From Lysobacteraceae bacterium (lineage in GTDB: Bacteria > Pseudomonadota > Gammaproteobacteria > Xanthomonadales > Xanthomonadaceae), in contig JAUXUI010000069.1 in NCBI GenBank assembly GCA_030681035.1, positions 27,674-91,673 of the forward strand: a stretch of 64,000 nucleotides of DNA, given 5' to 3'. The translations under genes were made by a program, and so were the position numbers. The notes under the pieces were generated by a model. That model had not been told where the DNA came from and made no database searches. It saw only the letters and a list, made by a program, of their open reading frames with translations. The number at the start of each line of letters is the position of its first letter. Within the stretch, counting starts at the first letter, position 1. Shown here in pieces: positions 1 to 64,000 of the stretch.

Positions 1-2791
1 ATTTGGCGCGCAGCTGATTGTTCTGGCGATTGAGCTCTTTGACCTGCTCGTGGATGGCGTTGAGGGCGCCAATGTTGGCCGTCATTTCTTCCTGACTGAC
101 TTCGCTGAGCTTCTTTTTCTTGAACAGTCGTTCCAGCTCTTCGCGCAGGGTGACGAACTTCGGGTCTTGCTGGTCAAAGTTGTCCGCCAGGGCTTCGCGT
201 GTCTGGCGCAGGGTGTTTTTCAGCTTGTCGGCCAGCACCAGCTCTTCTTCCCTGATCTTGGCGAACTTGAAGATCACGTCTTCCAGCGCAACGTTCAGTA
301 AATTACTCGTGTCTGTGGCGGATTCGATGGCATCTTTCAGGTTGAGTAGATCAAGGTGGTTGCAGGTTTCGCGGTAGAGCTGGCCCAACTTGTGGAAATC
401 GAGCTGCTGCAACAGGCCGTATTCACCTTGCAGGCGGATCAGGTTGTAGAGGTTGCGGGCATCATTCAGCGCTTTTTTGAGCGCCAGCACGGTGGCTCGG
501 TCTTGAATCTGGCTGAGCTGCCTTGAGAATTCTTCGGCGTTTTCGATGTTGAAGCTGAACAGGATGTCCTTGATGGCTTCGATTTCTTGCGTGATTTCTT
601 CGGCGGACTTGAACAGGTTGGAGTAGTGCTCGATCTCGTCGCCCAGCTCGGATTGCAGTTCGTCAAAGTAGTCTTTATTGGTTTTGTCGAACTCCTTGCG
701 AATGTCGGCAAAGTCGACCACGTAGCCGTAGCGGAAATCCTTGTAGGTGCGGTTGACGCGGGTGAGTGCCTGCAAGAGGTTGTGCGCCTTGATGACGCGC
801 CCCAGATAGAGCTTTTTCAGGCGCTTGGCATCAAAGCCGGTGAGGAGCATGTTGTAGACAAACAAGAGGTCGATCTTGCCGGCCTTGAAGTCTTCCACCC
901 AGTCTTTGCGCTCGTCTTTGCTGCCGACATCGTGCAGGATCAGCGCGGCATGCGTGACACGGTTTTCCAGCAGGGTCCGGGCAGCGTAGCTGTCGGGCTG
1001 CGCAGCGGCGATCAGGGCTTGTGCTGAGTCCTGCGCAGCGAACGCGGGCGAGGGTTGCGCGGCATGGACCGTATTGAAGATTTCGAACATCTGCCGGGCC
1101 TGCTCGGCGCTGTCACAGATCACCATGCCGCCGATGCTCGCATCGCCCAATGCGCAGCGACTCTTTTCGAAGTCGCGCACGATGTAGTCGAGCATGGGCT
1201 CGACAAATTGCGGGTGCGAGTAGATCAATTTGCGGTCGATATCGCCTTGCTGCAACTGGACGGCGGCGAGCGCTTCTTGCAGTGAAATTTTGTAGTTGGT
1301 GGCGATCTCTTCGCGGATCAGGCGCAGGGTGTAACCATCGGCAATCGAGGCGTTGTAGTAATACTTGTGGAGGTAGTCGCCAAACAGGGCGCGCGAGTTG
1401 TAGTCGTCGCCCAACAGCGGCGTGCCGGTGAGACCGATCTTGATGGCGTTGCGGTCGGACTGGCTGAGGTTGGCCAGAAAGCTGCCCTGCGGGTTGTAGC
1501 TGCGATGCACCTCATCAAGAAAGTAGACGCGCTGGATGTTGAAGTTGTAATCCTCGGCGCGCACTACGTCCGGGTCGTCCTGAAACTTCTGGATATTGAC
1601 CACGGTGATTTCAGGCTTGCCGCTGTGGTTGTGCAGCACCTGTGTGGTTTTGATGTCTCGGGCAAAGTCTGCACGGCTGTCGATGGTGTGCACCACCAGC
1701 CCGCGACAGGAAAATTCACGCTGCGCCTGCGTGGCCAGATCAAGCCGGTCGACGATGAAGTAGAACTTGGGGATGACGCCTTGGCGCTGGAAGTAATCGG
1801 TGAGAAAACGGGTGTTGTAGTAGGCCAGCGCGGTTTTTCCGCTGCCCTGGGTGTGCCAGATGATGCCCTTTTTCACACCAGCATCGAGTTTCTTCTCGAT
1901 AGCCTTGGTGGCAAACAGTTGCGGGTAGCGCATGACATGCTTGTGCTGGCCATCGCTTTCGTTCACATAGGCCAGCGCAAATCGCAGCAGGAAGGCTAGA
2001 CGCTCACGACTGAACAAGGAGGTGCAGATGCGGTTGGTTGGCGTATCGGGCGACTTGTTGCTCAGAAACTCGGGGCTGTGCTTGATGACGTTGAGGTTGT
2101 TGTCGCGCAGCACTTCGTTTTCGATGAGGTCATCTTCAGCCGCCAGCAACTCGGCCAGATCCAGTGTTTCTTCTTCTCGGAAGTAGTTGAAGATTGGCGA
2201 GTCGTAGGACGGGCTGGCATAGAACGCCCCCTCGATGGGCTGCGGCGAGCCGTCGTCGTACTCCATGTTATTGGAGAAGACCATCAACTGCGTGATGTTG
2301 ATAAAGCGCCAGAATTTTGGATTGCGGCTGCGCGTGATGATGCGGTTGCGCTCGGCCAGCACACCTTCGCGGTTGTTGGGCTTCTTGACCTCGATGAAGG
2401 TCAAAGGCATGCCGTTGATGAGCAGCGTGATGTCGGGCCGAAACTCATCGTCGCCGTTCTTGCAGGTGAGCTCGGTGACAACGTGGAAGCTGTTGTTGTC
2501 GAAGTTCTCGAAGTCGATCAGCCGGATGCCCGAGCGTTCCGTGAGCCTCTCGTAGAAGGCCTTGCCGAGGTCTTCGTTGTCCAGCAGGAGCTTGACGTCG
2601 GCCAGCAGACGGGTGGCGTCTTCTGCGCTCAATTCAGGGTTGATGCGGGCGATCGCTTCGCTGAAAAGCGCGGGGAAGATATTGGTTTCTTCGTCCCAGA
2701 CGGCATCTTTCAGGGAAAGATAGCGGTAGCCAAGCCGCACCAGATGCAGGATGCAAGGAATCTTGACCCGTGAGTCTTCGCTGAAAACCAT
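1..2791 (-). CDS. hsdR: Type I restriction endonuclease R subunit (HsdR), N-terminal ~930 codons; 3' end runs off the window
   Basis: Absent from the ORF track because no stop lies inside the window. Own translation of the minus strand from ATG at 2791 gives MVFSEDSRVKIPCILHLVRLGYRYL... SF2 helicase motifs present: [12 protein letters not shown] (I), FLDEVHRS (II), GLTGTP (III), QALTRVNR (VI). Plus-strand ORFs 587-1027, 1367-1999 and 2078-2773 are its antisense shadows. Confidence 0.85.
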   Translation of the reverse strand, partial: MVFSEDSRVKIPCILHLVRLGYRYLSLKDAVWDEETNIFPALFSEAIARINPELSAEDATRLLADVKLLLDNEDLGKAFYERLTERSGIRLIDFENFDNNSFHVVTELTCKNGDDEFRPDITLLINGMPLTFIEVKKPNNREGVLAERNRIITRSRNPKFWRFINITQLMVFSNNMEYDDGSPQPIEGAFYASPSYDSPIFNYFREEETLDLAELLAAEDDLIENEVLRDNNLNVIKHSPEFLSNKSPDTPTNRICTSLFSRERLAFLLRFALAYVNESDGQHKHVMRYPQLFATKAIEKKLDAGVKKGIIWHTQGSGKTALAYYNTRFLTDYFQRQGVIPKFYFIVDRLDLATQAQREFSCRGLVVHTIDSRADFARDIKTTQVLHNHSGKPEITVVNIQKFQDDPDVVRAEDYNFNIQRVYFLDEVHRSYNPQGSFLANLSQSDRNAIKIGLTGTPLLGDDYNSRALFGDYLHKYYYNASIADGYTLRLIREEIATNYKISLQEALAAVQLQQGDIDRKLIYSHPQFVEPMLDYIVRDFEKSRCALGDASIGGMVICDSAEQARQMFEIFNTVHAAQPSPAFAAQDSAQALIAAAQPDSYAARTLLENRVTHAALILHDVGSKDERKDWVEDFKAGKIDLLFVYNMLLTGFDAKRLKKLYLGRVIKAHNLLQALTRVNRTYKDFRYGYVVDFADIRKEFDKTNKDYFDELQSELGDEIEHYSNLFKSAEEITQEIEAIKDILFSFNIENAEEFSRQLSQIQDRATVLALKKALNDARNLYNLIRLQGEYGLLQQLDFHKLGQLYRETCNHLDLLNLKDAIESATDTSNLLNVALEDVIFKFAKIREEELVLADKLKNTLRQTREALADNFDQQDPKFVTLREELERLFKKKKLSEVSQEEMTANIGALNAIHEQVKELNRQNNQLRAK

Positions 2792-3867
2792 CAGAGCTGA
2801 TCTCCCTGTACTTGTTTTGTGTTTGTCAGGCTGACCCACTTGGCCCCACGCCCCTTGCCCGTAGGGGCAATCAAACCCTCGGCCTTCATGGTGCGTAACA
2901 CCAGCCGCACCATGTCGCGACTGATACCGGGGCAGGCTTCTTCGATTTCCGAAATCGAGAACGGCAGGTTTCTCTTGAGGATTTCCGCCCGCACTCTGTC
3001 GCCTTTGGCACCGCGCCCACGCTCGATGGTGCCGACACGTTCTTCGAATTCCTTATAGGCGCGCAGCAATGCGCCCCAAAAATAATCGAGCCACGGGGCG
3101 ATATTGTGAGCGCCCTCGTGCCAGCCTTGTGAGCTGGCCTCCAGCGTTTCGTAATAACTCTCCTTCGATTCCTCGAAGATACGTTCCAGACTGATGAAGC
3201 GGCCCACGGTGTAGTCGGCGTGGTAGAGCAGTTGCAAGGTGAGCAGCCGAGCCATGCGGCCGTTGCCATCAGGGAATGGATGCACGCATAAAAAATCAAG
3301 GATGACCAGCGGCACCAATACCAGTGGGTCGGCCAGATGTTGATCGAGTGCGGTGCGGTAGCGCGCAATGGTGTCCGGCATTGCCATTGGCGTGAGGTGC
3401 GCCGCTACGGGTCGAAAGCGAATGCGTGAGCTGCCGTCCGGGTGACGTTCGATAATGTCGTTGTTGGTGGCCTTCCAATGCCCACCGGGTTGCGGCATGT
3501 AGCGGTACAGGATGCTGTGCAGTTGCTGGATCGTGCCCTCTGAGAAGGGCATTTGTTCTCCACTTTCGTGAATCAGCCCCAAGGCATCACGGTAGCCAGC
3601 GACTTCTTGTTCGGAACGGCTCTTGGGCGTGGCATTTTTGAGCACCAGCGACTTGAGCCGGTGGGCTGCAACCACTACGCCTTCGAGGCGGTTGGAGGAC
3701 TCTGTCGATTCGACGACTGCCACTTGCCGCAGATCACTCAGCACCTCTGGCGACTGGGCGACATAGAGAAGTTGCTTGCCCCGGTACTCGCCCAGCGCGC
3801 GCAGCGTTGCCAGTTGCTGCGTGTCAAAGCGCAGCTTGGCGAGGTAGTCTGGCGTCAGTGAGTGCAT
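2791..3867 (-). CDS. Fic family protein (AMPylase-type) with N-terminal inhibitory motif and C-terminal winged-helix-like tail
   Basis: Fic motif HPFPDGNGRMAR is present. SNRLEG matches the (S/T)xxxE(G/N) auto-inhibition motif. The stop overlaps the hsdR start by 1 nt (TGATG at 2789-2793). Confidence 0.9.
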   Translation of the reverse strand: MHSLTPDYLAKLRFDTQQLATLRALGEYRGKQLLYVAQSPEVLSDLRQVAVVESTESSNRLEGVVVAAHRLKSLVLKNATPKSRSEQEVAGYRDALGLIHESGEQMPFSEGTIQQLHSILYRYMPQPGGHWKATNNDIIERHPDGSSRIRFRPVAAHLTPMAMPDTIARYRTALDQHLADPLVLVPLVILDFLCVHPFPDGNGRMARLLTLQLLYHADYTVGRFISLERIFEESKESYYETLEASSQGWHEGAHNIAPWLDYFWGALLRAYKEFEERVGTIERGRGAKGDRVRAEILKRNLPFSISEIEEACPGISRDMVRLVLRTMKAEGLIAPTGKGRGAKWVSLTNTKQVQGDQL

Positions 3868-3890
3868 GGCTCGTAGGCGATTGAGGAAAT

Positions 3891-3957
3891 GGGGTAATCT
3901 TAATGCATATTGGGGTATTGCGATACAGAATTACCCCTTTGTTTTTGTTGTTACCCC
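3891..3957. promoter_or_regulatory. AT-rich promoter/operator region upstream of fic-hsdR with four GGGGTAW/WTACCCC boxes
   Basis: Boxes: GGGGTAAT at 3891, GGGGTATT at 3912, AATTACCCC at 3929, GTTACCCC at 3950. They form two direct plus two inverted copies with roughly 21-bp phasing, symmetric around ~3924. Confidence 0.35.
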
Positions 3958-4038
3958 GTTTAATAAAGGCCGAAAGCGTGGCTTCCTGATCAATCAGCGC
4001 GTTCATGGTGATGTCGTTAATCAGCCACGGAGCCCGCG

Positions 4039-4242
4039 ATGAATACCAAGCAAACCGCCATCGATGCCTACCTTGCCCGCACGGCCGCCATCCACGCCAA
4101 ACTGGCACGGCTGCAGCAACTGGCCGATGACCACTTCGGCCACGACCCGGACGCCATCAACTGGGGCCACGTTGGCGACCTCGGGTGGGTGGACGCCGCG
4201 CTCGATGATCTGCTGGCAATCTTTGGCGGCGAACATGCGTGA
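4039..4242 (+). CDS. Small hypothetical protein (67 aa)
   Basis: ORF-track entry with plausible composition (MNTKQTAIDAYLARTAAIHAKLARLQQLADDHF...). No family recognised. Confidence 0.3.
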   Translation: MNTKQTAIDAYLARTAAIHAKLARLQQLADDHFGHDPDAINWGHVGDLGWVDAALDDLLAIFGGEHA

Positions 4243-4445
4243 GGCGATGACCATGATTTTCTGCGGCCAAAAGGCTCGGTGGCCGTTTTTGCCAATGAGG
4301 GTGTGAATTCAACGCCCACCCTTGCTGGGGTGCAAACCGCAAACCCTGCAAACCTCGGTTTGCACGCTGACGGTAGCGCAATGCCGCGCTGTCGCCTCCC
4401 GTATTGGAATCGCGCCAGGAAGGATCCTTTTCGCCTGGGCGAGAG

Positions 4446-4775
4446 TCAGATCGTCTCGGGTTCCTGCATCCACGTCGGGATGTCGCGCTGGCCGTGCAGC
4501 ACGCGCCAGACATCAATGTGCTCTGAACGCTCGATATAAAACACAAAGTGGGGATAGTGTGTCAGCGGCCAGAAGCGCAGGCCGGGCAAGTTCAATGCGT
4601 GGGCGTAGCGTGGTGATCCGGTAGCCGGATGGCGAGCGATGTGCGCATAAGCCTGCTCCAAGGCGTCAATGAAGCCGAGTGCCGCTTGCTCTGCATCTTC
4701 GCTGAGGTAGTAGGCAATCGCGTCGTCGATGTCCCGGTTAGCCAGCTCACGCGGAACGACAGGCTTGGCCATCAC
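4446..4775 (-). CDS. parE: ParE/RelE-family type II toxin
   Basis: The sequence ...ANRDIDDAIAYYLSEDAEQAALGFIDALEQAYAHIARHPATGSPRY...HYPHFVFYIERSEHIDVWRVLHGQRD is typical of ParE. It overlaps the upstream antitoxin gene by 4 nt. Confidence 0.85.
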   Translation of the reverse strand: MMAKPVVPRELANRDIDDAIAYYLSEDAEQAALGFIDALEQAYAHIARHPATGSPRYAHALNLPGLRFWPLTHYPHFVFYIERSEHIDVWRVLHGQRDIPTWMQEPETI

Positions 4776-5023
4776 CCGCGAGCGCCGCCCTTGGCCGCCT
4801 TGCGCACCCGGTCACGCAGGCCTTCAAAGTAGGCCGGATCGGCTGGGGCAGCAGGTGCAGACGCAGCGCCCGCGAGCAGGAGGCCGCGCAGGTGCAGGCG
4901 ATCCTGATCCTTGCGAATCAGCTCGCGCACGTATTCGCTGCTGGTGCCGTAGCTGCCTTGATTGACCTGCTCATCCACGAAGGACTTGAGCGTGTCGGGT
5001 AGGGATATGTTCATTGTGCTCAT
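4772..5023 (-). CDS. parD: ParD/CopG (ribbon-helix-helix) antitoxin
   Basis: MSTMNISLPDTLKSFVDEQVNQGSYGTSSEYVRELIRKDQDR is a ParD-type RHH N-terminus. The gene is coupled to parE. Confidence 0.8.
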   Translation of the reverse strand: MSTMNISLPDTLKSFVDEQVNQGSYGTSSEYVRELIRKDQDRLHLRGLLLAGAASAPAAPADPAYFEGLRDRVRKAAKGGARG

Positions 5024-5041
5024 GGCTCAAGATTAGTTTTT

Positions 5042-5058
5042 TTGGCAAAATTTGGCAA
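5042..5058. promoter_or_regulatory. Candidate ParD operator (direct repeat TTGGCAA-N3-TTGGCAA)
   Basis: TTGGCAAAATTTGGCAA lies about 20-35 bp upstream of the parD start at 5023. Confidence 0.3.
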
Positions 5059-5406
5059 GGCCGGATCGGAGGCCGCGCCAGGGAGCCGACCATCAGCGTC
5101 GGCTTTTCTTCTTTAGACGGCAGGAAACCGGAGTTGACCAAGCTTCTTTTCATGGGCGAAGCGAGTGATCTCGAAAAAAAACGTCCGGTTGCAGCATCGA
5201 ACGATGACCTAAGACAACCTCGTCTGCTTTCCGGGGCCAGTTTAATTCTGAAGCGGGAATCGAACCGGCATCCGTCGCTCTGGCCAAAAGCACACCCATT
5301 TACACCCATTCAAGCCGGGCGTCCCGGGAGACAATGCAACTGCATTGACGCGGCAATGCGACCGCATTACCATCCAAGCGTCAACCCATATCCGCAGGAG
5401 ACGGTC

Positions 5407-5736
5407 ATGGCCGCGACCTTTGAAGTCGAATCCACACTCACCGATCGCTACCAGACCACGGTGCCGGAAACCGTGCGTCGTGCCCTCAAGCTGGGCAAGC
5501 GCGACAAGATCCACTACACCATTCGCCCCAGTGGAGAGGTGGTGCTGACGCGCGTCGAAGCATCCGACGGTGACGACCCTGTGCTCGGTCAGTTCCTCGG
5601 CTTCCTGGCCGCCGACATCACTCGCCATCCCGAGCGGCTGCAATCTGTGGATGCCGCCCTCGTCCAACGGCTCCAGTCGCTGGTCGACGGCGTCGATGTC
5701 GATCTGGATGCCGCCCTGCCGGCAGACCATGAATGA
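5407..5736 (+). CDS. prlF: PrlF/SohA (AbrB-fold) type II antitoxin
   Basis: Internal start MAATFEVESTLTDRYQTTVPETVRRALKLGKRDKIHYTIRPSGEVVLTR is the PrlF signature. The track ORF 5014-5736 has an implausible N-terminal extension. Confidence 0.8.
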   Translation: MAATFEVESTLTDRYQTTVPETVRRALKLGKRDKIHYTIRPSGEVVLTRVEASDGDDPVLGQFLGFLAADITRHPERLQSVDAALVQRLQSLVDGVDVDLDAALPADHE

Positions 5737-6245
5737 GCGCAGGGAAGCCCAAGCCCTTGGTCATTCACGGCTGGACGGTCTTTGCTCATCCACTATTCCT
5801 CGCACAGATTGAAGCGCTGGCTCGGCAAGTCGAGACCCTGAGACAGAAGGACCCGGCCGGGTACGTAAAAAAGAACGCCAGCAAGCGACTGGCCGCAGTC
5901 ATCAAGCTGGCGTTTGATGTCATCCCGCAATATCCGACGCGACCGGAGTACCGCCAGGGCGGGACGCTCGGTGACGATCACAAGCACTGGTTTCGGGCCA
6001 AGTTTTTCCAGCAGTACCGACTATTCTTCCGCTACCACGCCCCGAGCAAGGTGATCGTCTACGCCTGGGTGAATGACGAGGACACCAAACGCGCCTACGA
6101 AAGCAGCGACGACGCCTACCGGGTGTTCCGCAAGATGCTGGAAAGCGGGCATCCGCCTGACGATTGGGATCGGCTCCTGGCCGAGGCGCAGAAAGAATCG
6201 CAACGGATGCAGGAATCATTGGCAAGGGCGGCAGCAGCACACTGA
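5733..6245 (+). CDS. yhaV: YhaV-family type II toxin (ribonuclease)
   Basis: ...HGWTVFAHPLFLAQIEAL...KRLAAVIKLAFDVIPQYPTRPEYRQGGTLG..HKHWFRAKFFQQYRLFFRY....KVIVYAWVNDE... The start overlaps the prlF stop by 4 nt. Confidence 0.85.
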   Translation: MSAGKPKPLVIHGWTVFAHPLFLAQIEALARQVETLRQKDPAGYVKKNASKRLAAVIKLAFDVIPQYPTRPEYRQGGTLGDDHKHWFRAKFFQQYRLFFRYHAPSKVIVYAWVNDEDTKRAYESSDDAYRVFRKMLESGHPPDDWDRLLAEAQKESQRMQESLARAAAAH

Positions 6246-6566
6246 CGGTCGAGCGAGGGAATGCGAGTTCGGCAATATGGCCCGCGATGTCGGGCCGGAC
6301 CTCATGCTCCTCGTTCGGCTCGGTGATGTTGCGGCCACCGAACTCGATCAGGACGCTGTTGCCCACGTAGTCCCCCGACGCCTCCAGCGCCGTCGGGTAG
6401 TGCATCCGCAACTGCTCGCCGTATTCGCTGACTTCAAGCTGGGATGCGTCGGCATCGAACTCGACGGCGAGCGTGCGAGTTGCGGAGCCAGCGCCCGGTG
6501 AATTGGTTCGAGGTGCGGGAAGGGCTCAGGCATGAACTGCCATCCGCTCGTTTCGGCCCCTTTCAT
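6246..6566 (-). pseudogene. Possible remnant of a nucleotidyltransferase AbiEii/AbiGii-family toxin gene (frameshifted and truncated)
   Basis: The minus-strand fragment ...HYPTALEASGDYVGNSVLIEFGGRNITEPNEEHEVRPDIAGHIAELAFP resembles the central part of AbiEii proteins. The reading frame breaks upstream (two overlapping short ORFs), and the 3' side runs into yhaV. Confidence 0.3.
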
Positions 6567-6675
6567 TTAAAAACAGGGCGTCGCTCATCCACGCAGGTAT
6601 TGAACTGGTGGCTGGCGAAGTCCGCAGGCTTCCGCAGGAACCCCCAACAACACGCGGAAACGGGTGCAAGGCAAG

Positions 6676-6703
6676 AAAAAGGGCCCGGAGATTATCCGAG
6701 CCC
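6676..6703 (-). terminator. Rho-independent terminator of ssrA
   Basis: On the minus strand, just 3' of the tmRNA CCA end: GGGCTCGG-ataatct-CCGGGCCC followed by TTTTT. Confidence 0.55.
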
Positions 6704-6710
6704 TTCAATT

Positions 6711-7065
6711 TGGTGGAGGTGGGGGGAGTTGAACCCCCGTCCGAAAGCCCTACGTCTCCGGCCCTACATGCTTAGCTCACCGTTGGATCTTGTTCTCTGA
6801 CAGCACGGTGTGCGAAGCACGCCAGAGAACCAGCCGGTTATGTTTTAGCCTTTCGTTGACAGGCAGCCACGATAAGCGATCCCGTGATAATGACCCTACA
6901 TCCGTGAGCACGAGCACAAACGGGTTCGGGGCTTACGCCTTAAGCGGCGAGAGCGTAGACGTCGTCGTTGGCGTCTGAAGTTTTGCCGCTGGATTAACGA
7001 GGAAAGCTGCCCCCTCGGCATGCACCGGTCGATTTCGCGACCCCCGTCGAAGCCAAAACACCCCC
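6711..7065 (-). ncRNA. ssrA: tmRNA (SsrA)
   Basis: 5' end GGGGGTGTTTTGGCTTCGACGGGGG and 3' end GGACGGGGGTTCAACTCCCCCCACCTCCACCA. Tag reading frame GCC AAC GAC GAC GTC TAC GCT CTC GCC GCT TAA at 6972-6940 encodes ANDDVYALAA. smpB is adjacent. Confidence 0.92.
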
Positions 7066-7163
7066 GGGGAAAATCAACCACGTATCAGTGTAGGGCCGGG
7101 CGCCCTTCGTATCAAGGAAAACCATGTTGTCGGTTGCCTCGGGTTCATCGGGCCACGGCCCGA

Positions 7164-7652
7164 TCAGGCGTTCTTGTTGTGGCTGCGCATTACCCGCTGC
7201 TTGTCGCGCTCCCAGTCGCGGCTCTTGATGGTGTTGCGTTTGTCGTGCGCCTGTTTGCCGCGGGCGAGGGCGATTTCGATCTTCACCTTGTTGCCCTTCC
7301 AGTACATGGCGGTGGGGATCAGGGTGTAGCCATCGCGCTCGACGGCGCCGATCAGTTTGTGGATTTCCGTGCGATGCAGCAGCAGCTTGCGGGTGCGGCG
7401 GTCATCGGCGATCACGTGGCTGGATGCCGAGATCAGCGGTGTGATCTGCGCGCCGAACAGAAAAATCTCGCCGTTTTTCACCAGCGCGTACGATTCGCTG
7501 AACGCGATGCGGCCTTGGCGCAGGGATTTGACTTCCCAGCCTTGCAGCGCGATGCCGGCCTCGAAGCGGTCTTCCAGAGCGTATTCGTGCCGGGCACGTT
7601 TGTTCAACGCGATCGTGCTTCCGGTATCCTTCTTGTCTTTCTTTTTGTTCAT
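7164..7652 (-). CDS. smpB: SsrA-binding protein SmpB
   Basis: From the internal start: [45 protein letters not shown]...[23 protein letters not shown]. Confidence 0.9.
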
Positions 7653-7710
7653 ATCCATTTCCTTGGCGCGCATTGTCGCCGATGCGCGTGCATGAGGCGA
7701 GAAAAACGGC

Positions 7711-8154
7711 ATGACCCGAGTTGAACGCAGCGCATTGGTACCCTTCGCAGCGCCCCGGATGTATGGGCTGGTGGTTGATGTGCCGGCCTATGCGCAGCGT
7801 TTTGCCTGGTGCGAGCAGGCGAGCTTGCTGGAATCGTCCGAAACCGTGCAGGTAGCACGGCTCGGGGTGAAGGTGGGTGGCATGCGCACTGCGTTTACCA
7901 CCCGCAACACGCTCGTCATCGGTGAGCGCATCGAAATGGCGTTGGAGGAGGGGCCGTTTCAGCGGCTGTCGGGGGTGTGGTCGTTCCGCGCCCTCACCGA
8001 GAGTGCCAGCCGGGTGGAACTGGTGCTGGAGTTTGAACTTGCCGGGCGTTTTCTGGGTTCGGCGCTGGCGATCGGTTTTGCCGGCATCGCCGATCGCATG
8101 GTTGATGATTTTTGCCGCGAGGCGCGGCGCGAGTTTGCGGTGAAGCAGCCGTGA
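7711..8154 (+). CDS. ratA: RatA/YfjG-type SRPBCC protein (ribosome association toxin family)
   Basis: SRPBCC-like sequence in the conserved smpB-ratA-rnfH-bamE gene order. Confidence 0.75.
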
Positions 8155-8438
8155 GCAGCGATGAGTTGATTCAGGTGCAGGTGGTGTATGCCTTGCCGCA
8201 GCGGCAATGGTTGTTGCCATTGCAGTTGCCAGCGGGCAGCACGGCAGGTGATGCGGTAACGGCGTCAGGCCTGGCGGACAAGGTGCCAGGCTATGCCGGC
8301 ATCGAACACACGCTGGCAATTTATGCGCAGCCGGTGAGCGCCACAGCCGTGCTCAGGCAGGGTGACCGCGTGGAGGTGCTGCGGCCGTTGCTGGCTGACC
8401 CGAAGCAGGTGCGGCGGGCGCGAGCGTTGCTGAAGTAA
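8151..8438 (+). CDS. rnfH: RnfH family protein
   Basis: The GTG start overlaps the ratA stop. IQVQVVYALPQRQWLLPLQLPAGSTAGDAV..SG............AIYAQPVSATAVLRQGDRVEVLRPL is RnfH-like. Confidence 0.7.
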   Translation: MSSDELIQVQVVYALPQRQWLLPLQLPAGSTAGDAVTASGLADKVPGYAGIEHTLAIYAQPVSATAVLRQGDRVEVLRPLLADPKQVRRARALLK

Positions 8439-8459
8439 GCAGCGCCCGTGCGAAGCAGC

Positions 8460-8855
8460 TCAACGCCCTTTGCGTTTTTCGTCGCGCGATTTGGGCAGGT
8501 TGCCATAGCGCTGCATTTCGGCCCACAGCGCCTGATTCTGTTCGGGGAAGTAGTCGCCTTCCCAGCGTGTGAGTGAGTCGCCATCGAAAAACACGGCGAA
8601 GCGCTTGATCTCGGCATCCTTGCCTTTGCGCTTTTGGCTGGCCACGTAATCCCAACGCGATTGATGGAAGGGATCGGCGATCACTGGCGAGCCCAGCAAT
8701 GAAATCACCTGGCGACGATTCATGCCTACTTGCAACTGATTGACGTTACGCTCATCAAGCAGGTTGCCCTGATGGATGGGGGCTTTGTAAATGATGCCGC
8801 AGCCGCTGACGGCGAGGGCAATGGCAAGAACGGTCAGGATTGAACGCATCGTCAT
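8460..8855 (-). CDS. bamE: Outer membrane protein assembly factor BamE (SmpA/OmlA lipoprotein)
   Basis: Internal start MTMRSILTVLAIALAVSGC carries a lipobox. QGNLLDERNVNQLQVGMNRRQVISLLGSP is BamE-like. Confidence 0.85.
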   Translation of the reverse strand: MTMRSILTVLAIALAVSGCGIIYKAPIHQGNLLDERNVNQLQVGMNRRQVISLLGSPVIADPFHQSRWDYVASQKRKGKDAEIKRFAVFFDGDSLTRWEGDYFPEQNQALWAEMQRYGNLPKSRDEKRKGR

Positions 8856-8947
8856 GAGAATCCGCTGAAATCCGCCTGGATGATACACTAAGGCGCCTTG
8901 CCAGCGGCCATCGCGGTTGCGGCGATTCAGACTTGGTTGGAGCTTTG

Positions 8948-9352
8948 ATGGAATCGCATGATCTTCGCAAAGCCGGGTTGAAAGTGACGCATCCGCGTAT
9001 GCGAATTCTCGAAATTCTGGAAAACGCACGCCCTCGGCACATGACCGCTGAAGACGTTTACCGTCAATTGCTGCAACTCGACGAGGACATCGGGCTGGCC
9101 ACCGTGTATCGGGTGCTGACCCAGTTCGAAGCGGCCGGGCTGGTGATGAAGCACAACTTCGAGGGTGGCCAGGCGGTGTTCGAGCTGGATCGTGGCGAGC
9201 ATCACGATCACATGGTGGATATGGATACCGGCAAAGTCACCGAGTTCGTATCGAACGAAATCGAGCGCCTGCAACACGAGATCGCCGACAAGCATGGCTT
9301 CGACATTGTCGATCACAGCCTGGTGTTGTACGTGCGCAAGAAGAAGGCATAA
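8948..9352 (+). CDS. fur: Ferric uptake regulator Fur
   Basis: MESHDLRKAGLKVTHPRMRILEILE....HMTAEDVYRQLL......GLATVYRVLTQFEAAGLV..HNFEGG.AVFEL...EHHDHMV. Confidence 0.9.
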   Translation: MESHDLRKAGLKVTHPRMRILEILENARPRHMTAEDVYRQLLQLDEDIGLATVYRVLTQFEAAGLVMKHNFEGGQAVFELDRGEHHDHMVDMDTGKVTEFVSNEIERLQHEIADKHGFDIVDHSLVLYVRKKKA

Positions 9353-9385
9353 CGCAGCCGCCGCACGCGGCTGCGTCGCCGGGGC

Positions 9386-10471
9386 TTACTGCCCCAGCAC
9401 CGGATAATCGGTATAACCGCGTGCATCACCGCCGTACAGGGTGGCTTGGTCCAGCGGGTTCAGCGCCGCGCCCTGGGCAATGCGTGCCAGATAATCGGGA
9501 TTGGCGATCAGCGGCCGGCCAATGGCCACCATGTCGGCCCGCCCGCTGCTGATGGTCGCCTCGGCCATGTCGGCGTCATAGCCGTTATTGACCATCCACA
9601 CGCCCTTGAAGTGGCTTCGCAGTGCGCTGTAGTCAAAAAATGGCGTGTTGCGATCACCGCCGGTCTCGCCTTCAATGACATGCACGTAGGCAATGCCGAT
9701 TGCTTGCATTTGCGCCACGGCGGCCTCGAACAGCGGCTGCGGCGCGCTGTCGCTGATGTCGTTGAACCCGGACACCGGTGAAAAGCGCACGCCGACCCGC
9801 TGCGCGCCGATGGCGTCGGCCACTGCGCTAACCACTTCGCGCAGAAAGCGGGTGCGATTTTCGATGCTGCCGCCGTAGGCGTCACTGCGCTGGTTGCTGC
9901 TGTCGCGCAAAAACTGGTCAATCAGGTAGCCGTTGGCGGAATGCACTTCAACGCCATCAAAGCCGGCATCGATGGCGTTACGTGCAGCCTGGCGATAATC
10001 GGCCACGGTTTGCGCGATGTCCTCGGTGCTCAGCGCGCGCGGCATCGACACATCGACAAAGCCCTCGGCAGTAAAGGTTTTGCTGGCAGCGCGTATGGCA
10101 GATGGCGCAACCGGCGCCTGGCCATCGGGCAACAGGCTGCTGTGCGAGATTCGCCCGACATGCCACAGCTGCATGAAGATATGGCCGTCGGCTTCATGTA
10201 CGGCTTGGGTAACCTTGCGCCAACCAGCGACCTGTTCGGCGCTGTGGATGCCCGGCGTGGCGATGTAGCCCTGGCCCATCGGCGATATTTGTGTAGCCTC
10301 GGAAATAATCAGGCCGACGCTGGCACGCTGGGTGTAATAAAGCGCGGCCAGCGGGCCCGGCACATTATCTGCAGCGGCGCGGTTGCGCGTCAACGGTGCC
10401 ATGGCGATGCGATTGGATAGGAGGATGTCGCCCAAAGTCAGCGGCTTGAGCAAAGCGGTAGGTGCAGTCAT
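9386..10471 (-). CDS. Old Yellow Enzyme family NADH:flavin oxidoreductase / alkene reductase (NemA-like)
   Basis: NRIAMAPLTRNRA, LWHVGRISH, GFDGVEVHSANGYLIDQFL, RSDAYGGSIENRTRF. Confidence 0.85.
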   Translation of the reverse strand: MTAPTALLKPLTLGDILLSNRIAMAPLTRNRAAADNVPGPLAALYYTQRASVGLIISEATQISPMGQGYIATPGIHSAEQVAGWRKVTQAVHEADGHIFMQLWHVGRISHSSLLPDGQAPVAPSAIRAASKTFTAEGFVDVSMPRALSTEDIAQTVADYRQAARNAIDAGFDGVEVHSANGYLIDQFLRDSSNQRSDAYGGSIENRTRFLREVVSAVADAIGAQRVGVRFSPVSGFNDISDSAPQPLFEAAVAQMQAIGIAYVHVIEGETGGDRNTPFFDYSALRSHFKGVWMVNNGYDADMAEATISSGRADMVAIGRPLIANPDYLARIAQGAALNPLDQATLYGGDARGYTDYPVLGQ

Positions 10472-10623
10472 GGCAGTCTCGGTAACAGGTCAATCGCTAC
10501 AATAGCGTGCTTGCTGTGAACGATAGTCGCTTTGTCCGTTGCGCCAGCGGAACACTGTGATGCACGTACGCCAGACGGCATGGGCGGCTTGCGTCGGTGC
10601 CGCTTTGTCGCCACCCTGTCGCC

Positions 10624-11568
10624 ATGCCATCACCCAACTACACCATCACCATCGATACCGGTTTTCACCGGCCCCGTTTTGACGCCTGTTATCTGCTGAT
10701 TGATAACGGCCGTGCGGCGTTCATCGATTGCGGCATCAACGCCTCACAGCCGTTGCTGCTGGCCGCGCTGGCGCAGGCCGGGCTCGGCCCGGATGCGGTG
10801 GATCATCTGATCCTGAGCCATATTCATCTCGATCACGCGGGTGGTGCCGGTGGCTTGCTGGCGCAATTGCCCAATGCGCGGGTACACGTGCATCCACGCG
10901 GCGTGCGTCATCTGATCGACCCCAGTGCGCTGGTGGCCGGCGCATCGGCGGTATACGGCGCCGATGTGGTGCTCGCGACTTATGGCGAATTGGTGCCGAT
11001 TGCCAGTGAACGCATCGTGGAAGCAAACGAAGGCCATCGTATCCGCGTGGGGCAGCGCGAGTTGCTGTGCCTGGACGCGCCGGGCCACGCTCGCCACCAT
11101 ATCGTGTTACACGAGCCGGATGCGGCTGCATTTTTCACGGGCGATGCGTTTGGGATCAGCTATCGTGTGCTGGATACAGCGGCTGGGCCGTTCATCTTTC
11201 CGACCACCACGCCGGTGCAATTTGATCCGCCGGCAATGCAGGCGAGCATCGCGCGGATGCTGGCAATGCGGCCGCGAGTGATGCACTTGACCCATTACGG
11301 CCCAGTGACTGGTGTAGAGGGTTTGGCGGCCGATCTGCAGCAACGCATCGAACACATGGTGGCGTTGGCGGAATCGTTGGCGGACGTGCCAGATCGCCAT
11401 GCTGCACTGTGCGAGGCCTTGCGTGAAAGCTACATCGGTGCCGCTCAACAACACGGTGTCACCCTAGGCACGGAGGTGATCGGTGATGTGTTGCAGATGG
11501 ATATCGAACTCAATGCGCAGGGGCTTGGTGTGTGGCTGGATGCGCGAACGCGCCGCACAAGAAGTTGA
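10624..11568 (+). CDS. MBL-fold metallo-hydrolase
   Basis: The HxHxDH motif is present (LSHIHLDHAGGAG). The start is chosen at the first ATG (MPSPNYTITID). Confidence 0.75.
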   Translation: MPSPNYTITIDTGFHRPRFDACYLLIDNGRAAFIDCGINASQPLLLAALAQAGLGPDAVDHLILSHIHLDHAGGAGGLLAQLPNARVHVHPRGVRHLIDPSALVAGASAVYGADVVLATYGELVPIASERIVEANEGHRIRVGQRELLCLDAPGHARHHIVLHEPDAAAFFTGDAFGISYRVLDTAAGPFIFPTTTPVQFDPPAMQASIARMLAMRPRVMHLTHYGPVTGVEGLAADLQQRIEHMVALAESLADVPDRHAALCEALRESYIGAAQQHGVTLGTEVIGDVLQMDIELNAQGLGVWLDARTRRTRS

Positions 11569-11602
11569 CAACCCCTCTGAGCGCCCCTCGCCAGATCGAG
11601 GC

Positions 11603-11631
11603 AAAAAAAGCGCCACACCGAGGTGTGGCGC
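11603..11631 (-). terminator. Rho-independent terminator downstream of ompW
   Basis: Minus strand reads GCGCCACACC-tc-GGTGTGGCGC followed by TTTTTTT. Confidence 0.6.
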
Positions 11632-11672
11632 GAGGCCCGGGGAGAGAGTCCGGGCAGGGGATTTGACGAAGC

Positions 11673-12284
11673 TTAGAAGCGATAACCCAGGTGCAAGCCA
11701 TAGACCAGCGGATCGACGTTGGCACTACCCACTTTGACGCCATCGACCTTGATCTTGGAATCGATATCGATCCAGCGCAGATCGGCAACGATGTCCCATC
11801 CCTTGGCGATGTTGAACACGATGCCGCCTTGTGCGGCAATACCGAAGCTGTCGCCCATGCTGACGCGGGTGCCTGTTAGTGGGCCGCGCTCCTTGACGTC
11901 AAAGGTGAGCGTGTAATTCACGCCCAATCCCAGAAATGGATTCACCTTGCCATCCGGCAGGAAGTAGTATTGCAAGCTCAGGGTCGGCGGCAGGTGTTTG
12001 AAATCTGCAGCGGTGGCGCCATTGAGCTGTACCGAGTGCTCGAACGGGGTTGACGCCAGCAGTTCCACCGCCCAGTTGGGGGTGTAGTGATAGCCCAGGG
12101 TGAAACCCAGCGCAGTCTGGCTTTTGATGTCGGTTTGCAGGGCGCCGCCGGCCAGGCTGCCGTTGCCGCTCTTGGGGTCGACCACGGTCGGGCCGAAACG
12201 CACGAACCAGTCTTCGGCGTGAGCATTGGTGACCGCACCCAGAGCAAGTGCTGCAGCGAGAAGCGAGAGGGGGAGTGATTTCAC
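11673..12284 (-). CDS. ompW: OmpW family outer membrane protein
   Basis: Signal peptide MKSLPLSLLAAALALGAVTNAHA. The OmpW-like beta-barrel sequence ends in ...GLHLGYRF. Confidence 0.85.
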   Translation of the reverse strand: MKSLPLSLLAAALALGAVTNAHAEDWFVRFGPTVVDPKSGNGSLAGGALQTDIKSQTALGFTLGYHYTPNWAVELLASTPFEHSVQLNGATAADFKHLPPTLSLQYYFLPDGKVNPFLGLGVNYTLTFDVKERGPLTGTRVSMGDSFGIAAQGGIVFNIAKGWDIVADLRWIDIDSKIKVDGVKVGSANVDPLVYGLHLGYRF

Positions 12285-12389
12285 GGAAGTAACCTCAGTA
12301 CGTTAGAGACTGAGGTTAGTTTCCCGTTAGTGTGGGCACTGCGCATTGACCATGATCAAAATCATGGTGCTTTGCGGCAACTTTTGTCG

Positions 12390-14336
12390 TTACGCGCTGT
12401 TGAGCCCCTGTCGAAGCAGGCGTGCGAGCAGTTTTTCGCGAAATCCGGCGGGTGCGCCAAGGCCCATGCGGGCCATCGCCTCCGGGTCGTCTGGCGATGA
12501 TGCAAGCAATGCCCGGCCGAGGGTGGCAAGTTTCAATTTTGGCGTGGCGGTGTTGCGCTTGAGCCAGCCCAATGCCTTTGCCAGCCGTTGCTCAACCGCA
12601 GTGAAGTCACAGCCCAGAGGGTAGTCCGGCAAATCGCCGTTGGCGCGGAACGGCGCCAGAATGCGGGCGATGTGTTCTGGAGTATTGACGGCAACCGATT
12701 CATGCCCGCTCTTGACGGCCAGCTTGCCGGCGGTGATCGCGCTTTGTGCCAATGCGGGCCCAAAACGTGCATCGCTGATCGCCAGCATGGCGCGGATGCA
12801 ATCTTCATCGCTGCGGCCGCGCAGATCGGCGACGCCGTATTCGGTGATGGCGACATCGCGCAGATGGCGCGGGATGGTGGTGTGGCCATAGTTCCAGACC
12901 ATGTTCGAGCTGGTCTTGCCGCCGCTCTCGCGCACCGCACGCAGCATCAGCGCCGAGCGGCTTTCGCGCAGTGCGTGCGCCATCGCCACGAAGTTGTACT
13001 GGCCGCCGACGCCGGACACCACCTGGCCGTTATCCAGCGCATCCGAGGTGGCAGCGCCGAGCAGGTTCATCATCATGCAGGTATTGAAAAAGCGCGCCTC
13101 GCGTCGCTGCAGGCGTTCCAGCGTTTCCTGACCACCGTACAGTTCGTTGATGTGCGAAATCCGGGTCATGCCGATGCGCTCGCGTTCGCGCGATGGCAGT
13201 TCGCGCAGCCAGCGATACAGGTCTTTGGAGCCAAGGAAAAAGCCACCGTGCAGGTGTTGGCCTTCGGTTTCGAGGCGCGCCAGATCGGCATCGTCGGCAC
13301 TGCGATCAAATACGCGTTGCATCAGTGCGGCATCATCTACCACCCGGCGCTTGATCACACCCGCTTCGATCAGGTGCATGAAGCCATCCATCACCATCTC
13401 GCTGGCGCCAAACAGCCCTTGCTCGAACGGACCGAGGCCGCCCCAGCGGCACACGATCGGTGAGGTTTCCACATCTGGCCACAATGCCTTGATCAGCGCG
13501 CGGTAGGTGTCATTGCGGGTATGGCGCAGGACCAGCGCATGGGTGAGGGCATCGGACAGCGCGCCGATACCGATCTGCAGCGAGCCGCCGTCACGCACCA
13601 GGGTGCTGGCGTACAGGCCGATCGCGTAGTCGGCATCGCCGACCGGTTCGCGCGGCAGCGCAAACAGCTGCGGGGCGGGGCCGGGCAGGTCGAGCACGGC
13701 ATCGAAAAAGCCGGGGTCGAGCGCGGCATCACCACCCATGAATGGCAGGTCCGGGTGTACTTCGGCGATGATCAATGGCCGCGGCAGGCCCATCGACTCA
13801 ATCTCGTCGAGCAAATCCAGGGTGAGGTCGGGATTGCAGCTCAGACTCAGGCGTTGCCCGCCCGGTTCGCGCGCGACCAGTTGCACCAGCACATTGACAC
13901 CGCGCTCGGCCACAGCGCGCGCGACATGGGTGTAATTGAGGCTGTTGTAGTGGCGCTGCGCATGGCTGGCACCAAGCAGACCACCGGACTGGAAGTAGAA
14001 CTCCTCGACTTCGATGTTCGGCGGCAGCGTGTCGCGGCGCATCGCCAGCGCATAGTCCAGCGCCGGGAAATCCGCACCAAAATGGCGCGCCAGAAACGGT
14101 CCCAGAAAGCGTTTTTCGATGTCGCTGCGCGGCGTCGGCGGCGTGAGCGACAGCGCGGTGTAGAGTTTCAGGTGCAGGTCCGGTTGCGCGCTCACTCGCC
14201 GGGTGATCGCGTTGAGCAGACGATGCGGCTTGCCCAGGCCAAGCGGGGCGGCCATGCGCAGGGTGTTGCCGGTGCGGGTGAGCAGCAGATCGACGGCGGC
14301 GTCGAGCGAGTCCAGGGCGATCGGGGAGATAGTCAT
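12390..14336 (-). CDS. Acetyl-CoA hydrolase/transferase family protein
   Basis: Internal start MTISPIALDSLDAAVDLL... The body contains GGSLQIGIGALSDA and VSGVGGQYNFV. The upstream 330 codons of track ORF 12390-15335 are Pro/Arg/Ala-rich antisense of blaI/blaR1. Confidence 0.8.
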   Translation of the reverse strand: MTISPIALDSLDAAVDLLLTRTGNTLRMAAPLGLGKPHRLLNAITRRVSAQPDLHLKLYTALSLTPPTPRSDIEKRFLGPFLARHFGADFPALDYALAMRRDTLPPNIEVEEFYFQSGGLLGASHAQRHYNSLNYTHVARAVAERGVNVLVQLVAREPGGQRLSLSCNPDLTLDLLDEIESMGLPRPLIIAEVHPDLPFMGGDAALDPGFFDAVLDLPGPAPQLFALPREPVGDADYAIGLYASTLVRDGGSLQIGIGALSDALTHALVLRHTRNDTYRALIKALWPDVETSPIVCRWGGLGPFEQGLFGASEMVMDGFMHLIEAGVIKRRVVDDAALMQRVFDRSADDADLARLETEGQHLHGGFFLGSKDLYRWLRELPSRERERIGMTRISHINELYGGQETLERLQRREARFFNTCMMMNLLGAATSDALDNGQVVSGVGGQYNFVAMAHALRESRSALMLRAVRESGGKTSSNMVWNYGHTTIPRHLRDVAITEYGVADLRGRSDEDCIRAMLAISDARFGPALAQSAITAGKLAVKSGHESVAVNTPEHIARILAPFRANGDLPDYPLGCDFTAVEQRLAKALGWLKRNTATPKLKLATLGRALLASSPDDPEAMARMGLGAPAGFREKLLARLLRQGLNSA

Positions 14337-14388
14337 GGCGGGCAGTATCGCCCGATGGCGGGAGCGAAGGGAACCGGTGTGGAAGGGG

Positions 14389-14453
14389 CGTGGGTGCGGG
14401 CCTTGCCCGCGAACGACGCCGCGAACGGCTTCGCGTGCAGGCACGCTCCCACG
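14389..14453. repeat. REP-type inverted repeat pair (CGTGGG..GCCCGCGAA / TTCGCG..GCTCCCACG family)
   Basis: cgtgggtgcgggccttgcccgcgaac...cttcgcgtgcaggcacgctcccacg. Related copies lie at 51721-51905 and 61253-61318. Confidence 0.6.
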
Positions 14454-14565
14454 GGCAGGTGATGAGCTTTCAGCCTCGATCCTATGCACACGCTTCCAGG
14501 ACAGCTTGTTCAGGACATGCTCGGATGGGGCTTGACAGCAACGATTACACGTGTAATCTACGGCC

Positions 14566-14955
14566 ATGACTACAAACGTAAACGAAGCCCCGATTTCCGA
14601 TGCCGAGAGCACTGTGATGCAGGTGTTGTGGCAGCACAGCCCGCGCACTGCGGAGGAGGTGCTGTCCGCCCTTGCCGATAAGCAGGATTGGGCGCTCAGC
14701 ACGGTCAAGACCTTGCTCAACCGCCTGCTGCGCAAAGGCGCGATCACCGCCGAGCGCGATGGCCGTCGGTTTCTGTATGCGCCGAAATTGAGCCGTGAAG
14801 ACTGGTTGCAGCAGCAAAGTGCCGGCCTGCTTGATCGCCTGTTCGACGGTCGCGTGGCACCGCTGGTGGCGCACTTTTGTGAGCACCGCAAACTCAGTCC
14901 CGGCGATATCGCCGAGCTGCGCAAATTGATTGAGAGGATGGATGATGCGCAATGA
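14566..14955 (+). CDS. BlaI/MecI/CopY family transcriptional repressor
   Basis: ISDAESTVMQVLWQHSPRTAEEVLSAL.....WALSTVKTLLNRLLRKGAI. Confidence 0.85.
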   Translation: MTTNVNEAPISDAESTVMQVLWQHSPRTAEEVLSALADKQDWALSTVKTLLNRLLRKGAITAERDGRRFLYAPKLSREDWLQQQSAGLLDRLFDGRVAPLVAHFCEHRKLSPGDIAELRKLIERMDDAQ

Positions 14956-16201
14956 CCTTGGCGTGCTGTTGCTGACCACGACGGTGGTATTGAGCGTCGC
15001 GTTGTTGATCTTGCTGGTGCTGCGTTGGCCGGTACGCGCCGCGTTCGGCGCGCGCGTCGGCTACGGGCTTTGGAGCCTGCCGCCGCTGGCGATGCTTGCG
15101 GTTTTGATTCCGGCGCCGATTCAACCGGTAGCCGGTTCGGTGCTGGCGATGGTGCAGGCGGCCCCGCTGCCGGCGCTGGTCGATGCATCGGCAACGGGGC
15201 CGGCAAGCGCCGTATGGTTGGCGATCTGGCTGCTGGGCGCGATGGCGATGATGGCCTGGATCGGCTGGCAGCAGCGGCGCTTCGTACATGGGCTTGGACC
15301 GCTGCGCGAGGCTGGCGATGGCTGCATGCAGGCAATGATCAGTGATGGATTGCCGGCACTGGTCGGCTTCGTGCGTCCGCGCATCGTGCTGCCGGTCGAT
15401 TTCGCCACGCGCTACAACGTAGCGCAACAACGACTGGTCATTGCCCACGAGCGCGCGCATCTATGTCGTGGCGATCACCTCAGCAATCTGGTCGCAGCAA
15501 GCCTGCGCTGCGTGTACTGGTTCAACCCGTTGCTGTTGGTGGCCTTGCCTTTGTTCGCGCGCGATCAGGAACTGGCCTGCGACGCCGTGGTGATTGCCGC
15601 ACACCCACGCCAACGCCGCAGCTACGGCGAGGCATTGCTCAATACCCTGTGCCAGCGTGGATCCATGCCGCTGGGTTGCCAGGCGTTCGGTTCCCACCCG
15701 CTCAAGGAGCGCATCAGCATGATTCAACATCACGCGTTATCGAAGCATCGCATTGTTTCCGGCCGCATCGCCATGGCACTTCTGGCTGCCGTCGTGACCT
15801 CAGCGGCATGGGCGCTGCAACCGCAATCGACACCATCGACAGAGCCAGCCGCAGATGCGAACGCCAGCGAAGCGGTCAGCTTTCGCAGCCAGTTTCCACC
15901 AGCTTATCCGGCTGCTTCATTGCAGGCAAAGGAGCAGGGCACCGTGGTATTCAAGGTGCGCGTGCTTGCCGATGGCACGCCTGCCGATATCGTGATCCAC
16001 AAGTCAACGGCGACCCCAGCATTGGAACAGGTCGCCATCAATGCGGTGCAACGCTGGCGCTTCAACCCGGCCATAAAGGATGGCAACGCGGTCGAGGGTA
16101 CGGTGCTGGTGCCGGTGAAGTTCGCGCTGGATGAGGACGCGGCACCGGACCCGCAGGCGCTCCCCAATGCGGGCCCCGATTCGGCGAGCAGCCGCGAGTG
16201 A
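14942..16201 (+). CDS. BlaR1-like M56 peptidase sensor fused to a TonB C-terminal domain
   Basis: Multiple N-terminal TM segments. The HExxH zinc motif is in VIAHERAHLCRGDH. The C-terminus (YPAASLQAKEQGTVVFKVRVLADGTPADIVIHKSTATPALEQVAINAVQRWRFNPA) is TonB_C-like. The gene overlaps blaI. Confidence 0.8.
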   Translation: MMRNDLGVLLLTTTVVLSVALLILLVLRWPVRAAFGARVGYGLWSLPPLAMLAVLIPAPIQPVAGSVLAMVQAAPLPALVDASATGPASAVWLAIWLLGAMAMMAWIGWQQRRFVHGLGPLREAGDGCMQAMISDGLPALVGFVRPRIVLPVDFATRYNVAQQRLVIAHERAHLCRGDHLSNLVAASLRCVYWFNPLLLVALPLFARDQELACDAVVIAAHPRQRRSYGEALLNTLCQRGSMPLGCQAFGSHPLKERISMIQHHALSKHRIVSGRIAMALLAAVVTSAAWALQPQSTPSTEPAADANASEAVSFRSQFPPAYPAASLQAKEQGTVVFKVRVLADGTPADIVIHKSTATPALEQVAINAVQRWRFNPAIKDGNAVEGTVLVPVKFALDEDAAPDPQALPNAGPDSASSRE

Positions 16202-16243
16202 CTGTTGTGGATTGCGCAGCTGATGGGTGTCGATGCGATGGTG

Positions 16244-16567
16244 CTACGGCGCAAACATCGACAGCAGGCAGCGCAGCGTTGCCGCCAGCGTCGGTGCGCG
16301 TAATGCGCCGACGCGTTTGATCAGGCGCACACGATCCAGCGTGCGAATCTGATCCAGCACGATCAGGCCCTGTTTACCCTGGAAGGTGAGCGATACGCGG
16401 AAGGCGGCTGGGTGCGAGCCGGTGGTCATCGGCGCCACGATCACGGTGCGCAGATGGGCGTTCATCTCGTCGGGCGAGATCACCACGCAGGGCCGGGTTT
16501 TCTGGTTTTCGCTGCCGACCGTGGGGTCGAGTTGGGCGAGCCAGATGTCGCCGGCCTTGATCACCAC
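16244..16567 (-). CDS. mazF: MazF/PemK family type II toxin endoribonuclease
   Basis: The GTG start overlaps the mazE stop. VVIKAGDIWLAQLDPTVGSENQKTRPCVVISPDEMN..LRTVIVAPMTT. Only the C-terminal ~107 codons of track ORF 16244-17362 are genuine. Confidence 0.8.
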   Translation of the reverse strand: MVIKAGDIWLAQLDPTVGSENQKTRPCVVISPDEMNAHLRTVIVAPMTTGSHPAAFRVSLTFQGKQGLIVLDQIRTLDRVRLIKRVGALRAPTLAATLRCLLSMFAP

Positions 16568-16809
16568 ACCAGTTCGTCGTCGCTGGCATTGGCCAACTCG
16601 GGCCACACCAGCGCGTCGTCGCCCCGCGACGCCAGACGACGCGCATCGTCGGCCCAGCCTTCGCGCGGATTGACATGCACTGGCCGGATTTCGATCACGC
16701 CGTCGCGCACCTGCAGGTCGGCTGTGCCGACCAAACCTACCTGGGCAAGGATCGGCTTGGGAATCAGCACGCCCTGCGAGTTGCCCATTTTCCGGATCGC
16801 GACTTGCAC
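16561..16809 (-). CDS. mazE: MazE/AbrB-fold antitoxin
   Basis: GTG start preceded by GGAG. VQVAIRKMGNSQGVLIPKPILAQVGL is a SpoVT/AbrB motif. Confidence 0.75.
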   Translation of the reverse strand: MQVAIRKMGNSQGVLIPKPILAQVGLVGTADLQVRDGVIEIRPVHVNPREGWADDARRLASRGDDALVWPELANASDDELVW

Positions 16810-16910
16810 GGCTCGACTCCATGATGTTGGAAGCACAATGGTAGCACGTAGTGGCAAATGCTGAGACGGCGATGGACGGCTGCTGCGGAGTGAGGCAAAG
16901 CGAGAAGGCC

Positions 16911-16941
16911 AAAAAAGACGGGGCTCCTTGCGGAGCCCCGT
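16911..16941 (-). terminator. Rho-independent terminator ending the cytochrome operon
   Basis: Minus strand reads ACGGGGCTCCGCAAGGAGCCCCGT followed by CTTTTTT. Confidence 0.6.
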
Positions 16942-16968
16942 TCCGGGGTTGATTACGTCGTGGATGGT

Positions 16969-17292
16969 TCAACAACCAGCGGTCTTCTTGAACGTCAGAC
17001 TCTTGTTGGTGCCGCCGGCGTTGTCGTACTTGGTGCGGATTTCGTCGCCTTCGACGATGCGCTCGTCCTTGAACTTGTCGAGGGTCAGGTCGTCGGTGAT
17101 GGTGATGACGACGGACTCGCCGGTCTTGCCGTGCTCCAGAATGGCGATCACGGACTTGCCGTCGGCGGCCATCTGGATTTCGGTAATGGTGCCGACCATC
17201 TTGACCTCGTCGGCCAGCGCGGCGGGGGGGGCCGTGATGGCGGCAAACGTCAGGGCGGTCGCGAGGATCATGCGGGTGAGGGTGCTGTTCAT
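16969..17292 (-). CDS. Small secreted protein of unknown function (107 aa, C-terminal Cys)
   Basis: Signal peptide MNSTLTRMILATALTFAAITAPPAALA. It is the last gene of the cytochrome operon. No family recognised. Confidence 0.6.
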   Translation of the reverse strand: MNSTLTRMILATALTFAAITAPPAALADEVKMVGTITEIQMAADGKSVIAILEHGKTGESVVITITDDLTLDKFKDERIVEGDEIRTKYDNAGGTNKSLTFKKTAGC

Positions 17293-17336
17293 GGCGTACT
17301 CCTTGGAGTTGTGGGAAGGCCGGGATTTGGGTTCGA

Positions 17337-19130
17337 TCAGAAGATGACCTCGAATGTGGCATAGAGGTCGTAGGCGTGATCGAGCGGTGCGGTGGTCATC
17401 AATTGCCCGTTCACTTGCGACAGCTTGAGCGGGGCGCCGACCCAGTTGTTGCTGCCGGTGTACTGGAAATCGTAGTACTGCGCGCCGATCCGGAAGAACG
17501 CCTTGGCATCGTGGGACGAGATCGCCTTCTTGTTCAGTTCCAGAATGACGTAGGCGTCGTAGACGTTGCCGCGGGTGCCGACCTTGGAGGTCCAGATGTC
17601 GGCGGCGGCTGGCGCGAAGGTGATCCAGTTCTTGCTGCCGTGGTTGTATTCGAAGCCCAGCTTGGTTCTGGCCGGCAGATTGTAGTCAAGGTCGTAACGC
17701 AGGCCGAGCGAATACGCAGTGCCAGTCTTGCTGCTGGGCGCTTCCGGGCTGAAGAAACCACCGGTCAGCAGACCCTGGAAGCCGAACTGTGCGGAAACAT
17801 TGTCGTTCGGATGGGTGATGCTGCGACCAACTTCGGCGAAGTAGTTGAGGGTGCCCTTGCCCACGTTCTCGAACAAGCCGATGGCGCCGGCGCCCCACCA
17901 TTCGATATCGCCCAGATTGGTCTGCGGCATGGTGTTGCCGAAGAAGGTGTCACGCATCACCGGGGCGTCGAAAATATTGAAGCCACGGTTCCATTGCGTC
18001 CAGATGCGCAGTGGATCGGTGTCGATCGGGACGAACTGGACGCCGAACATGTCGGTGTCTTGCGGCGAGTTGTTGGGCTGGGTGCGGAACCCGGCTTCGA
18101 ATCCTCGGCCATAGCAAAGCTTGAAGTAGGCACCTGGCAGGATTTCGACATCCGGCGCATAGCCCAGCGACATGCCGTCGAAGGCGTAGTCAACCAACAA
18201 TGAGGGCGTGCCGCCGTTGCCCGGACGCCCGGTGTTCTGCTTCAAGTTGCGCGGCACACCGTCCGACGAGGGGCGACGACCGACCGAGAACCAGAGGTCT
18301 TGCCCGGCGATGTTGCTCCAGGTGGCATAGGCCTGATCGACGTTGAGGAAGCCGCTCGACGGGATGTGCCCGAGCGTACCGTCGAATACCCCGACGCGAT
18401 CAGCGAAAAACGGCGCCGCCCCGCCATTGGTGACGGCGCTGGCGTCATTGGCGCCAAACGTCTTGTACATCAGCAGGCGGGTGGTGATCACCACGTTCTG
18501 CGTCGCCTTGATGTGCATGTCGAGGCCGAAGCGGTTGGTGTAAAGCGTCGAGTTCTTCGGCTTGAACGAGGGCACGGTGGCGGCGAAGCCGCCAATCCCT
18601 TGCATCAAGCCGGCGTTCATTGGGTTGGAGACGAAGGCGTTGGCCTGCTCGTAGTTTTCGACGGCTGCCATGTTCTGCGAGAACTGCATCAGCGCGCTCA
18701 ACGCACCGGCGGTGGACAAGCCCATGCCGCCGAAGAATGTGGATGAACCCGGCGCGGTGGACGGATTGGCAAAGAAGTCGGCCTGCAATGCCTGCTGGGT
18801 ATTGTCGAAGGTGGATTTGACGTCGGTGAAGGTGCGGGTCTCGCCCTTGAGATTGTCTACCCGAAACTGGTAATCACCGCCGAGGTCCAGCCATTTGGCG
18901 AGCGATTTGTCCTCGACCTTGTTGATCTTTTTCTGCAATGCTTCGGTTGTCTTGACGTTGGCGTCGCTACGGGTTTTCCCCGCTTCAACCTGGCTCTTGA
19001 GCTCAGCCAGTTCTTTCGCCAATGCCTCGATCTTGCTCAGCAACGCGGCCTCGTCGGCGTGCGCCTGGAGCGGCAGGAAGAACGCGCAAATGCAGGTCGC
19101 GAGGAGTGTTTTCGACAGGGTCTTGTTCAT
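17337..19130 (-). CDS. Large outer-membrane beta-barrel-like protein with N-terminal coiled coil (DUF3373-like)
   Basis: Start at MNKTLSKTLLATCICAFFLPLQAHA (signal peptide). A coiled coil follows (LLSKIEALAKELAELKSQVEAG...KKINKVEDK). The rest is alternating aromatic/Gly-rich sequence ending in ...YDLYATFEVIF, a C-terminal Phe typical of OMPs. Confidence 0.6.
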   Translation of the reverse strand: MNKTLSKTLLATCICAFFLPLQAHADEAALLSKIEALAKELAELKSQVEAGKTRSDANVKTTEALQKKINKVEDKSLAKWLDLGGDYQFRVDNLKGETRTFTDVKSTFDNTQQALQADFFANPSTAPGSSTFFGGMGLSTAGALSALMQFSQNMAAVENYEQANAFVSNPMNAGLMQGIGGFAATVPSFKPKNSTLYTNRFGLDMHIKATQNVVITTRLLMYKTFGANDASAVTNGGAAPFFADRVGVFDGTLGHIPSSGFLNVDQAYATWSNIAGQDLWFSVGRRPSSDGVPRNLKQNTGRPGNGGTPSLLVDYAFDGMSLGYAPDVEILPGAYFKLCYGRGFEAGFRTQPNNSPQDTDMFGVQFVPIDTDPLRIWTQWNRGFNIFDAPVMRDTFFGNTMPQTNLGDIEWWGAGAIGLFENVGKGTLNYFAEVGRSITHPNDNVSAQFGFQGLLTGGFFSPEAPSSKTGTAYSLGLRYDLDYNLPARTKLGFEYNHGSKNWITFAPAAADIWTSKVGTRGNVYDAYVILELNKKAISSHDAKAFFRIGAQYYDFQYTGSNNWVGAPLKLSQVNGQLMTTAPLDHAYDLYATFEVIF

Positions 19131-19176
19131 GACGATCTCCATGGTTTGAACTGAAAAATCAGCGCGCACCGATCGC

Positions 19177-19785
19177 TCAGGGCGCGGTATGGTCTTTGCC
19201 GTCGTCTTCCCAGCCGGTGAGCATGGCCTTGAGCTGGGCGGTGGGCGTGTGGCCGGTGGTGATGAGGTAGAGGTGGGCGATCAGGAACGTGAGCATCAGG
19301 AAGGCGCCAACGGTGTGCAGCAGGGCGATGGTTGCAAGGTTGGGATTCAAGCCGGCGGCGGCCAGTTCGTTGTAGTACAGGTAGGCCAGCCCGGACGCCC
19401 AGAGCAGCGGATTGATCAGCACCTTGATGCCGAGATAGGCCTGCGCCTGCAACGGGTTGTGCTTGTGCGCGCGGGTGATCGCGAACGGGTGCGGTTCGCC
19501 GCGGAAGATGCCCAGCGCGTAGTAGCGGATGATCGGGCCGACGTTGTTCAGGGTCGGGATGTATTGCCGCCATTCGCCGCTGGTGAAATGCCAGAAGATG
19601 GCGAATAGCCACAGCGTGATCAGCGCCCACGCGGCGGTGGTATGCACGGTGTGCGCCTGCTCAAAACCGAGCAGCTGGTAGCTGCCGTGGATTTCGAAAC
19701 CGGTGACCAGCATGGCGATGATCAACAGTGCCTGCGACCAGTGCCAGAAGCGTTCGAAGCGTTCGAAAATATAGATGCGTGCCAT
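19177..19785 (-). CDS. Membrane di-heme cytochrome b (PhsC / FdnI-like, cytochrome b561 bacterial family)
   Basis: RFERFWHWSQALLIIAMLVTGFEIHG. About four TM helices with conserved His residues (HWSQA, HTVHTT, HFTSGEW, LHTVGAF..HLY). Confidence 0.8.
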   Translation of the reverse strand: MARIYIFERFERFWHWSQALLIIAMLVTGFEIHGSYQLLGFEQAHTVHTTAAWALITLWLFAIFWHFTSGEWRQYIPTLNNVGPIIRYYALGIFRGEPHPFAITRAHKHNPLQAQAYLGIKVLINPLLWASGLAYLYYNELAAAGLNPNLATIALLHTVGAFLMLTFLIAHLYLITTGHTPTAQLKAMLTGWEDDGKDHTAP

Positions 19786-19800
19786 GACCTTGCTCCTTTG

Positions 19801-21405
19801 TCAGTGCTTGCGGCGGGCGATGCGTACGGCGCCGTGCAGCAGCACCACGGCAAGGGTGATGGCTGCCAGCAGCCAGCCGAGCCGATCAAGCAGCGGGTTG
19901 TGATCGCGGCCCGGGATATGGATGCCTTCCACCTGGTCCAGCCGTCCGCCACGGACGTGGCAGTCGTTGCAGGCGAGTGCCTGTTCCTTGGGCGCAACCA
20001 TGTGCGTGATTGGCCACTGCGAGATGGTTTCGATGAAATCGACCTTGCCGGAGAATGGCCGGTTGGCTGTGGCCATGCCGGCGCCTATCGCCTTCTCCCA
20101 GTCGAGATTGGTCCAGTAGCCGGTATCGTCATGGCCGTAAAGGTGGGTCACCACCAGCGACTTGCTGACCGGATCGAACGGCTGTTTGCCACGGAAGGTC
20201 TTGATCGGCCAGATCATCGATTTGCCGTCGCTGGCGCTGCCTTCGAAGCGGTTGATGTAAATCGGCTGCTGCGCGGTGTCGAGTTCATCGCCGATCAAGG
20301 TGTACTTCACCGTGCCGTTGAACCAGACGTAGTCGGGCGTGACGTTTTCCGCCAGCACGAAATCGCCCTTGCTGCCGACGTAGGTGACGTAGCTGTCGTC
20401 GTCGGTGATCTCCAGCGGTTCGCCGTCGCTGCCACGCTTGCCGGCGGTGGACCAGTCCCAGACCATCCGGGTGGGCACATCGCCACGCGCGAACGCCGGG
20501 ATGTGGCAGGTCTGGCAGGCCACGATATCGGTGTGGTCGTTGAGCTTTGCGTGGTTCTTGTGGGGCACCTGACCGTGGCAGGCCTGGCAGGTGGCAGGGT
20601 TGCCAGCGCCGGCCTTGCCGCGCAGGTGCGCGTCACCCGGGTCCATGGCGGTCGGTGCATAACGGCTGCCCGGCACCTGATGCCCTTCAGTCTGGTGGCA
20701 GGTGGCGCAGGAGAAGTTGTTGCCATCCACATCCATGTGTACATCGAGCGCATGGTCGGGGGCATCCAGCGAACTGTCGAGATCGCCGTGTTTCACGCCA
20801 TCGCCGCCGCCGCCGTAGAAATGGCAGGCGCCGCAGTTCTCGCGACGGGTTTTGCCAACCTTTTGCGCAATCTCGCGCAGATTGATGCCGCGAATGATCT
20901 TGCCCGAATGCGGCGGGTATTCGGTGTTCACGGTGACGACATCGCCGGCGAAGCCGAGCGGCTTGCGGTACTTGCCGGTGTTGTCATGGCAGACCAGGCA
21001 ATCGACCTTCTCTTCCGCGCTGAAATCGAAGCTGTCGTCCTTCATGCCGTAGCCGATGTGGCAGCTCGCGCAGTCGGCGAGGTTCGATGCCGCCGAGGTA
21101 CAGAAGTTGTTGATGACGTGGCGCTTGCCAAGCAGTTGCCCGGTATCGGGGTTGCGATATTCCCAGTTCCAGTGCTGCGTCTTGTGGATCTGCTTGGCGG
21201 CCTCGGTATGACAGACCAGGCAGGCCTTGGTGACATCCGGGCCGGACTGGAAGTCCTTGTTCAACTCCGCGAACTTGCCGTGATCAGCGGTTGAATCCGC
21301 AACCTTGTCCGCATCCTGCGCAGCTGCGGCGCTGGATGCGAACCCCGCACCTGCGATGAGTGCCATGGCGGTGATGATCGCCAGTACGCGCTTGGACGTG
21401 TTCAT
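19801..21405 (-). CDS. Octaheme c-type cytochrome (tetrathionate-reductase/OTR-like family) with C-terminal TM anchor
   Basis: Signal peptide. Eight CxxCH motifs: CLVCH, CASCH, CLVCH, CGACH, CATCH, CQACH, CQTCH, CNDCH. C-terminal hydrophobic helix LGWLLAAITLAVVLLHGAVRIARRKH. Confidence 0.85.
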   Translation of the reverse strand: MNTSKRVLAIITAMALIAGAGFASSAAAAQDADKVADSTADHGKFAELNKDFQSGPDVTKACLVCHTEAAKQIHKTQHWNWEYRNPDTGQLLGKRHVINNFCTSAASNLADCASCHIGYGMKDDSFDFSAEEKVDCLVCHDNTGKYRKPLGFAGDVVTVNTEYPPHSGKIIRGINLREIAQKVGKTRRENCGACHFYGGGGDGVKHGDLDSSLDAPDHALDVHMDVDGNNFSCATCHQTEGHQVPGSRYAPTAMDPGDAHLRGKAGAGNPATCQACHGQVPHKNHAKLNDHTDIVACQTCHIPAFARGDVPTRMVWDWSTAGKRGSDGEPLEITDDDSYVTYVGSKGDFVLAENVTPDYVWFNGTVKYTLIGDELDTAQQPIYINRFEGSASDGKSMIWPIKTFRGKQPFDPVSKSLVVTHLYGHDDTGYWTNLDWEKAIGAGMATANRPFSGKVDFIETISQWPITHMVAPKEQALACNDCHVRGGRLDQVEGIHIPGRDHNPLLDRLGWLLAAITLAVVLLHGAVRIARRKH

Positions 21406-21486
21406 GACGCCTCCTGATTCGAAATCGTCGGACCAGGCTGCGTGCGGGAAGGAAATCAGTTAATGAAGGGTCGGCAGCACGGTCGA

Positions 21487-21535
21487 TGGATATATATTAG
21501 ACCGTACTAAATTAGAAAGAATTGATGTAAATCAA
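21487..21535 (-). promoter_or_regulatory. Class II FNR/ANR-type promoter of the cytochrome operon
   Basis: Perfect FNR consensus TTGAT-GTAA-ATCAA at 21522-21535. A TAATAT -10 hexamer (minus strand, 21499-21494) is centred about 32 bp downstream, as in class II FNR promoters. Confidence 0.55.
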
Positions 21536-21793
21536 TTTTGCTGCGCCGCCGCATCGACGCGGGCTTTTTCGTACTGGTGCGGACCGTGCCGCGAGTGCAT
21601 GGCAACGCCATGGGCAGATATTTTGCGTCGTGCAAAATCTGCATTCCCCGCATCCTTGTGGGTCATGCCGGCGAACGCGCTTGCGCAGAGCCGTAACCCG
21701 TGACCGCGTTGTGGTTACGGTGCGGCCAAGCCAATCACGGCATTGCCATCGCTCGCAGCGGGCTTCGGCAAGCGTGAGTTGGTGCGACGGCGA

Positions 21794-22144
21794 TTATCCC
21801 TTGGCGGGCTTGCAAACGCTGCCGGCGCCGTCCTCACAGAAGATGCGATGCAAGGTCGCCATGATCTGTTGCGCCGGGCCATCGGCGAGGGCGTAGTAGA
21901 TGGTCTGCGCATCGCGGCGGGTGCTGACCAGGCCATCGCTGCGCAACAGCGCAAGGTGTTGCGACAGCGCCGATTGGCTGAGGTCGAGTTCGGTGTTGAG
22001 TTCACCGACCGAATGCTCGCCTTCGGCCAGCAGGCACAGCACCATCAGCCGCGATTCGTTGGCCAATGCTTTGAGCAGACGGGTGGCGTCGCCGGCATGT
22101 GCGCGCATGGCCGCAGGGTTCAAGGCAAGATTCTTCAGTGGCAT
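21794..22144 (-). CDS. ArsR/SmtB family regulator, BigR/SqrR-like (candidate persulfide sensor)
   Basis: Start MPLKNLAL... LLKALANESRLMVLCLLAEGEHSVGEL......SQSALSQHLALLRSDGLV. Cys in the MVLCLL helix plus C-terminal Cys residues (RIFCEDGAGSVC). The rest of track ORF 21794-22531 is spurious. Confidence 0.8.
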   Translation of the reverse strand: MPLKNLALNPAAMRAHAGDATRLLKALANESRLMVLCLLAEGEHSVGELNTELDLSQSALSQHLALLRSDGLVSTRRDAQTIYYALADGPAQQIMATLHRIFCEDGAGSVCKPAKG

Positions 22145-22151
22145 CGCCAGG

Positions 22152-22556
22152 TCAACTGGCAACGACCGGCAGGCCGGCGGCAGTCCACGCATCGATGCCA
22201 CCGCTGATCGAACGCACCTGGGTGAAGCCCATATTCTGCAACGCCACTGCCGCCAGTGCAGCGCGGCCGCCACTGCGGCAATAGACCAGCACCTCGCGTT
22301 CGCGCTCGGCCAGCGCCGGGTTGGTGCTGCAAGCCATGGCGGGGTGGGCTTCGACCTGAAACTCCAATACCCCGCGCGGGATGTTGATCGCACCTTGCAG
22401 ATGCGCGGTGGCGAACTCGCCGGGTTCGCGCACGTCGAGCAGCACCGGCGGTGCCGGCGGTGCCGGCTGCGCCAGTTCGGACGCCACCGCAGCGGGAGCA
22501 ATTTCAGTGATCTGTTGACGGGCAGCGGCAACCAGTTCTTTGGCAGTGATGGGCAT
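22152..22556 (-). CDS. Rhodanese-domain sulfurtransferase
   Basis: LLDVREPGEFATAHLQGAINIPRG...VLVYCRSGGRAALAAVALQNMGF..V.SISGGIDAW, with the active-site loop CRSGGR. Confidence 0.85.
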   Translation of the reverse strand: MPITAKELVAAARQQITEIAPAAVASELAQPAPPAPPVLLDVREPGEFATAHLQGAINIPRGVLEFQVEAHPAMACSTNPALAEREREVLVYCRSGGRAALAAVALQNMGFTQVRSISGGIDAWTAAGLPVVAS

Positions 22557-22572
22557 GAGGCCTCCGGCTTGA

Positions 22573-22600
22573 CTTTATGTTAGGCAAGACTAATATAAAG
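22573..22600. promoter_or_regulatory. Candidate operator in the divergent rhodanese-arsR / DUF2892-RND promoter region
   Basis: Inverted repeat CTTTATGTTAG-gcaaga-CTAATATAAAG: 11-bp arms, 1 mismatch. Confidence 0.35.
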
Positions 22601-22634
22601 AGTGTTGCATAAATGTCAACTGCGGAGGTTGGTC

Positions 22635-22838
22635 ATGAATCGTGATCGTGCGGTGCTGGCGTTTGCCGGCGTGATGGTGTTGCTCAGTGTGGTGCTGGCG
22701 CATTGGGTGTCGTCGTGGTGGTTGCTGCTGACGGTGTTTGTCGGCCTGAACCTGCTGCAATCGGCGTTCAGTGGATGGTGCCCGGCGGCTAAAGTGTTTG
22801 CGGCGTTGGGTGTCAAGCCGGGGAATGCCTTCCGATGA
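22635..22838 (+). CDS. DUF2892 (YgaP C-terminal-like) small membrane protein
   Basis: MNRDRAVLAFAGVMVLLSVVLA....WWLLLTVFVGLNLLQSAFSGWCPAAKVF is the typical two-TM DUF2892 pattern. Confidence 0.7.
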   Translation: MNRDRAVLAFAGVMVLLSVVLAHWVSSWWLLLTVFVGLNLLQSAFSGWCPAAKVFAALGVKPGNAFR

Positions 22839-23902
22839 AGACCCTGCGGCGGGCGACGGGCTTGGCTTTGCTGTGGGCGCTGGCCGGTTGTGGCAGCACG
22901 GCGCCTGAGATTCCGGTAGCAACGGCTTCGCCGGCGCTGGCCGAGCTGACGGTGCAGCCGGAAACCGCGCCGCGCGAGCGCATCTGGGATGGCGTGGTCG
23001 AAGCGGTGAACCAGGCCACCTTGTCGGCACAAACCGGTGGCCGGGTGCTGGAACTGCCCTACGATGTCAACGATTACGTGCCAGCCGGTGCGGTGGTGGT
23101 GCGCTTCACCGCCGTGGAGCAGCAATCCGGGCAACGCCGTGCGCAGGCCGGGCTGGCAGCGGCGCAAGCGGCGGCCACCGAGGCCGAGGCCAATTATCAA
23201 CGCATCGCCGAAGTGTTTGCGAAAAAACTGGTGGCACGCGCGCAACTCGATCAAGCCACGGCGCAGCGTGATGCCGCGCGCGCGGCGTTGGAGTCAGCAC
23301 GTGCAGCGGTGCGCGAGGCTGGCGAGCAGGTCGATTACACCGTCATCCGCGCGCCGTATTCGGGCATCCTCACCCAGCGCCATGTTGAACTGGGCGAAAC
23401 GGTGCGGCCCGGCCAGCCATTGGTGTCCGGGCTCTCCCTCAATCAATTGCGGGTGAACGTGGAGATACCGCAAAGCGACATGCTGGCAGTGCGCGAGCAC
23501 GACAAGGCGTCGGTGCTGCTGGCCGACGGCAAGCGCTTGGCTGCCGAGCGCATGGTGGTATTTCCGTTCGCCGACCCCGCCAGCCACAGCTTCAAGGTGC
23601 GCCTGGAATTGCCCGATGCGGAAACCGGCCTGCAACCGGGCATGACGGTGAAGGCAGCGTTTGTGATCGGCGCGGCCGAGCGCCTGCTGCTGCCGCTGAG
23701 TGCGCTGGTGCGGCGCAGCGAAATTTCCGGCGTGTATGTGCTTGGCGAACACGGCCCGCAACTGCGGCAGTTGCGGCTGGGCCATCGTTACGGCGAGCGC
23801 GTGGAAGTGCTGGCCGGGCTAGATGCAGGTGAGCGCATTGCGCTCGATCCCAATGCCGCACGGCTGGCGCTGGTTGCCTTGCGGGAGCCGCTACATGAGT
23901 GA
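22835..23902 (+). CDS. RND efflux periplasmic adaptor (membrane fusion) lipoprotein
   Basis: Lipobox LWALAGC. Coiled-coil and barrel-sandwich motifs (YTVIRAPYSGILTQRHVELGETV). Confidence 0.85.
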   Translation: MKTLRRATGLALLWALAGCGSTAPEIPVATASPALAELTVQPETAPRERIWDGVVEAVNQATLSAQTGGRVLELPYDVNDYVPAGAVVVRFTAVEQQSGQRRAQAGLAAAQAAATEAEANYQRIAEVFAKKLVARAQLDQATAQRDAARAALESARAAVREAGEQVDYTVIRAPYSGILTQRHVELGETVRPGQPLVSGLSLNQLRVNVEIPQSDMLAVREHDKASVLLADGKRLAAERMVVFPFADPASHSFKVRLELPDAETGLQPGMTVKAAFVIGAAERLLLPLSALVRRSEISGVYVLGEHGPQLRQLRLGHRYGERVEVLAGLDAGERIALDPNAARLALVALREPLHE

Positions 23903-26900
23903 GCACCTCGGCTTCTCCGGGCGTATTGCGCGGGCGTTTCAGGGTAATCCGCTGACGCCGGTGCTGGCGCTGGCCGGGCTGTTGCTGGGGCTGGCGGCGG
24001 TTCTGGTGACGCCGCGCGAGGAGGAGCCACAGATCGATGTGACCATGGCCAACGTGACGGTGCCATTCCCCGGTGCCAGCGTCGAGGATGTCGAAAACCT
24101 GGTCAGCTACCCGCTGGAGCAGGTGCTTGCGGAAATCGAAGGCGTGCGTCATGTGTATTCGGCGAGCCGCCCCGGCGTGGCGGCGATCACTGTCGAGTTC
24201 CAGGTGGGCGTACCACGGCAGACCGCGATCGTGCGGCTGTACAACCAGGTTTATGCCAACGCCGACTGGGCACCGCCCGGGCTCGGTGTCGGCCAGCCGC
24301 TGGTGCAGCCGATGGGCATCGACGATGTGCCGGTGATGGCGCTGACCTTGTGGACCGAAGACGGCGCACGCGGCGCTACCGAACTGGCTGAAGTGGCGCA
24401 CACGCTGGAGAGTGAACTCAAGCGCGTGCCCGGCACCCGCGATGTCTACACCATTGGCGCGCCGGATCGTGCGGTGCTGGTGCAACTGGATGCTGCGCGA
24501 CTGGCGGCGTATGGGCTGGCCACAGAAGACCTGGTCGGCGCGCTGCGCGCCGCCAATGTGGTTACCCAGGCCGGTGAGCGCATCGGTGCCGAGGGCGTGG
24601 TGCCGGTCACCGCTGGCACCTTCCTCGCCGATGCCGATGAAGTGGCGGAGCTGGTGATCGGGCTGCATCAGGGCAAGCCGGTTTACCTCAGCGACGTGGC
24701 ACAGGTGACGCGTGGAGCCGATTTGCCCACGCAATATGTCTGGCACGGCGCGCCGGCGAAGCGTGTCGGCCCGGCTGGGATTGCCCCGGCAGTAACCCTG
24801 GCGGTTGCCAAACAACCGGGCCGCAATGCCGCCGACATCACCCGCGCGATCACGCAGCGGATGCAGGCGTTGCGCGGCAGCCTGATCCCGCAAGGGGTGC
24901 AATACACCATCACCCGCGATTACGGCCAGACCGCCACCGACAAAGCCGAAAAGCTGATCCACAAGCTGATCTTCGCTACCTCGGCGGTGGTGTTGCTAAT
25001 GCTGGTGGCACTGGGCTGGCGCGAGGCGGTGATTGTCGGCACTGCGGTGGTGGTGACCCTGGCGCTGACCTTGTTCGCGTCATGGGCGATGGGCTTCACA
25101 CTCAACCGGGTATCGCTGTTTGCGCTGATCTTTGCGATCGGCATTCTGGTCGACGATGCCATCGTGGTGGTCGAAAACATTCACCGCCACCTGCGTGCGG
25201 GTGCGCGCAGTTTGCACGAGGCGATTGCACCGGCGGTGGACGAGGTGGGCGGGCCGACCATTCTGGCCACGTTTACGGTGATCGCGGCGTTGCTGCCGAT
25301 GGCTTTCGTCAGTGGCCTGATGGGCCCGTACATGCGCCCGATTCCGATCAATGCCAGCGTCGGCATGCTGCTGAGTCTGGTGGTGGCGCTGGTGCTGACG
25401 CCGTGGCTGTCGGCGCACTTGCTGGCTGGCGCCGGCGCCCATGCGAGCCCCTCTCCCTCTGGGGAGACAACGCACGGCTTGCGCGCCATTGGCGCGCGTG
25501 CGCTGGAGCGCCTGCGCCGCTGGCGCAGGCCGGGGCGCGAAGCGGGGGTTGGGGTGAGGGTTCAGGCTAAGCGCACCGCTACTGCGTCCCCGGACCCTCA
25601 CCCCCAGCCCCTCTCCCGAGGGGAGAGGGGGGCAAAGCCGGCGTTGTCCGGTATGGTTTCGCGATTCTTCGAACGCCTGCTGCGGCCGTTTCTGGATGTT
25701 CGCGCGGGCGCTCGTCGCCGCCGCTGGCTGTTCGCCGGTGTGGGCGCGCTGGTGCTGCTGGCCGCGGGGCTGGTGGCGGTGCAGGCGGTGGTGTTGAAGA
25801 TGCTGCCGTTCGACAACAAGAGCGAATTCCAGGTGGTGGTAGACCTGCCCGAAGGCAGCACGCTGGAAGACACCAACGCACTGCTGGCGCAACTGGCGAC
25901 GGCGCTGGATGACGTGCCCGAAGTGCGTGATTACCAGGCCTACGCCGGCACCTCGGCGCCGATGACCTTCAACGGGCTGGTGCGGCAGTACTACCTGCGC
26001 CGCGGCGCCAACGTCGGCGACTTGCAGGTGAACCTGCTCGATGCGCAGCAGCGCAGCCGCCAGAGCCATGTCATTGCCCAGGCGGTGCGGCCGGTGCTGG
26101 CGGAAATTGGCAGCAGGGCAGGGGCCTCGGTAAAAGTGGTGGAAGTGCCACCCGGGCCACCGGTGATGGCACCGATCGTGGCCGAGGTGTACGCGCCCAC
26201 CGCTGCCGATGCGCGCGCCGTTGCCAGCGCGTTGCGCGAGCGCTTCGTCGCCACCGACGGCATCGTCGATATCGACACCAGCATGGAGGCCGATTCAGCG
26301 CGCGAGATCGTGGTGGTGGATCGCGCCCGCGCCGCGCATCTGGGCATCAGCCAGGCCAGCATCGCGCAGACCCTGCAACTGGCGTTGAGCGGTTTTGATG
26401 CCACCTATTTGCGCGATGGCGCGTCCAAGTACGCGGTGCCGCTGCGCCTGCGGCTGCCCGCTGGCGATCAGGCCAGCATGGATGGCTTGCTGGCACTGCG
26501 CGTGCGTGCCGGCGATGGCGGCTTGGTGCCGTTGTCGGAATTGGTGCAGGTGCAGCGCGCCGGTTGGGAAGGCGCAATCCTGCACAAGGATCTGCTGCCG
26601 GTGGCGTACGTCACCGGCGATGAGGCCGGTGCCAGCGACAGCCCGCTGTATGGCATGTTCAATCTGGTTGGGCAGTTGCGCGATGCGTCGCTGGCCGGCC
26701 ATCGCATCGACCAGCACTTCATCGCGCAGCCGCTGCGCAGCGATGCGTTCGCGGTGAAATGGGATGGCGAGTGGCAGATCACCTACGAAACCTTCCGCGA
26801 CATGGGCATCGCCTACGCGGTGGGCCTGGTGCTGATCTACCTGCTGGTAGTAGCGCAGTTCCGCAGTTATCTGACGCCGCTGGTGATCATGGCGCCGATC

Positions 26901-27290
26901 CCGCTGACGGTGATCGGGGTGATGCCCGGCCATGCGCTGCTGGGCGCACCGTTCACCGCCACCTCGATGATCGGCATGATTGCGCTGGCCGGCATCATCG
27001 TGCGCAACTCGATCCTGCTGGTCGATTTCATCAACCACGCATTGGCGAAGGGCAAGGCGCTGGAAGACGCGGTGATCGAAGCCTGCGCAGTACGTGCGCA
27101 GCCAATCGTGCTGACCGCATTGGCGGCCATGCTTGGCGCTTTCTTCATCCTCGATGATCCGATCTTCAACGGCCTGGCAATTGCGCTGATCTTTGGCCTG
27201 CTGGTGGCCACCAGTTTGACCTTGATCATGATCCCATTGCTGTATTACGCCATGCTGCGGATTCGGCCACTCACAGGAGTCCAGTCATGA
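23895..27290 (+). CDS. RND family efflux permease (AcrB/HAE-type), with an in-frame ~70-codon repeat-derived insertion
   Basis: The start MSEHLGFSGRIARAF overlaps the MFP stop. 12-TM RND architecture (VDDAIVVVENIHRH, IVRNSILLVDF). About 1131 aa, which is longer than I recall for this family (from memory about 1030-1060 aa). Confidence 0.9.
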   Translation: MSEHLGFSGRIARAFQGNPLTPVLALAGLLLGLAAVLVTPREEEPQIDVTMANVTVPFPGASVEDVENLVSYPLEQVLAEIEGVRHVYSASRPGVAAITVEFQVGVPRQTAIVRLYNQVYANADWAPPGLGVGQPLVQPMGIDDVPVMALTLWTEDGARGATELAEVAHTLESELKRVPGTRDVYTIGAPDRAVLVQLDAARLAAYGLATEDLVGALRAANVVTQAGERIGAEGVVPVTAGTFLADADEVAELVIGLHQGKPVYLSDVAQVTRGADLPTQYVWHGAPAKRVGPAGIAPAVTLAVAKQPGRNAADITRAITQRMQALRGSLIPQGVQYTITRDYGQTATDKAEKLIHKLIFATSAVVLLMLVALGWREAVIVGTAVVVTLALTLFASWAMGFTLNRVSLFALIFAIGILVDDAIVVVENIHRHLRAGARSLHEAIAPAVDEVGGPTILATFTVIAALLPMAFVSGLMGPYMRPIPINASVGMLLSLVVALVLTPWLSAHLLAGAGAHASPSPSGETTHGLRAIGARALERLRRWRRPGREAGVGVRVQAKRTATASPDPHPQPLSRGERGAKPALSGMVSRFFERLLRPFLDVRAGARRRRWLFAGVGALVLLAAGLVAVQAVVLKMLPFDNKSEFQVVVDLPEGSTLEDTNALLAQLATALDDVPEVRDYQAYAGTSAPMTFNGLVRQYYLRRGANVGDLQVNLLDAQQRSRQSHVIAQAVRPVLAEIGSRAGASVKVVEVPPGPPVMAPIVAEVYAPTAADARAVASALRERFVATDGIVDIDTSMEADSAREIVVVDRARAAHLGISQASIAQTLQLALSGFDATYLRDGASKYAVPLRLRLPAGDQASMDGLLALRVRAGDGGLVPLSELVQVQRAGWEGAILHKDLLPVAYVTGDEAGASDSPLYGMFNLVGQLRDASLAGHRIDQHFIAQPLRSDAFAVKWDGEWQITYETFRDMGIAYAVGLVLIYLLVVAQFRSYLTPLVIMAPIPLTVIGVMPGHALLGAPFTATSMIGMIALAGIIVRNSILLVDFINHALAKGKALEDAVIEACAVRAQPIVLTALAAMLGAFFILDDPIFNGLAIALIFGLLVATSLTLIMIPLLYYAMLRIRPLTGVQS
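25446..25631. repeat. Palindromic REP/MITE-like element embedded in frame in the RND permease gene
   Basis: Inverted pair GGGGTTGGGGTGAGGGT / ACCCTCACCCCCAGCCCC plus hairpin CCCCTCTCCC-ga-GGGGAGAGGGG. It translates to ...GVGVRVQAKRTATASPDPHPQPLSRGERGA..., located after TM6 in the cytoplasmic loop. Confidence 0.6.
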
Positions 27291-27745
27291 GCGAAGGCGC
27301 GCAAATTTCCATCTCGCTTGAGCAAACCGGCGACTACGAGTTCCGCATCCGCTTCGAGGGCAGCGCGGTGGACGACCTGACCACCGACGAGCCAGCGCCA
27401 TTGGGCCATGACAACGGCCCGAATCCATCACGGCTGCTGCTGGCGGCGGTTGCCAATTGCCTGTCGGCAAGCCTGTTGTTCGCACTGCGCAAGTTCAAAA
27501 ACCAGCCCGGCGCGCTGCGCACCACCGCCACCGCGCACACCGAGCGCGATGCCGAGGGCCGCTGGCGCATCCCGCGCGCCGACGTGGTGCTGCATCTGGC
27601 CGAACCGGCCGCGCAGTACCAGAACCTCGACCGCATCCTCGCCCAGTTCGAAAACTTCTGCGTGGTCACCCAAAGCGTACGCGCCGGCATCGCGGTGGCG
27701 GTGCGAGTATGCGATGCCAAGGGCGTTACCGTACACGAAGCGTGA
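27287..27745 (+). CDS. OsmC/Ohr family peroxiredoxin-like protein
   Basis: GPNPSRLLLAAVANCLSASLLFALRK and FENFCVVTQSV show the two conserved Cys of OsmC. The start overlaps the RND stop. Confidence 0.85.
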   Translation: MSEGAQISISLEQTGDYEFRIRFEGSAVDDLTTDEPAPLGHDNGPNPSRLLLAAVANCLSASLLFALRKFKNQPGALRTTATAHTERDAEGRWRIPRADVVLHLAEPAAQYQNLDRILAQFENFCVVTQSVRAGIAVAVRVCDAKGVTVHEA

Positions 27746-27811
27746 GTGGTCGTTGGGCTATGGGTCGCCGATAGGATCGGCTGCTACCGGTGAGCGCAAC
27801 CGCGCTTTGTG

Positions 27812-27880
27812 GTCGCCCACAGGGTGGGCTCCTACAGGTCGGCGCACCCGGTTTTTGTAGGAGCCCACCCTGTGGGCGGC
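27812..27880. repeat. REP inverted pair (GTCGCCCACAGGGTGGGCTCCTAC family)
   Basis: gtcgcccacagggtgggctcctaca ... tgtaggagcccaccctgtgggcggc. Related copies lie at 61325-61390 and 51691-51714. Confidence 0.6.
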
Positions 27881-27897
27881 CCACGTCAAGACGGCGT

Positions 27898-27928
27898 TAC
27901 TCGTAGGGCAACTCGCCGGCCTTGCTCT
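27898..27928 (-). other. Orphan cydB 3'-end-like fragment (candidate island boundary repeat / att-like)
   Basis: Minus strand reads AAG AGC AAG GCC GGC GAG TTG CCC TAC GAG TAA (KSKAGELPYE*). The real cydB end at 37158-37190 reads TGG GGC AAG GCG GGT GAG TTG CGC TAC GAG TAG (WGKAGELRYE*). By my count 26 of 33 nt are identical. Confidence 0.45.
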
Positions 27929-28029
27929 TGACCGATTGAGCCGGCGGGGTAGACTCGCTGGCAGGTATTCATTCTGTCCGGCGTGGTTATCCCGCCGCCG
28001 TCATCATCAGCAAGGAAGGGGGTTTTCGC

Positions 28030-29673
28030 TTGGCGAAGGTAAGCCGCAAGAAAAACGATTCGTCCGCCAATCTCGGTTTCGAGGCCAAGCTCTGGCTCAC
28101 CGCCGACAAACTGCGCAACAACATGGATGCGGCGGAGTACAAGCACGTGGTGCTTGGGCTGATCTTCCTCAAATACATCTCCGATACGTTCGAGGAGCAC
28201 CGCGCCAAGCTCATCGAAGGCGAGGGCAGCTACGAGGGTGCCAATCCCGAAGACCCGGACGAATATAAGGCAGAGAATGTGTTCTGGGTGCCGGCCGATG
28301 CCCGCTGGTCGCACCTGCAGGCCAGTGCCAAGCAGCCCAGCATTGGCAAGACCGTGGACGACGCCATGGTTGCCATCGAGCGCGACAACCCGCGCCTCAA
28401 AGGCGTGCTGCCGAAAGACTACGCCCGCCCCGGGCTCGACAAGCAGCGCCTCGGCGAACTGATCGATGTCATCGCCACCATTGAACTCACAGCCGCCAGC
28501 GAGGGCGAAAAGACCCACCGCTCGGTCGATCTGCTCGGCCGCGTCTACGAATATTTCCTCACCCGCTTTGCCAGCGCCGAGGGCAAGAATGGCGGCCAGT
28601 TCTACACCCCGTCGTGCGTGGTGCGCTGCCTGGTCGAAATGCTCGCCCCTTACAAAGGCCGCATCTACGACCCCGCCTGCGGCTCGGGTGGCATGTTTGT
28701 GCAGTCGGAAAAATTCGTCGAATCGCACGGCGGCAAACTTGGTGACATCAGCATCTACGGCCAGGAGAGCAACGCCACCACCCGCCGCCTCGCGGTGATG
28801 AACCTCGCCCTGCGCGGCATCGAGGCCGACTTCGGCCCCGAGCATGCCGACACCTTCCGCCGCGACCTGCATCCCGACCTGCGCGCCGACTACGTGCTCG
28901 CCAATCCGCCGTTCAACGACTCCGACTGGTTCCGCAAGGATGACGACGTACGCTGGCAATTCGGCGTGCCGCCCAAGGGCAACGCCAACTTTGCCTGGGT
29001 GCAACATTTCGTCCATCACTTGGCACCGAACGGCATGGCCGGCTTCGTCCTCGCCAACGGCAGCATGTCCTCCAACCAGTCCGGCGAAGGCGACATCCGC
29101 CGCGCCCTGATCGAGGCCGATCTGGTGGACTGCATGGTCGCGCTGCCCGGTCAGCTTTTCTACAGCACCCAGATTCCCGTTTGCCTTTGGTTCCTCGCGA
29201 AAAACAAAGCCGCCCGTCATTCCCGCGCAGGCGGGAATCCAGAAAAAACAACAGACCGCCGCAAACAAACGCTGTTCATCGACGCCCGCAAACTCGGCAC
29301 ACTCATCGACCGAGTCCACCGCGAGCTGACCGACGCCGACCTGGAAAAAATTTCCTCCACCTATCACGCCTGGCGCGGCGATGCTCTTGATCGTCATTCC
29401 CGCGAAAGCGGGAATCCAGCGACTTACACCGACATCCCCGGCTTCTGCAAATCCGCAACCACCGCCGAAATCGCCGCCCACGGTCACGTCCTCACTCCCG
29501 GCCGCTACGTAGGCGCCGAAGAAGTCGAAGACGACGGCGAACCCTTCGAAGAAAAGATGCCGCGCCTTGTCGCCGAACTGCACGCCCAGTTTGCCGAATC
29601 CGAGAAGCTGGAGCAGGCCATCAAAGCCAACCTGATTGGGCTGGGCTATGACATAAAGGAGCCACGCGCATGA
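28030..29673 (+). CDS. hsdM: Type I R-M DNA methyltransferase subunit HsdM
   Basis: TTG start. [17 protein letters not shown], AdoMet motif [10 protein letters not shown], catalytic NPPF ([11 protein letters not shown]). Confidence 0.92.
29216..29242. repeat. 27-nt hairpin repeat (GTCATTCCCGCG-N3-CGGGAATCCAG family), in frame inside hsdM
   Basis: gtcattcccgcgcaggcgggaatccag translates as [10 protein letters not shown] within hsdM. Confidence 0.85.
29393..29419. repeat. 27-nt hairpin repeat, second in-frame copy inside hsdM
   Basis: gtcattcccgcgaaagcgggaatccag translates as [10 protein letters not shown] within hsdM. Confidence 0.85.
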
Positions 29674-30101
29674 GACTGAATACCGACCACCTCAAGCGCT
29701 GCATCGATACCCTGCGCTCGTCGCTCACATTTTATGAGCAGGCTGCGGCGGACAGCATAGACCAGGAAATTTTCCGCAACGCCATCGTCAAAGGCTACGA
29801 ACTGGCGCAAGAGACCAGCTTCAAACTGGTAAAAAAAGCCCTGCGTGATTACGGCCACGGCGCAAAAAAGCTCGACACCACGCCCATCAAGGATCTGCTG
29901 CGTTTGTCCGCCACCCATGGCTTGATGACACTCGAAGAAGTGGAACGCTGGTTTGCCTATCGCGACAACCGCAACAACACCGCCCATGACTACGGCGAAA
30001 ACTTCGCCAGGGAAACGCTACGCTTGATTCCCGGCTTCATTGCCGACGTGACGCGACTGGAAACCATCCTGCGCGAACGCTACAGCGAAGGAGACAACTG
30101 A
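29670..30101 (+). CDS. HEPN-domain protein (nucleotidyltransferase substrate-binding protein, HI0074 family)
   Basis: The Rx4H motif is in [12 protein letters not shown]. The ATGA start overlaps the hsdM stop. Confidence 0.8.
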
Positions 30102-30439
30102 TGCCCGAACGATCGTTGCAAACACTGGCGTTGCTGCCCCAGCATCTGGCGATGTTGCGCGCGCTGCTGCAACAGCATCTGCCGCACGCCGAGGTCTGGG
30201 CCTACGGCAGCCGCGTCAACGGCAATGGTCACGACGCCAGCGACCTCGATCTGGTGGTGCGTCAGCCGAACGACCTGAAACAGCAGACCCCCAAACTGGG
30301 AGAAACGCAGGAAGCCTTGTCCGAAAGCAACCTGCCCATTCGCGTCGAGATAGTGGATTGGGCGCGCATCCCGGCCAGTTTCCACCGCGAAATCGAGCAG
30401 GCGTATGTGGTGGTGCAGACGGCGCGTGCGCATGCTTGA
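30101..30439 (+). CDS. Minimal nucleotidyltransferase (MNT) partner of the HEPN protein
   Basis: The GSx10-12DxD motif is in YGSRVNGNGHDASDLDLVV. TGATG overlap with the HEPN gene. Confidence 0.8.
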   Translation: MPERSLQTLALLPQHLAMLRALLQQHLPHAEVWAYGSRVNGNGHDASDLDLVVRQPNDLKQQTPKLGETQEALSESNLPIRVEIVDWARIPASFHREIEQAYVVVQTARAHA

Positions 30440-30446
30440 GGCAAGG

Positions 30447-30493
30447 CAGGCCATCAAAGCCAACCTCACGGGCTTGGGGTATGGCAAGTGAGC
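30447..30493 (+). pseudogene. Orphan duplicate of the hsdM 3' end / hsdS start junction
   Basis: caggccatcaaagccaacctcacgggcttggggtatggcaagtga encodes QAIKANLTGLGYGK* with embedded ATGGCAAGTGAG (MASE). The first 20 nt are identical to 29614-29633. Confidence 0.6.
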
Positions 30494-30557
30494 AACAACA
30501 CTCGCGCCGCGCGCCGTCATCCCCGCGTCGCGTGCCGTCATTCCCTCACCCCTTCCT

Positions 30558-30584
30558 GTCATTCCCGCGAAAGCGGGAATCCAG
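30558..30584. repeat. 27-nt hairpin repeat, preceded by degenerate half copies at ~30516-30547
   Basis: gtcattcccgcgaaagcgggaatccag. Confidence 0.85.
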
Positions 30585-30593
30585 CCAACACAA

Positions 30594-30887
30594 ATGATCG
30601 ACAAACAGCCAGCGGTGTACATTCTTGCCAGCCGCCGCAACGGCACACTGTACGTCGGCGTCACCAGCGATCTCACCAAGCGGATATGGCAACATCAAAA
30701 CGACCTCGCCGAGGGCTTCACCCAGCGCTACAACGTGCATCTACTGGTCTGGTACGAACAACACAGCGAAATCGTAAGTGCCATCGTCCGCGAGAAGCAG
30801 ATCAAGAAATGGAACCGCGCGTGGAAACTCACATTGATCGAAGCAAAAAACCCACAATGGCACGACCTGTGGCCGACTCTGCTATGA
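30594..30887 (+). CDS. GIY-YIG nuclease family protein (small URI-domain protein)
   Basis: AVYILASRRNGTLYVGVTSDLTKRIWQH.....GFTQRYNVHLLVWYE......AIVREKQIKKWNRAWK. Confidence 0.85.
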   Translation: MIDKQPAVYILASRRNGTLYVGVTSDLTKRIWQHQNDLAEGFTQRYNVHLLVWYEQHSEIVSAIVREKQIKKWNRAWKLTLIEAKNPQWHDLWPTLL

Positions 30888-30934
30888 GCCCGCCATGCGT
30901 CCGCGTACCCGAAGCCGGCAGGCAACCGGTGGCT

Positions 30935-30961
30935 CTGGATTCCCGCTTTCGCGGGAATGAC
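30935..30961. repeat. 27-nt hairpin repeat (inverted orientation)
   Basis: ctggattcccgctttcgcgggaatgac. Confidence 0.85.
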
Positions 30962-30977
30962 GGCAGGGGGTTGGGCT

Positions 30978-32287
<1,310 letters not shown>

Positions 32288-32291
<4 letters not shown>

Positions 32292-33358
32292 GCAAAAAGA
32301 AACCCACACCCGGCGGTCGCGCCAAGAAAAAGGCCGAAGTCTCCCTCGTCCGCTCGTCGGCGGCGGAATACCTGACCTTTGTGGCGGCTGGAGGCGCCTC
32401 TGAAGCCAGCGTTGAAATGCGCTACGAAGATGAAAACGTCTGGCTCACGCAGAAGATGATGGCGGCGCTTTACGATGTCTCCGTCCCCGCCATCAACCAG
32501 CACCTGAAGCGCATTTTCAGCGACAACGAACTGGAGGAAAGTTCAGTTGTTAAGCAATACTTAATAGCTGCCGCAGACGGCAAAAATTACCTGACGAAGC
32601 ACTACAGCCTGCAAGCGATCATCGCCGTGGGCTTCAAGATCGAGAACGAGCGGGCCGTCCAATTCCGCAAATGGGCCAACCAGATCGTGAAGGACTACAC
32701 GATCCAAGGCTGGACGATGGATGCGGAGCGCCTCAAGCAAGGTGGCATCCTGACGGATGAGTTTTTTGAGCGGCAGCTTGAGAAGATTCGGGAAATCCGG
32801 CTCTCCGAGCGAAAGTTCTACCAGAAAATCACGGACATTTACGCCACCGCGCTGGACTACGACCCGTCCGCTACGGCGACGAAGCGCTTCTTTGCCGCAG
32901 TGCAAAACAAGATGCACTTCGCCGTGCATGGCCAGACGGCGGCTGAGGTGATCGTGGACCGCGCCGACCATCAAAAACAAAACATGGGGCTGACGACTTG
33001 GGAGGCTGCGCCGAAAGGGAAAATCCAACGCTACGACGTTTCCATCGCCAAGAACTACCTCTCGGACTCCGAAATGGGCCAGATGCAGCGCATCGTCTCC
33101 GCCTACCTCGACATGGCCGAGATGCAGGCGATGCGGAAGATTCCGATGACCATGGAAGACTGGGAAAAGCGCTTGAGCGGCTTCCTCCAACTCTGGGACC
33201 GGGACATTCTACAGGACGCGGGCAGAGTGTCGGCGGAACTGGCAAAGGCCCATGCCGAGAGCGAGTTTGAGAAATACCGCATCGTGCAGGACCGGCTGTT
33301 CGAGTCGGACTTTGACCGGATAATCAAGGAGCTGCCGTCGGGGGCCGACAAGTCATGA
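32288..33358 (+). CDS. rhuM: RhuM family (virulence protein RhuM-like) protein embedded between hsdS and hsdR
   Basis: [75 protein letters not shown] overlaps at both ends. Confidence 0.8.
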
Positions 33359-36300
33359 GCCTCAACGAATCCACCGTCGAAGACGCCGCCCTCGAATGGT
33401 TCAGGGAGCTGGGCTATGCGATCGGCCACGGGCCGCAACTCGCACCCGGTGAGCCGGCGGCAGAGCGCGATTCGTTTGCCGAGGTGGTGCTGGCGGGGCG
33501 ATTGCGTGAAGCCATCGCGCGATTGAACCCCTCCATTCCGGAAGACGCACGGGATGAAGCGCTGCGCAAGGTGTTGAGAGTAGGGACGCCTTCGCTGACG
33601 CAGAGCAACCGTGCCTTTCACCGGATGCTCAGGGACGGGGTTGATGTTGAATACCCACGTGAGGACGGCTCGATCAAGGGCGACAAGGTTTTACTCGTCG
33701 ATTTTGCGGATGTCCGGGCAAATGACTGGTTCGTCGTGAACCAATTCACCGTGATCGAGGGCCAGCACAACCGGCGGCCGGACATCGTGGTGTTCCTCAA
33801 TGGGCTGCCGCTGGGCCTGATCGAGCTGAAGAACGCGGCGGATGAGGACGCGACGATCTGGAGCGCCTACGCGCAGTTGCAAACCTACAAGGCGGAGATT
33901 CCCAGTCTGTTGCATTACAACGCGGCGCTGGTGGTGAGTGATGGCTTGCAGGCGCGCATGGGTTCGGTGACGGCGAACCAGGAATGGTTCAAGGTCTGGC
34001 GCACGATTGATGGCGAGGGTGACGCGCCGAAGGCGGCGCTGGAGCTGGAAGTGCTGATACGCGGGGTGTTCGAGCGGCAGCGCTTGCTCGACTTGCTGCA
34101 CCACTTCATCGTTTTCGAGGAAGACCCGGATTCGGGCGCGCTGCACAAGATCATCGCCGGCTACCACCAGTTTTACGCGGTGAATGCCGCGGTGGAAGAA
34201 ACCGTGCGCGCCAGTGGCATGCGTGTACACGAGGAGGCCGGCAGGTATTGGGCGGGCCGGATGCACGGTGGCAAACCGGGCGATCGTCGCGCCGGCGTGG
34301 TCTGGCACACGCAGGGCAGCGGCAAGAGTTTTTCGATGCTGTTTTTTGCCGCGCGCGTGGTGCGGCATGCGGCGATGCAGAACCCGACGCTGGTGGTGCT
34401 GACTGACCGCAATGATCTTGATGACCAGCTTTTCGGCCAGTTCCAACGCTGCGCCGACATCCTCGGCCAGACGCCGGTGCAGGCCGGCGGGCGCGAGCAT
34501 TTGCGCGAGCTGCTGAACCGTGCCAGCGGCGGCGTGGTGTTCACCACCATTCACAAGTTCATGCCCGAAAAAGGCGAGGCGATGCCCGAGCTGAGCGCGC
34601 GGCAGAACATTGTCGTGATTGCGGATGAAGCGCACCGCAGCCAGTACGGGTTTGGCGGCAAGGTGGATGAAAAGACCGGCGATATGACCTACGGCTTCGC
34701 CAGCAACCTGCGCGATGCCTTGCCCAATGCGTCGTACATCGGTTTCACCGGCACCCCCATCGAAAAGACCGACGCCAACACGCGGGCGGTGTTCGGCGAT
34801 TACATTTCCATCTACGACATCCAGCGCGCCGTTGCCGACAAAGCCACGGTGCCAATCTATTACGAGAGCCGCATTTCCAAGCTGAGCCTGAATGCTGCCG
34901 AGCTGCCGCAGCTCGATGAAGAGTTCGAGGAAATCACCGAAGGCGAGGAACTGACGAGGAAGGAAAAGCTCAAGACCAAGTGGGCCGCGCTGGAGGCGCT
35001 GGTGGGCGACCCGAAACGCATCGCGCTGGTGGCCGCCGACCTGGTGACGCATTTCGAGAAACGCCTGGAGGCGATGGACGGCAAGGCAATGATTGTGTGC
35101 ATGAGCCGCCGCATTGCCGTCGACCTGTACAACGCGCTGATCGATCTGCGGCCGGAGTGGGCCAGCGCCCAGGACGACGATGCGGAGGTGGAAAAGGGCA
35201 AGGCCTGTGTGGTGAAGGTGGTTATGACCGGCAGTGCCGACGATGGCCCCGATTGGCAGCCGCATATCCGCAGCAAGGACAAGCGCCGCAAGCTGGCGTA
35301 CCGTTTCAAGGATGTCAACGACCCGTTCCGTATCGTGATTGTGCGCGACATGTGGCTGACCGGGTTCGACGCGCCCTGCCTGCACACCATGTACGCCGAC
35401 AAGCCGATGCAGGGCCACGGACTGATGCAGGCCATCGCCCGGGTGAACCGCGTTTTCCGCGACAAGCCCGGCGGCTTGGTCGTGGATTACCTCGGCCTTG
35501 CCGATCAGCTCAAGCAGGCGCTGGTGACCTACACCGAGAGCGGCGGGCAGGGTGATCCCACTTTCGACACCGCGCAAGCCATTGCCGTGATGTTGGAGAA
35601 ACACGGCATCGCTTGCGACCTGATGCACGGCCTCGACTGGCGCAAGTGGACCAACGGCAAACCTGCTGAGCGCCTTGCCCTCATGCCCGCTGGGCAGCAA
35701 CACATCCTCGAACAGGCTGACGGCAAGCAACGCTGGGTGCAGATGGTGACCGAACTCTCGCGTGCCTTTGCCCTTTGCGCGGCCAGCGATGAGGCGACGG
35801 CAATCCGCGACGACGTTTCCTACTTCCAGGCCCTGCAAGCCGCGCTCAACAAGCAGACCAGCGAGAACCGCAAGACCCCCGAGCAGATCGATGCCGCAAT
35901 CCGCCAGCTCGTGAGCCGTGCCATCACTACCGAAGGCCAGGTGATCGATGTTTTCACTGCTGCCGGCTTGCCCAAGCCGGACATCAGTATCTTGAGTGAT
36001 CAGTTTCTCGCCGAAGTGCGCGGACTCAAGCACAAAAACGTCGCCGCCGAGCTGCTGGAGAAGTTGCTCAAGGATGAACTCAAGGTGCGCGCTCGGCGCA
36101 ACCTGGTGCAGAGCCAGGTGTTTTCGGAGAAGCTCAAAAAGACCCTCAACGCGTATCACAACCGTGCCATCTCGACGATGCAGGTAATCGAGGAACTGAT
36201 CAATCTCGCCAAGGACCTCGATGCCGCCAGCAAGCGCGGCGAAGACATGGGCCTGAGCGTCGATGAAGTGGCCTTTTACGACGCGTTGGCTGCCAACGAA

Positions 36301-36540
36301 TCCGCCGTGATTGCGATGGGCGACGACAAGCTGCGCGTCATCGCCGCCGAGCTGATCACCAAGGTTCGGCAAAGCACCACGATCGATTGGCAGTATCGCG
36401 AAAGCGCCCGCGCCAGAATCCGCGTCATCGTCAAGCGCATCCTCAACAAATATGGCTACCCACCCGATCTGCAGAATGCCGCCGTCCAACTGGTGTTGCA
36501 GCAAGCGGAGTTGCTGTCAGCTGAGTGGGCGGTGGCGTAG
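33355..36540 (+). CDS. hsdR: Type I restriction endonuclease R subunit HsdR
   Basis: [21 protein letters not shown]. Nuclease region [20 protein letters not shown]. Helicase motifs [31 protein letters not shown]. Confidence 0.92.
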
Positions 36541-36610
36541 CTGGTGGCGTAGCCGGTGGCGGAAAGCTGGGTCGGTCGCGAATGGCGCTTACATAAGCCA
36601 GAACACCCTC

Positions 36611-36883
36611 AATTCGTCATTCCCGCGAATGCGGGAATCCAGTGACTTTAATTCGTCATTCCCGCGAATGCGGGAATCCAGTGACTTTAATTCGTCATTC
36701 CCGCGAATGCGGGAATCCAGTGACTTTAATTCGTCATTCGCGCGAATGCGGGAATCCAGTGACTTTAATTCGTCATTCCCGCGAATGCGAGAATCCAGTG
36801 ACTTTAATTCGTCATTCCCGCGAATGCGGGAATCCAGTGACTTTAATTCGTCATTCCCGCGAATGCGGGAATCCAGTGACTTT
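36611..36883. repeat. Tandem array: 7 x 39 bp units, each containing the 27-nt hairpin
   Basis: The unit is aattcgtcattcccgcgaatgcgggaatccagtgacttt, starting at 36611, 36650, 36689, 36728, 36767, 36806 and 36845. Two units carry single substitutions (copy 4 c->g, copy 5 g->a). Confidence 0.92.
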
Positions 36884-36942
36884 GGGAAATTGGGCACAAG
36901 CGAAAGAAACTGGATGCCGGCTGTAGCCTGCCCTCGAATGTT

Positions 36943-37060
36943 TTAAGGAAACTCTGAACAAGTCGTCACCCCGGCGAAGGCCGGGGTCCAGGTTATTGAT
37001 TCTGCTGGATTCCCGCTTTCGCGGGAATGACGAAATCCAACTTGTTCAGAGCGTCCTTAA
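36943..37060. mobile_element. MITE-like element: terminal inverted repeats flanking two hairpin modules
   Basis: Left end TTAAGGAAACTCTGAACAAGT. Right end ACTTGTTCAGAGCGTCCTTAA, whose reverse complement is TTAAGGACGCTCTGAACAAGT. Internal hairpins GTCACCCCGGCGAAGGCCGGGGTCCAG (36965-36991) and CTGGATTCCCGCTTTCGCGGGAATGAC (37005-37031). Confidence 0.55.
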
Positions 37061-37157
37061 TGGGGGGGCTCTGGCATGACGACGCTACAAGTGCCACTGG
37101 GACGGACGCGATGGTCTGTTTGGGTCGGCACCGTGGCCGACCTGCACCAAGCCAACA

Positions 37158-38165
37158 CTACTCGTAGCGCAACTCACCCGCCTTGCCCCAGAACACCCGG
37201 TACGCATACACGGTGTAGGCGATGATCACCGGCAGGGTGATTGCCACGCCGACCAGGATGAAGCGCAGCGATGCCGGGGCGCTGGCGGCTTGCGTGTAGG
37301 TGATGCGATCCACCACCAGATACGGGAACAGGCTGTAGCCGAGGCCGGCGAAGGCGAGCATGAACAGGCTCACTGTGGCGGCAAACGGTTGCCAACTGCC
37401 GTAGCCGCGATGGTGGTGCAGGCGGCGCAGGGTGCGCTCGCACCAGGCGAACACCAGCGCGCTGGCGAGCGGTACCGGCAGCAGCCAGTAAAAGTTGGGC
37501 AGGGTGAACCACTTGACGTAGATGCGTTCGCTGATCAGCGGGGTGGCCAGCGATACCGCGACGATGCCGAGGCCGCACAGCCACAGTGCCCAGCGCGCCC
37601 AGCGCACTGCGCGCGATTTCAGTTCGCCCTCGGTCTTGAGGATCAGCCAGGTGGCGCCGAGCAGGGCGTAGCCGGCGAGCAGCCCGAGCGCGATCAATGC
37701 GGCGAATGCCATCGCCATGGCGCCGTCGCGAAAGCCGGTGATGTAACTGCCGAGCATGTAGCCTTGCGCCAGCGCGGTGATGATCGAGCCGCTGACGAAC
37801 ACCCGGTTCCACAGCGTCTTGTGGCTGGCGTGCGCCTTGACCCGGAAATCGAATGCGACACCGCGCAGCACCAGGCCAATCAGCATCACCGCCACCGGCA
37901 GGTACAAGGCGGTGAGGATCACCCCGTGCGCCTGCGGAAACGCGATCAACAGGATGCCGACGCCGAGCACCAGCCAGGTTTCGTTGGCATCCCAGAACGG
38001 TCCGATCGAAGCGATCATCACGTCTTTGTCGGCGTCGTCGGCCAGGGCCACCAGCGCGCCGACGCCGAGATCGAAGCCGTCGAGGATCACATAAGCCAGC
38101 ATCGCCGCGCCCATCAGGCCGACGAAGATCAGCGGCAGCAGTGCATCGGGAATGAGGGTGTCCAT
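37158..38165 (-). CDS. cydB: Cytochrome bd-type ubiquinol oxidase subunit II (CydB/CioB)
   Basis: Start MDTLIPDALLPLIFVGLMGAAMLAYVILDGFDLGVG...FWDANETW. TGATG overlap with cydA. Confidence 0.85.
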   Translation of the reverse strand: MDTLIPDALLPLIFVGLMGAAMLAYVILDGFDLGVGALVALADDADKDVMIASIGPFWDANETWLVLGVGILLIAFPQAHGVILTALYLPVAVMLIGLVLRGVAFDFRVKAHASHKTLWNRVFVSGSIITALAQGYMLGSYITGFRDGAMAMAFAALIALGLLAGYALLGATWLILKTEGELKSRAVRWARWALWLCGLGIVAVSLATPLISERIYVKWFTLPNFYWLLPVPLASALVFAWCERTLRRLHHHRGYGSWQPFAATVSLFMLAFAGLGYSLFPYLVVDRITYTQAASAPASLRFILVGVAITLPVIIAYTVYAYRVFWGKAGELRYE

Positions 38166-39517
38166 CAGGCCTCCCGCACATCGAGGATCGGTTGCCCCGG
38201 CGCGTGATCGTCGCCGGGAAGCGCAGCCTGCGCCTTGCGCGCCATATGGAACAACACCCAGACGTAGGCCAGCAACAGTGCCGCGTACAGTGCCAGATAC
38301 AGGCTCAGGCTGATTGCGATCAGCGGTGCGGGCACCGCCGATGCGGCATCGCTGCTGCGCAGGATGCCCTGCACCAGCCACGGCTGGCGCCCGATTTCGC
38401 TGACGTACCAGCCCGCCAGTACCGCCAGCCAGCCCGAGAAAGTCATCGCCAGCAGTGCCGTCAGCACCATCGGCGACAACGTGTCGCGGCGCCACAATTG
38501 CCAACGCGCCCACCACGCCACCAGCAGCATCAGCACGCCGATGCCGAGCATGGCGCGGAAGGCGAAGAACACCGGTGCCACCGGCGGGTGTGCATCAGGA
38601 AAACTGTCGAGGCCGCGCACCTCGCCATCCAATCGGTGGGTCAGAATCAGGCTGGCGCCGTTTGGAATGGCGATGGCGGCGCGATTGCTGCGGCTGGCTT
38701 CATCGGGTAGCGCAAACAACAGCAGCGGCGCGCCGCGCTCGTCCTGCCACACCGCTTCCATCGCAGCGACCTTGGCCGGCTGGTATTGCAAGGTGTTCAA
38801 CCCATGCAGATCACCAACGAAGATCTGCACCGGGATCAGCAGCGCGGCCACGGTGACCGCGGTGCGCAGGGTCTTGCGCAGTTCGTCGCTGCGCTCACCG
38901 CGACGCCAGCGATAGGCCGACAAGCCGGCCACCAGAAACGCAGCGGTCAGCCCGGAAGCCAGCATCATGTGGACGAAGCGATACGGGAACGAGGGGTTGA
39001 AGATCACCGCCCACCAGCTTTGCACATGCGCCACGCCATCGATCATCTCGAACCCCTGCGGCGTCTGCATCCACGAGTTGAGGGCGAGGATCCAGAATGC
39101 CGACACCGTGGTGCCGATGGCAACCAGCGCGGTCGCCAGGGTATGGATGCGCGGCGATACCCGCTGCTGGCCGAACAGCATGATGCCGAGGAAGCTGGCT
39201 TCAAGAAAAAATGCGGTCAGCACTTCGTAACCGAGCAGCGGCCCGGCGATGTTGCCGACCTTCTGCATGAAGCCCGGCCAGTTGGTACCGAACTGGAAAC
39301 TCATGGTGATGCCCGACACCACGCCGAGCGCAAACGTCAGCGCGAACACCTTCACCCAGGTGCGATAGGCCGCCGCCCAAGCCGGATCGCCGGTGTGGCG
39401 ATGGCGCAATTTGAAGAACAGCAGCAGCCACGCCAGCGCCAGAGTGATGCTGGGGAACAGGATGTGGAAACTCATGTTGGCGGCGAACTGCAAGCGCGCG
39501 AGCATGATCGGGTCCAT
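38165..39517 (-). CDS. cydA: Cytochrome bd-type ubiquinol oxidase subunit I (CydA/CioA, short Q-loop type)
   Basis: Start MDPIMLARLQFAANMSFHILFPSITLALAW. EASFLGIMLFG, GWYVSEIGRQPW. Confidence 0.85.
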   Translation of the reverse strand: MDPIMLARLQFAANMSFHILFPSITLALAWLLLFFKLRHRHTGDPAWAAAYRTWVKVFALTFALGVVSGITMSFQFGTNWPGFMQKVGNIAGPLLGYEVLTAFFLEASFLGIMLFGQQRVSPRIHTLATALVAIGTTVSAFWILALNSWMQTPQGFEMIDGVAHVQSWWAVIFNPSFPYRFVHMMLASGLTAAFLVAGLSAYRWRRGERSDELRKTLRTAVTVAALLIPVQIFVGDLHGLNTLQYQPAKVAAMEAVWQDERGAPLLLFALPDEASRSNRAAIAIPNGASLILTHRLDGEVRGLDSFPDAHPPVAPVFFAFRAMLGIGVLMLLVAWWARWQLWRRDTLSPMVLTALLAMTFSGWLAVLAGWYVSEIGRQPWLVQGILRSSDAASAVPAPLIAISLSLYLALYAALLLAYVWVLFHMARKAQAALPGDDHAPGQPILDVREA

Positions 39518-39712
39518 CGACGACTCTCCTGAGTACCGGCAGCGAAATCCGGTGTCCAGCCTGTGGATCAAACTGGATACCGCTATGGTTTCTCTGAATA
39601 AGCGGTCATTGTGAGGGGCGGAGCGATGTGGCATACGATTCCGCATGGCCTTCAGGCCATAGCGGATCGGAGTCCTTTAGGGCAATCCAGAAATGTCCGG
39701 GAAAACAAGTCG

Positions 39713-39741
39713 CTGGATTGCTTCGCTACGCTCGCAATGAC
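39713..39741. repeat. Degenerate hairpin repeat plus ACTTGTTCAGAG end motif (half MITE)
   Basis: ctggattgcttcgctacgctcgcaatgac is followed by gacttgttcagagcgttcc at 39752-39770. Confidence 0.5.
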
Positions 39742-39969
39742 GCCGAATTGGACTTGTTCAGAGCGTTCCTATCGTGGGTATGATGGAATCCCATCTGTGC
39801 AAGGCATCGCTGGTTTCAGCGATACCCTTTGTAACGCGATGTACAGGAAGCCGATTTTACACTGTCACTGGTCCGACGTGTGCCGGTGCGTTGAACCGTT
39901 GTGACCCGGCGCGCGGCGATTGTTGCGCATGCCGGGTCATGCCACTCGCGGCTTCTCGCCATTCCGCAA

Positions 39970-40347
39970 TCAGTTGCCGCGCCCGCCGCCTTGGCGTGGA
40001 CGTGAGCCCTGGCCATCACCGTAACGGCTGCCATCGCGCGCACGATCCTTATTGCCGGTGCCATCGCGCTTTTGTGTCTGCTGGCCTTGGCCGTTGTCGT
40101 CAGCGTTGCGCGGGCCAAACCCGGCTTGCGTACGCTCTTCTGGCGTCATGTTCTGGGCGCGCGACTGCATTTCGGTACGAAAACGCGCTTGATCGTCAGC
40201 GCTCATGTTGCGCGCTTCACTGCGCAATTGGATCAATTGTTCATTGCTCAGCGCGCTGTAGTCGGTGGCGTCCTGGGCGACGGCACTGCTGGCAAATGCA
40301 ATGGCAGCGAACAATGCAGTGGTGATCAACGCGGTCTTGAGGGTCAT
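39970..40347 (-). CDS. Small secreted protein with low-complexity basic/Gly tail (possible CpxP/Spy-like periplasmic modulator)
   Basis: Start MTLKTALITTALFAAIAFASSAVAQD (signal peptide). Helical segment SNEQLIQLRSEARNMSADDQARFRTEMQSRAQNMTPEERTQ. Divergent from the OmpR-family two-component genes. Confidence 0.5.
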   Translation of the reverse strand: MTLKTALITTALFAAIAFASSAVAQDATDYSALSNEQLIQLRSEARNMSADDQARFRTEMQSRAQNMTPEERTQAGFGPRNADDNGQGQQTQKRDGTGNKDRARDGSRYGDGQGSRPRQGGGRGN

Positions 40348-40516
40348 GGCCGATTTCCTTTCAGGGGGGAGGGATGGCACCTTGCAGGTACCGGTAGCCA
40401 AGGTGGACGATAGCGGTTTCGCGGCGATTTCCAACCGCATTCAAGATGTAACAAGATGTTGCGTCGCGGCCGCGTGCGCTTGCGGAATGTGGCGGTCAAC
40501 GCGCAGAGTTGACGCC

Positions 40517-41236
40517 ATGGAGCACAACAGCGAGCACATTCTCATCGTCGATGACGACCCCGACTTGAGTCAGCGGCTGGCGCGCTATCTTGAAGAACAG
40601 GGGTATTCGGTTGCACTGGCCGGTGATGGCGAGCAGATGTTTGCGCAGATGGCGGTGCGCAGGCCGGATCTGCTGCTGCTCGATCTGATGTTGCCGGGTG
40701 AAGATGGCTTGTCGCTGGCGCGTCGCCTGCGGGCCGATCAATGGGTGCCGATCATCATGTTGTCGGCGCGTGGCGAGGATGTGGATCGCATCGTCGGGTT
40801 GGAAGTGGGGGCTGACGATTACCTGGCCAAGCCATTCAATCCGCGTGAACTGCTGGCACGGATTCGTGCGGTACTCAGGCGCCGCAGCGGCCCGACAACC
40901 CATCTGCCACCGGCCCGGCAGACCTATGCGTTCGGGCCGTTCCGGCTCGATCCGATCGGCCATCGCATTACGCGTAATGGCGCTGAAGTCACATTGACTT
41001 CGGCCGAGTTCAGCTTGCTGCGGCTATTCAACGAGCACCCCAACCAGGTGCTCAGTCGTGATCGCCTGATTGACCTGTTGAAGGGCTACGACCGCTCCCC
41101 GTTTGATCGCTCCGTTGACGTGCGCGTCACGCGGTTGCGGCGCAAGATCGAAGTCGATCCGACAGTGCCGCAGTTCATCCGCACCATCTGGGGCGAAGGC
41201 TATTTGTTCGCGCCCGATGGCGGTCAGCAGCCATGA
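40517..41236 (+). CDS. OmpR/PhoB-family response regulator
   Basis: ILIVDDDPDLSQRLARYLEEQGY, LLLLDLMLPGEDG. Winged-helix output domain (VDVRVTRLRRKIE, IRTIWGEGYLF). Confidence 0.9.
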   Translation: MEHNSEHILIVDDDPDLSQRLARYLEEQGYSVALAGDGEQMFAQMAVRRPDLLLLDLMLPGEDGLSLARRLRADQWVPIIMLSARGEDVDRIVGLEVGADDYLAKPFNPRELLARIRAVLRRRSGPTTHLPPARQTYAFGPFRLDPIGHRITRNGAEVTLTSAEFSLLRLFNEHPNQVLSRDRLIDLLKGYDRSPFDRSVDVRVTRLRRKIEVDPTVPQFIRTIWGEGYLFAPDGGQQP

Positions 41237-42531
41237 AACGGTTGCGCCTTGGCTTGTTCTGGCGAACCGCGCTCGCGCTGATTGTGCCGTTTTTGTTGGT
41301 GCAATCGGCGTTGGTGGCGGTGTTCGTGGTGCAGGTAAACCTGCCGCTGGCACGCAGCGCCACCGAGGATCTGGCGGCGTTGATTACCTTGGCGACGCAG
41401 ACGTGGGTGGAGTTGCCGCCGGAAACTCGCGCTGATTACCAGGCCGAGTTGCGGTCGAACCATCATTTGCTGATGCAGCCGGCGCATGGTCCGCAGCCGG
41501 GCGTGGAGACGCACTGGCCTTATCTGGCGCTATTGCAGAACGCGTTGACCGAGCGCATGGGTGTTGAATCGCACCTCACGCGCAGCAGCAACCCCGAGAT
41601 GTACTGGGTTGATCTGCCGACGCCCGAGGCGGTTCTTCGGATCGGCTTCAGCCACGACCGGATTGGAGCTTATCCATCGCGTGTCGTGATCGCTGGCGTA
41701 TTGGCCATTGTGCTGGCCTCGTTGCTTACTGCGATGTTGCTCGCGCGCTGGTTGACGCGGCCATTGGCGCGACTGGCCCGGGCAACGGATGCGGTTGGGC
41801 AAGGCGATTTGCCGCCACCGCTGCCAGAATCCGGGCCGCGCGAGTTGCAGCTGCTGGCTAGGCGCTTCAACCACATGGCACGCGACGTGCGCCACCTGCT
41901 GGAAAGCCGGACGACCTTGCTGGCCGGAGTCTCGCACGACCTGCGCACGCCGTTGGCGCGTTTGCGACTATCGCTGGCGATGCTGCCCGAGTCCGTCGAT
42001 TCGGTGTTGATCGCCGATATCGAGCGCGATGTCGAGAGCATGGATCGGTTGATCGGTCAGCACCTGAGTTTCGCGCGTGGTGCTGCGCGCGAGGTACCGC
42101 AACCTTGCGATCTGGGCGAAATCCTGGATGAAGCGATAGCCGACGTGCGCCGTCAAGGGGCACAGGTGATCTGGCAGGCACCGGATCACTGCATCCGCAG
42201 CATACCGGTGCTGGCACTGCGGCGGGCATTGGCCAACTTGCTGGACAACGCTTGGCGGCACGGGCAGGGCAGCGCGCTGGAGGTGCAACTGGATTGCGCA
42301 CCGGCGCAGGCGGTGGTGCGGATTCTGGATCGCGGCCCGGGGGTCGCCGAGGATGAGCGCGAGAGCGTGTTCGAGCCGTTCCGGCGTGCGCGGCAATCGC
42401 GTGCCCCCGGCAGCGGCCTGGGGTTGGCGATCGTCCGCCAATTGGCCCAGGCCAACGGCTGGGCGGTGAACCTGCATGCACGCGATGGCGGCGGAACCGA
42501 GGCGCGTGTGGAAATGCCGACGTCTGCGTAG
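41233..42531 (+). CDS. EnvZ/CpxA-like sensor histidine kinase
   Basis: HAMP region followed by the H-box LLAGVSHDLRTPLARLRL. N, G1 and G2 boxes (LLDNAWRHG, DRGPGV, GSGLGLAIV). The start overlaps the regulator stop. Confidence 0.85.
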   Translation: MKRLRLGLFWRTALALIVPFLLVQSALVAVFVVQVNLPLARSATEDLAALITLATQTWVELPPETRADYQAELRSNHHLLMQPAHGPQPGVETHWPYLALLQNALTERMGVESHLTRSSNPEMYWVDLPTPEAVLRIGFSHDRIGAYPSRVVIAGVLAIVLASLLTAMLLARWLTRPLARLARATDAVGQGDLPPPLPESGPRELQLLARRFNHMARDVRHLLESRTTLLAGVSHDLRTPLARLRLSLAMLPESVDSVLIADIERDVESMDRLIGQHLSFARGAAREVPQPCDLGEILDEAIADVRRQGAQVIWQAPDHCIRSIPVLALRRALANLLDNAWRHGQGSALEVQLDCAPAQAVVRILDRGPGVAEDERESVFEPFRRARQSRAPGSGLGLAIVRQLAQANGWAVNLHARDGGGTEARVEMPTSA

Positions 42532-42888
42532 ATCGGCTCATGCAGTGCTACAGAAACATCTTGTAACTATTTTTCGTGCTGTGGAAATGGCAAGGAAACT
42601 TTTGCTGTTCATGCTTGAACACAAGGCACTCGTGAGGTGCCAGCGTGTTGAACGGTTCCGGCCGGCTTCGCCGAGCCCTCCCCCTCCCCTCCTGGCGGAG
42701 TCGGTCTGGAACCCCAACCCACAACATTCTCCTCTGGAACAAGCGATGAGCACGCAGACTTTCCCTGACAGCAGGCGCTTGCTTCTTTGGGTGCCACCGA
42801 ATGCGATGCCATCCATGCTCCTGACACGCGGCCGTTGCGATGCGAAGCGTGTGGTTTCGATACGGCATTGCGGCATTGGGGCGGCACA

Positions 42889-44040
42889 ATGAAGCGCCTG
42901 CGATTGCACCGCCGTACCCTGACCCTGTTGGCCGTTGTCGTTCCGTTGCTGCTCCTGTTGGGGTATGTCGCGCTGCGCTCCGGGCCAATGGCGCCGGTTG
43001 CGGTAACCGTCGCCACGGTGCAATCGCAGGCGCTGGCGCCCGCGCTGTACGGTATCGGCACGGTCGATGCGCGCTACACGTACAAGATCGGCCCAACCTT
43101 TGCCGGGCGCTTGCAGCGGCTCGATGTGGATGTCGGCGATCAGGTAGCGGCCGGGCAGGTGCTCGGCGAAATGGATCCGGTTGATCTGGATGACCGCGTA
43201 CGCTCGCAGGAGTCCACATTCAAGCGTGCGCAAGCGGCGCTGCGCGAGGCCGAGGCGCGGCAGGCGTATGCTCGTGCGCAGTTGGCCCGCTATCAACAAT
43301 TGCTGGTCGCACGCCTGATCAGCGAGGAAGTCGTCGCCACCCGGCAGCAGGAATTGCAGATCGCCGATGCGGTGTTGTCGGCAGCGCGCGAGGACATCGC
43401 CCGAACGCGATCCGATCGCGAGGCGTTGCTGGCGCAGCGCAGCAATCTGCGCCTGATCGCGCCAGTCGATGGTGTGGTGTCGCTGCGCCATGTCGATCCC
43501 GGTACCACCGTTGTTGCCGGTCAGGCGGTGGTGGAAGTGATCGAGCCAAGCAGCCTGTGGATCAATGTGCGTTTTGATCAGATCAGCGCGACGGGGCTGG
43601 TTGCGGGCTTGTCTGCACGCATCGTGCTGCGTTCGCGCAGCGGGCAAGTGCTGAATGGCCGGGTGGCAAGGGTTGAACCGATGGCCGATGCGGTGACCGA
43701 GGAGACGCTTGCCAAGGTGGCCTTCGACCAACAACCGGAGGCGATGCCGCCGATCGGCGAACTGGCTGAGGTGACGGTCGATTTGCCGGCACTTGCCGCC
43801 GCGCCGGTGATCCCCAATGCCGCGGTTCGGCGCGAGGGTGAGCGACTCGGCGTATGGCAGATCGTCGATGGCGATCCGTATTTCACGGTGCTTGTACTCG
43901 GTGCCTCGGACCTTGATGGGCACGTGCAGGTACGCAGCGGGCTGAAGATGGGCGATCAGCTGATTGTCTACAGTGAAAAACAGCTGACGGCGCGCAGCCG
44001 TATCGATATCGTCGAACGCATTCCGGGCGTGTCGCCGTGA
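42889..44040 (+). CDS. HlyD/MacA-like periplasmic adaptor of an ABC exporter
   Basis: Start MKRLRLHRRTLTLLAVVVPLLLLLG. Coiled-coil region, then LRLIAPVDGVVSLRHVDPGTTV. Confidence 0.8.
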   Translation: MKRLRLHRRTLTLLAVVVPLLLLLGYVALRSGPMAPVAVTVATVQSQALAPALYGIGTVDARYTYKIGPTFAGRLQRLDVDVGDQVAAGQVLGEMDPVDLDDRVRSQESTFKRAQAALREAEARQAYARAQLARYQQLLVARLISEEVVATRQQELQIADAVLSAAREDIARTRSDREALLAQRSNLRLIAPVDGVVSLRHVDPGTTVVAGQAVVEVIEPSSLWINVRFDQISATGLVAGLSARIVLRSRSGQVLNGRVARVEPMADAVTEETLAKVAFDQQPEAMPPIGELAEVTVDLPALAAAPVIPNAAVRREGERLGVWQIVDGDPYFTVLVLGASDLDGHVQVRSGLKMGDQLIVYSEKQLTARSRIDIVERIPGVSP

Positions 44041-45239
44041 TCAGCCTGGCCGGTCGCGACATCCTGCATGCCTGGGGCAAGTTCGTGTTCACCGGCATCG
44101 GCCTGGGTTTGTTGATCGGCGTGACGCTGGTCATGGCCGGCGTCTATCGCGGCATGGTGGACGATGGCAAGGCGCTGCTCGATAACAGCGGTGCCGACCT
44201 TTGGGTGGTGCAGCGCGACACCCTGGGCCCGTACGCCGAGTCGTCCAGTCTGCCGGACGACGCTTACCGCAGCATTCTCGCCATGCCTGGCGTAGCCGAG
44301 GCCGCCAACGTCACCTACCTGACCATGCAGGTGCGCGCAGGCGAGCGTGATGTTCGGGCGATGGTGGTTGGCATCATGCCCGGCCGGTTGGGGGCCACGC
44401 CGGGATGGCCGCCGTATCTGGTGGCCGGACGCCAGATTACCCGCAGCCACTACGAGGCGGTGGCGGATATCGCCGCCGGTTTCAGGCTGGGTGAGCGTCT
44501 GTCGATTCGCCGCAGTCAGTACACCGTGGTCGGGCTGACCCGGCGCATAGTGTCTTCCAGTGGCGACCCGATGGTGTTCATTCCGCTAAAGGATGCACAG
44601 GAAGCGCAGTTCCTCAAGGACAACGAGGCCATCTGGCAAAGCCGTCGCCGGACCGCGGCCAATCCCGCGTTCAACCGGCCCGGCGTGCCCGGCTTGCTCG
44701 AAGCGGTGATTGCCTCGCAAAGCAGCAATGCATCGGTCAATGCGGTGCTGGTGAGGTTGAAGCCAGGTCATGCGCCGGACCCGGTGGCCGAGTCCATCCG
44801 TCGCTGGAAACACCTGACCGTGTACACCCGAACGCAGATGGAGGAGATTTTGATTGGCAAGCTGATTGCCACTTCATCACGGCAGATCGGCATGTTTCTG
44901 GTGATCCTTGCCATCGTCAGTGCCGCCATCGTGGCATTCATCATCTACTCGCTGACCATGGACAAGATTCGCGAGATCGCGGTCTTGAAATTGATCGGCA
45001 CGCGCAACCGCACCATCGCCGCGATGATCATGCAACAGGCGATCGCGCTCGGGCTGATCGGTTTCGTGGTGGGCAAGATCACCGCAACCTTCGCGGCGCC
45101 GCTGTTCCCGAAGTACGTGCTGCTGATCGCGCGCGATGCGGTGTCCGGCTTTTTCGCAGTATTGGTGATCTGCGTCCTGGCCAGCCTGGTCGCCATTCGC
45201 ATGGCGCTCAAGGTTGATCCGGCCGAAGCGATTGGTTGA
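44037..45239 (+). CDS. ABC transporter permease, FtsX/MacB-like (DevC-type)
   Basis: N-terminal TM segment, large periplasmic domain, and C-terminal FtsX-like 3-TM bundle (IAVLKLIGTRNRTI). Confidence 0.8.
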   Translation: MISLAGRDILHAWGKFVFTGIGLGLLIGVTLVMAGVYRGMVDDGKALLDNSGADLWVVQRDTLGPYAESSSLPDDAYRSILAMPGVAEAANVTYLTMQVRAGERDVRAMVVGIMPGRLGATPGWPPYLVAGRQITRSHYEAVADIAAGFRLGERLSIRRSQYTVVGLTRRIVSSSGDPMVFIPLKDAQEAQFLKDNEAIWQSRRRTAANPAFNRPGVPGLLEAVIASQSSNASVNAVLVRLKPGHAPDPVAESIRRWKHLTVYTRTQMEEILIGKLIATSSRQIGMFLVILAIVSAAIVAFIIYSLTMDKIREIAVLKLIGTRNRTIAAMIMQQAIALGLIGFVVGKITATFAAPLFPKYVLLIARDAVSGFFAVLVICVLASLVAIRMALKVDPAEAIG

Positions 45240-45243
45240 TCAA

Positions 45244-45954
45244 ATGAAAACGAACGGTATCCGTGTCGAGGGTTTGAGCAAGCGTTATGGCAAGGGCGCT
45301 GCTGCCGTCGATGCGTTGAAGCTCGTCAACATGCAGGTGGCGCCGGGCGAGGTTGTGGGTTTGATCGGGCCCTCGGGCTCGGGCAAGAGCACCCTGCTCA
45401 AGTGCCTGGGCGCGGTAATCGACCCCACGGCCGGGCGCATGATCCTGGGCGACGAGGTGACCTATGACGACGGCTGGAAAGTGCGCGATTTGCGCGCCTT
45501 GCGCCGCGACAAGATCGGCTTCGTGTTCCAGGCGCCATACCTGATCCCGTTTCTCGATGCCACCGACAACGTCGCGCTGTTGCCGATGTTGGCCGGGGTG
45601 GCCAACGCCGAGGCGCGCGCCAAGGCGCTGGAGCTGCTTGCCGCACTGGATGTCCAGCATCGCGCCAAGGCGATGCCATCCGAGCTCTCCGGCGGCGAGC
45701 AACAGCGGATTTCCATTGCGCGTGGTCTGGTCAACCGCCCGCCGGTGATTCTGGCCGATGAGCCAACCGCGCCGCTCGATTCGGTGCGTGCGATGGCCGT
45801 CATCCGCATCCTCAACGACATGGCACGCAAGTTTGAAACCGCGATCATTGTGGTCACCCACGATGAAAAAATCATCCCGACGTTCAAACGCATCTATCAC
45901 ATTCGCGACGGCGTGACCCACGAGGAAGCCGGCGAGGGTAGGGCGTTCGCATGA
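45244..45954 (+). CDS. ABC transporter ATP-binding protein
   Basis: Walker A GPSGSGKST, signature LSGGEQQR, Walker B ILADEPT. Confidence 0.88.
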   Translation: MKTNGIRVEGLSKRYGKGAAAVDALKLVNMQVAPGEVVGLIGPSGSGKSTLLKCLGAVIDPTAGRMILGDEVTYDDGWKVRDLRALRRDKIGFVFQAPYLIPFLDATDNVALLPMLAGVANAEARAKALELLAALDVQHRAKAMPSELSGGEQQRISIARGLVNRPPVILADEPTAPLDSVRAMAVIRILNDMARKFETAIIVVTHDEKIIPTFKRIYHIRDGVTHEEAGEGRAFA

Positions 45955-46478
45955 ACCGTTGCAACAGGAGGCAGATGATGACATCGCGATATCGCAGTGG
46001 TGGGGGGCTGATGGCTGCCGGGTGGCTGTTTGCCATCGCCGGAGCCGGTAGTGCAACCATCACGATGGCGCAGGAGCACGTTGAGTCGCCGCATCGCCAC
46101 GACGGGCAGGGACGGGGGTTGCCCGACACGGCGCAGTCCGCGCTCTTTACTACCGATGCACCATTGCGTGCGGGCATGGCGCGAGTTCGCACAGCGGTAG
46201 CGGCGATTGTGCCGGACTATCGGCAGCGTGGATTGAGCCGCGAACAGGCGACGGCGCTGGCGAGCGAAATCGAACAAAGCGTCAACTACCTGTTCGCCAA
46301 CTGTCGGCTTGAACCGGCTGCCGATGCATCTTTGCACGGGTTATTGGCGCCATTGCTGCAAGGGGCCGCCGCACTGCGTCGCGATCCGGCCGCAGACGAT
46401 GGCATGCCGCCGGTGCTGGCGGCATTGGAAAGTTATCCCCGGTTGTTCCTGGATACGCAGTGGCAGGTGGTTCCGTAG
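45951..46478 (+). CDS. Hypothetical secreted/membrane-anchored protein translationally coupled to the ABC exporter
   Basis: The ATGA start overlaps the ATPase stop. Hydrophobic N-terminus LMAAGWLFAIAGAGSA. No family recognised. Confidence 0.45.
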   Translation: MNRCNRRQMMTSRYRSGGGLMAAGWLFAIAGAGSATITMAQEHVESPHRHDGQGRGLPDTAQSALFTTDAPLRAGMARVRTAVAAIVPDYRQRGLSREQATALASEIEQSVNYLFANCRLEPAADASLHGLLAPLLQGAAALRRDPAADDGMPPVLAALESYPRLFLDTQWQVVP

Positions 46479-46566
46479 CAAGCGCCCGGCACCGCGTGCC
46501 GCACATTGCCGCGTCGTTGCTGCGTAAGCGTCGGCTCCCGCCCTGCGGGCTTTGCGCCGACCTACT

Positions 46567-47388
46567 TCAAGGTGCCGGCGCCGCGAACGCAGCGTTGAGC
46601 AACATCGCAAGCCGCACACCGGCCATATGCAGGCGCCTTTCTGCCAGTGGCCGGTGCTTTTTCAGGTAGCTGCTGCTGATTTTGTGGCGCCCTGGGTAGA
46701 GTGATGCGCTGCCGATCAGCTTGCATGACTCCATTGCCCATTCGCGGGCGCCGCTGCGCGGTGGCAGGTCGTTGCGCGCCAGCACCAGCGTGTCGCTGCC
46801 AAGGCGCTGGCTGATGCCTTGCCAGCCGCCATCATGTTGCAGCGGCTGGCGCAGGATCAGGCTGTCCCACACGCTGTGCAGGTTCCAGGCTTCGCCTTGG
46901 TAACTGATCTGGAAATCGTTGCCGCCGCGATCCGAACGCAGCCCGGCATGCATCGGCTGGTGTTCGTCACCGACGAAATGGACCACGAACTTCAGTGCCT
47001 CGATGCGCTTTTGCCGTGGCTGCGAGCGATCAGCCAACACCCGCAGTTGCGCGTTGATGGCGCCGATCACGCAATTGCCGTTGGCGCAGTCGCGCGCGGG
47101 CTGGTAGTCGCAGCCAAGGTCTGGCAGGTTGAGGTAGTGCCAGGGCCCGGTGAATCGCCAGTTTTCCTCGCTGCGGATGGTATCGGCCCAGTTCGATACG
47201 CCGGCGAGGTTGGGTTCGGCTTCGTCCAGCAGCAGCGCATTGACCTCGGCTTTGGCCTGCGCCGACAGCAGCGGCTCGGCCACCGCGCCGACAATGCGGT
47301 GCCCATCCGGGCCCCAGGCGCGCGCCGGCGGCACGAAAAACAGGCTGCAAAACAACAAGGAGCACAGGATTTGGCGCAATGACGGCAC
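46567..47388 (-). CDS. S1/P1 family nuclease (secreted)
   Basis: The start is GTG or TTG. Signal peptide ...LCSLLFCSLFFVPPARA, then WGPDGHRIVG...NWADTIR...PWHYLN...HFVGDEHQPMH...WNLHSVWD. The rest of track ORF 46567-48774 is antisense of gap. Confidence 0.8.
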   Translation of the reverse strand: MPSLRQILCSLLFCSLFFVPPARAWGPDGHRIVGAVAEPLLSAQAKAEVNALLLDEAEPNLAGVSNWADTIRSEENWRFTGPWHYLNLPDLGCDYQPARDCANGNCVIGAINAQLRVLADRSQPRQKRIEALKFVVHFVGDEHQPMHAGLRSDRGGNDFQISYQGEAWNLHSVWDSLILRQPLQHDGGWQGISQRLGSDTLVLARNDLPPRSGAREWAMESCKLIGSASLYPGRHKISSSYLKKHRPLAERRLHMAGVRLAMLLNAAFAAPAP

Positions 47389-47475
47389 GGCGGCGTTTCC
47401 GGTAAGTGGCAGGAGCGTTAAGATAGACGATTCCCACGTCAGCCGCTGTCGCGGCCCCACAGCAAAGGAGTAACC

Positions 47476-48489
47476 ATGGCCATCAAGGTCGCGATCAACG
47501 GGTACGGCCGCATCGGCCGCAATGTCATGCGTGCGTTGTACGAGGCCGGCCGCAACGGTGAACTGCAAATCGTTGCCATCAACGATCTGGGCGATGCGCA
47601 GACCAATGCTCATCTCACCCAATACGACACTGCGCATGGCAAGTTTCCGGGCACGGTAACGGTGGATGGCGGTGATCTGCTGGTCAATGGCGACCGCGTG
47701 AAAGTGTTTGCCGAGCGCGATCCGGCCAAGCTGCCGTGGCGCGATCTGGGGGTGGACGTGGTGCTTGAATGTACCGGTCTGTTCACCTCCAAGGCCAAGG
47801 CCGGCGCGCATATTGCTGCCGGCGCCAAGAAGGTGATCATTTCGGCGCCGGGTGGCGCGGATGTTGACGGCACGTTTGTCTACGGCGTCAACCACGATCA
47901 GCTCAAGGCCAGCCATACCGTCATTTCCAACGCCTCGTGTACCACCAACTGTCTGGCGCCGTTGGCACAGGTGCTGCACCAGAAGATCGGCATCGTGCAT
48001 GGCCTGATGACCACCATCCACGCCTACACCAACGATCAGGTGTTGACCGACGTGTACCACAGCGATCTGCGCCGTGCGCGTTCGGCCACTATGAGCCAGA
48101 TTCCGGCCAAGACCGGCGCGGCGGCGGCGGTGGGCCTGGTGCTGCCGGAATTGAATGGCAAGCTCGACGGCTTTGCGATGCGGGTGCCCACCATCAACGT
48201 GTCTGTGGTTGACCTCACCTTTGTTGCCGCGCGTGCCACCAGCGTCGCGGAGATCGACAGCGTCGTACGCGAAGCCGCCGAAGGCCGGCTCAAGGGCATC
48301 CTCGGCATCAATACGCAGCCGTTGGTGTCGATCGACTTCAACCACGATCCACGCAGTTCGACCTACGATGCCACCCAGACCCGGGTGATGGACGGTACCC
48401 TGGTCAAGGTGCTGAGCTGGTATGACAACGAGTGGGGCTTCTCCAATCGCATGCTGGATATGACTGTTGCGCTGATGGCAGCCAAGTAA
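47476..48489 (+). CDS. gapA: Glyceraldehyde-3-phosphate dehydrogenase (type I)
   Basis: [18 protein letters not shown], active site [23 protein letters not shown]. Confidence 0.93.
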
Positions 48490-48679
48490 GCGCATGGCCA
48501 ACCCGGGGCGCATTGGCGCTCCGGGATTGCGTCGGTGCTGCGCTGATTCACTAAACGAAAGATGGCCACTCAGCAGAATTTGGACGCGTTGCCTGCCGTG
48601 ATCGCTACGTGCGTGATAGCAATGGATTATTGATGACGGTGGAGACCAAGCCCGGGCGTTTTTTTGGCACACAAGTGCT

Positions 48680-48828
48680 CTCGCCAAGACGCCAAGCGCG
48701 CCAAGGGAAGAAAAAGATGACCGAAGACGAAACCGGCAGGCTGTTTTCGACGTTGCAATATCAATTGCCGTCAAGCGCCTTCACGAATAGGCTGATGGAT
48801 TCCTTGGCATTCTTGGCGTCTTGGCGAG
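48680..48828. repeat. Long inverted repeat element (about 30-bp arms, about 90-bp loop) upstream of dnaX
   Basis: The left arm is ctcgccaagacgccaagcgcgccaagggaa. The reverse complement of the right arm is ctcgccaagacgccaagaatgccaaggaa. By my count 26 of 29 aligned positions match. Confidence 0.55.
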
Positions 48829-48881
48829 GGATCATGCCTCCATTGCACCCACACTTACCAACGAGCTAAAAGGGTTACGCG

Positions 48882-50549
48882 ATGTCCTATCTGGTACTTG
48901 CCCGCAAATGGCGGCCACGGCGATTCGCCGAACTGGTCGGGCAGGAACATGTGGTGCGGGCGCTTACCAACGCATTGGAAGCGAACCGTGTTCACCACGC
49001 GTTTTTGTTCACCGGTACCCGTGGCGTCGGCAAAACTACCATCGCCCGCATTTTTGCCAAAAGCCTGAACTGCGAGCGCGGAATCGGTGCCGAACCCTGT
49101 GGTGAGTGTGGCGCGTGTACCGATATCGACGCCGGCCGTTTCATGGACCTGCTTGAAATCGATGCCGCCAGCAATACTGGTGTTGATGACGTGCGCGAAC
49201 TGATCGACAACGCGCAGTACATGCCCAGCCGCGGCCGGGTAAAGGTGTACCTGATCGATGAGGTACACATGTTGTCCAAGCAGGCGTTCAATGCGCTGCT
49301 CAAGACCCTGGAAGAACCGCCGGCACACGTCAAGTTTCTGCTCGCCACCACCGACCCGCAAAAACTGCCGGTGACGGTGCTGTCGCGCTGTCTGCAATTC
49401 AACCTCAAGCGGCTCAGCGAAGAACAGATCGGCGGCCAGATGCGCCATATCCTGCAGGCCGAGCAACTCAACTACGAGGATGCCGGTATCGAATTGCTGG
49501 CACGTGCCGCCGATGGCAGCCTGCGCGATGGCTTGTCGTTGCTCGATCAGGCGATTGCCTACACCAGCACCAGCCTCGACCGGGCCGGTATAGCGGCCAT
49601 GCTGGGCACCGTGGATCGCAATCAGGTGGCAGGCTTGCTGCGTGCGCTCAATGCCGCCGACGGCGCCGCGCTGATGGCGGTGGTTGCCGACATGGCGACC
49701 TATTCCCCGGATTACGCCGCCGTGCTCGACGCGCTGGCATCGGCTCTGCATCGGCTGCAGTTGGCGCAGTTGGTACCCGGCAGCATGGTCGATACGCTGG
49801 ATGTGCCGGTGGCTGAACTGGCAGCATCGTTGCCGGCGGATTTGGTGCAATTGTGGTACCAGATTGCGATCAGCGGCCGCCGCGAGTTGCCACTGGCACC
49901 CAGCCCGCTGGTTGGATTCGAGATGTGCCTGCTGCGGATGCTGGCATTTCGCCCGGATGACGCGCCCGGTTCGGGTAAACAGCGAGCGCCCGCGCTGCCT
50001 GCTGCTGCCGCGCCACCGGCGCGCCGCGCCGCGCCGCCGGCAAGCCGCTCAGCACCGGCAATGCCATTACCGCCAGCGCCGATCACGCACGTGCGCGAGC
50101 CAGCGCCGGTTGCGGCAATCGTAAAGCCAACGCTGGTAGCCAACACGGCCACACTGGCAAGCGCCGAGCAATGGCTCGATCTGATCGAACAGGCCGGCTT
50201 GCGTGGGCCGGTGCGCGAGTTGGCGGCGCATGCCGCGTTTGTCGATTATCAGGCGCCGTTGTTGCGGCTGGCACTGCCCGAGGGCATGGACTACCTGCAC
50301 AGCGATGCGATGCTGGAAAGCCTGTCCGCAGCACTTGCGCCAGCGCTTGGTCAGCGGCCGCAGATCCGTTTCCAGATCAGTGCCGCAGCGCCGTCCGATA
50401 CCTTGCATCAGCGCCGTGAGCGCGACCGTGAGCAACGCCAGAGCGATGCCGAAGCGGGCTTCATGGCCGACCCGGCAATTCAGCATCTGGTCAATGCCTA
50501 TGGTGCGCGGGTGTTGCCCGATTCCATTCGCCCCCTCAAAGAGAGTTGA
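48882..50549 (+). CDS. dnaX: DNA polymerase III subunits gamma/tau
   Basis: [32 protein letters not shown]...[15 protein letters not shown], zinc module [23 protein letters not shown]. Confidence 0.92.
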
Positions 50550-50551
50550 TT

Positions 50552-50881
50552 ATGCGTGGACCGATCGCCAACCTGATGCAGCAAGCACAGCGCATGCAGG
50601 ACAATCTCAAACAGGCTCAGGAAGATCTGGCCAAACTCGAAGTCACCGGTCAGGCCGGTGGTGGCATGGTGAGTGTCACCATGAGCGGGCGCATGGAAGT
50701 GCGTTCGGTGCGCATCGAGCGCAGCATGCTCGGCGATGATCCGGAAATGCTGGAAGATCTGCTCGCCGCAGCGTTCAATGATGCGGTGAACAAGGCCAAT
50801 GCCCTGAGCCAGGAACGCATGGGTGATGCTACCGCCGGCTTGTCGTTGCCGCCGGGGATGAAAATCCCGGGTCTGTTCTGA
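50552..50881 (+). CDS. ybaB: YbaB/EbfC nucleoid-associated protein
   Basis: [46 protein letters not shown]. Conserved dnaX-ybaB-recR order. Confidence 0.88.
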
Positions 50882-50908
50882 CATGCCTGGTGAGCTCCTA
50901 AACCAGCC

Positions 50909-50976
50909 GTCACCCCAGCGAAAGCTGGGGTCCATGGTGTTGTTTGCAATGGATTCCAGCGTTCGCTGGAATGACG
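50909..50976. repeat. Two variant hairpin modules (GTCACCCCAGCGAAAGCTGGGGTCCAT; TGGATTCCAGCGTTCGCTGGAATGACG)
   Basis: They have the same architecture as the 36943-37060 element and are followed by ctggttcagaac. Confidence 0.6.
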
Positions 50977-51043
50977 AGAATGTGCTGGTTCAGAACATAT
51001 CTGGCGTCAGTGCTTTGCAGGATGCCTCAGGTACGCGGCAGCG

Positions 51044-51688
51044 ATGAGTAGCGCCACGCTGTTGGAGCGGTTGATCCAGGGCCTGTGCTGCCTGCCCGGA
51101 GTAGGGCAAAAGAGCGCGCAGCGTATGGCGTTTCACCTGCTTGAGCGCGACCGCAACGGCGGCCGCGTGCTGGCGCAGGTGTTGGCCGAAGCGATGGAGC
51201 GCGTCGGCCATTGCCAGCGTTGCCGTGATTTTTGTGAAGCCGAGCTGTGCGCGGTCTGTGCCAGTGCCAGCCGTGACGGACATTTGCTGTGTGTGCTGGA
51301 ATCACCAGCTGACCGGCTCGCTGTCGAGCAGGCGACGGGCTATCGCGGTCTGTATTTTGTCTTGCAAGGCCGGCTGTCGCCGCTTGATGGGCTGGGGCCG
51401 CGCGAGTTGGGCCTGGATTTGCTGGCCGAGCGCCTGGCCAGCGGCGAGATCAACGAACTGATCATTGCCACCAATCCCACTGTCGAGGGCGAGGCGACCG
51501 CGCATTATCTGGCGCAATTGGCGCGCCAACACGATGTCAAGCCGAGCCGCCTGGCACATGGGCTGCCACTCGGCGGCGAGTTGGAGTACACCGATCGCGG
51601 TACGCTGGCGCATGCGTTTGGCTCGCGTCAGGAAGTGCTTGCGGCAGGCCATCCGGTGGGCGACAGAAGGCGCAACACGGCAACTTGA
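51044..51688 (+). CDS. recR: Recombination protein RecR
   Basis: [17 protein letters not shown], zinc finger [16 protein letters not shown], Toprim region [18 protein letters not shown]. Confidence 0.9.
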
Positions 51689-51720
51689 CGGTCGCCCAAG
51701 AGGTGCTCCTGCAATGCGGT

Positions 51721-51905
51721 TGCGCTGTGTGTGGGAGCGCGCCCTGCGCGCGAAGCTTTCGCAAGGCTCTCGCCGGCAGGCCGGCTCCCACAACGGCACA
51801 CAATGGCAGCAACGGAGCGGTAGCGCTGTGTGTGGGAGCGCGCCCTGCGCGCGAAGCTTTCGCAAGGCTCTCGCCGGCAGGCCGGCTCCCACATCGGCAC
51901 ACAAC
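51721..51905. repeat. Tandemly duplicated ~100-bp REP doublet
   Basis: gcgctgtgtgtgggagcgcgccctgcgcgcgaagctttcgcaaggctctcgccggcaggccggctcccaca occurs twice, starting near 51722 and near 51822. Confidence 0.75.
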
Positions 51906-52007
51906 AATGGCACCAACGCTCAACACAGTTGGCCCTGCAGTGCCACGTCGCGGCGCTAAACACGTTATATTTGAATCGCTGGTGGTGCTCTTGACAAGTA
52001 GGCTTTC

Positions 52008-52093
52008 GTCATTCCCGCGAAAGCGGGAATCCAGCGAAATCAATAGCCTGGACCCCGGCTTTCGCCGGGGTGACGACTTGTTCAGAGTTTCCC
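52008..52093. repeat. Double-hairpin MITE-like element
   Basis: gtcattcccgcgaaagcgggaatccag (52008-52034), ctggaccccggctttcgccggggtgac (52048-52074), then acttgttcagagtttccc. Confidence 0.7.
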
Positions 52094-52127
52094 TGGTGCC
52101 TGTGATACAGCAAGCCAAGAGGTTCCC

Positions 52128-52472
52128 ATGTCAGACACACTGTTCAGCAAAATCATTCGCCGCGAGATTCCTGCCGATATCGTGTTCGAGAACGCGCATG
52201 TGGTCGGCTTCCGCGACCTCAATCCACAGGCACCGGTACATGTGTTGTTCGTGCCGCGCGAGCCGGTGCCGACACTCAACGATTTACGTCATGACCAGGC
52301 CGAACTGGCGGGTCAGTTGCTGCTGGCGGCAGCGCACTACGCGCGTGAGCAGGGCTTTGCCGAGGCGGGTTATCGCACGGTAATCAATACCAATGCCGAT
52401 GCCGGGCAATCCGTGTTCCACATCCATCTGCACCTGCTCGCCGGGCGCACGCTGAGCTGGCCGCCGGGCTGA
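52128..52472 (+). CDS. HIT family (histidine triad nucleotide-binding) protein
   Basis: LFSKIIRREIPADIVFEN and the histidine triad SVFHIHLHLL. Confidence 0.88.
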   Translation: MSDTLFSKIIRREIPADIVFENAHVVGFRDLNPQAPVHVLFVPREPVPTLNDLRHDQAELAGQLLLAAAHYAREQGFAEAGYRTVINTNADAGQSVFHIHLHLLAGRTLSWPPG

Positions 52473-52544
52473 ACGCACAAGCCGCTATGTGACTCCGGCT
52501 GCGGCATTGCGCCGCGTCGTAGTAGTCGTGAAGACACGATAGGC

Positions 52545-53783
52545 TTGGCCTTCGATCCATTCCCGGAGTCTGGCGCTTTGCCTCTGATCCTGATCAAATT
52601 ACGTTACATCGCCATTGCCGGCTCGCTGCTTGCGCTGCTGGTTGCCAACGCCATCATGAATCTGGGGCAAGCGCGAACCCCTTTGCTCAGTGTGCTGGCA
52701 GCATTGCTGGTGGGCAACGTGGTGGCGCATCTGTGGTTGCGTCGGCGTGCAGCTGATGGCGAACTGCTGGTGTTGCTTCAGATGATAATCGACGTGATCG
52801 CATTGACCGTTGTCCTGCAATTTTCCGGTGGCCCGGGTAATCCGTTCGTGTCTTTGTATCTGGTGCCGGTCTCGGTAGCGGCGGCAACCATGCACAGGCG
52901 CTACGCCATGATTGTGGCAATGCTCGCGGTGGGGTTGTACACGTGGCTGTTGTATGGACACCAGCACAAAATGCACCTCGGCGGCAGCGGTTTTGCTACG
53001 CATGTCACCGGCATGTGGGTGCAGTTTTTGATCAGTGCGGTGATTCTTTTGGTGGTTTTGTGCCGGTTTCGCGCCATCGTTGAAGATCAGCGAAAACGCC
53101 TGGCACAAGCGCGTGAGCGTCAATTGCGCGATGAATCGCTGATTGCGGTTGGCGCGTTGGCGGCCGGCACCGCGCACGAACTCAATACGCCGTTGACCAC
53201 GTTGGGCATGCTGGTGGATGAGAGCGCGGATTCCGGTGTCCCACCTTCACCCGAGGACTATCGTCTGATGCGCGAACAACTGTTGCGTTGTCGCAGCCAT
53301 GTCGGTGCGCTCGCCGCACTGGCGCGGCGCGGCGCACTGGGTGAGGCGATTGTGCAACCGGTGGATGCGTTCCTTGATGATTGTCTGGCTCAATGGCAGT
53401 TATTGCGTCCTGGCGTGAGCGTTGAAAAGGGCAGCCCACTGCCTGGTGTGCTTGTTTCGGTGGATCAGGCGCTGCCACAGGCGTTGATCAATCTACTCAA
53501 CAATGCCGCCGACGCCAATGCGGTTGTCGGCAGCCAACAGGTGATCACGCTTGACAGCAAGCTGACCGATGGGCGCTATGTGCTGCATATCCTCGACCGC
53601 GGTCCGGGCCTGCGCCCGGATTCCGATGCGGTCAGGGGCCATGCACGTGGCGCTGGCCTGGGTATCGGGTTGTTGATTTCCAATGCCAGCATCGAGCGCT
53701 GCGGTGGCCACGTTCGCCTGTTTGCACGCGAAGGCGGTGGCTGTGTGACCGAGGTGGTTTTGCCGATGGAGCGCGAACAATGA
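52545..53783 (+). CDS. RegB/PrrB/RoxS-like redox-responsive sensor histidine kinase
   Basis: Six TM segments. H-box AVGALAAGTAHELNTPLTTL. ATP-binding boxes NLLNNAADA, DRGPGL, GLGIGL. Confidence 0.75.
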   Translation: MAFDPFPESGALPLILIKLRYIAIAGSLLALLVANAIMNLGQARTPLLSVLAALLVGNVVAHLWLRRRAADGELLVLLQMIIDVIALTVVLQFSGGPGNPFVSLYLVPVSVAAATMHRRYAMIVAMLAVGLYTWLLYGHQHKMHLGGSGFATHVTGMWVQFLISAVILLVVLCRFRAIVEDQRKRLAQARERQLRDESLIAVGALAAGTAHELNTPLTTLGMLVDESADSGVPPSPEDYRLMREQLLRCRSHVGALAALARRGALGEAIVQPVDAFLDDCLAQWQLLRPGVSVEKGSPLPGVLVSVDQALPQALINLLNNAADANAVVGSQQVITLDSKLTDGRYVLHILDRGPGLRPDSDAVRGHARGAGLGIGLLISNASIERCGGHVRLFAREGGGCVTEVVLPMEREQ

Positions 53784-54325
53784 CGGATTTGCAACGCATC
53801 CTGGTCATTGATGATGACGAGGCGTTTCGCAGCACATTGACCCGCGCCTTGACCCGGCGTGGTTTTCAGGTGGCTGGCGCGGTTGATGGTGAAGCCGGAT
53901 TGGCAGCCGCTAGAAGCGATATGCCCGATGCGATCGTGCTGGATCTCAAGTTGGGCCCGGACAATGGCTTGAGCCTGATTCGGGGGTTGCTTGATACCTG
54001 CCCGGATACCCGTATCGTGTTGGCTACCGGGTATGCCAGCATTGCCACGGCGGTGGATGCGGTGCGCCGTGGTGCTTGGGGCTATCTGCCCAAGCCGTTC
54101 ACAATTGACGCATTGCTGGCCGCATTCGAAGACCCGGATACAGACAGTCCGCCGCCAGAACCTGTGGATTCACCACCGTCGTTGCGGCGCCTGTCGTGGG
54201 AGCATATCCAGCGCATATTGGCAGAAGCGGATGGTAACGTCTCGGCAGCGGCACGCTTGCTGGGCATTGATCGGCGTACCCTGCAACGGCGCTTGCACAA
54301 GCGCCCGGAGCGCGAGCGCGAATAG
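53780..54325 (+). CDS. RegA/PrrA/RoxR-like response regulator (Fis-type HTH)
   Basis: ILVIDDDEAFRSTLTRAL, D-box VLDLKL. C-terminus LSWEHIQRILAEADGNVSAAARLLGIDRRTLQRRL. Confidence 0.8.
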   Translation: MTDLQRILVIDDDEAFRSTLTRALTRRGFQVAGAVDGEAGLAAARSDMPDAIVLDLKLGPDNGLSLIRGLLDTCPDTRIVLATGYASIATAVDAVRRGAWGYLPKPFTIDALLAAFEDPDTDSPPPEPVDSPPSLRRLSWEHIQRILAEADGNVSAAARLLGIDRRTLQRRLHKRPERERE

Positions 54326-54373
54326 CTGGAGACTATTGCAATCTGCTGCGCGACAAACAATTCGCTCGGGGAA

Positions 54374-54400
54374 CTGGATTCCCGCTTGCGCGGGAATGAC
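54374..54400. repeat. 27-nt hairpin repeat
   Basis: ctggattcccgcttgcgcgggaatgac. Confidence 0.8.
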
Positions 54401-54438
54401 GAAGCGAGACACTCGCAGTCAGGTATGCGCCATTGCGC

Positions 54439-54762
54439 TCAGCGCTCAAGCAAGGGCAGTTTGTCGGGCTTGCCGTCCCAGTCGCTGGCATCCGGCGGCG
54501 GCTCCTTGCGCGTGGTGATCACCGGCCACATCGCGGCCAGTTCGGCATTGAGCGCTGTGAAGTGCTCCTGGCCGGCGGGCACGTCGTCTTCGGGATAGAT
54601 CGCCTTGGCCGGGCACTCGGGCTCGCACAAGGTGCAGTCGATGCATTCCACCGGATCGATCACCAGAAAATTTGGTCCTTCGTGGAAGCAATCGACCGGA
54701 CACACTTCCACGCAATCGGTGTATTTGCAGCGAATGCAGTTCTCGACGACGACGAAGGGCAT
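54439..54762 (-). CDS. fdxA: 7Fe ferredoxin (FdxA type)
   Basis: Start [51 protein letters not shown]. Confidence 0.9.
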
Positions 54763-54921
54763 GGCGTTTGGTTCCGTTGAGGCTGGCTGGCAGCGCATTT
54801 GCGATGTTGATGGCAATTGTAGCGGTTGCCGCTGCTCGCCACAAAAGGGTGTAAAACAGAAAGGCCCGCAACGCGGGCCTTTGCTGCTGGCGCTGTTACC
54901 GCCAGCGTCGATATTCCAAAG

Positions 54922-54997
54922 TGGTGCTCCCTACGAGGTTCGAACTCGTGTTCCCGCCTTGAGAGGGCGGTGTCCTGGGCCACTAGACGAAGGGAGC
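54922..54997 (-). tRNA. tRNA-Glu (anticodon CUC)
   Basis: Manual cloverleaf: GCTCCCT TC GTCT AGTGGCCCA GGAC A CCGCC CTCTCAA GGCGG GAAC ACGAG TTCGAAC CTCGT AGGGAGC A CCA. Confidence 0.85.
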
Positions 54998-55130
54998 AAA
55001 ACGCTTGGTAGAGCAAGCGCAAGCCGCTAGTATAGAAAGCTACCGCTTGCGACGCAACGGAAATAAAACATGCCGGGCGCGAGCCAGGTGTCAAAACTTG
55101 CAAGGAACTGCTGCGGCTACGCCGCCCGAT

Positions 55131-56504
55131 ATGAGCTCATCCGCCATTTCCACTCTATCTCAGCCCGTACACGTTGCGCGCGATCAGCATCCGATTTCGC
55201 GCAAGGACATCAGCCCCAACGCCTTGCGTGTGCTCTATCGCCTGCGCGAGGGCGGTTATGCCTCTTATCTGGTCGGCGGCGCAGTGCGCGATCTGCTTAC
55301 GGGCGGGCACCCCAAGGATTACGACGTGGCGACCGATGCCACGCCGGAGCAGGTCAAGCAGTTGTTCCGCAATTGCCGGCTGATCGGCCGCCGTTTCCGC
55401 CTGGCCCACGTCGTCTATGGCCGCGAGATCATCGAGGTGGCGACGTTTCGCGCCAATACCGATGATGGCACCGGCGATCGCGAACTCGAAGATGGGCGCC
55501 TGGTGCGCGACAACGTGTACGGCACTATCGAGGACGATGCGGTGCGCCGCGACTTCACCGCCAACGCCTTGTATTACACGGTCGAAGATTTTTCGGTACG
55601 CGATTTCGTCGGCGGCTTCGAGGACGTGCAAAACCGGGTGCTGCGCCTGATCGGCGACCCGGAAACGCGTTACCGCGAAGACCCGGTGCGCATGTTGCGC
55701 GCGATACGCCTTGCCGCAAAACTGGGTTTCAGCATTGCCCCTTCGGCTGCCGAGCCGATTCCGCGCCTGGCAGCGTTGCTCGATGGTGCCGCATCGGCGC
55801 GTTTGTTCGATGAATGCCTGAAGATGTTTCTCACTGGCCATGCCGAGCGCAGTTTTCTCGGCCTGGAAGCGCATGGCCTGCTACCGGCCTTGTTTCCACA
55901 GGCGACGCAGGCGCTGGCGCGGGCCGGCGAGCCGACGCGCGCGATGGTGCTGGCGGCCCTGCACAATACCGATCAACGGGTGGCGGAAGAGCGTCCGGTC
56001 ACCCCGGCTTTCCTGCTTGCGGCGCTGCTGTGGCCTGCTTACGGCGAAGAAGTGCAGGCGCTGCTGGCGCAGGGTCTGGACCCGGCGGTTGCGCAGCAAC
56101 GAGCAGCCGATCGGGTGATTTTGCATCAGGCGCAACGGGTGGCCTTGCCGCGCCGTTTCTCGCTGGCGATGGAAGAGATATGGCTGTTGCAAGCGCGCTT
56201 TGGCCAGCGCCAGCGCAAACGCGTTTTTCGCCTGCTGGCGCATCCCCGCTTTCGTGCCGCCTATGATTTTCTTGAACTGCGCGCGATCCAGGACCCGGAG
56301 TTGCAGCCTGAAGTGGAGTTCTGGCGTGAGGCGCAAATCGTGCCGGCCGAACAACTTGCGGAGAAACTCGCGCCAGTACGCAAGGGCCACAAGGCCACTG
56401 CGGAGCCTGATGCCCCGCCGGTTGGCGATGGCTCGGCACTGGCTCCAGTGAAGAAGCGACGGCGTCGGCGGCGGCCGCGGCCCGCCGGTAGTCCCGAAAC
56501 ATGA
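55131..56504 (+). CDS. pcnB: Poly(A) polymerase I
   Basis: ISPNALRVLYRLREGGYASYLVGGAVRDLL, DYDVAT, RRDFTANALYY. Arg-rich C-terminus. Followed by folK as in enterobacteria. Confidence 0.88.
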   Translation: MSSSAISTLSQPVHVARDQHPISRKDISPNALRVLYRLREGGYASYLVGGAVRDLLTGGHPKDYDVATDATPEQVKQLFRNCRLIGRRFRLAHVVYGREIIEVATFRANTDDGTGDRELEDGRLVRDNVYGTIEDDAVRRDFTANALYYTVEDFSVRDFVGGFEDVQNRVLRLIGDPETRYREDPVRMLRAIRLAAKLGFSIAPSAAEPIPRLAALLDGAASARLFDECLKMFLTGHAERSFLGLEAHGLLPALFPQATQALARAGEPTRAMVLAALHNTDQRVAEERPVTPAFLLAALLWPAYGEEVQALLAQGLDPAVAQQRAADRVILHQAQRVALPRRFSLAMEEIWLLQARFGQRQRKRVFRLLAHPRFRAAYDFLELRAIQDPELQPEVEFWREAQIVPAEQLAEKLAPVRKGHKATAEPDAPPVGDGSALAPVKKRRRRRRPRPAGSPET

Positions 56505-56983
56505 TCGATGCCTTTATTGGCCTCGGCGGTAATCAGGGCGATGTGCAGGCCGCGTTTGCTGCCGCGTTGGCAGCACTGGCGGCATTGCCGCAAACCCGGG
56601 TGGTGCAGGTATCCCCGTATTACCTTACGCCGGCCTGGGGCAACACTGCGCAGCCCGATTTCATCAATGCCGCCGCCCACGTGCAAACCGTTTTGGGCGC
56701 GCGCGCCTTGCTCGATGCCTTGCTCGATATCGAGCGTCAGCACGGTCGCGTGCGCGATGGTGAGCGTTGGGGCCCGCGCACGCTGGATCTGGATCTGTTG
56801 CTGTGCGGCGATCTGGATTGCGATCTGCCGGGCCTGCGCCTTCCGCATCCCGAACTGCATCGTCGCGCATTCGTGCTGGTGCCACTGGTGCAGATTGCGC
56901 CTGATATCATCGTTCCCGGACACGGCAGGGTCGCTGATTTGCTTGCCGAACTCGATACCGACGCCATCACGGCATTAACGTAG
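56501..56983 (+). CDS. folK: 2-amino-4-hydroxy-6-hydroxymethyldihydropteridine diphosphokinase (HPPK)
   Basis: [47 protein letters not shown]. Confidence 0.88.
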
Positions 56984-57006
56984 GTTTTTCTTCGGCGCAA
57001 ACCCTC

Positions 57007-57837
57007 ATGTACGCAAACAACGACAAATCAGCCACGCGGCAAAAATTGACCGTGCCGCAACTGCGGCAATACAAGCGTGATCGCAACAAACTGGTGGCGC
57101 TGACGGCGTACGATGCCAGCTTCGCCGCAGTTCTCGATGCCAATGGTGTGGACGTGATTCTGGTTGGCGATTCTCTGGGCATGGTGATCCAGGGCCACGA
57201 CAGCACGCTGCCGGTGACTCTCGATGATGTGATTTATCACACCCGCTGTGTCGCGCGTGGACTGCGCAGCGCCTTGTTGATTGCCGACTTGCCATTCCAG
57301 AGCGATGCCACCCCCGAGCGTGCGCTTGATGCGGCGACGCGAGCGTTGCAGGCGGGTGCGGCGATGGTGAAGCTGGAGGGTGCGGGCCACAAGCTCGACA
57401 CCATCCGTTTTCTGGTCGAGCGTGAAATTCCAGTGTGCGCCCACCTTGGCCTTACCCCGCAGTCGGTGTTGCGCCTGGGAGGCTACAAGGTGCAGGGCCG
57501 CGAGACGGTTGCTGCGCAGCGCCTGCGCGACGACGCGCGTGCGGTGATGGATGCCGGGGCTGAATTGCTGGTGCTCGAATGCGTGCCCAGCAGCTTGGCG
57601 GCGCAGATCAGCGCCGACATCGCGATCGCCACCATCGGCATTGGTGCCGGTCCGGATTGCGATGGCCAGATTCTGGTATTGCACGATTTGCTGGGCATCA
57701 GCAGCGGCCATCGGCGGCCGCGCTTCGTCAAAGATTTTCTCGCTGAAGGCGGCTCGGTGGCTGCGGCGATCCAGGCGTATGCCGCGGCAGTGCGTGAAGG
57801 CCACTTTCCCGGCCCAGAACACGGTTATGCCGGATGA
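57007..57837 (+). CDS. panB: 3-methyl-2-oxobutanoate hydroxymethyltransferase
   Basis: [54 protein letters not shown]-like, HLGLTPQS. Confidence 0.92.
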
Positions 57838-58676
57838 ATACCTTTGATACCGTTGCCGATTTGCGGGCGCAAGTGAAGCAATGGCGCAGCGATGGCCTGC
57901 GGGTGGGCTTTGTGCCGACCATGGGCAATCTGCATGATGGTCATTTCGCGTTGGTCGATCTGGCGCGTCAGCACGCTGATCGGGTGGTGGCGAGCATCTT
58001 CGTCAATCCGACCCAGTTTGGCCCCAACGAGGATTACGCGCTGTACCCGCGCACCCCCGATGGTGATATCACCGGTCTGGCCGGGCATGGCTGCGACGCT
58101 TTGCTGCTGCCCAGCGTTGCGGAAATGTATCCGTTCGGTACCGCCGGTTGTGTGCAGATGCATGTGCCGGGGATCACCGACATCCTGTGTGGCCGGCACC
58201 GGCCCGGGCATTTCAACGGGGTTGCCACGGTGGTGGCGCGCCTGTTCAACATGGTGCAGCCCGATGTTGCCGTGTTCGGGCGCAAGGATTACCAGCAGTT
58301 GCAGGTGGTGCGCTACATGGCCAGCGAGATGGCGTTCGCGGTGGAGGTCATCCCGGCGCCAACGCTGCGTGAGCCCAGCGGCCTGGCGATGAGTTCGCGC
58401 AATCGCTACCTTGATGCCAGCGAGCGCACGACCGCCGACACGATCTATCGGGCGCTGCAGGCGATGCGTGATGCGCGCCGGCAGGGCGATCCGCCCGGCC
58501 GCATCGAGGGCGTTGGCGAGCGCATGTTGCTTGATGCCGGATTTGTCGTTGATTACGTTGAAGTGCTGCGTGCCGATCTGTCGCGTCCACGCGAAGGCTC
58601 GGAGCCGGGGCTGATCGGGTTTATCGCCGCTCGCCTGGGGCGCACCCGCTTGATCGATAACCTCGATTTGCAATGA
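57834..58676 (+). CDS. panC: Pantoate--beta-alanine ligase
   Basis: [49 protein letters not shown]. Confidence 0.92.
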
Positions 58677-58703
58677 TGCATTGCCTGAGAAAGTGAGAAT
58701 TCG

Positions 58704-60227
58704 ATGCGACCACATCCTGTGCTTGACCAGCTTGGCCCGCATGCAGCCCGGTTGATCCATACCCCGATTGCGCAAGAGCTGGCTGCGGATCGTGAGCGTT
58801 GTTCCGGGTTTTCGCTGCGCGTGGGGCCGATCTATGCCAACTTCGCGCGCCAGAAATATGATCGCGCCGCACTGGATGCTTTGTTTGCGGTGGCCGAACA
58901 GATCGACCTGAAGCAGGCATTGCAACGACTGGTGGATGGCGAACGGATCAACGTGTCGGAACAGCGGCCGGCGTTGCACACCGCGTTGCGTTCAGACATC
59001 GGCCAGTCGGCGACGGCACAAGCCGCGCATCACAGCGCGCAGCAGCAACTCACGCAATTGGCCACGTTGGTGAGTGAACTGGAAGCGAGTACGGTCACCG
59101 ATGTCATCAATGTCGGCATTGGGGGTTCCGACCTCGGGCCACGGCTTTGCGTGGATGCATTGCGCAATGCTGGTAGCGGCCGCTTCCGGGTCCATTTTCT
59201 CGCCAATGTCGATGGCCACGCGCTGGATCACCTGCTGCATACGCTCGATCCCGAGCGCACCGCCGTTTTGCTGGTGTCCAAGAGTTTTCGCACTCAGGAA
59301 ACCCTGCTCAACGGCGCGGTGTTGCGTGATTGGCTAGGTGCGCAGGGCGTGTCGCGCCTTTACGCAGTCAGTTCGCGGCCGGATGCTGCGGTAGCATTCG
59401 GTGTGCCCGAGTGCCAAGTGCTGGCCATGGCCGAGACCGTTGGCGGACGCTATTCGTTGTGGTCCACGGTCGGTTTTGCGGTCGCCCTGGCCTTGGGCAT
59501 GGAGGGTTTTCGTGCGTTGCTGGCTGGTGCCGCCGCTATGGATGCGCACGTGTTGAACCAACCCTTGCGGCAAAACCTGGCGGTGTGGCATGCATTGACG
59601 GCGATCTGGAACCGCAATGCGCTGGGTTATGGCAGCCAGGCGATACTGCCTTACGACGAACGGCTGGGTTTCCTGCCGGACTATCTCCAGCAACTGGTGA
59701 TGGAGAGCCTGGGCAAATCGGTGCGCAGCGATGGCAGCGCGGTGGAGCATGCGACCGGCCCGGTGATCTGGGGTGGGGTCGGCAGCAGCGTGCAGCACAG
59801 CTTTTTCCAGTCGTTGCATCAGGGTACTGATACGGTGCCGGCCGATTTCATTGGCGTGGTACGGCCGGCGCATACCCTGGCAGGGCACCACAACGCACTG
59901 TTGGCCAACTTGTTGGCGCAGACCCAGGCGTTGGCCAGTGGCGAGGACAATGACGACAGGAATCGCCGTTATCCGGGTGATCGTCCGTCCACCCTGTTGT
60001 TGCTGGACGAGCTCAACCCCGAATCGCTCGGTGCCATGCTCGCCCTGTATGAGCACAGCACCTACCTGCAATCGGTGATCTGGGGCATCAACGCCTTTGA
60101 TCAATGGGGCGTGGAACTGGGCAAACGGCTGGCCGATCAGTTGTTGCCGGCAGTCGCTGACAAAGACAGCACAGCTACTGATCCAGTTACCCGCATCGTG
60201 TTGCAGGAAATCCACGCGCGGCGTTGA
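58704..60227 (+). CDS. pgi: Glucose-6-phosphate isomerase
   Basis: INVGIGGSDLGP, SKSFRTQETL, VGGRYSLWS, FDQWGVELGK. Confidence 0.92.
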   Translation: MRPHPVLDQLGPHAARLIHTPIAQELAADRERCSGFSLRVGPIYANFARQKYDRAALDALFAVAEQIDLKQALQRLVDGERINVSEQRPALHTALRSDIGQSATAQAAHHSAQQQLTQLATLVSELEASTVTDVINVGIGGSDLGPRLCVDALRNAGSGRFRVHFLANVDGHALDHLLHTLDPERTAVLLVSKSFRTQETLLNGAVLRDWLGAQGVSRLYAVSSRPDAAVAFGVPECQVLAMAETVGGRYSLWSTVGFAVALALGMEGFRALLAGAAAMDAHVLNQPLRQNLAVWHALTAIWNRNALGYGSQAILPYDERLGFLPDYLQQLVMESLGKSVRSDGSAVEHATGPVIWGGVGSSVQHSFFQSLHQGTDTVPADFIGVVRPAHTLAGHHNALLANLLAQTQALASGEDNDDRNRRYPGDRPSTLLLLDELNPESLGAMLALYEHSTYLQSVIWGINAFDQWGVELGKRLADQLLPAVADKDSTATDPVTRIVLQEIHARR

Positions 60228-60413
60228 GCTTGGTGTTCACGGCTTGTCAGCGAGCGTGGGTGCCGAAGAAACCGCCCAGGGGTGCCGTCATCAACAATCT
60301 TTGGTCTTCATGCATTGGGCGATCACGCTGAGCAAGCAGCAAGCCACACCTCTGCGGGGTAGCCGCGTTTAATCGCAATGCTATTCAGATAGTCATCGTC
60401 TCAGATAGTCATT

Positions 60414-60499
60414 GTCATGCCCGCGAACGCGGGCATCCAGCGGCTTTCGCTTGGCTCGATGTTCTGAAGGCACTGGATTCCCGCTTTCGCGGGAATGAC
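60414..60499. repeat. Two hairpin modules (GTCATGCCCGCGAACGCGGGCATCCAG; CTGGATTCCCGCTTTCGCGGGAATGAC)
   Basis: Modules at 60414-60440 and 60473-60499, followed by caacctgtctgaac. Confidence 0.75.
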
Positions 60500-60537
60500 G
60501 GGATTGGCAAATCCAACCTGTCTGAACTGTGTTGTGT

Positions 60538-61068
60538 CTAATCGCTGCAACTGGCGCCGGGTTCTGCGGCCTCGACCCGCGGGCGGCCACCAACGCTGAT
60601 GATGATCTTGCGCAGCAAGCGGTCATCGCGGCTGCACAGGCGCAGCGAGAGATTGGTGCCGGTGCTGCGGCCATCGGCACGATAGCCGATTCGGGGCCGG
60701 CCTTTGGATGTCAGCAGGCGAATGCCGCGCATTTCATCGGGTTGGATCATCGCGATGACGGCTTCGCCATCGTCATGCTGGCCATTGCGGTTGCGATCCT
60801 GAAAGCTCAGCAAGCCGACCGACCAATCCAGATCGCGGCTGCATTGCTTGCCATCCGGTGACGGGCACAGCACTGCGTTGTGGCTACTGATGATGGCGTT
60901 GCTGCGAACGTTGAAGATGCTGGCCAGTACCTGGTTGCTCAGCGCGCTGGCACGGCTGTTTTCCTGAAAGCGTTGCCAGCCGGGAATACTCAATGGAATG
61001 AGGATTGCGGCGATGGCCAGCGTCGTCATCAGTTCGACCAGGGTGAATCCGTGTCTGTGCGTGTGCAT
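60538..61068 (-). CDS. GspH/FimT family minor (pseudo)pilin
   Basis: Start MHTHRHGFTLVELMTTLAIAAILI carries a type IV prepilin N-methylation motif (GFTLVE). GspH-like body. Confidence 0.75.
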   Translation of the reverse strand: MHTHRHGFTLVELMTTLAIAAILIPLSIPGWQRFQENSRASALSNQVLASIFNVRSNAIISSHNAVLCPSPDGKQCSRDLDWSVGLLSFQDRNRNGQHDDGEAVIAMIQPDEMRGIRLLTSKGRPRIGYRADGRSTGTNLSLRLCSRDDRLLRKIIISVGGRPRVEAAEPGASCSD

Positions 61069-61252
61069 TGCCTCGGCCCCATTGTGCAGTGATGCCATGC
61101 TCGCTGGCACGGTGCGGGGATGGAATCGGCGCAATCGGGCTTTGCTTGTAAGAAAATGCCGTATCGATTCGTCAGCATTGCCGGTAGCTCACGCCGTGTA
61201 TGCTTGAGCGATTGGCCGCCGACAGAGTGAACTCCACGCAGGGGGCTGCTTT

Positions 61253-61390
61253 TGTGGGAGCCGGCCTGCCGGCGAATCGACCACGCGAACAGCTTCGCGT
61301 GCAGGCACGCTCCCACTAGTACCTTGTCGCCCACACAGGGCTCCTGCAAGTGAGCGCAACCGTTTTTTATGGGAGCCCTGTGTGGGCGAC
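61253..61390. repeat. Cluster of REP elements of both TGTGGGAGC and GTCGCCCACA families upstream of uvrB
   Basis: tgtgggagccggcctgccggcgaatc...cttcgcgtgcaggcacgctcccac; gtcgcccacacagggctcctgcaa...tatgggagccctgtgtgggcgac. Confidence 0.7.
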
Positions 61391-61410
61391 TGCACTGCGA
61401 TACTGAACAT

Positions 61411-63435
61411 ATGACCGAACGATTCCAGCTTGTTGCCCCTTATCAGCCCGCCGGTGACCAGCCGGCGGCGATCACGCGCCTGATTGACGCCTTCGAGGCC
61501 GGGGTGGCGCAGCAAACCCTGCTTGGCGTTACCGGTTCGGGCAAGACCTACACCATCGCCAATCTGGTGCAGGCGGTGCAGAAACCGACCTTGGTGATGG
61601 CGCCGAACAAGACGTTGGCGGCGCAGTTGTATGGCGAGTTCAAGCAGTTCTTCCCGAACAACGCGGTGGAATACTTCGTCAGCTATTACGACTACTACCA
61701 GCCCGAAGCCTACATCCCGTCCACCGACACTTACATCGAGAAAGATTCCAACGTCAACGAGCACATCGAACAGATGCGCCTGTCGGCAACCAAGGCCCTG
61801 CTCGAACGCCGCGACGCGCTGATCGTGGCCACGGTATCGGCGATTTACGGGCTGGGTGATCCCAACGAGTATTTCCAGATGGTGTTGCACCTGGTGCGCG
61901 GTGATCGCATCGACCAGCGTGAGCTGATCCGCCGCCTGACCGAGATGCAGTACAGCCGCAATGACATCGAGCTGCAACGCGGCACCTACCGGGTGCGTGG
62001 CGAGGTGGTGGATGTGCATCCGGCCGAGTCCGACAACGAGGCGCTGCGGATCGAGCTGTTCGACGGCGAAATCGAGAACCTGAGCCTGTTCGATCCACTG
62101 ACCGGCGCCGCGCAGCAGCGAGTCGCACGCTATACGATTTACCCGAAGTCGCACTACGTCACCACCCGCCGCACTGTGCTCGATGCGATCGGCACGATCA
62201 AGGAGGAATTGCGCGAACGGCTGGAGCAGTTGTATCGCGAGAACAAGCTGGTTGAGGCGCAGCGCTTGCAGCAGCGCACCCAGTACGATCTGGAAATGCT
62301 GGCGGAAGTGGGTTATTGCCAGGGCATCGAAAACTACTCGCGGCATTTGACCGGGCGCATGCCGGGCGAGCCGCCGCCGTGTTTGTACGACTACCTGCCC
62401 GCTGACGCGCTGCTGGTGGTGGACGAATCGCATGTGACCATCCCGCAGATTGGCGCGATGTACAAGGGTGATCGCTCGCGCAAGGAAACCCTGGTGGCAT
62501 TCGGTTTTCGCATGCCCTCGGCACTCGACAACCGGCCATTGAAGTTCGAGGAGTGGGAGCGCCGCGCGCCGCGCAGCATCTACGTATCGGCCACGCCCAG
62601 TAAATACGAACTGGCGCATTGCGAAGGCCAGATCGTGGATCTGGTGGTGCGGCCAACCGGCTTGATCGACCCCGAGGTTGAAATCCGCCCGGTGGCAACC
62701 CAGGTCGATGACCTGCTTTCGGAAATCACCTTGCGGGTGGCGATGGGTGACCGCGTACTGGTCACTACCCTGACCAAGCGCATGGCCGAGAACCTGACCG
62801 AGTACCTGGCCGAGCACGGGGTTCGGGTGCGCTACCTGCATTCGGATGTGGAGACGGTGGAGCGGGTCGAGATCATCCGCGATCTGCGCCGTGGCGTGTT
62901 TGACGTACTGGTCGGCATCAACCTGCTGCGTGAAGGCCTGGACATGCCGGAAGTGTCGCTAGTGGCAATCCTTGATGCCGACAAGGAGGGCTTCCTGCGT
63001 TCGGCAGGTTCCTTGATCCAGACCATCGGCCGCGCGGCGCGCAATGTGCGCGGCAAGGCGATTTTGTATGCCGACCGGATCACCAACGCGATGCAGATCG
63101 CGATCGGCGAAACTCAGCGTCGCCGCGAGCGGCAAGTGGCGTACAACACCGAGCACGGCATCGTGCCGACCACCATCGTGCGCCCGGTGACCGATGTCAT
63201 GGAGGGCGCACGCGGCGAGGCCAGCAATGATCGCAGCACGCGTGCGGGCAGGGCGGCGCGCAAGGTGGCCGAGTCCGAGGCTGACTACGCCAGTCTGCGC
63301 CCGGATCAGCTTGCGGCGCGGATGAAGAAGCTGGAACAGCAGATGTACCAGCATGCCCGTGACCTGGAATTCGAGGCGGCCGCGCAGTTGCGCGATGAAC
63401 TGCAGCGGGTGAAAGCGCGGTTTGTTGCCTCGTAA
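61411..63435 (+). CDS. uvrB: Excinuclease ABC subunit B
   Basis: Start [49 protein letters not shown] box VVDESHVT. C-terminal UVR domain [13 protein letters not shown]. Confidence 0.93.
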
Positions 63436-63513
63436 CGCTGTGCGACTCAACGCGCAACAGCAGCCCGAATCAGGCTCAATACTGTTCCGTCAGTCGCATC
63501 CGGCTGCAAAGTC

Positions 63514-63540
63514 GTCATTCCCGCGAAAGCGGGAATCCAG
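63514..63540. repeat. 27-nt hairpin repeat
   Basis: gtcattcccgcgaaagcgggaatccag. Confidence 0.85.
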
Positions 63541-63649
63541 CTTCGGTGATGCCACAACGATTGACGGTCCGGTCCGTTGTGTCGTCCAGCCAGCCGATGC
63601 TATAGTACGCGGCCGGCGGGTGGCAGCATTTCTCATCCCGGCAATGATT

Positions 63650-63724
63650 GGGCGGTTAGCTCAGCGGTAGAGCACTACCTTGACATGGTAGGGGTCACAG
63701 GTTCGAACCCTGTACCGCCCACCA
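63650..63724 (+). tRNA. tRNA-Val (anticodon GAC)
   Basis: Manual cloverleaf: GGGCGGT TA GCTC AGCGGTA GAGC A CTACC TTGACAT GGTAG GGGTC ACAGG TTCGAAC CCTGT ACCGCCC A CCA. Confidence 0.88.
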
Positions 63725-63980
63725 GTATCGTGGCGACGCAGTTTGCGGCCACGCTACCGGTACTTCCGTTTCACTGCGGCCGGATGCGGTTGCAAACACC
63801 ACAGGAACCCGGCACAACTGCCGGAACAGTGTGCGACATGAGCACTACCCAGCTTGGCTGAACCTCCTGGAGCCGGCCCACTTGCCGCGCCAATGCGCGC
63901 AAAGCAGAGTGCCGAACCAACTTTTTCACTTCAGACTCATGGCCGCGTTTAGCGGCCGCTGGATAGCGGAGCAGCTCATC

Positions 63981-64000
63981 ATGGTCAATATCACTCTTCC
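63981..64000 (+). CDS. thrS: Probable start of threonine--tRNA ligase (only 6 codons in the window)
   Basis: ATG GTC AAT ATC ACT CTT CC encodes MVNITL, preceded by GCGGAG. It resembles the M.(I/V)ITLPDGS ThrS N-terminus. From memory, a tRNA-Val followed by thrS is the gene order in Xanthomonadales. Confidence 0.35.

Follow-up and report, generated by a model that had tools for sequence, protein, structure and literature searches.

R-M complexes inserted with a long target duplication form a described class (Nobusato et al., 2000; Furuta, Abe and Kobayashi, 2010, NAR 38:2428, PMC2853133), which includes a Type I system of H. influenzae that has extra genes embedded in it and whose 46-bp repeat overlaps a gene 3' end, and in which the repeats are mostly 93-100% identical (PMC2853133). 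Here, we describe an islet between cydB and osmC in a Lysobacteraceae bacterium, found in a 64,000-nucleotide stretch of assembly GCA_030681035.1 (JAUXUI010000069.1:27674-91673; hereafter the window), that belongs structurally to this already described kind and reveals no new kind of system. Like members of the class, it carries R-M genes (hsdM, hsdS and hsdR, assigned by Pfam) without an integrase or transposase, is bordered by direct repeats of more than 30 bp (here 54 nt) that are unique in the genome, and has an uninterrupted target in relatives, one copy of which aligns to both repeats. Unlike the near-identical repeats typical of the class, its two copies are only 74% identical.

Three other kinds of element bear comparison. 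The CIMEs found at the fda 3' end in Streptococcus thermophilus are integrase-less, att-flanked and often carry R-M genes, and their repeats can be recognised as att sites used by known ICE integrases and share identical cores. The islet shares with them attL/attR-like borders derived from a protein-gene 3' end and the absence of a recombination module, but it has no known cognate integrase or element, and the longest identical run between its copies is 9 nt. As in islands that tyrosine integrases insert at the 3' end of a tRNA or protein gene, the target gene remains intact, with a partial copy of it at the far border; the integrase gene that defines such islands was found neither in the island nor, as a PF00589 match, on the contig. 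Defence-island hotspots between conserved core genes exchange by flanking homologous recombination, and different relatives likewise hold different cargo at osmC-cydB; simple exchange of that type, however, duplicates no gene end, whereas here segments of the flanking genes are duplicated, and chimeric in the case of osmC.

Results

The features of the locus, by position in the window, are as follows.

27287..27745, + strand: osmC, left flank, convergent with cydB (Pfam OsmC, E=5.6e-13)
27811..27881, no strand: host REP-type palindromic element, its edge overlapping the last ~10 nt of the orphan copy
27872..27925, - strand: orphan copy (O) of the 54-nt repeat, 29 nt of cydB-type frame including the stop (27897-27925) plus 25 nt
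27926..28029, + strand: left end of the insert, hsdM upstream region, not in empty-site contigs
28030..29673, + strand: hsdM, Type I methylase (Pfam N6_Mtase, HsdM_N)
29670..30439, + strand: HEPN (NTase_sub_bind) and MNT nucleotidyltransferase cassette (Pfam PF08780, PF01909/PF18765)
30446..30486, + strand: orphan hsdM 3' end (…QAIKANLTGLGYGK*), 83% identical to 29613-29653 (family D5)
30594..30887, + strand: small GIY-YIG domain ORF of 97 aa (ORF list; PF01541 on the position-matched gene in MAG L085)
30957..32291, + strand: hsdS (Pfam Methylase_S)
32288..33358, + strand: RhuM-family gene between hsdS and hsdR (Pfam Virulence_RhuM, E=1.4e-103)
33355..36540, + strand: hsdR, Type I restriction subunit (Pfam HSDR_N, SWI2_SNF2, T1RH-like_C)
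36611..36883, no strand: seven tandem 39-bp host hairpin units (Tandem Repeats Finder: period 39, 7.0 copies, 98% matches)
36943..37060, no strand: TTAA-flanked MITE-like element, by sequence comparison not at this point in lineage L083
37061..37132, no strand: unique right end of the insert (…CTGGCATGACGACGCTACAAGTGCC…GGTCGGCACC), not in the empty site, conserved in L083 and L114
37133..37186, - strand: R, the resident copy of the 54-nt repeat, comprising 29 nt that form the functional end of cydB and 25 nt downstream
37158..38165, - strand: cydB, cytochrome bd subunit II, 335 aa, intact (Pfam Cyt_bd_oxida_II; canonical tail VFWGKAGELRYE*)
38165..39517, - strand: cydA, cytochrome bd subunit I, 450 aa (Pfam Cyt_bd_oxida_I; the MAG call is also 450 aa)

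The first-pass annotation had reported direct repeats of the cydB end around the R-M locus, and these were recovered with both tails reading as claimed: the orphan at 27897-27929 (- strand, AAGAGCAAGGCCGGCGAGTTGCCCTACGAGTAA, KSKAGELPYE*) and the cydB end at 37158-37190 (- strand, TGGGGCAAGGCGGGTGAGTTGCGCTACGAGTAG, WGKAGELRYE*) have 26 of 33 nt in common, although the left coordinates had been given one base too high, as 27898-27930. The orphan copy lacks the FWG motif conserved in CydB tails. No other match of at least 22/33 nt to the cydB end was found when both strands of the window were scanned. The full direct repeat is 54 nt long (27872-27925 versus 37133-37186, 40/54 identical, 74%), and was recovered by an unbiased repeat search as family D7 with a spacing of 9261 bp. 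It comprises the final 29 nt of cydB and the 25 nt that follow, stopping at a REP edge; only its last ~10 nt overlap the REP family, which occurs more than 40 times, at 85-94% identity, in the genome that contains the window. Across the whole 3.6-Mb genome, identity of at least 36/54 to the repeat occurs only at these two places; as a control, 30 random 54-mers from the window scored mostly 31-37/54 against the genome, with one at 45. The window and genome scans rule out a chance or multi-copy repeat.

Between the two copies lies an insert of 9207 bp (27926-37132) whose genes, by Pfam and ORF calls, are hsdM, HEPN-MNT, GIY-YIG, hsdS, RhuM and hsdR. The earlier claim that only the R-M locus and repeat arrays, which are host repeats, lie between the copies was borne out, with the addition of the embedded cassettes. 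Two in-frame host palindromic repeats lie within hsdM (29213-29258 and 29390-29435). The true start of hsdS is likely at ~30977 (MASEWKN), the MAG annotation being 437 aa, and a third hsdM-tail remnant (GLGYGE*) is found at ~30968-30985. In lineage L114, AbiEii takes the place of the RhuM-family gene. The repeat family of the MITE-like element has matches elsewhere in genomes G001-G004 of the same genus, in which the adjacency of osmC to an RND pump gene is also conserved. The island is 99.9% identical among same-species MAGs, and its left end (27926..28029) is identical in two of them, L085 and L087. HsdM shares 85-92% identity with proteins of unrelated phyla, and the G+C content of the island (58-62%) is lower than that of its flanks (64-67%); both observations indicate horizontal acquisition.

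As the first-pass annotation had noted, the island has no visible integrase: Pfam searches of all island ORFs detected no integrase or other recombinase, no PF00589 match was found on the window's contig (C119), and no recombinase was found at the island locus in same-species MAGs. The genome-wide scan, which covered PF00589 alone among recombinase and transposase families, found seven such genes elsewhere in the genome. Transposon- or IS-mediated insertion, which needs a transposase, terminal inverted repeats and a short (2-14 bp) target duplication, does not fit: Pfam detected no transposase in the island, the flanking repeat is 54 nt and direct, and the sole element with terminal inverted repeats is the 118-bp MITE within the island.

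An uninterrupted site with a single cydB end, as had been predicted, is present in 10 metagenome or MAG contigs from several samples (L096-L099, L106-L111). These belong to close relatives (cydAB about 95% identical) and run from cydB through ~220 bp of REPs (224 bp) to osmC, with the REP element at 27811..27881 in the same place, one copy of the 54 nt and no R-M genes. They also lack the orphan, so that the case named as evidence against an insertion, an orphan in relatives without R-M genes, did not occur. Positions 3326-3379 of L106 align to both window 37186-37133 and 27925-27872, an overlap of exactly 54 nt. The sequence that separates the repeats is a true insertion. Cargo of the osmC-cydB interval varies among relatives, being R-M, a HipA island, nothing, or deletions. 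Genomes G001-G004, in which cydB is wholly absent, were considered as empty sites and set aside as representing the hotspot but not the empty site; G003 retains only a 476-bp cydA fragment beside osmC, and its 26-nt spacer, examined for an orphan remnant, scored no better than shuffles (44% score as well). A DNA-level search for related islands in 400 genomes of the family gave a best identity of ~72%, within hsdM/hsdR, and no junction match.

Copies R and O differ at 14 of 54 positions (26%), and at 10 of 25 in the non-coding part, with a longest identical run of 9 nt (CTACGAGTA). Neutral (fourfold-site) divergence between the occupied genome (G000) and the empty-site lineage is 10.6%, which the R-O divergence exceeds over all 54 nt (P=0.0012) and in the non-coding part (P=0.0001). 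The divergence is too large for a duplication made within this lineage, and at least one copy was thus not made on the spot. Compared with the empty site, R has 5 differences, all within the 25 non-coding nt, and O has 9, 4 of them coding, with 3 of these 4 at third codon or stop positions. The two distances add up to the R-O distance (5+9=14), and the empty site has no private differences; this is the pattern expected when, at every position, the chromosomal allele survives in one of the two copies. That the empty site is a simple excision product of the present copies is not favoured, since the pattern takes four switches rather than one. The island had also been proposed to supply a replacement end for cydB; no evidence was found for a replacement coding end, the coding end of the resident cydB being identical to the empty-site allele, and if anything was replaced it was the 25 nt after the cydB stop. 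The orphan shares GCC GGC and CGCC with outgroup alleles L089 and L092, which weakly suggests that it may be the foreign copy; this polarity is weak because the same sites are polymorphic among resident copies (L114, L083).

Repeat-flanked units recur in this region and its relatives. A 4.6-kb HipA island (G004, L106) is flanked by two reciprocally chimeric osmC copies, with a repeat of ~430 nt, and within the R-M island three hsdM-tail copies border the HEPN-MNT and GIY-YIG cassettes. In L112, an R-M unit of 90% identity is bounded by 30-nt repeats derived from a tRNA-Gly 3' end, which match at 29 of 30 positions; no recognisable integrase was found in this island, and a 392-aa ORF considered for that role matched a replication protein family, below threshold.

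Discussion

The best explanation, which we hold with moderate confidence, is that a horizontally acquired Type I R-M islet entered by Campbell-type recombination via an incoming, diverged 54-nt copy. An islet without its own recombinase would enter the intergenic hotspot between the convergent cydB and osmC genes by a reciprocal crossover between the chromosomal cydB end and the diverged 54-nt copy on the incoming DNA. Each side of the insert would then retain one copy: the one next to cydB would keep that gene intact, and the distal one would be a functionless orphan. Such recombination through homology would be carried out by host recombination, possibly stimulated by double-strand breaks, and repeat-flanked islets may spread between related strains by the same route. 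Diverged copies with additive distances fit this entry and not a fresh target duplication. Against Campbell-type entry stand the 54-nt length at ~83-90% identity, with identical runs between the orphan and other copies of at most 9-11 nt; such short, diverged homology is a very poor substrate for RecA-type recombination. The pattern of differences also needs ~5 changes beyond a single crossover, a number compatible with lineage divergence (P about 0.12), which is not proof, and the region's alleles are polymorphic among close lineages (L083, L114), so that the foreign copy is ambiguous.

Site-specific integration is a rather unlikely alternative, in which a decayed or non-autonomous (CIME-like) element, its tyrosine integrase lost or encoded in trans, would have recombined an attP carrying a cydB-end look-alike with an attB at the cydB 3' end. 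The attL/attR-like pair proposed by the first-pass annotation finds agreement in that each copy aligns to the single empty-site copy with additive distances, as expected of attB x attP hybrids; the use of a gene 3' end as target, direct repeats exactly at the borders and a single-copy empty site agree as well, the seven PF00589 genes elsewhere in the genome could act in trans, and the related R-M unit has its 29/30-identical repeats at a tRNA-Gly 3' end. Against the proposal stand the missing recombinase, in the island, on the contig (PF00589) and in same-species MAGs, and the lack of a long identical core; the longest run, of 9 nt, would suit a short core but is not diagnostic of one. The L112 island likewise has no recognisable integrase. 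Nor can one att system explain both osmC, with its ~430-nt repeat and chimeric copies, and the hsdM tail. The recurrence of such structures at osmC and the hsdM tail favours homology-driven recombination over a dedicated att site, in line with acquisition by that route, which had been named earlier as one possibility.

Two further accounts seem to us very improbable. One is true target duplication at insertion, by staggered breaks and fill-in, with later divergence by mutation or by gene conversion with other alleles. In its favour, this is the mechanism literally proposed for the published class (PMC2853133), an unconstrained orphan could decay, and close lineages vary in their alleles around the stop codon. 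The 14/54 and 10/25 differences set against 10.6% neutral divergence (P=0.0012 and 0.0001) argue against it, as do the 99.9% identity of the island among same-species MAGs and the third-codon or stop positions of 3 of the 4 coding differences, which look allelic rather than decayed. Alternatively, the orphan would be the stub of an older resident cydB displaced by an incoming cydAB with a downstream R-M unit, by way of homology-facilitated illegitimate recombination, in which a homologous crossover upstream is paired with an illegitimate join 29 nt short of the old stop. In favour of this stand the occurrence of cydAB in at least three genomic contexts among relatives at least 90% identical, in which module homology stops about 16-25 nt past the stop codon, and its missing or fragmentary state in the same-genus genomes G001-G004; the GCC GGC and CGCC shared with the more distant alleles L089 and L092 also fit a stub. 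Yet the empty-site allele is nearer to R than to O (5 versus 9 differences; coding 0 versus 4), the opposite of what a stub predicts, the route requires a donor with the R-M unit already beside cydB and no orphan, and fourfold divergence from the empty-site lineage is equal for cydAB (8.5-11.8%) and osmC (12%), with no sign of recent import.

Beyond Campbell-type entry at this one site, the nested series of hsdM tail, cydB, osmC and tRNA-Gly might reflect one general, integrase-free mode of entry and spread of defence cargo at gene 3' ends within REP-rich hotspots, an extension that we consider improbable. In such a cycle a repeat-flanked unit would loop out with one repeat copy and re-enter a naive relative by ends-in homologous recombination, diverged chimeric repeats being regenerated at each re-entry. 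If true, this would give 'long target duplication' elements a defined life cycle, of a sort proposed but never demonstrated by Furuta et al. (2010; PMC2853133).

This locus, seen in nature in both its empty and its occupied state, illustrates how a defence island without mobility genes can enter a chromosome and leave the neighbouring respiratory gene cydB undamaged. Its diverged repeats, together with those of the HipA island, which are chimeric, support at the sequence level the spread of islets between relatives via a carried copy of the target and argue against staggered-cut duplication as the source of the repeats. The osmC-cydB interval is a variable hotspot of this Xanthomonadales/Lysobacterales lineage.

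Description

The Type I R-M island between osmC and cydB is bounded by a direct pair of 54-nt repeats (27872-27925 and 37133-37186; 40/54 identical, spacing 9261 bp), recovered by an unbiased repeat search. The repeat comprises the final 29 nt of cydB, stop codon included, and 25 nt downstream, and stops at the start of a REP element. The first-pass annotation had described a 33-nt repeat of the cydB end at both borders; both quoted sequences were found on the - strand with 26/33 nt identical, as counted, and the pair therefore stands, with its length extended to 54 nt and its left coordinates, which were one base too high, corrected. The flanking and internal genes listed there were also recovered, and are arranged as follows.

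Features of the osmC-cydB interval (window coordinates)
27287-27745, + strand: osmC, preceded by an RND pump gene
27811-27881: REP element following osmC (>40 copies in the genome)
27872-27925: orphan copy of the 54-nt repeat, following the REP element
27897-27929, - strand: orphan peptide end KSKAGELPYE*
27926-37132: insert proper, with hsdM, HEPN-MNT, small GIY-YIG ORF, hsdS, RhuM and hsdR in that order
29613-29653: hsdM tail copy 1, functional
30446-30486: hsdM tail copy 2, 83% identical
~30968-30985: hsdM tail copy 3, beside the hsdS start
Between hsdR and cydB: host repeats, ~600 bp
37133-37186: resident copy of the 54-nt repeat
37158-37190, - strand: cydB end WGKAGELRYE*
37158-38165, - strand: cydB, then cydA

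No other window position on either strand reached 22/33 or better against the 33-nt pair. Across the whole 3.6-Mb genome, matches of at least 36/54 to the 54-nt repeat occur at these two places only (control: random 54-mers drawn from the window, mostly 31-37/54 for the best genome match).

The insert proper (9207 bp) carries a Type I R-M operon in which HEPN-MNT, GIY-YIG and RhuM modules are embedded, together with a hairpin array (7 x 39 bp) and 72 bp of unique sequence at its right end. It holds no recombinase or transposase, in agreement with the first-pass remark that no integrase was visible. HsdM is 85-92% identical to proteins of Rhodoferax, Sulfuritalea, Verrucomicrobia and Lentisphaerae MAGs, and G+C content is 58-62% in the island vs 64-67% in the flanks; from this likeness to distant taxa and the lower G+C, the R-M unit was gained by horizontal acquisition. 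A search of 400 family genomes gave no close relative of the island at the DNA level.

Smaller elements were also noted in and near the insert. A 118-bp MITE-like element (36943-37060) has TTAA at both ends and is missing at this point from lineage L083, whose single TTAA gives an unambiguous empty site for the element. Two host palindromic repeats (GTCATTCCCGCG..GCGGGAATCC; 29213-29258 and 29390-29435) lie in frame in hsdM and are translated within variable linkers, one reading RHSRESGNP; the homologues P0136 and P0146, which come from other taxa, likewise have HSRAGGNP in this linker, and in P0137 and P0139 the linker is shorter. A second, partial RhuM-like sequence (G000:C119:22535-23095), 76-83% identical to the island rhuM, lies outside the window, ~5 kb before its start.

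Among the genomes of the four other species in the genus (G001-G004), the RND-osmC pair is kept in 4/4, and homology to the window ends just past the osmC stop. None of the four has cydB, making them unusable as an empty-site reference. Their osmC-downstream junctions differ: osmC joins window ~39857-39969 in G001 and G004, other DNA in G002, and in G003 (~93% identical) an internal 476-bp cydA fragment followed by window ~46556. The interval is therefore highly variable, a hotspot. The cydAB pair as a whole is absent from G001, G002 and G004, and only the cydA fragment remains in G003. Next to the hotspot, a further block (39519-46555; response regulator, histidine kinase and MacB-type ABC exporter), lying between cydA and ~46556, is also polymorphic for presence or absence: it is found in L085 and L096 but not in G003 or the relatives' contigs L106-L110, where cydA comes straight after an S1-P1 nuclease gene.

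The window's CydB subtype occurs in ~22/150 family genomes sampled, with a conserved tail (FWG[KR]xxxLxY[ED]*) whose "KAGEL" core is found only in the window's own cluster. A search of a large protein collection gave a cluster of 17 CydB sequences of at least 90% identity, and their contigs were then grouped. In two same-species MAGs (L085, L087) the island is shared at 99.9% identity, with an identical orphan junction; L083/L084 and L114 share with the window the hsdR-side junction beside cydB (right junction only); and L089-L091, L092-L095 and L100-L105 have cydAB in other genomic contexts. Ten contigs (L096-L099 and L106-L111; JGI, ENA, NCBI and Logan samples) contain the empty site, in which a single cydB end is followed by 224 bp of REPs and then osmC. 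This is the single-copy join that the first-pass annotation had expected of relatives. Neither the R-M genes nor the orphan is present in these ten contigs, and an orphan in relatives without the island, named there as contrary to the reading, was not seen. L106 983-3379 aligns with window 39529-37133, and L106 3326-3422 with window 27925-27828; the two alignments overlap at L106 3326-3379, so 54 nt are common to both junctions. Both the insertion and the matching empty site are thus established.

Other variation was seen around the same genes. With the window (37158-39646), L089, L092, L100, L096 and L106 place cydAB in at least three genomic contexts among relatives of at least 90% identity, with homology around it stopping ~16-25 nt after the cydB stop; cydAB acts as a movable or often-lost module. 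In another lineage (L092 2556-2900; L100 5689-6000), a tandem array of ~5 units of ~49 nt (CGGCAACTGCTCCTGCGTTGCTCTACCTCCGCCATCCATGGCGTCGC) lies downstream of cydB. In L114 (483-1352), whose version of the island is 98% identical, AbiEii takes RhuM's slot upstream of hsdR, and this accessory slot is exchangeable.

The two border copies are too diverged for a duplication that arose in this lineage. Resident and empty-site copies have 5 differences, all within the 25 non-coding nt; orphan and empty-site copies have 9 (4 coding, 5 non-coding); and resident and orphan copies have 14, so that the distances are additive, with 0 positions private to the empty-site copy. A duplication made in this lineage after its split from the empty-site lineage cannot exceed the divergence between the two, calibrated at 10.6% (57/536) on fourfold-degenerate sites of cydA, cydB and osmC. 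Resident and orphan copies differ by 26% overall (P=0.0012 vs neutral) and by 40% in the non-coding part (P=0.0001), while orphan vs empty-site, and resident vs empty-site in the non-coding part, each fit ordinary lineage divergence (P about 0.12). Of the 4 coding differences, three affect third-codon or stop positions (GCC/GCG, GGC/GGT, TAA/TAG); they look allelic rather than products of decay, four sites being too few for proof. The close lineages L083 and L114 are polymorphic at the same sites, so that either border copy may be the foreign one.

This pattern is the one expected if reciprocal recombination joined the chromosomal site to a homologous but diverged sequence carried by incoming DNA. 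One or other of the two recombination products would then carry the chromosomal allele at any given position, and one crossover plus about five lineage differences would suffice. An integrase may instead have acted on the island in trans, and a whole-genome search for the tyrosine-recombinase family found seven genes, 0 of them on the window's contig. The island lacks a recombinase, the defining feature of integrase-borne islands, and the repeats at the parallel inserts range from 13-18 to about 430 nt, and therefore do not represent one att system. The attL/attR-like pair of the first-pass annotation thus holds as a trace of insertion at the cydB end, with no integrase gene in the island or elsewhere on the contig; its further proposal, that the island supplies a replacement cydB end, has no support, because the resident end matches the empty-site allele throughout its coding part.

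Parallel inserts also point to homology-driven recombination in this neighbourhood. G004 (L038 = G004:C24 14124-19397) has a 4.6-kb insert with a full osmC on one side and, on the other, a second osmC bearing an internal deletion, encoding a 614-aa HipA_C (HipA-like) kinase and a 750-aa ORF without Pfam match, and no integrase. The same island (94.5% identical) follows a full osmC beside cydB in L106-L108 (L106 3578-8564). In the first G004 osmC, a native-type 5' part is joined to a 3' end of the type in the window's genome and L106 (146/153 identical to the former); the second has an island-specific 5' end common to L106 and a G001/G002-type 3' end. On the cydB side, the N-terminus of the osmC copy is island-specific (MSNSVRIDVS), and in G004 this copy lacks ~210 nt internally. 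These reciprocal chimeras are a signature of recombination within a homologous gene segment during transfer. Within the R-M island, three occurrences of the hsdM 3' end bracket the HEPN-MNT and GIY-YIG cassettes, and copy 2, unlike the functional tail, keeps the canonical …GLGYGK*. On a freshwater metagenome contig (L112), an R-M unit 90% identical (HsdM 90%) lies in a ~10.2-kb insert (9223-19510) at the 3' end of tRNA-Gly(gcc), bounded by 30-nt repeats (29/30 identical); no integrase domain was found there, the sole match being a sub-threshold replication-protein hit. This insert also holds a PIN toxin-antitoxin pair and a 392-aa ORF. Inserts bounded by imperfect gene-3'-end repeats are thus recurrent here.

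Furuta 2010 (PMC2853133) describes a class of R-M units that lack mobility genes and lie between direct repeats >30 bp, with a single aligned copy in a related genome; this class includes an H. influenzae Type I system whose 46-bp repeat overlaps a gene's 3' end (PMC2853133). The window's island has all the formal features of this class, whereas it departs from the integrase-borne class in its defining feature, the recombinase; its repeat identity is 74%, vs mostly 93-100% in the Furuta 2010 tables (PMC2853133). The cydB-end insertion thus belongs to an already known class, R-M insertion with long target duplication, to which this case adds diverged repeats and nested parallels.

Follow-up and report, generated by a model that had tools for sequence, protein, structure and literature searches.

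The junction between hsdM and hsdS of a type I restriction-modification (R-M) operon is present three times in the Lysobacteraceae sequence analysed here (the window, 64,000 nucleotides, to which all coordinates refer). The copies bracket two accessory modules, a HEPN-MNT pair and a small GIY-YIG nuclease gene, while hsdM and hsdS are both intact. Comparison with related loci supports the view that the modules are separable insertions at a single hsdM/hsdS junction, each followed by a regenerated copy of it. Probably, the two modules are independently mobile, and the copies are duplications that keep both hsd genes working and end a set of translationally coupled relay ORFs.

The genes are located on the plus strand in the order hsdM - HEPN - MNT - ssnA - hsdS - rhuM - hsdR and form one operon with overlapping stops and starts:

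28030-29673 (+): hsdM, 547 aa; Pfam N6_Mtase PF02384 (1e-103) and HsdM_N PF12161 (5e-27), PADLOC MTase_I (5e-213)
29670-30101 (+): HEPN gene, predicted toxin of the NTase_sub_bind family; Pfam PF08780 (5e-19), RNNTAH as Rx4H motif
30101-30439 (+): MNT gene, predicted antitoxin, minimal nucleotidyltransferase; Pfam NTP_transf_2 PF01909 / Polbeta PF18765, PADLOC PDC-S09
30594-30887 (+): ssnA-like gene, 97 aa, single GIY-YIG domain; Pfam PF01541 (6e-15, residues 7-78)
30978-32291 (+): hsdS, 437 aa, MASEWKNE...; Pfam Methylase_S in two stretches, PADLOC Specificity_I (1e-119)
32288-33358 (+): rhuM-family gene between hsdS and hsdR, ATGA overlap at each end; Pfam RhuM (1e-103), PADLOC PDC-S05
33355-36540 (+): hsdR, 1061 aa; Pfam HSDR_N, SWI2_SNF2, ResIII and T1RH-like_C

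The domains of HsdM, HsdS and HsdR and their arrangement in a single operon identify the locus as a type I R-M system, with predicted restriction and methylation activities. HsdM is 63-89% identical to the proteins of 80 relatives. In this family the hsdS ATG sits within the Tyr-Gly codons of hsdM, giving an 11-nt gene overlap (ATGGnnnnTGA), and the hsdS Shine-Dalgarno sequence is located in the final ~25 nt of hsdM. Since the start codon and ribosome-binding site of hsdS thus lie inside hsdM, an insertion between the two genes spares their function only where this segment is copied as well. In the window, hsdM ends with DIKEPRA in place of the canonical G[GE], and its TGA (29671-73) overlaps the ATG of the HEPN gene (29670-72), whose AAGGAG Shine-Dalgarno sequence is located within the hsdM tail. 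The HEPN stop and MNT start share 1 nt (TGATG). Between 29600 and 31000, signals resembling a promoter or terminator did not exceed chance.

Three copies of the hsdM 3' end, as described in an earlier sequence-only reading of this DNA, were found:

29613-29653 (+): copy A, GCAGGCCATCAAAGCCAACCTGATTGGGCTGGGCTATGACA; functional hsdM tail, ends the hsdM ORF
30446-30491 (+): copy B, orphan hsdM tail with an hsdS-type start, reading QAIKANLTGLGYGK and a stop
30964-30988 (+): copy C, minimal hsdM tail (RGLGYGE and a stop) with an AGGGGG Shine-Dalgarno sequence, overlapping the real hsdS start

The HEPN-MNT pair is bracketed by A and B, and the GIY-YIG gene with its inverted hairpin repeats by B and C. 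Copies A and B share 21 exact nucleotides, one more than had been counted before their divergence, within 41 nt that are 83% identical without gaps and 90% with gaps. When the 64-kb window was searched with this 21-mer, allowing up to 3 mismatches, only these two sites matched, and none were found in 100 shuffles. Copies B and C fit GGGNTTGGGNTATGGCNAGTGA without mismatch, confirming the earlier figure of 19 identical positions out of 22, and this pattern has no match elsewhere in the window even at 2 mismatches (0 expected). The likeness of copy A to the canonical junction stops at the ATG at 29648-50, the expected position of the hsdS start, which opens only ATGACATAA. Copy B begins 7 nt past the MNT stop (30437-39) and contains ATGGCAAGTGA with an ATG at 30481. 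Copy C holds the hsdS ATG (30978, MASEWKNE), and 28 of 30 positions are identical to the orphan tail and hsdS start of locus L087. The A/B 21-mer is kept in many alleles, L009 and L103 included, so that its identity is uninformative about the age of the event, and the difference between B and C at 3 of 22 positions indicates that this is not a fresh duplication. An assembly artefact is unlikely because the arrangement recurs in independent assemblies: the region 29395-30544 (A, HEPN-MNT and B) is 100% identical in four Logan contigs from different runs, and the NCBI MAG contig JAXMLU010000025.1 is the same as the window except for the length of the repeat array.

All four occupancy states of the junction occur among the relatives and the window. 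The junction is empty in 41 of the 80 HsdM-family loci, where hsdM ends in NLxGLGYG[GEQR] and a stop, and the hsdS ATG lies 10 nt before the end of the stop codon. HEPN-MNT alone is found in L087, L091 and L188, in the order hsdM - HEPN - MNT - orphan tail (AANLRGLGYGE and a stop) - hsdS, with no ssnA. The opposite allele, L103, has ssnA alone: hsdM ends in QAIKANLRGLGYGK and a stop and runs straight into the repeat array, ssnA, the inverted NTS repeat and a C-type copy. The lone tail of L103 aligns to both A and B, copy B being orthologous to this genuine hsdM end, and its flanks share 89-90% identity with the window, which itself carries both modules. The sequence-only reading had proposed serial insertion of cassettes at this junction, to be checked by searching for unoccupied single-copy junctions, one-cassette alleles and alternative cargo, all of which exist. 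Separable insertion and regeneration of the junction are thereby upheld, but the order and direction of events are not fixed, because loss by recombination between direct repeats looks the same as insertion; L103 and L087 could descend from a two-cassette ancestor by A/B or B/C deletion rather than represent pre-insertion states.

Other cargo occupies the hsdM/hsdS junction in at least 21 further loci, and comprises TA pairs, YhcG, Fic, Abi_2, RhuM and IS200. Orphan hsdM tails are present in about 10 of these, located just ahead of hsdS or of the next cargo in L009, L013, L020, L042, L043, L062, L067, L069 and L080; the tail of L009 is 66 nt long (94%) and that of L013, which carries IS200 cargo, 97 nt (77%). 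L043 and L069 each contain two cassettes and three tails, like the window. The junction repeats range from ~25 to ~100 nt or more, with end points differing by locus.

The presence of an Rx4-6H motif and of an adjacent nucleotidyltransferase with a G[GS]...DxD motif (GS...DLD in the window, YGSRVNGNGHDASDLDLVV) assigns the first module to the HEPN-MNT pairs, with predicted toxin and antitoxin roles. Like type II toxin-antitoxin pairs of the HI0073/HI0074 kind, it consists of two small overlapping genes with Rx4H and GS...DxD motifs and is portable; unlike them, it has HEPN ahead of MNT, lacks a detectable promoter of its own and appears to be translationally chained to hsdM and hsdS. Homologs with 91-94% identity occur in R-M and non-R-M contexts. 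Three unrelated non-R-M contexts (L095, L186 and L187) hold the pair at 91-92% amino acid identity, and in L095 homology is confined to the two ORFs (29669-30421 of the window). A recent acquisition of the pair is not supported: its operon is common to L087 and L091 at ~82% nucleotide identity, and the module is therefore old in the lineage.

The second module, judging from its sequence, is a published NTS-ssnA-NTS element of the Ssn family, with a protein of ~100 aa consisting of a single GIY-YIG domain and with oriented NTS (SRM) hairpins on both sides:

30557-30584 (+): NTS (CGTC-1) hairpin repeat, forward, upstream of ssnA at a distance of 10 nt; one mismatch to the NTS consensus
30935-30962 (-): NTS hairpin repeat, inverted, downstream of ssnA

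Ssn proteins are single-domain nucleases, flanked by cognate NTS hairpins, that cut single-stranded DNA site-specifically; their cleavage lowers integration of NTS-bearing DNA, the biochemistry having been demonstrated for published homologs (Chenal et al., 2025, PMC11893778). Cleavage of single-stranded DNA is predicted here, and GIY-YIG homing, one of the mechanisms considered earlier, finds no support, as the gene belongs to this family and not to the double-strand homing endonucleases. As in the published Ssn elements and CGTC-1/dRS3 repeats (Di Nocera et al., 2013, PMC3733652), CGTCATTCCCGCGAAAGCGGGAATCCAG copies are placed forward upstream and inverted downstream and follow the NTS consensus; both fit CGTCATTCCCGCGMAVGCGGGAATCYRG. 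The forward copy has a DNA fold of -10.1 kcal/mol (z -5.1). The inverted copy matches it save for the first base of the CGTC tag and is 100% complementary to an NTS copy inside hsdM (29392-29419), a gene that carries two in-frame repeat inserts, located in loops variable among homologs. The ssnA-like gene has more than 8000 relatives, thousands of them of 94-100 aa, and of 67 metagenome relatives, 41 are flanked on both sides by NTS-like repeats, versus 42% in the published survey (PMC11893778). In L104 an NTS-ssnA-NTS unit has an ATPase gene on one side and a DsbD_2 gene on the other, in line with independent mobility. The unit of the window differs from published ones in lying inside a type I R-M operon between copies of a host gene junction, where coupled leader and trailer ORFs would run through it. 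No integrase, recombinase or transposase domain (Pfam) is encoded by the nine annotated ORFs across 23.8-36.5 kb; ssnA with its NTS copies is nonetheless a possible mobile unit.

The spaces between the inserted genes are filled by short ORFs:

30432-30491 (+): relay ORF 1, 19 codons, MLEARQAIKANLTGLGYGK and a stop, ending on the TGA of copy B
30481-30597 (+): leader ORF 2, 38 codons, MASEQQHS..., from the copy B ATG through the repeat array to a TGA overlapping the ssnA ATG (ATGA)
30884-30988 (+): relay ORF 3, 34 codons, MSPPC...GRGLGYGE and a stop, from an ATGA at the ssnA stop through the inverted NTS to the copy C TGA within the hsdS start

Relay ORF 1 starts 5 nt ahead of the MNT stop codon (8-nt overlap with the MNT ORF). 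Because each copy terminates a small relay ORF, stop/start overlaps are unbroken from hsdM to hsdR, and the whole chain would be translationally coupled. Four alleles (24, 38, 73 and 122 codons) keep leader ORF 2 open, with an ATGA at its end, and relay ORF 3 is conserved in L081, L102 and, as far as the contig end, L103. A 32-codon MNT-hsdS linker, already among the source gene calls for L091, is conserved between L087 and L091. Orphan tails lie in relay ORFs in 10 of 12 cases, the start overlapping or abutting the upstream stop and the stop overlapping the next ATG; L069a and L080 are outside such ORFs. Single shuffle tests of the relay ORFs are each weak (P = 0.006-0.33); their combined p is ~7e-5, or ~6e-4 by hand recalculation counting the two negative cases. 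Retention of the copies is partly trivial, because the -1 frame TGA is set by the conserved HsdS N terminus (MAGEW / MASEW), and upkeep of the leader-ORF frame could be a by-product, because the repeats are stop-free in all frames and array indels are multiples of 21 nt. In EcoKI the hsdM stop likewise overlaps the hsdS start and translational coupling of the two genes has been measured (Roer et al., 2012, PMC3510504), while here it is predicted; the overlap is 1 nt in EcoKI versus 11 nt in the HsdM family of the window, where, unlike in EcoKI, relay ORFs would pass it on through the inserted genes.

If the copies are duplications that preserve both hsd genes, they may have been left by recombination between alleles or by "insertion with long target duplication", of ~38-41 nt for HEPN-MNT and ~24 nt for ssnA. 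Each copy would have been retained because it gives a native translation-initiation context to the gene behind it, and as short direct repeats the copies could allow later loss, duplication and exchange of modules and hsdS alleles. The variable repeat length and the lack of a recombinase gene fit illegitimate or long-target-duplication events better than a site-specific system. Long target duplication leaves direct repeats of >30 bp and variable length without transposase or integrase (Nobusato et al., 2000; Furuta, Abe and Kobayashi, 2010, PMC2853133); in many cases the repeat covers a start or stop codon, which preserves the target gene, and insertion into operon-like structures has been noted (PMC2853133). 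HEPN-MNT agrees with this description, with an A/B repeat of 38-41 nt present as one copy in L103. The ssnA repeat, present as one copy in L087, is only ~24 nt and falls below 30 bp. Judged from the domains of the nine annotated ORFs of the 23.8-36.5 kb region, no transposase, integrase or IS accompanies the inserts. In the published cases, however, an R-M system enters any gene, whereas here the gene overlap of an R-M operon receives a TA pair and an ssnA unit, recurrently at one homologous site across phyla and stackable to three copies.

Alternatively, though this is rather unlikely, the conserved hsdM tail is a recombination site that makes type I operons homology-driven cassette arrays resembling RecA-dependent integrons: a circle of tail and cargo, excised between two tails, would enter any hsdM tail by a Campbell-type single crossover, leaving a tail on each side. 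Every cassette is indeed followed by a tail, all four occupancy states are found, and three-tail, two-cassette arrays recur in the window, L043 and L069. The 67-nt direct repeat (94% identity) on both sides of ssnA in L102 suggests tandem cassette duplication via the tails, and between L087 and L091, which have cassette and orphan tail in common but differ in their hsdS allele, homology stops at the ATG, showing that tail crossovers occur. However, tails that are short (25-66 nt) and diverged (77-94%) are poor RecA substrates, and the same cargo lacks a constant tail or boundaries, since the HEPN-MNT leader and trailer differ among the window, L087 and L097 and non-R-M copies lack a tail altogether. 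In many cases the first cargo gene starts exactly at the hsdS ATG, as expected of junctions that are old and co-evolved rather than of frequent traffic. It is improbable that the NTS-ssnA-NTS unit itself made the B/C duplication, by Ssn cleavage of single-stranded DNA near the hairpins or by repeat recombination at a G-rich target resembling its own flanks. The unit is portable, as seen in L104; NTS entered hsdM in frame twice, the repeat array changes in length between assemblies, and the inverted arms reach past the hairpin into the junction (49 nt, 84% complementarity, 30536-30584 / 30935-30983). Against this, published Ssn activity is cleavage of single-stranded DNA, with no transposition or target duplication shown (PMC11893778), NTS is absent from the empty junction, and cargos other than ssnA have the same junction duplication, so that an ssnA-specific mechanism is not needed.

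We attach very little credence to the copies being convergent or retained initiation regions (SD-ATG-GGnnnTGA), with B as decayed sequence. Four occupied loci (L008, L025, L027 and L052) do lack a long orphan tail and keep only ~10-25 nt of junction-like sequence ahead of hsdS, and the TGA is forced by the HsdS N terminus. But the exact 21-nt A/B match encodes QAIKANL, far upstream of any initiation signal, the orphan tails of L009 and L013 (66-97 nt) cover as many as 33 residues of the HsdM C terminus, and B is the ortholog of the true hsdM end in L103; this view is largely refuted by how long the orphan tails are and by what they encode. Capture by a dedicated recombinase using the junction as an att site is hardly credible, the likeness to a cassette array with a repeat after each cassette being formal only. 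An integron-like system requires a tyrosine recombinase and structured, fixed-length attC-like sites; in the window no integrase or recombinase domain occurs in the nine annotated ORFs, the junction copies have no folding signal (z = 0.0 and -1.0), and repeats vary by locus in end points and in length, from 25 to ~100 nt. The array shares with integrons its linear order, single orientation and promoterless cassettes, but its repeats are unstructured pieces of host genes, and translational coupling, not attC biology, appears to underlie its expression.

More broadly, the preferred reading of two mobile modules with gene-preserving duplications may be extended, tentatively and with considerable doubt, to the whole of this widespread type I family, its hsdM/hsdS junction then being a modular docking site where a copy of the hsdM tail serves as both homology handle and relay-ORF terminator. 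The tail copy would travel with, or be regenerated by, each cassette and help cassettes and hsdS alleles to be gained, lost, duplicated and shuffled. If true, type I operons would be arrays of cassettes chained by translation and driven by recombination, comparable to integrons for defence genes but based on homology.

That type I R-M operons can harbour embedded genes is well documented, examples being PrrC in EcoprrI, HEPN, RhuM and Fic (Anantharaman et al., 2013, PMC3710099) and TgvAB (PMC11411939). The "guilt-by-embedding" survey (Payne et al., 2024, doi 10.1101/2024.01.29.577857) calls the significance of embedding unexplored and invokes a "genomic sink". The co-oriented accessory genes nested between hsd genes, and the cargo reported here (HEPN-MNT, RhuM, Fic, Abi_2, YhcG and TA pairs), match the repertoire of those surveys; the passages covered here record what is embedded, not how, and contain no description of a reiterated hsdM/hsdS junction, relay ORFs or an embedded ssnA (Payne et al., 2024; PMC3710099; PMC11411939). 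The phenomenon had been thought undescribed, but as embedding and long target duplication are both already published, what is new about the repeated junction is modest. Two genes of the window belong to PADLOC families of embedded candidates, rhuM to PDC-S05 and MNT to PDC-S09.

The seven genes from hsdM to hsdR form a single operon, all in the same orientation, and three copies (A, B and C) of the junction between the hsdM 3' end and the hsdS start lie within it.

Genes (co-oriented, Pfam-supported) and junction copies of the operon, in window coordinates
28030-29673, + strand: hsdM
29613-29653, + strand: copy A, the working hsdM tail (the hsdM stop overlaps the HEPN ATG)
29670-30101, + strand: HEPN gene of the NTase_sub_bind family
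30101-30439, + strand: MNT nucleotidyltransferase gene
30446-30491, + strand: copy B, beginning 7 nt past the MNT stop, encoding QAIKANLTGLGYGK and a stop codon and holding ATGGCAAGTGA
30594-30887, + strand: GIY-YIG gene (ssnA-like), 97 aa
30964-30988, + strand: copy C, encoding RGLGYGE and a stop codon, with the true hsdS start inside
30978-32291, + strand: hsdS
32288-33358, + strand: rhuM-family gene
33355-36540, + strand: hsdR

The triplication of the hsdM 3' end, noticed in the sequence-only reading, is borne out. Copies A and B share an exact 21-nt match found at no other site in the window even with three mismatches, and a 22-nt pattern with 19 fixed positions is matched in the window by B and C alone; shuffled sequences give zero expected matches in both cases. 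The arrangement is reproduced in four independent short-read assemblies and one NCBI MAG. A second, distant hsdR-like gene is located at 710-2680 (- strand), with 24% identity to the operon HsdR over 720 residues.

A scan of one genome per species for HsdM relatives yielded 80 loci with 63-89% identity, none closer than 89%, spanning very diverse bacterial and archaeal phyla. At 41 of these 80 loci the junction is present once, the unoccupied state expected by the sequence-only reading: hsdM ends in NLxGLGYG(G/E/Q/R) and a stop codon, the Tyr-Gly codons form the hsdS ATG, and the two genes overlap by 11 nt (ATGGnnnnTGA). The purine-rich stretch inside hsdM, typically AGGGGG or AAGGGG and located 10-15 nt 5' of this ATG, looks like the ribosome-binding site of hsdS.

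Near-alleles of the window operon were found by exact-protein look-ups of close HEPN and GIY-YIG homologs. Loci L087/L088, L091 and L188 have the order hsdM-HEPN-MNT-84 nt-hsdS, with HEPN 92-94% identical and no GIY-YIG gene. In alleles of the L087/L091 type the 84-nt spacer is a 32-codon ORF, starting on an ATGA over the MNT stop and ending in AANLRGLGYG(E/G) and a stop codon over the hsdS ATG. The window and L087 align without a break from the hsdM start through MNT (82% identity) and again at copy C and the hsdS start (28/30), so copy C is orthologous to the orphan tail of L087, its extra hsdM tail outside hsdM. Conversely, L103 (GIY-YIG 90% identical, flanks 89-90% at the nucleotide level) carries only the other cassette: its hsdM end leads straight into the repeat array, after which come the GIY-YIG gene, the inverted repeat and a C-type copy, and its one tail aligns with both A and B, the latter being the real hsdM end in this allele. 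All four occupancy states of the junction (empty, HEPN-MNT only, ssnA only, both) thus exist, and the core of the earlier proposal, cassettes inserted at one hsdM-hsdS junction, was right.

With L103 as the reference, HEPN-MNT is inserted and 38-41 nt of target are duplicated; with L087 as the reference, the GIY-YIG unit is inserted and ~24 nt are duplicated. The single-cassette alleles may also have arisen in the reverse direction, by loss through recombination between the direct repeats. L087 and L091 have the cassette and orphan tail in common and differ in their hsdS alleles. At L102 (GIY-YIG 87%) the GIY-YIG gene lies immediately 5' of hsdS, and a 67-nt direct repeat with 94% identity, comprising the inverted hairpin and the junction (3-69 and 457-523), flanks the gene at the contig end; it suggests that unequal recombination between copies of the junction gave rise to ssnA cassettes in tandem. 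L097-L101 have the order hsdM-YhcG-HEPN-MNT-repeats-degenerate tail-hsdS.

Other cargo at the junction, also anticipated, proved to be of many types. hsdM and hsdS are 0.25-5.5 kb apart in at least 21 further loci, and eight additional loci contain cargo with no hsdS recognisable nearby. The cargo, as identified with Pfam, comprises BrnT/BrnA, ParD/ParE, HEPN/MNT, Gp49/HTH_37, MazF/DUF4926, MNT/HepT (two loci), IS200 transposase, Abi_2, Uma2, YhcG/DUF1016 (six), Fic (two), ORF6N (two) and RhuM (two). At occupied junctions HsdM conservation stops at GLGY and diverges immediately (AV, AL, EI, EL, DIKEPRA and others before the stop), and the would-be hsdS ATG is often the start of the first cargo gene. 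In a Poribacteria MAG (L058, 10001-12934) hsdM continues in frame for ~450 codons beyond NLERLG, which looks like an HsdM-cargo fusion at this junction.

That type I R-M operons can hold such embedded genes is well documented (for instance PrrC), and the earlier impression of an undescribed phenomenon is incorrect at that level. Other work covers HEPN, RhuM and Fic in R-M operons (Anantharaman, 2013, PMC3710099), "guilt-by-embedding" (Payne, 2024, doi 10.1101/2024.01.29.577857) and TgvAB in type I R-M operons (PMC11411939).

Orphan tails in other loci were identified by scanning for the motif and by aligning nucleotide sequences; a local alignment of the 150 C-terminal HsdM residues to the flanks was too noisy at scores below ~55 and was dropped. 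Such tails are present in L009 (66 nt, 94% identical), L013 (97 nt, 77%, behind the IS200 gene), L020 (at least 43 nt, 81%), L062 (30 nt, 97%) and L080 (56 nt, 84%), and were detected at the peptide level in L042, L043, L067 and L069. Two cassettes and three tails, like in the window, occur in L043 (ORF6N, then YhcG) and L069 (Uma2, then ParDE). Occupied loci without a long orphan still have ~10-25 nt of junction-like sequence before hsdS. The hsdS-hsdR junction mirrors this pattern, with orphan hsdR 5' or hsdS 3' fragments beside embedded cargo (L004, 13944-14120; L007, 14651-14833; L010, 4276-4677; L022, 16184-16264 and 17787-17873; L071, 13816-13977); the hsdR 5' fragments comprise 29-134 codons with up to 85% identity.

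The HEPN-MNT and GIY-YIG modules are independently mobile, as their genomic contexts show. HEPN-MNT pairs with 91-92% amino acid identity occur in three unrelated non-R-M contexts: in Thiorhodovibrio (L094-L096), in L186 (1492-2285) and in L187 (4307-5734), where the pair is immediately preceded by a small ORF and a PIN_3-domain gene, possibly together a second TA pair. The homology between Thiorhodovibrio and the window is limited to the two ORFs (29669-30421) and, with 88.7% nucleotide identity, exceeds that to the R-M-embedded copy in L087. The best PADLOC match of the MNT protein (30101-30439) is to the N-terminal 100 of the 485 positions of PDLC03138, "Type I specificity subunit"; an MNT domain therefore seems to be present in some annotated HsdS proteins, perhaps because linker ORFs were read through or fused. 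In L097, for example, hsdS is called as 508 aa, beginning at the MNT stop.

The GIY-YIG gene of the window is flanked by CGTCATTCCCGCGAAAGCGGGAATCCAG, forward on the 5' side and inverted on the 3' side, and in L104 a hairpin-GIY-YIG-hairpin unit sits between a P-type ATPase gene and a DsbD_2 gene. Among 80 metagenomic GIY-YIG relatives, 67 had enough flank for hairpin association to be tested, and 41 of the 67 have hairpins on both sides; in these 41 the nearest 5' hairpin is forward in 32 and the nearest 3' hairpin inverted in 34. The nearest hairpin is usually within ~30 nt of the gene, and at >400 nt the density is 0.14 per kb. NTS-ssnA-NTS units of the Ssn family, NTS being the cognate hairpin repeat of ssnA, encode site-specific single-stranded DNA nucleases (PMC11893778), and ssnA-flanking hairpins belong to the CGTC-1/dRS3 class (PMC3733652). 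The window repeats fit the published NTS consensus exactly, and the GIY-YIG unit belongs to this family; its interpretation as an undescribed repeat-associated nuclease was rejected, since the association of gene and hairpins, although strong, is published as Ssn/NTS (PMC11893778). Classical GIY-YIG homing, offered earlier as one mechanism, was discarded because the gene, a 97-aa catalytic domain alone, belongs to a family cutting single-stranded DNA.

Stop/start overlaps are unbroken from hsdM to hsdR. The hsdM/HEPN and HEPN/MNT pairs overlap by ATGA and TGATG, respectively. The MNT stop is overlapped by a 19-codon ORF (ATG at 30432) ending on the TGA of copy B, and this TGA by a 38-codon leader ORF that starts at 30481, the "hsdS" ATG of copy B, and runs through the repeat to the ssnA ATGA. 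From the ssnA stop, a 34-codon ORF (ATGA at 30884) passes through the inverted repeat and closes with GLGYGE and a stop codon over the hsdS ATG; hsdS/rhuM and rhuM/hsdR each overlap by ATGA. No Shine-Dalgarno sequence is recognisable for ssnA. Promoter- or terminator-like signals do not rise above chance within 29600-31000, and cassettes with their own promoters or terminators were rejected on these grounds.

Such small ORFs, closed by a junction copy and overlapping neighbouring stops and starts, are termed relay ORFs here. Elsewhere, 10 of the 12 orphan tails examined, the exceptions being L069a and L080, are part of an ORF whose first codon overlaps or adjoins the preceding gene's stop. Shuffling of the intervening sequence gives P 0.006-0.33 per locus, and Fisher's method gives 7e-5 for eight positives, or about 6e-4 with two negatives counted (author's recalculation, outside the tool runs). 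In four alleles with repeat arrays of different lengths, the leader ORF that begins at the copy B ATG stays open up to the ssnA ATGA, with 24, 38, 73 and 122 codons. Array indels in L081, L102 and L103 (+252, +105 and -42 nt) are all multiples of the 21-nt sub-repeat, so the leader ORF frame is never broken; since the hairpins also contain no stop codon in any frame, part of the frame maintenance may come for free. L081, an NCBI assembly of the same organism, has its additional 252 nt in the repeat array that separates copy B from ssnA (6846-7176, compared with 30515-30593 of the window).

An att-like structured site at the repeated junction was rejected, as the copies fold no better than shuffled sequences; together with repeat lengths varying from about 25 to >100 nt across loci and the lack of recombinase domains among annotated ORFs of the operon and its immediate upstream neighbours (23.8-36.5 kb), this makes a site-specific integron-like system unlikely. 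A more ambitious reading, with the hsdM tail as a docking site that works in a cassette array driven by homology, is less probable than the main one: one and the same cargo is bounded differently from operon to operon and lacks a tail outside R-M operons.

Constraint combined with scarring is the best-supported reading of the repeated junction. In EcoKI, hsdM and hsdS are known to be translationally coupled (PMC3510504). Because the genes overlap and hsdS would be initiated from within hsdM, a rearrangement would leave a working operon only if it duplicated the overlap. Such rearrangements could arise by illegitimate joins in exchange between operon variants or by "insertion with long target duplication", in which the repeats around R-M units often span start or stop codons (Furuta et al., 2010, PMC2853133). 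The duplicated pieces would be kept as they provide the initiation context of the next gene and close the relay ORFs, so that the chain stays coupled. As direct repeats, they could later allow cassettes and hsdS alleles to be lost, duplicated or swapped (compare L087 and L091).

Most of the components have been described before, namely embedded defence genes, HEPN-MNT modules, Ssn/NTS units and insertion with long target duplication. The open-access text searched contained nothing specific on duplication, remnants or hot spots at the hsdM/hsdS junction, and against it three points appear new: the reuse of the overlap across phyla with the junction reiterated after each cassette, the conserved relay-ORF chain, and a type I operon that houses an ssnA unit, all four occupancy states being recoverable. 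The embedding of accessory defence genes in R-M operons has been used to discover new systems, and its biological significance is called unexplored in that work (Payne et al., 2024). The window and its relatives give a concrete, testable picture of embedding, with recurrent entry at the hsdM/hsdS overlap across phyla. The relay-ORF idea, if true, would explain the near-universal co-orientation of embedded genes, their ability to do without promoters and ribosome-binding sites of their own, and the protection of M:S stoichiometry. Orphan junction copies offer a simple sequence marker of past insertions, by which cassette boundaries can be defined in large-scale screens.

NTS repeats are concentrated in and around the operon: 10 of the 14 matches in the 64 kb fall within 8 kb (29.2-37.0 kb). 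Directly 3' of hsdR (36615-36876) are seven tandem 39-nt units with one NTS hairpin each, reading as a stop-free pseudo-ORF (seven times NSSFPRMRESSDF) and followed by an inverted copy (37005-37032, - strand). Upstream of hsdM (27811-27881), a 26-nt inverted repeat with 96% complementarity and a 19-nt spacer (GGTCGCCCACAGGGTGGGCTCCTACA / TGTAGGAGCCCACCCTGTGGGCGGCC) resembles a dimer from a second family of repeats in this genome, which may be of GTAG type. Within hsdM, two in-frame NTS/CGTC-1 hairpin repeats (29215-29242 and 29392-29419) resemble the in-frame palindromic elements of Rickettsia. The same two HsdM loops, located after LAKNK and after YHAWRG, hold in-frame inserts of unrelated sequence in many other lineages (L008, L012, L022, L061, L070, L087 and L003), and these inserts are apparently repeat-derived.

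Follow-up and report, generated by a model that had tools for sequence, protein, structure and literature searches.

The 64,000-nt stretch of DNA analyzed here (the window) carries seven genes in the order hsdM, HEPN, MNT, GIY-YIG, hsdS, rhuM, hsdR (28030-36540, forward strand). This arrangement raises the question of whether the genes embedded in this type I restriction-modification (R-M) locus form a single multi-layer defense system with a guard role analogous to that of PrrC in EcoprrI, as a preliminary description proposed, or were acquired independently. We consider it most probable (roughly 0.68) that they are independently acquired, co-transcribed passengers that act in parallel within a type I R-M system, rather than a PrrC-like guard.

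An intact type I R-M operon with embedded genes

ORF calls and profile searches confirmed the co-directional seven-gene unit, with all ORFs intact, and the Pfam and PADLOC searches that the preliminary description had suggested as a check yielded strong domain assignments for all seven genes (Table 1). Catalytic motifs are present, including DPACGSG at 214 and NPPF at 292 in HsdM (PADLOC MTase_I, 5e-213), and D143..E157-x-K159 and DEAH at 424 in HsdR (TIGR00348, 2e-172), which has a HindI-like C-terminus. HsdS matches PADLOC Specificity_I (1e-119); an alternative ATG at 30957 falls within a hairpin repeat (30935..30962) and is probably not its start, and in a near-identical genome (L001) the hsdS gene call begins at the equivalent of 30978. 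Judged from its sequence, the hsdM-hsdS-hsdR operon appears intact and functional.

The four start/stop overlaps could be read directly: ATGA at 29670-29673 (hsdM/HEPN), TGATG at 30099-30103 (HEPN/MNT), and ATGA at 32288-32291 (hsdS/rhuM) and 33355-33358 (rhuM/hsdR). Co-orientation and start/stop overlaps are ordinary operon features. Those at 28030-36540 are genuine, yet unremarkable taken alone; Payne et al. (2024, bioRxiv 10.1101/2024.01.29.577857) give 96.7% co-orientation among embedded genes. The passengers are probably co-transcribed with the hsd genes. The 10 kb scanned contain 2 promoter-like sites, where chance alone would give 2.1, and the one preceding hsdM is plausible by position only.

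Table 1. Features of the locus, in window coordinates.
Feature	Position	Strand	Evidence or remark
Promoter-like site TTGACC-16-TAGACT	27928..27955	+	candidate promoter of the operon, ~75 nt 5' of hsdM
hsdM, type I methyltransferase subunit, 547 aa, TTG start	28030-29673	+	HsdM_N, N6_Mtase 1e-103
NTS repeat in frame within hsdM, variable loop 1	29215-29242	+	0 mismatches to consensus; 8-bp stem
NTS repeat in frame within hsdM, variable loop 2	29392-29419	+	0 mismatches; fold z-score -3.1
HEPN, HI0074 / NTase_sub_bind family, predicted RNase toxin	29670-30101	+	PF08780 5e-19
MNT minimal nucleotidyltransferase, predicted AMPylating antitoxin	30101-30439	+	NTP_transf_2/Polbeta ~2e-7
hsdM 3'-end relic (QAIKANLTGLGYGK*) overlapping hsdS-start relic (ATGGCAAGTGA)	30447..30491	+	putative cassette-insertion scar
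NTS repeat, 5' flank of ssn	30557..30584	+	1 mismatch to NTS consensus
ssn-like single-domain GIY-YIG, 97 aa, predicted site-specific ssDNA endonuclease	30594-30887	+	PF01541 6e-15
NTS repeat, 3' flank of ssn, inverted	30935..30962	-	0 mismatches
Second hsdM-tail relic (..GLGYGE*) fused to true hsdS start (30978)	30966..30988	+	aligns to canonical junction
hsdS specificity subunit, 437 aa from ATG 30978	30978-32291	+	Methylase_S 1e-19, 2 matched stretches
rhuM, 356 aa, = PADLOC PDC-S05	32288-33358	+	Virulence_RhuM PF13310 1e-103; PDC-S05 7e-148
hsdR restriction/translocase subunit, 1061 aa	33355-36540	+	HSDR_N, SWI2_SNF2, T1R_D3-like, T1RH-like_C
Tandem array, 7 x 39-bp, NTS hairpin in each unit	36615..36876	+	after hsdR
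NTS repeat closing island at right	37005..37032	-	0 mismatches

Duplicated hsd gene ends at the insertion sites

The two short gaps in the unit exist as described, but hairpin repeats are only part of what they contain, and hsd relics are present too. The gap after MNT comprises a 45-nt hsdM-end/hsdS-start relic, degenerate half-repeats, and one full hairpin; the gap before hsdS contains a single hairpin, oppositely oriented, plus another hsdM-tail relic joined to the true hsdS start. In alignments, the 45-nt relic corresponds to the canonical hsdM-end/hsdS-start junction of one relative (L009), and to a longer relic in another, L099, which has the layout hsdM-HEPN-MNT-(150-nt hsdM tail relic)-hsdS-rhuM-hsdR and lacks ssn. 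Relics of the hsdM tail or the hsdR N-terminus are present in 10 further loci, representing 9 places (L085 and L086 share one). In alignments, HsdM of relatives terminates in GLGYGG*, whereas the protein encoded here has a different ending; the HEPN cassette appears to have rewritten the HsdM C-terminal tail.

Such duplicated hsd gene ends are likely marks of separate insertions, through which both internal hsd junctions would have captured passengers in separate events. The passengers probably entered through recombination that had its anchor in conserved hsd sequence at one end and an illegitimate join at the other, which would account for the duplicated hsdM 3'-end/hsdS-start relics. Scars of this kind are not met in the consulted passages of the embedded-gene literature (Anantharaman et al. 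2013, Payne et al. 2024).

The HEPN-MNT pair

The interpretation of HEPN-MNT as a toxin-antitoxin type module holds, with both signature motifs intact as in type VII pairs: RX4HXY in HEPN (R101-x4-H106-x-Y108) and GSX10DXD in MNT (G36-S-x10-D48-x-D50). The structure-database matches of HEPN include HI0074 (PDB 1jog, 2e-8) and a Legionella HEPN toxin (8xdj, 7e-3), and MNT matches PADLOC PDC-S09 as well as the N-terminus of a Specificity_I model. The pair thus resembles type VII HepT/MntA (PMC7641770) and Legionella HEPN-MNT (PMC11586414) in its adjacent overlapping genes, motifs, and sequence similarity to HI0074 and the Legionella toxin. It differs in that its HEPN falls in the NTase_sub_bind/HI0074 branch, with scores below the cut-offs of the Pfam HepT and NCBIfam HI0074/MntA models, HEPN precedes MNT, and the pair sits between hsdM and hsdS. 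In Shewanella, the order is mntA then hepT. Most likely, the pair is a type VII toxin-antitoxin module, in which MNT would AMPylate the tyrosine of the HEPN motif and thereby silence the HEPN RNase.

HEPN-MNT is strongly enriched at hsd junctions, and recurs in the same slot, in the same order and with the same ATGA overlap with hsdM, in two diverged relatives (L038 and L099). Its defense role remains a prediction because a single PDC-S09 (MNT-like) candidate did not block T7, T5, or T4 (PMC12881386), and its role may be limited to stabilizing the island.

The GIY-YIG gene belongs to an Ssn/NTS element

The GIY-YIG gene, previously regarded as an R-M accessory module, instead forms, together with the hairpins, one known element, Ssn/NTS (Chenal et al. 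2025, Nat Commun, PMC11893778). The likeness extends to the ~100 aa single-domain GIY-YIG protein, the 28-nt hairpin repeats on both sides with 0-1 mismatch, the many copies nearby, and the IS-like architecture, which has been described for the Ssn family along with its activity; in Neisseria, Ssn restricts incoming transforming ssDNA (PMC11893778). What sets the element apart here is its location, the hsdM-hsdS junction of a type I R-M operon in a Xanthomonadaceae MAG, together with the in-frame NTS copies in hsdM. The small GIY-YIG protein is predicted to cut ssDNA beside its own hairpin repeats.

The published 28-nt NTS consensus (CGTCATTCCCGCGMAVGCGGGAATCYRG) has 14 matches with at most one mismatch, against 0 expected, and 10 of the 14 lie within 29215-37032. 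The first in-frame copy occupies a variable position of the HsdM alignment, and three relatives (L014, L033, L072) carry other hairpin dialects within hsdM, at or close to variable loop 2. Degenerate half-repeats (~30507 to 30556) precede the 5' flanking copy. NTS copy number is unequal between this genome and the near-identical L001, in which the ssn 5' spacer is 252 nt longer, with extra copies of a ~105 bp composite repeat (read by eye), and the post-hsdR array is two 39-bp units shorter (blast alignments). In an unrelated locus (L178), a 70%-identical GIY-YIG homologue also lies between inverted NTS repeats. Both homologues with context checked belong to housekeeping operons, such as one in which the gene separates those for hydantoinase A and B; therefore, the element is not R-M-specific.

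Variable cargo in relatives of the R-M family

Cargo of at least 500 bp separates hsdS from hsdR in 48 of 52 complete relatives, and ~19 of the 52 carry cargo between hsdM and hsdS. Families represented among this cargo include Abi_C, AAA_21, SLFN_AlbA_2, SIR2_2, TIR_2, ThsB_TIR, GmrSD_N, RVT_1, DUF1016/YhcG, ORF6N, BrnTA, ParDE, PemK, and IS200/IS605. The combination of HEPN-MNT, ssn, and rhuM was absent from the ~160 related loci examined, and close relatives hold wholly different cargo, which argues against the three modules forming one integrated system.

The passengers could instead be purely selfish or stabilizing, with HEPN-MNT as an addiction module, NTS-ssn-NTS as an IS-like spacer parasite, and rhuM as a phage-derived hitch-hiker. 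The location of Ssn homologues in housekeeping operons, the varying NTS copy number, the unprotective PDC-S09 candidate, the resemblance of phage regulatory proteins to the RhuM fold (see below), and the presence of IS200/IS605-TnpB, BrnTA, ParDE, and PemK in the same slot are all compatible with this reading, but most of the same-slot cargo families are established defense domains (SIR2, TIR, Schlafen, GmrSD, Abi, RT).

Co-directional passengers between hsd genes, and the matches of RhuM and MNT to the PADLOC PDC-S05 and PDC-S09 models, fit the 'guilt by embedding' pattern of type I R-M, BREX, DISARM, and Hma loci, from whose embedded genes the PDC candidates originate (Payne et al. 2024). 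A multilevel R-M program including RhuM had already been proposed by Anantharaman et al. (2013, PMC3710099), who analyzed defense islands and toxins linked to R-M, so that the multi-layer embedding idea was anticipated there and formalized by Payne et al. Relative to these precedents, the locus is distinguished by its trio of modules and by a passenger, Ssn/NTS, that is no recognized anti-phage candidate. It is accordingly more than a plain R-M, but a good example of the known pattern of genes embedded in immune systems rather than a new kind of defense system.

RhuM is conserved independently of its Hsd partners

RhuM has relatives at 88-96% identity in more than 120 clusters (90% identity level), some named from other phyla (Verrucomicrobiota, Binatia MAGs), and is 71-75% identical to Streptococcus proteins. 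Such extreme conservation implies strong purifying selection on a function. A PDC-S05 gene alone, encoding another RhuM-domain protein than the one here, lowered plating efficiency in E. coli B ~1000-fold for T7 and T5 and ~10-fold for T4 (PMC12881386). Given this conservation and protection, passengers that confer no immunity on the host seem unlikely.

The AF2 model of RhuM (pLDDT 80) has a winged helix at the N-terminus and then a helical domain, resembling in overall fold both DdrC of Deinococcus radiodurans (PDB 7qvb, 8u0g; PMC11347143) and phage Bro-N/KilA-N/antirepressor proteins, although the matches are weak (TM-score 0.2-0.56, 11-18% identity). Because of this fold, RhuM is probably a stand-alone anti-phage protein, which would work via DNA binding; its large, highly conserved C-terminal domain carries distinctive invariant polar residues (R171, E174, N256), which could point to enzymatic activity instead of DNA binding alone. 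The winged helix and repressor/antirepressor-like fold, and the usual position of rhuM directly 5' of hsdR in this R-M family (L006, L010, L024, L025, L054, L099), would also suit a C-protein-like operon controller that tunes hsdR expression and does not act on phage. We regard such a role as highly improbable, given that RhuM also occurs without R-M and at other positions, a RhuM-domain gene protects alone, and the C-terminal domain would be superfluous for a simple regulator.

The recurrence of RhuM at type I R-M loci stands, with Hsd subunits as the immediate upstream neighbor in 16 of 68 sampled cases and as the immediate downstream one in ~14 of 61. This heavy over-representation, the translational coupling of rhuM through overlaps (to hsdS as well as hsdR in this locus and L099, and only to hsdR in L010 and L024), and the repeated HEPN-MNT arrangement in L038 and L099 would fit an integrated guard, in which an EcoprrI-like Hsd complex, or its ongoing synthesis, keeps RhuM and/or HEPN-MNT inactive until phage inhibition of restriction triggers PrrC-style abortive infection; R-M guardians such as PrrC and PARIS provide precedents (PMC12707154), as does, in outline, the 2013 proposal. 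A guard would have to be linked specifically to the Hsd complex, and neither RhuM/Hsd identities nor RhuM position revealed such a link. A 92%-identical RhuM resides in a type I locus with HsdM and HsdR of only 26% and 23% identity, whereas a locus with HsdM and HsdR 86% and 81% identical encodes a RhuM only 46% identical. RhuM is found before hsdM, between hsdM and hsdS, between hsdS and hsdR, or after hsdR; Hsd accounts for only ~1/4 of its immediate neighbors, with McrBC among the others; and several RhuM loci had no type I gene within ~10 kb on each side by tblastn with two Hsd families, a panel that would miss other type I families. Like EcoprrI with PrrC (and RloC), the locus places a potentially toxic module of RNase type within a type I R-M system, but a domain search revealed no passenger that combines an ABC-ATPase with an anticodon nuclease as PrrC does, nor any anticodon-nuclease family match. 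According to Payne et al. (2024), PrrC is almost exclusive to type I loci, whereas RhuM is often elsewhere. Together with the high cargo turnover and the protection by a RhuM-domain gene alone, these observations leave the guard quite improbable.

Under the favored interpretation of parallel passengers, the hsd promoter would drive every passenger, so that they would be co-expressed with restriction and form parallel, additive barriers blind to the state of the Hsd complex; given how strongly RhuM and HEPN-MNT are enriched at hsd junctions, a generic functional tie of some kind to type I R-M is conceivable. A comparable arrangement is TgvAB of Vibrio cholerae VPI-2 (PMC11411939), a second co-oriented defense module within a type I operon, of the GmrSD-like type IV restriction kind in contrast to RhuM, HEPN-MNT, and Ssn here. 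TgvAB protects alone, without the hsd genes and without requiring HsdR restriction, albeit with an effect on several phages that is 10-100-fold weaker than that of the complete cluster.

A type I restriction-modification operon with three passengers

The region 28030–36540 of the window holds seven intact, co-directional ORFs on the + strand with four start/stop overlaps, as the preliminary description had stated; ORF and domain searches bore out the former and direct reading of the sequence the latter. The profile searches it had suggested (Pfam, PADLOC) gave unambiguous domain assignments for all seven ORFs.

Features of the operon and its surroundings in the window
Feature	Position	Strand	Assignment or remark
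RND transporter ORF	23823–27290		ACR_tran efflux pump
REP-type inverted pair	27800–27880		between osmC and hsdM
hsdM	28030–29673	+	HsdM_N + N6_Mtase
in-frame hairpin in hsdM	29215–29242		NTS/SRM-type
in-frame hairpin in hsdM	29392–29419		NTS/SRM-type
hsdM/hsdS junction, version 1			functional hsdM end, altered, fused to HEPN start
HEPN	29670–30101	+	NTase_sub_bind / HI0074 family
MNT	30101–30439	+	minimal nucleotidyltransferase
hsdM/hsdS junction, version 2	30447–30491		45-nt relic after MNT: QAIKANLTGLGYGK (stop) plus ATGGCAAGTGA
NTS 5' of ssn	30557–30584	+	1 mismatch to CGTCATTCCCGCGMAVGCGGGAATCYRG
GIY-YIG (ssn-like)	30594–30887	+	97-aa GIY-YIG protein
NTS 3' of ssn	30935–30962	-	0 mismatches to CGTCATTCCCGCGMAVGCGGGAATCYRG
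hsdM/hsdS junction, version 3	30966–30988		23-nt relic directly after 3' NTS; supplies real hsdS start
hsdS	30978–32291	+	two target-recognition domains
hairpin in hsdS 3' end	32246–32266		perfect 8-bp stem, just before rhuM start
rhuM	32288–33358	+	PF13310; PADLOC PDC-S05
hsdR	33355–36540	+	HSDR_N, SWI2_SNF2, T1RH-like_C
39-bp repeat array	36615–36876		7 units

HsdM joins an HsdM_N domain to an N6-adenine methyltransferase domain (AdoMet-binding DPACGSG at 214, catalytic NPPF at 292); HsdS shows two stretches matching Methylase_S and matches PADLOC Specificity_I at 1e-119 over residues 11–429; and HsdR comprises an N-terminal PD-(D/E)xK nuclease (D143..E157-x-K159), an SF2 translocase with DEAH at 424 and a C-terminal domain. 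A motif scan found the catalytic motifs intact in HsdM, HsdR, HEPN, MNT and the GIY-YIG protein. Judged from its sequence, hsdM-hsdS-hsdR is an intact type I R-M operon, and the locus as a whole reads as such an operon with three independently acquired passengers of known kinds, most likely co-expressed and acting in parallel with restriction. The parallel barriers would comprise restriction of dsDNA, a toxin-antitoxin pair with an RNase toxin, a nuclease acting on ssDNA together with its repeats, and an anti-phage protein that binds DNA. A promoter and terminator scan of the operon region performed at chance level and did not establish a single transcript. The GC content of the island (27.9–37.05 kb) is 0.58–0.63, slightly below that of the preceding 5 kb (23–28 kb, 0.63–0.68) but close to that of much of the window.

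The HEPN-MNT pair

The proposal that HEPN-MNT is a toxin-antitoxin type module agrees with the sequence, as both signature motifs are intact: the RX4HXY motif (as defined in PMC11586414) reads R101-NNTA-H106-D-Y108, with the tyrosine as AMP acceptor, and the GSX10DXD motif of MNT reads G36-S-x10-D48-L-D50. In type VII HEPN/MNT systems, MNT AMPylates the motif tyrosine, silencing the RNase (PMC11586414; PMC7641770). HEPN is nearest by sequence to HI0074 (PDB 1jog, 2e-8), also matches a Legionella HEPN toxin, and scores 69 against PF08780 NTase_sub_bind (cut-off 31.8). While sharing both motifs with type VII systems, the pair differs in scoring under the cut-offs of their models (17.3 against 23.5 for HEPN with HepT, PF01934; 33.4 against 60 for MNT with MntA_antitoxin, NF047752), scores that place it in a sister branch of HI0074 type and not as a HepT/MntA equivalog. 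It probably works in the type VII manner, with the RNase silenced via AMPylation. One candidate of the MNT-like PADLOC class PDC-S09, which the MNT protein matches, gave no protection against T7, T5 or T4 (PMC12881386).

HEPN-MNT also occurs in two diverged relatives, L038 and L099, with the order kept and HEPN overlapping the hsdM stop by 4 nt in both, and one PADLOC Specificity_I model has an MNT-like N-terminus; the hsdM-side junction is therefore a habitual home of this pair.

The GIY-YIG gene and its hairpins probably form an Ssn/NTS element

The GIY-YIG protein consists of a single domain (PF01541 over residues 7–78; GIY/YIG motif VYIL..LYVG), and its gene is bracketed 5' and 3' by two inverted copies of a hairpin, CGTCATTCCCGCG(A/C)A(A/G)GCGGGAATCCAG, with an 8-bp stem and a 4-nt loop. 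This hairpin fits CGTCATTCCCGCGMAVGCGGGAATCYRG, the consensus of the 28-nt 'Neisseria transformation sequence' (NTS; Chenal et al. 2025, PMC11893778). At no more than one mismatch, the 64-kb window contains 14 NTS matches against 0 expected, 10 of them between 29215 and 37032; the hairpin recurs twice in frame within hsdM and seven times in tandem past hsdR. The 39-bp array has a GAAT-loop variant of CGTCATTCCCGCGAAAGCGGGAATCCAG. Members of the Ssn family, small single-domain GIY-YIG nucleases, modulate natural transformation and cut ssDNA adjacent to their own repeat; their IS-like layout, for which the authors draw a RAYT/REP analogy, is NTS-ssnA-NTS (PMC11893778), exactly the architecture seen around the GIY-YIG gene of the window. 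We accordingly dropped any claim of novelty for a RAYT/REP-like mobile unit of GIY-YIG gene and inverted hairpins, since that study describes exactly such an element.

A homologue 70% identical, from an unrelated metagenome (L178), lies between hydantoinase A and B genes and is likewise flanked by hairpins, whose stem sequences differ yet still pair; a second has an amylase gene on one side and a hypothetical gene on the other, and two hairpins follow it downstream. Both homologues whose neighborhoods were looked up (2/2) thus have housekeeping contexts. Given these homologues outside R-M and the NTS flanks, the GIY-YIG gene, previously considered an R-M accessory module, is not tied to R-M. 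Gene and hairpins together are recognizable as one known Ssn/NTS element that would have landed in the hsdM-hsdS spacer, and by analogy the protein is predicted to cleave ssDNA next to NTS. An exact-sequence look-up of the protein matched only the same locus in the sister genome; its WD40 matches in the PDB are repeat artefacts. At the island's left edge lies another repeat, of REP type and distinct from the NTS (GTAGGAGCCCACCCTGTGGGCG), as an inverted pair.

Related type I operons carry varied cargo and insertion scars

We collected 80 loci with HsdM relatives (63–89% identical, from many phyla), 52 of which have the complete hsdM-hsdS-hsdR order. Among these 52, hsdS abuts hsdR in only four, 0.5–5.8 kb of cargo occupies this slot in the other 48, and about 19 have hsdM-hsdS cargo as well. 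The hsdS-hsdR slot holds Abi_C, AAA_21, Schlafen AlbA_2, SIR2_2, AAA_15, TIR_2, ThsB_TIR, GmrSD_N, reverse transcriptase, DUF3800, Fic and RhuM, and the hsdM-hsdS slot DUF1016/YhcG, ORF6N, RhuM, Uma2, Mrr, BrnTA, ParDE, PemK, PIN, HepT and IS200/IS605-TnpB. Cargo differs even among relatives with HsdM 85–89% identical, and the trio of HEPN-MNT, ssn and rhuM was found in none of the roughly 160 loci examined. In Payne et al. 2024 (bioRxiv 10.1101/2024.01.29.577857), embedded genes are 96.7% co-oriented and the PDC candidates were derived from them; the cargo of the hsd relatives is the same phenomenon. In a case dissected by experiment, TgvAB, inside a Vibrio cholerae type I system, protects alone, independently of HsdR restriction, and is by itself 10–100-fold weaker against several phages than the whole cluster (PMC11411939).

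The gene ends retain traces of these insertions. In relatives, HsdM ends ...NLRGLGYGG, and its stop overlaps the hsdS start (ATGGCGGGTGAATGG); within the window, this junction is present in three versions. The two intergenic gaps, previously described as filled with hairpin repeats, do contain hairpins but also hold relic pieces of the hsdM/hsdS junction. L099 has the same layout without ssn (hsdM-HEPN-MNT-[relic]-hsdS-rhuM-hsdR), its 150-nt relic being nearly identical to the canonical junction. Relic hsdM tails also occur in L011, L015, L111 and L137, and relic hsdR N-termini upstream of later cargo in L006, L009, L012, L024 and L085. From these scars we infer that cassettes may have entered by homology-facilitated illegitimate recombination, in which one end is anchored in a conserved hsd gene and the other is joined illegitimately, and that HEPN-MNT, ssn and rhuM would have arrived in separate events. 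Duplicated hsd gene ends make a signature that is easy to search for, and with it the age and direction of cargo insertions could be worked out for thousands of R-M loci.

A perfect hairpin, CTTGTAAG-GCGGA-CTTACAAG, lies inside the hsdS 3' end, and the HsdS C-terminal tail may be junction-derived. In L099, HsdR (5909–9565, 1218 aa) has a complete DUF559 (Vsr-like endonuclease) domain inserted in frame just before the DEAH box and flanked by repeat-derived 'SPSGRG'/'SGRGAGGEG' linkers, so that the reading frame of the translocase appears to have taken in a small nuclease gene. The HsdR match is split at the same residue position in L011 (about 17075–17433) and L037 (about 8981–9441), where a DUF559 insert is probable too.

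RhuM is conserved, mobile and predicted to resemble DNA-binding regulators

RhuM matches PF13310 over its full length (346 bits; cut-off 33.7) and the PADLOC PDC-S05 model PDLC04851 over residues 21–350 (490 bits). In clustering at 90% identity, over 120 clusters are 88–96% identical to the protein encoded in the window, some of them named from other phyla, such as Verrucomicrobiota and Binatia MAGs, and proteins of Streptococcus, Enterococcus and Aerococcus are 71–75% identical. On these comparisons RhuM is extraordinarily conserved and mobile; its family has about 37,000 representatives at 50% identity clustering and ranks among the most widespread defence candidates that are still uncharacterised.

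Single-sequence and profile searches of the PDB with RhuM returned no related solved structure, only noise, and we set aside IL-5 (E 0.3) and an Ntox15-domain protein (E 0.019, residues 276–346). A shallow AlphaFold run (40 sequences, at least 69% identical bar one 38% outlier) reached pLDDT 46 and was discarded; a deeper, diverse alignment gave a model of pLDDT 80, with an N-terminal winged helix (about residues 44–117) followed by an all-helical domain. Its best PDB match by Foldseek is Deinococcus radiodurans DdrC, which binds DNA breaks (E 3e-3, probability 1.0, TM up to 0.56), a likeness of predicted overall fold, and in the viral library it matches phage 'repressor domain', Bro-N, KilA-N and antirepressor proteins (E down to 8e-8). 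Neither library yielded a Fic/Doc or nuclease fold. Anantharaman et al. (PMC3710099) drew on Doc fusions when they proposed in 2013 that RhuM acts as a toxin by modifying proteins; the predicted fold lends this no support, and the proposal may still hold because the invariant residues (W52, F126, I170, R171, E174, N256) could form an active site. The DNA-binding-regulator-like fold makes DNA binding the property for experiments to target. When expressed alone in E. coli B, a RhuM-domain gene of the PDC-S05 class, distinct from the rhuM of the window, reduced plating about 1000-fold for T7 and T5 and about 10-fold for T4 (PMC12881386).

Of the RhuM fusions, only those to Bro-N seem genuine; the ones with phosphorylase, recombinase or HsdM fragments resemble chimeras produced in assembly or gene calling. 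KilA-N, Bro-N and ORF6N, the broad fold class of RhuM, are recurrent type I cargo (L083 10001–19537, L111 1–6991, L085 5423–15400), and R-M passengers may include phage-regulator-like DNA-binding proteins as a general class.

RhuM is unlikely to be a guard of the Hsd complex

The preliminary description had also proposed that the passengers fire when the Hsd complex is inhibited, as PrrC does. RhuM does recur at type I R-M genes, as that description held, with very strong though not obligate enrichment: in 80 metagenomic loci with RhuM relatives, the immediate upstream neighbors (n=68) include HsdM (8), HsdS (3), HsdR (about 5) and McrBC (5), and the downstream ones (n=61) HsdS (8) and an HsdR-type helicase (about 6), so that Hsd genes make up about a quarter of the total. 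In several RhuM loci flanked by about 10 kb on either side, tblastn with two Hsd families, a panel that would miss other type I families, found no type I gene. The position of RhuM varies, from rhuM-KilA-N-hsdM-hsdS-Bro-N-hsdR in L083 and hsdS-rhuM-[relic]-cargo-hsdR in L085 to downstream of hsdR in L132, L147 and L166, and its identity to the window protein is discordant with that of the Hsd proteins: 92% in L083 with HsdM 26% and HsdR 23%, and 46% in L006 with HsdM 86% and HsdR 81%. Only such discordant pairs were kept as evidence; the Spearman correlations of RhuM with Hsd identity (rho -0.45 and -0.36) were set aside because different queries had been used to choose the two locus sets, which confounds the comparison.

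Such variation is not expected of a protein that has to dock to one particular Hsd complex or is kept in check by it. Moreover, PrrC is an ABC-ATPase fused to a HEPN anticodon nuclease and near-exclusive to type I loci, whereas no passenger of the window has an ATPase domain, and near-exclusive embedding holds neither for RhuM, given its neighbors and discordant identities, nor for Ssn, given its housekeeping contexts. A PrrC-like guard thus appears unlikely, although a generic link between RhuM and R-M, for example to DNA ends from restriction, is conceivable. The earlier account was correct as a description of the locus; its specific mechanistic proposal was not supported.

Significance of the locus

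The general idea of multi-layer R-M is not new: publications of 2013 and 2024 already put it forward. A more ambitious reading, which we regard as a long shot, sees hsd operons as capture platforms and the trio as a functionally integrated dsDNA/ssDNA/RNA barrier and not a chance assembly. Type I hsd operons of this family would then capture foreign cassettes by recombination anchored in conserved hsd genes, leaving gene-end scars; NTS in hsdM and around the island would render incoming single-stranded copies of the locus cleavable by Ssn, so that the R-M island would police its own replacement by transformation; and RhuM and HEPN-MNT would respond to disturbance of the operon. Read as an R-M operon with independent passengers, the locus is a compact natural example of immune operons accumulating extra modules, and it connects work on embedded defence candidates with work on type VII toxin-antitoxins and on the Ssn/NTS single-strand nucleases described recently, three literatures commonly kept separate. 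The RhuM fold prediction, the insertion scars and the recurrent in-frame NTS-type hairpins in HsdM add modest value and leave its basic classification unchanged.

Repeat copy number and in-frame repeat insertions

The GCA_034367205.1 contig is 100% identical to the window over the first 8 kb and about 99.9–100% over the aligned 21 kb, bar repeat copy number. The MNT-ssn spacer measures 154 nt in the window (30440–30593) and 406 nt in the near-identical genome L001 (7900–8306), the additional 252 nt being extra copies of a composite repeat, and the 39-bp array has two units fewer in L001 (14324–14518) by blast alignments. The difference in NTS copy number could reflect either rapid repeat dynamics, and hence real instability, or an assembly artefact.

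The two in-frame hairpins of hsdM lie at variable surface loops. Other hairpin dialects occur in hsdM in or near loop 2 in L014 (~11454), placed by alignment, and in L033 (~2772) and L072 (~7092), placed by approximate residue number only; these unrelated relatives are a Rhodanobacter MAG, a Terriglobia MAG and a Cloacimonetes MAG. With in-frame NTS-type hairpins in HsdM of unrelated lineages, a transformation-modulating repeat family overlaps R-M genes. Other relatives' HsdM carry different repeat-derived peptides at the same loop, such as 'SPSPAGRGAGGEG', and the RND transporter ORF of the window contains around 25700–25800 a similar peptide, '...PHPQPLSRGERGAKP...', which suggests that a housekeeping gene, too, has received an in-frame repeat insertion.
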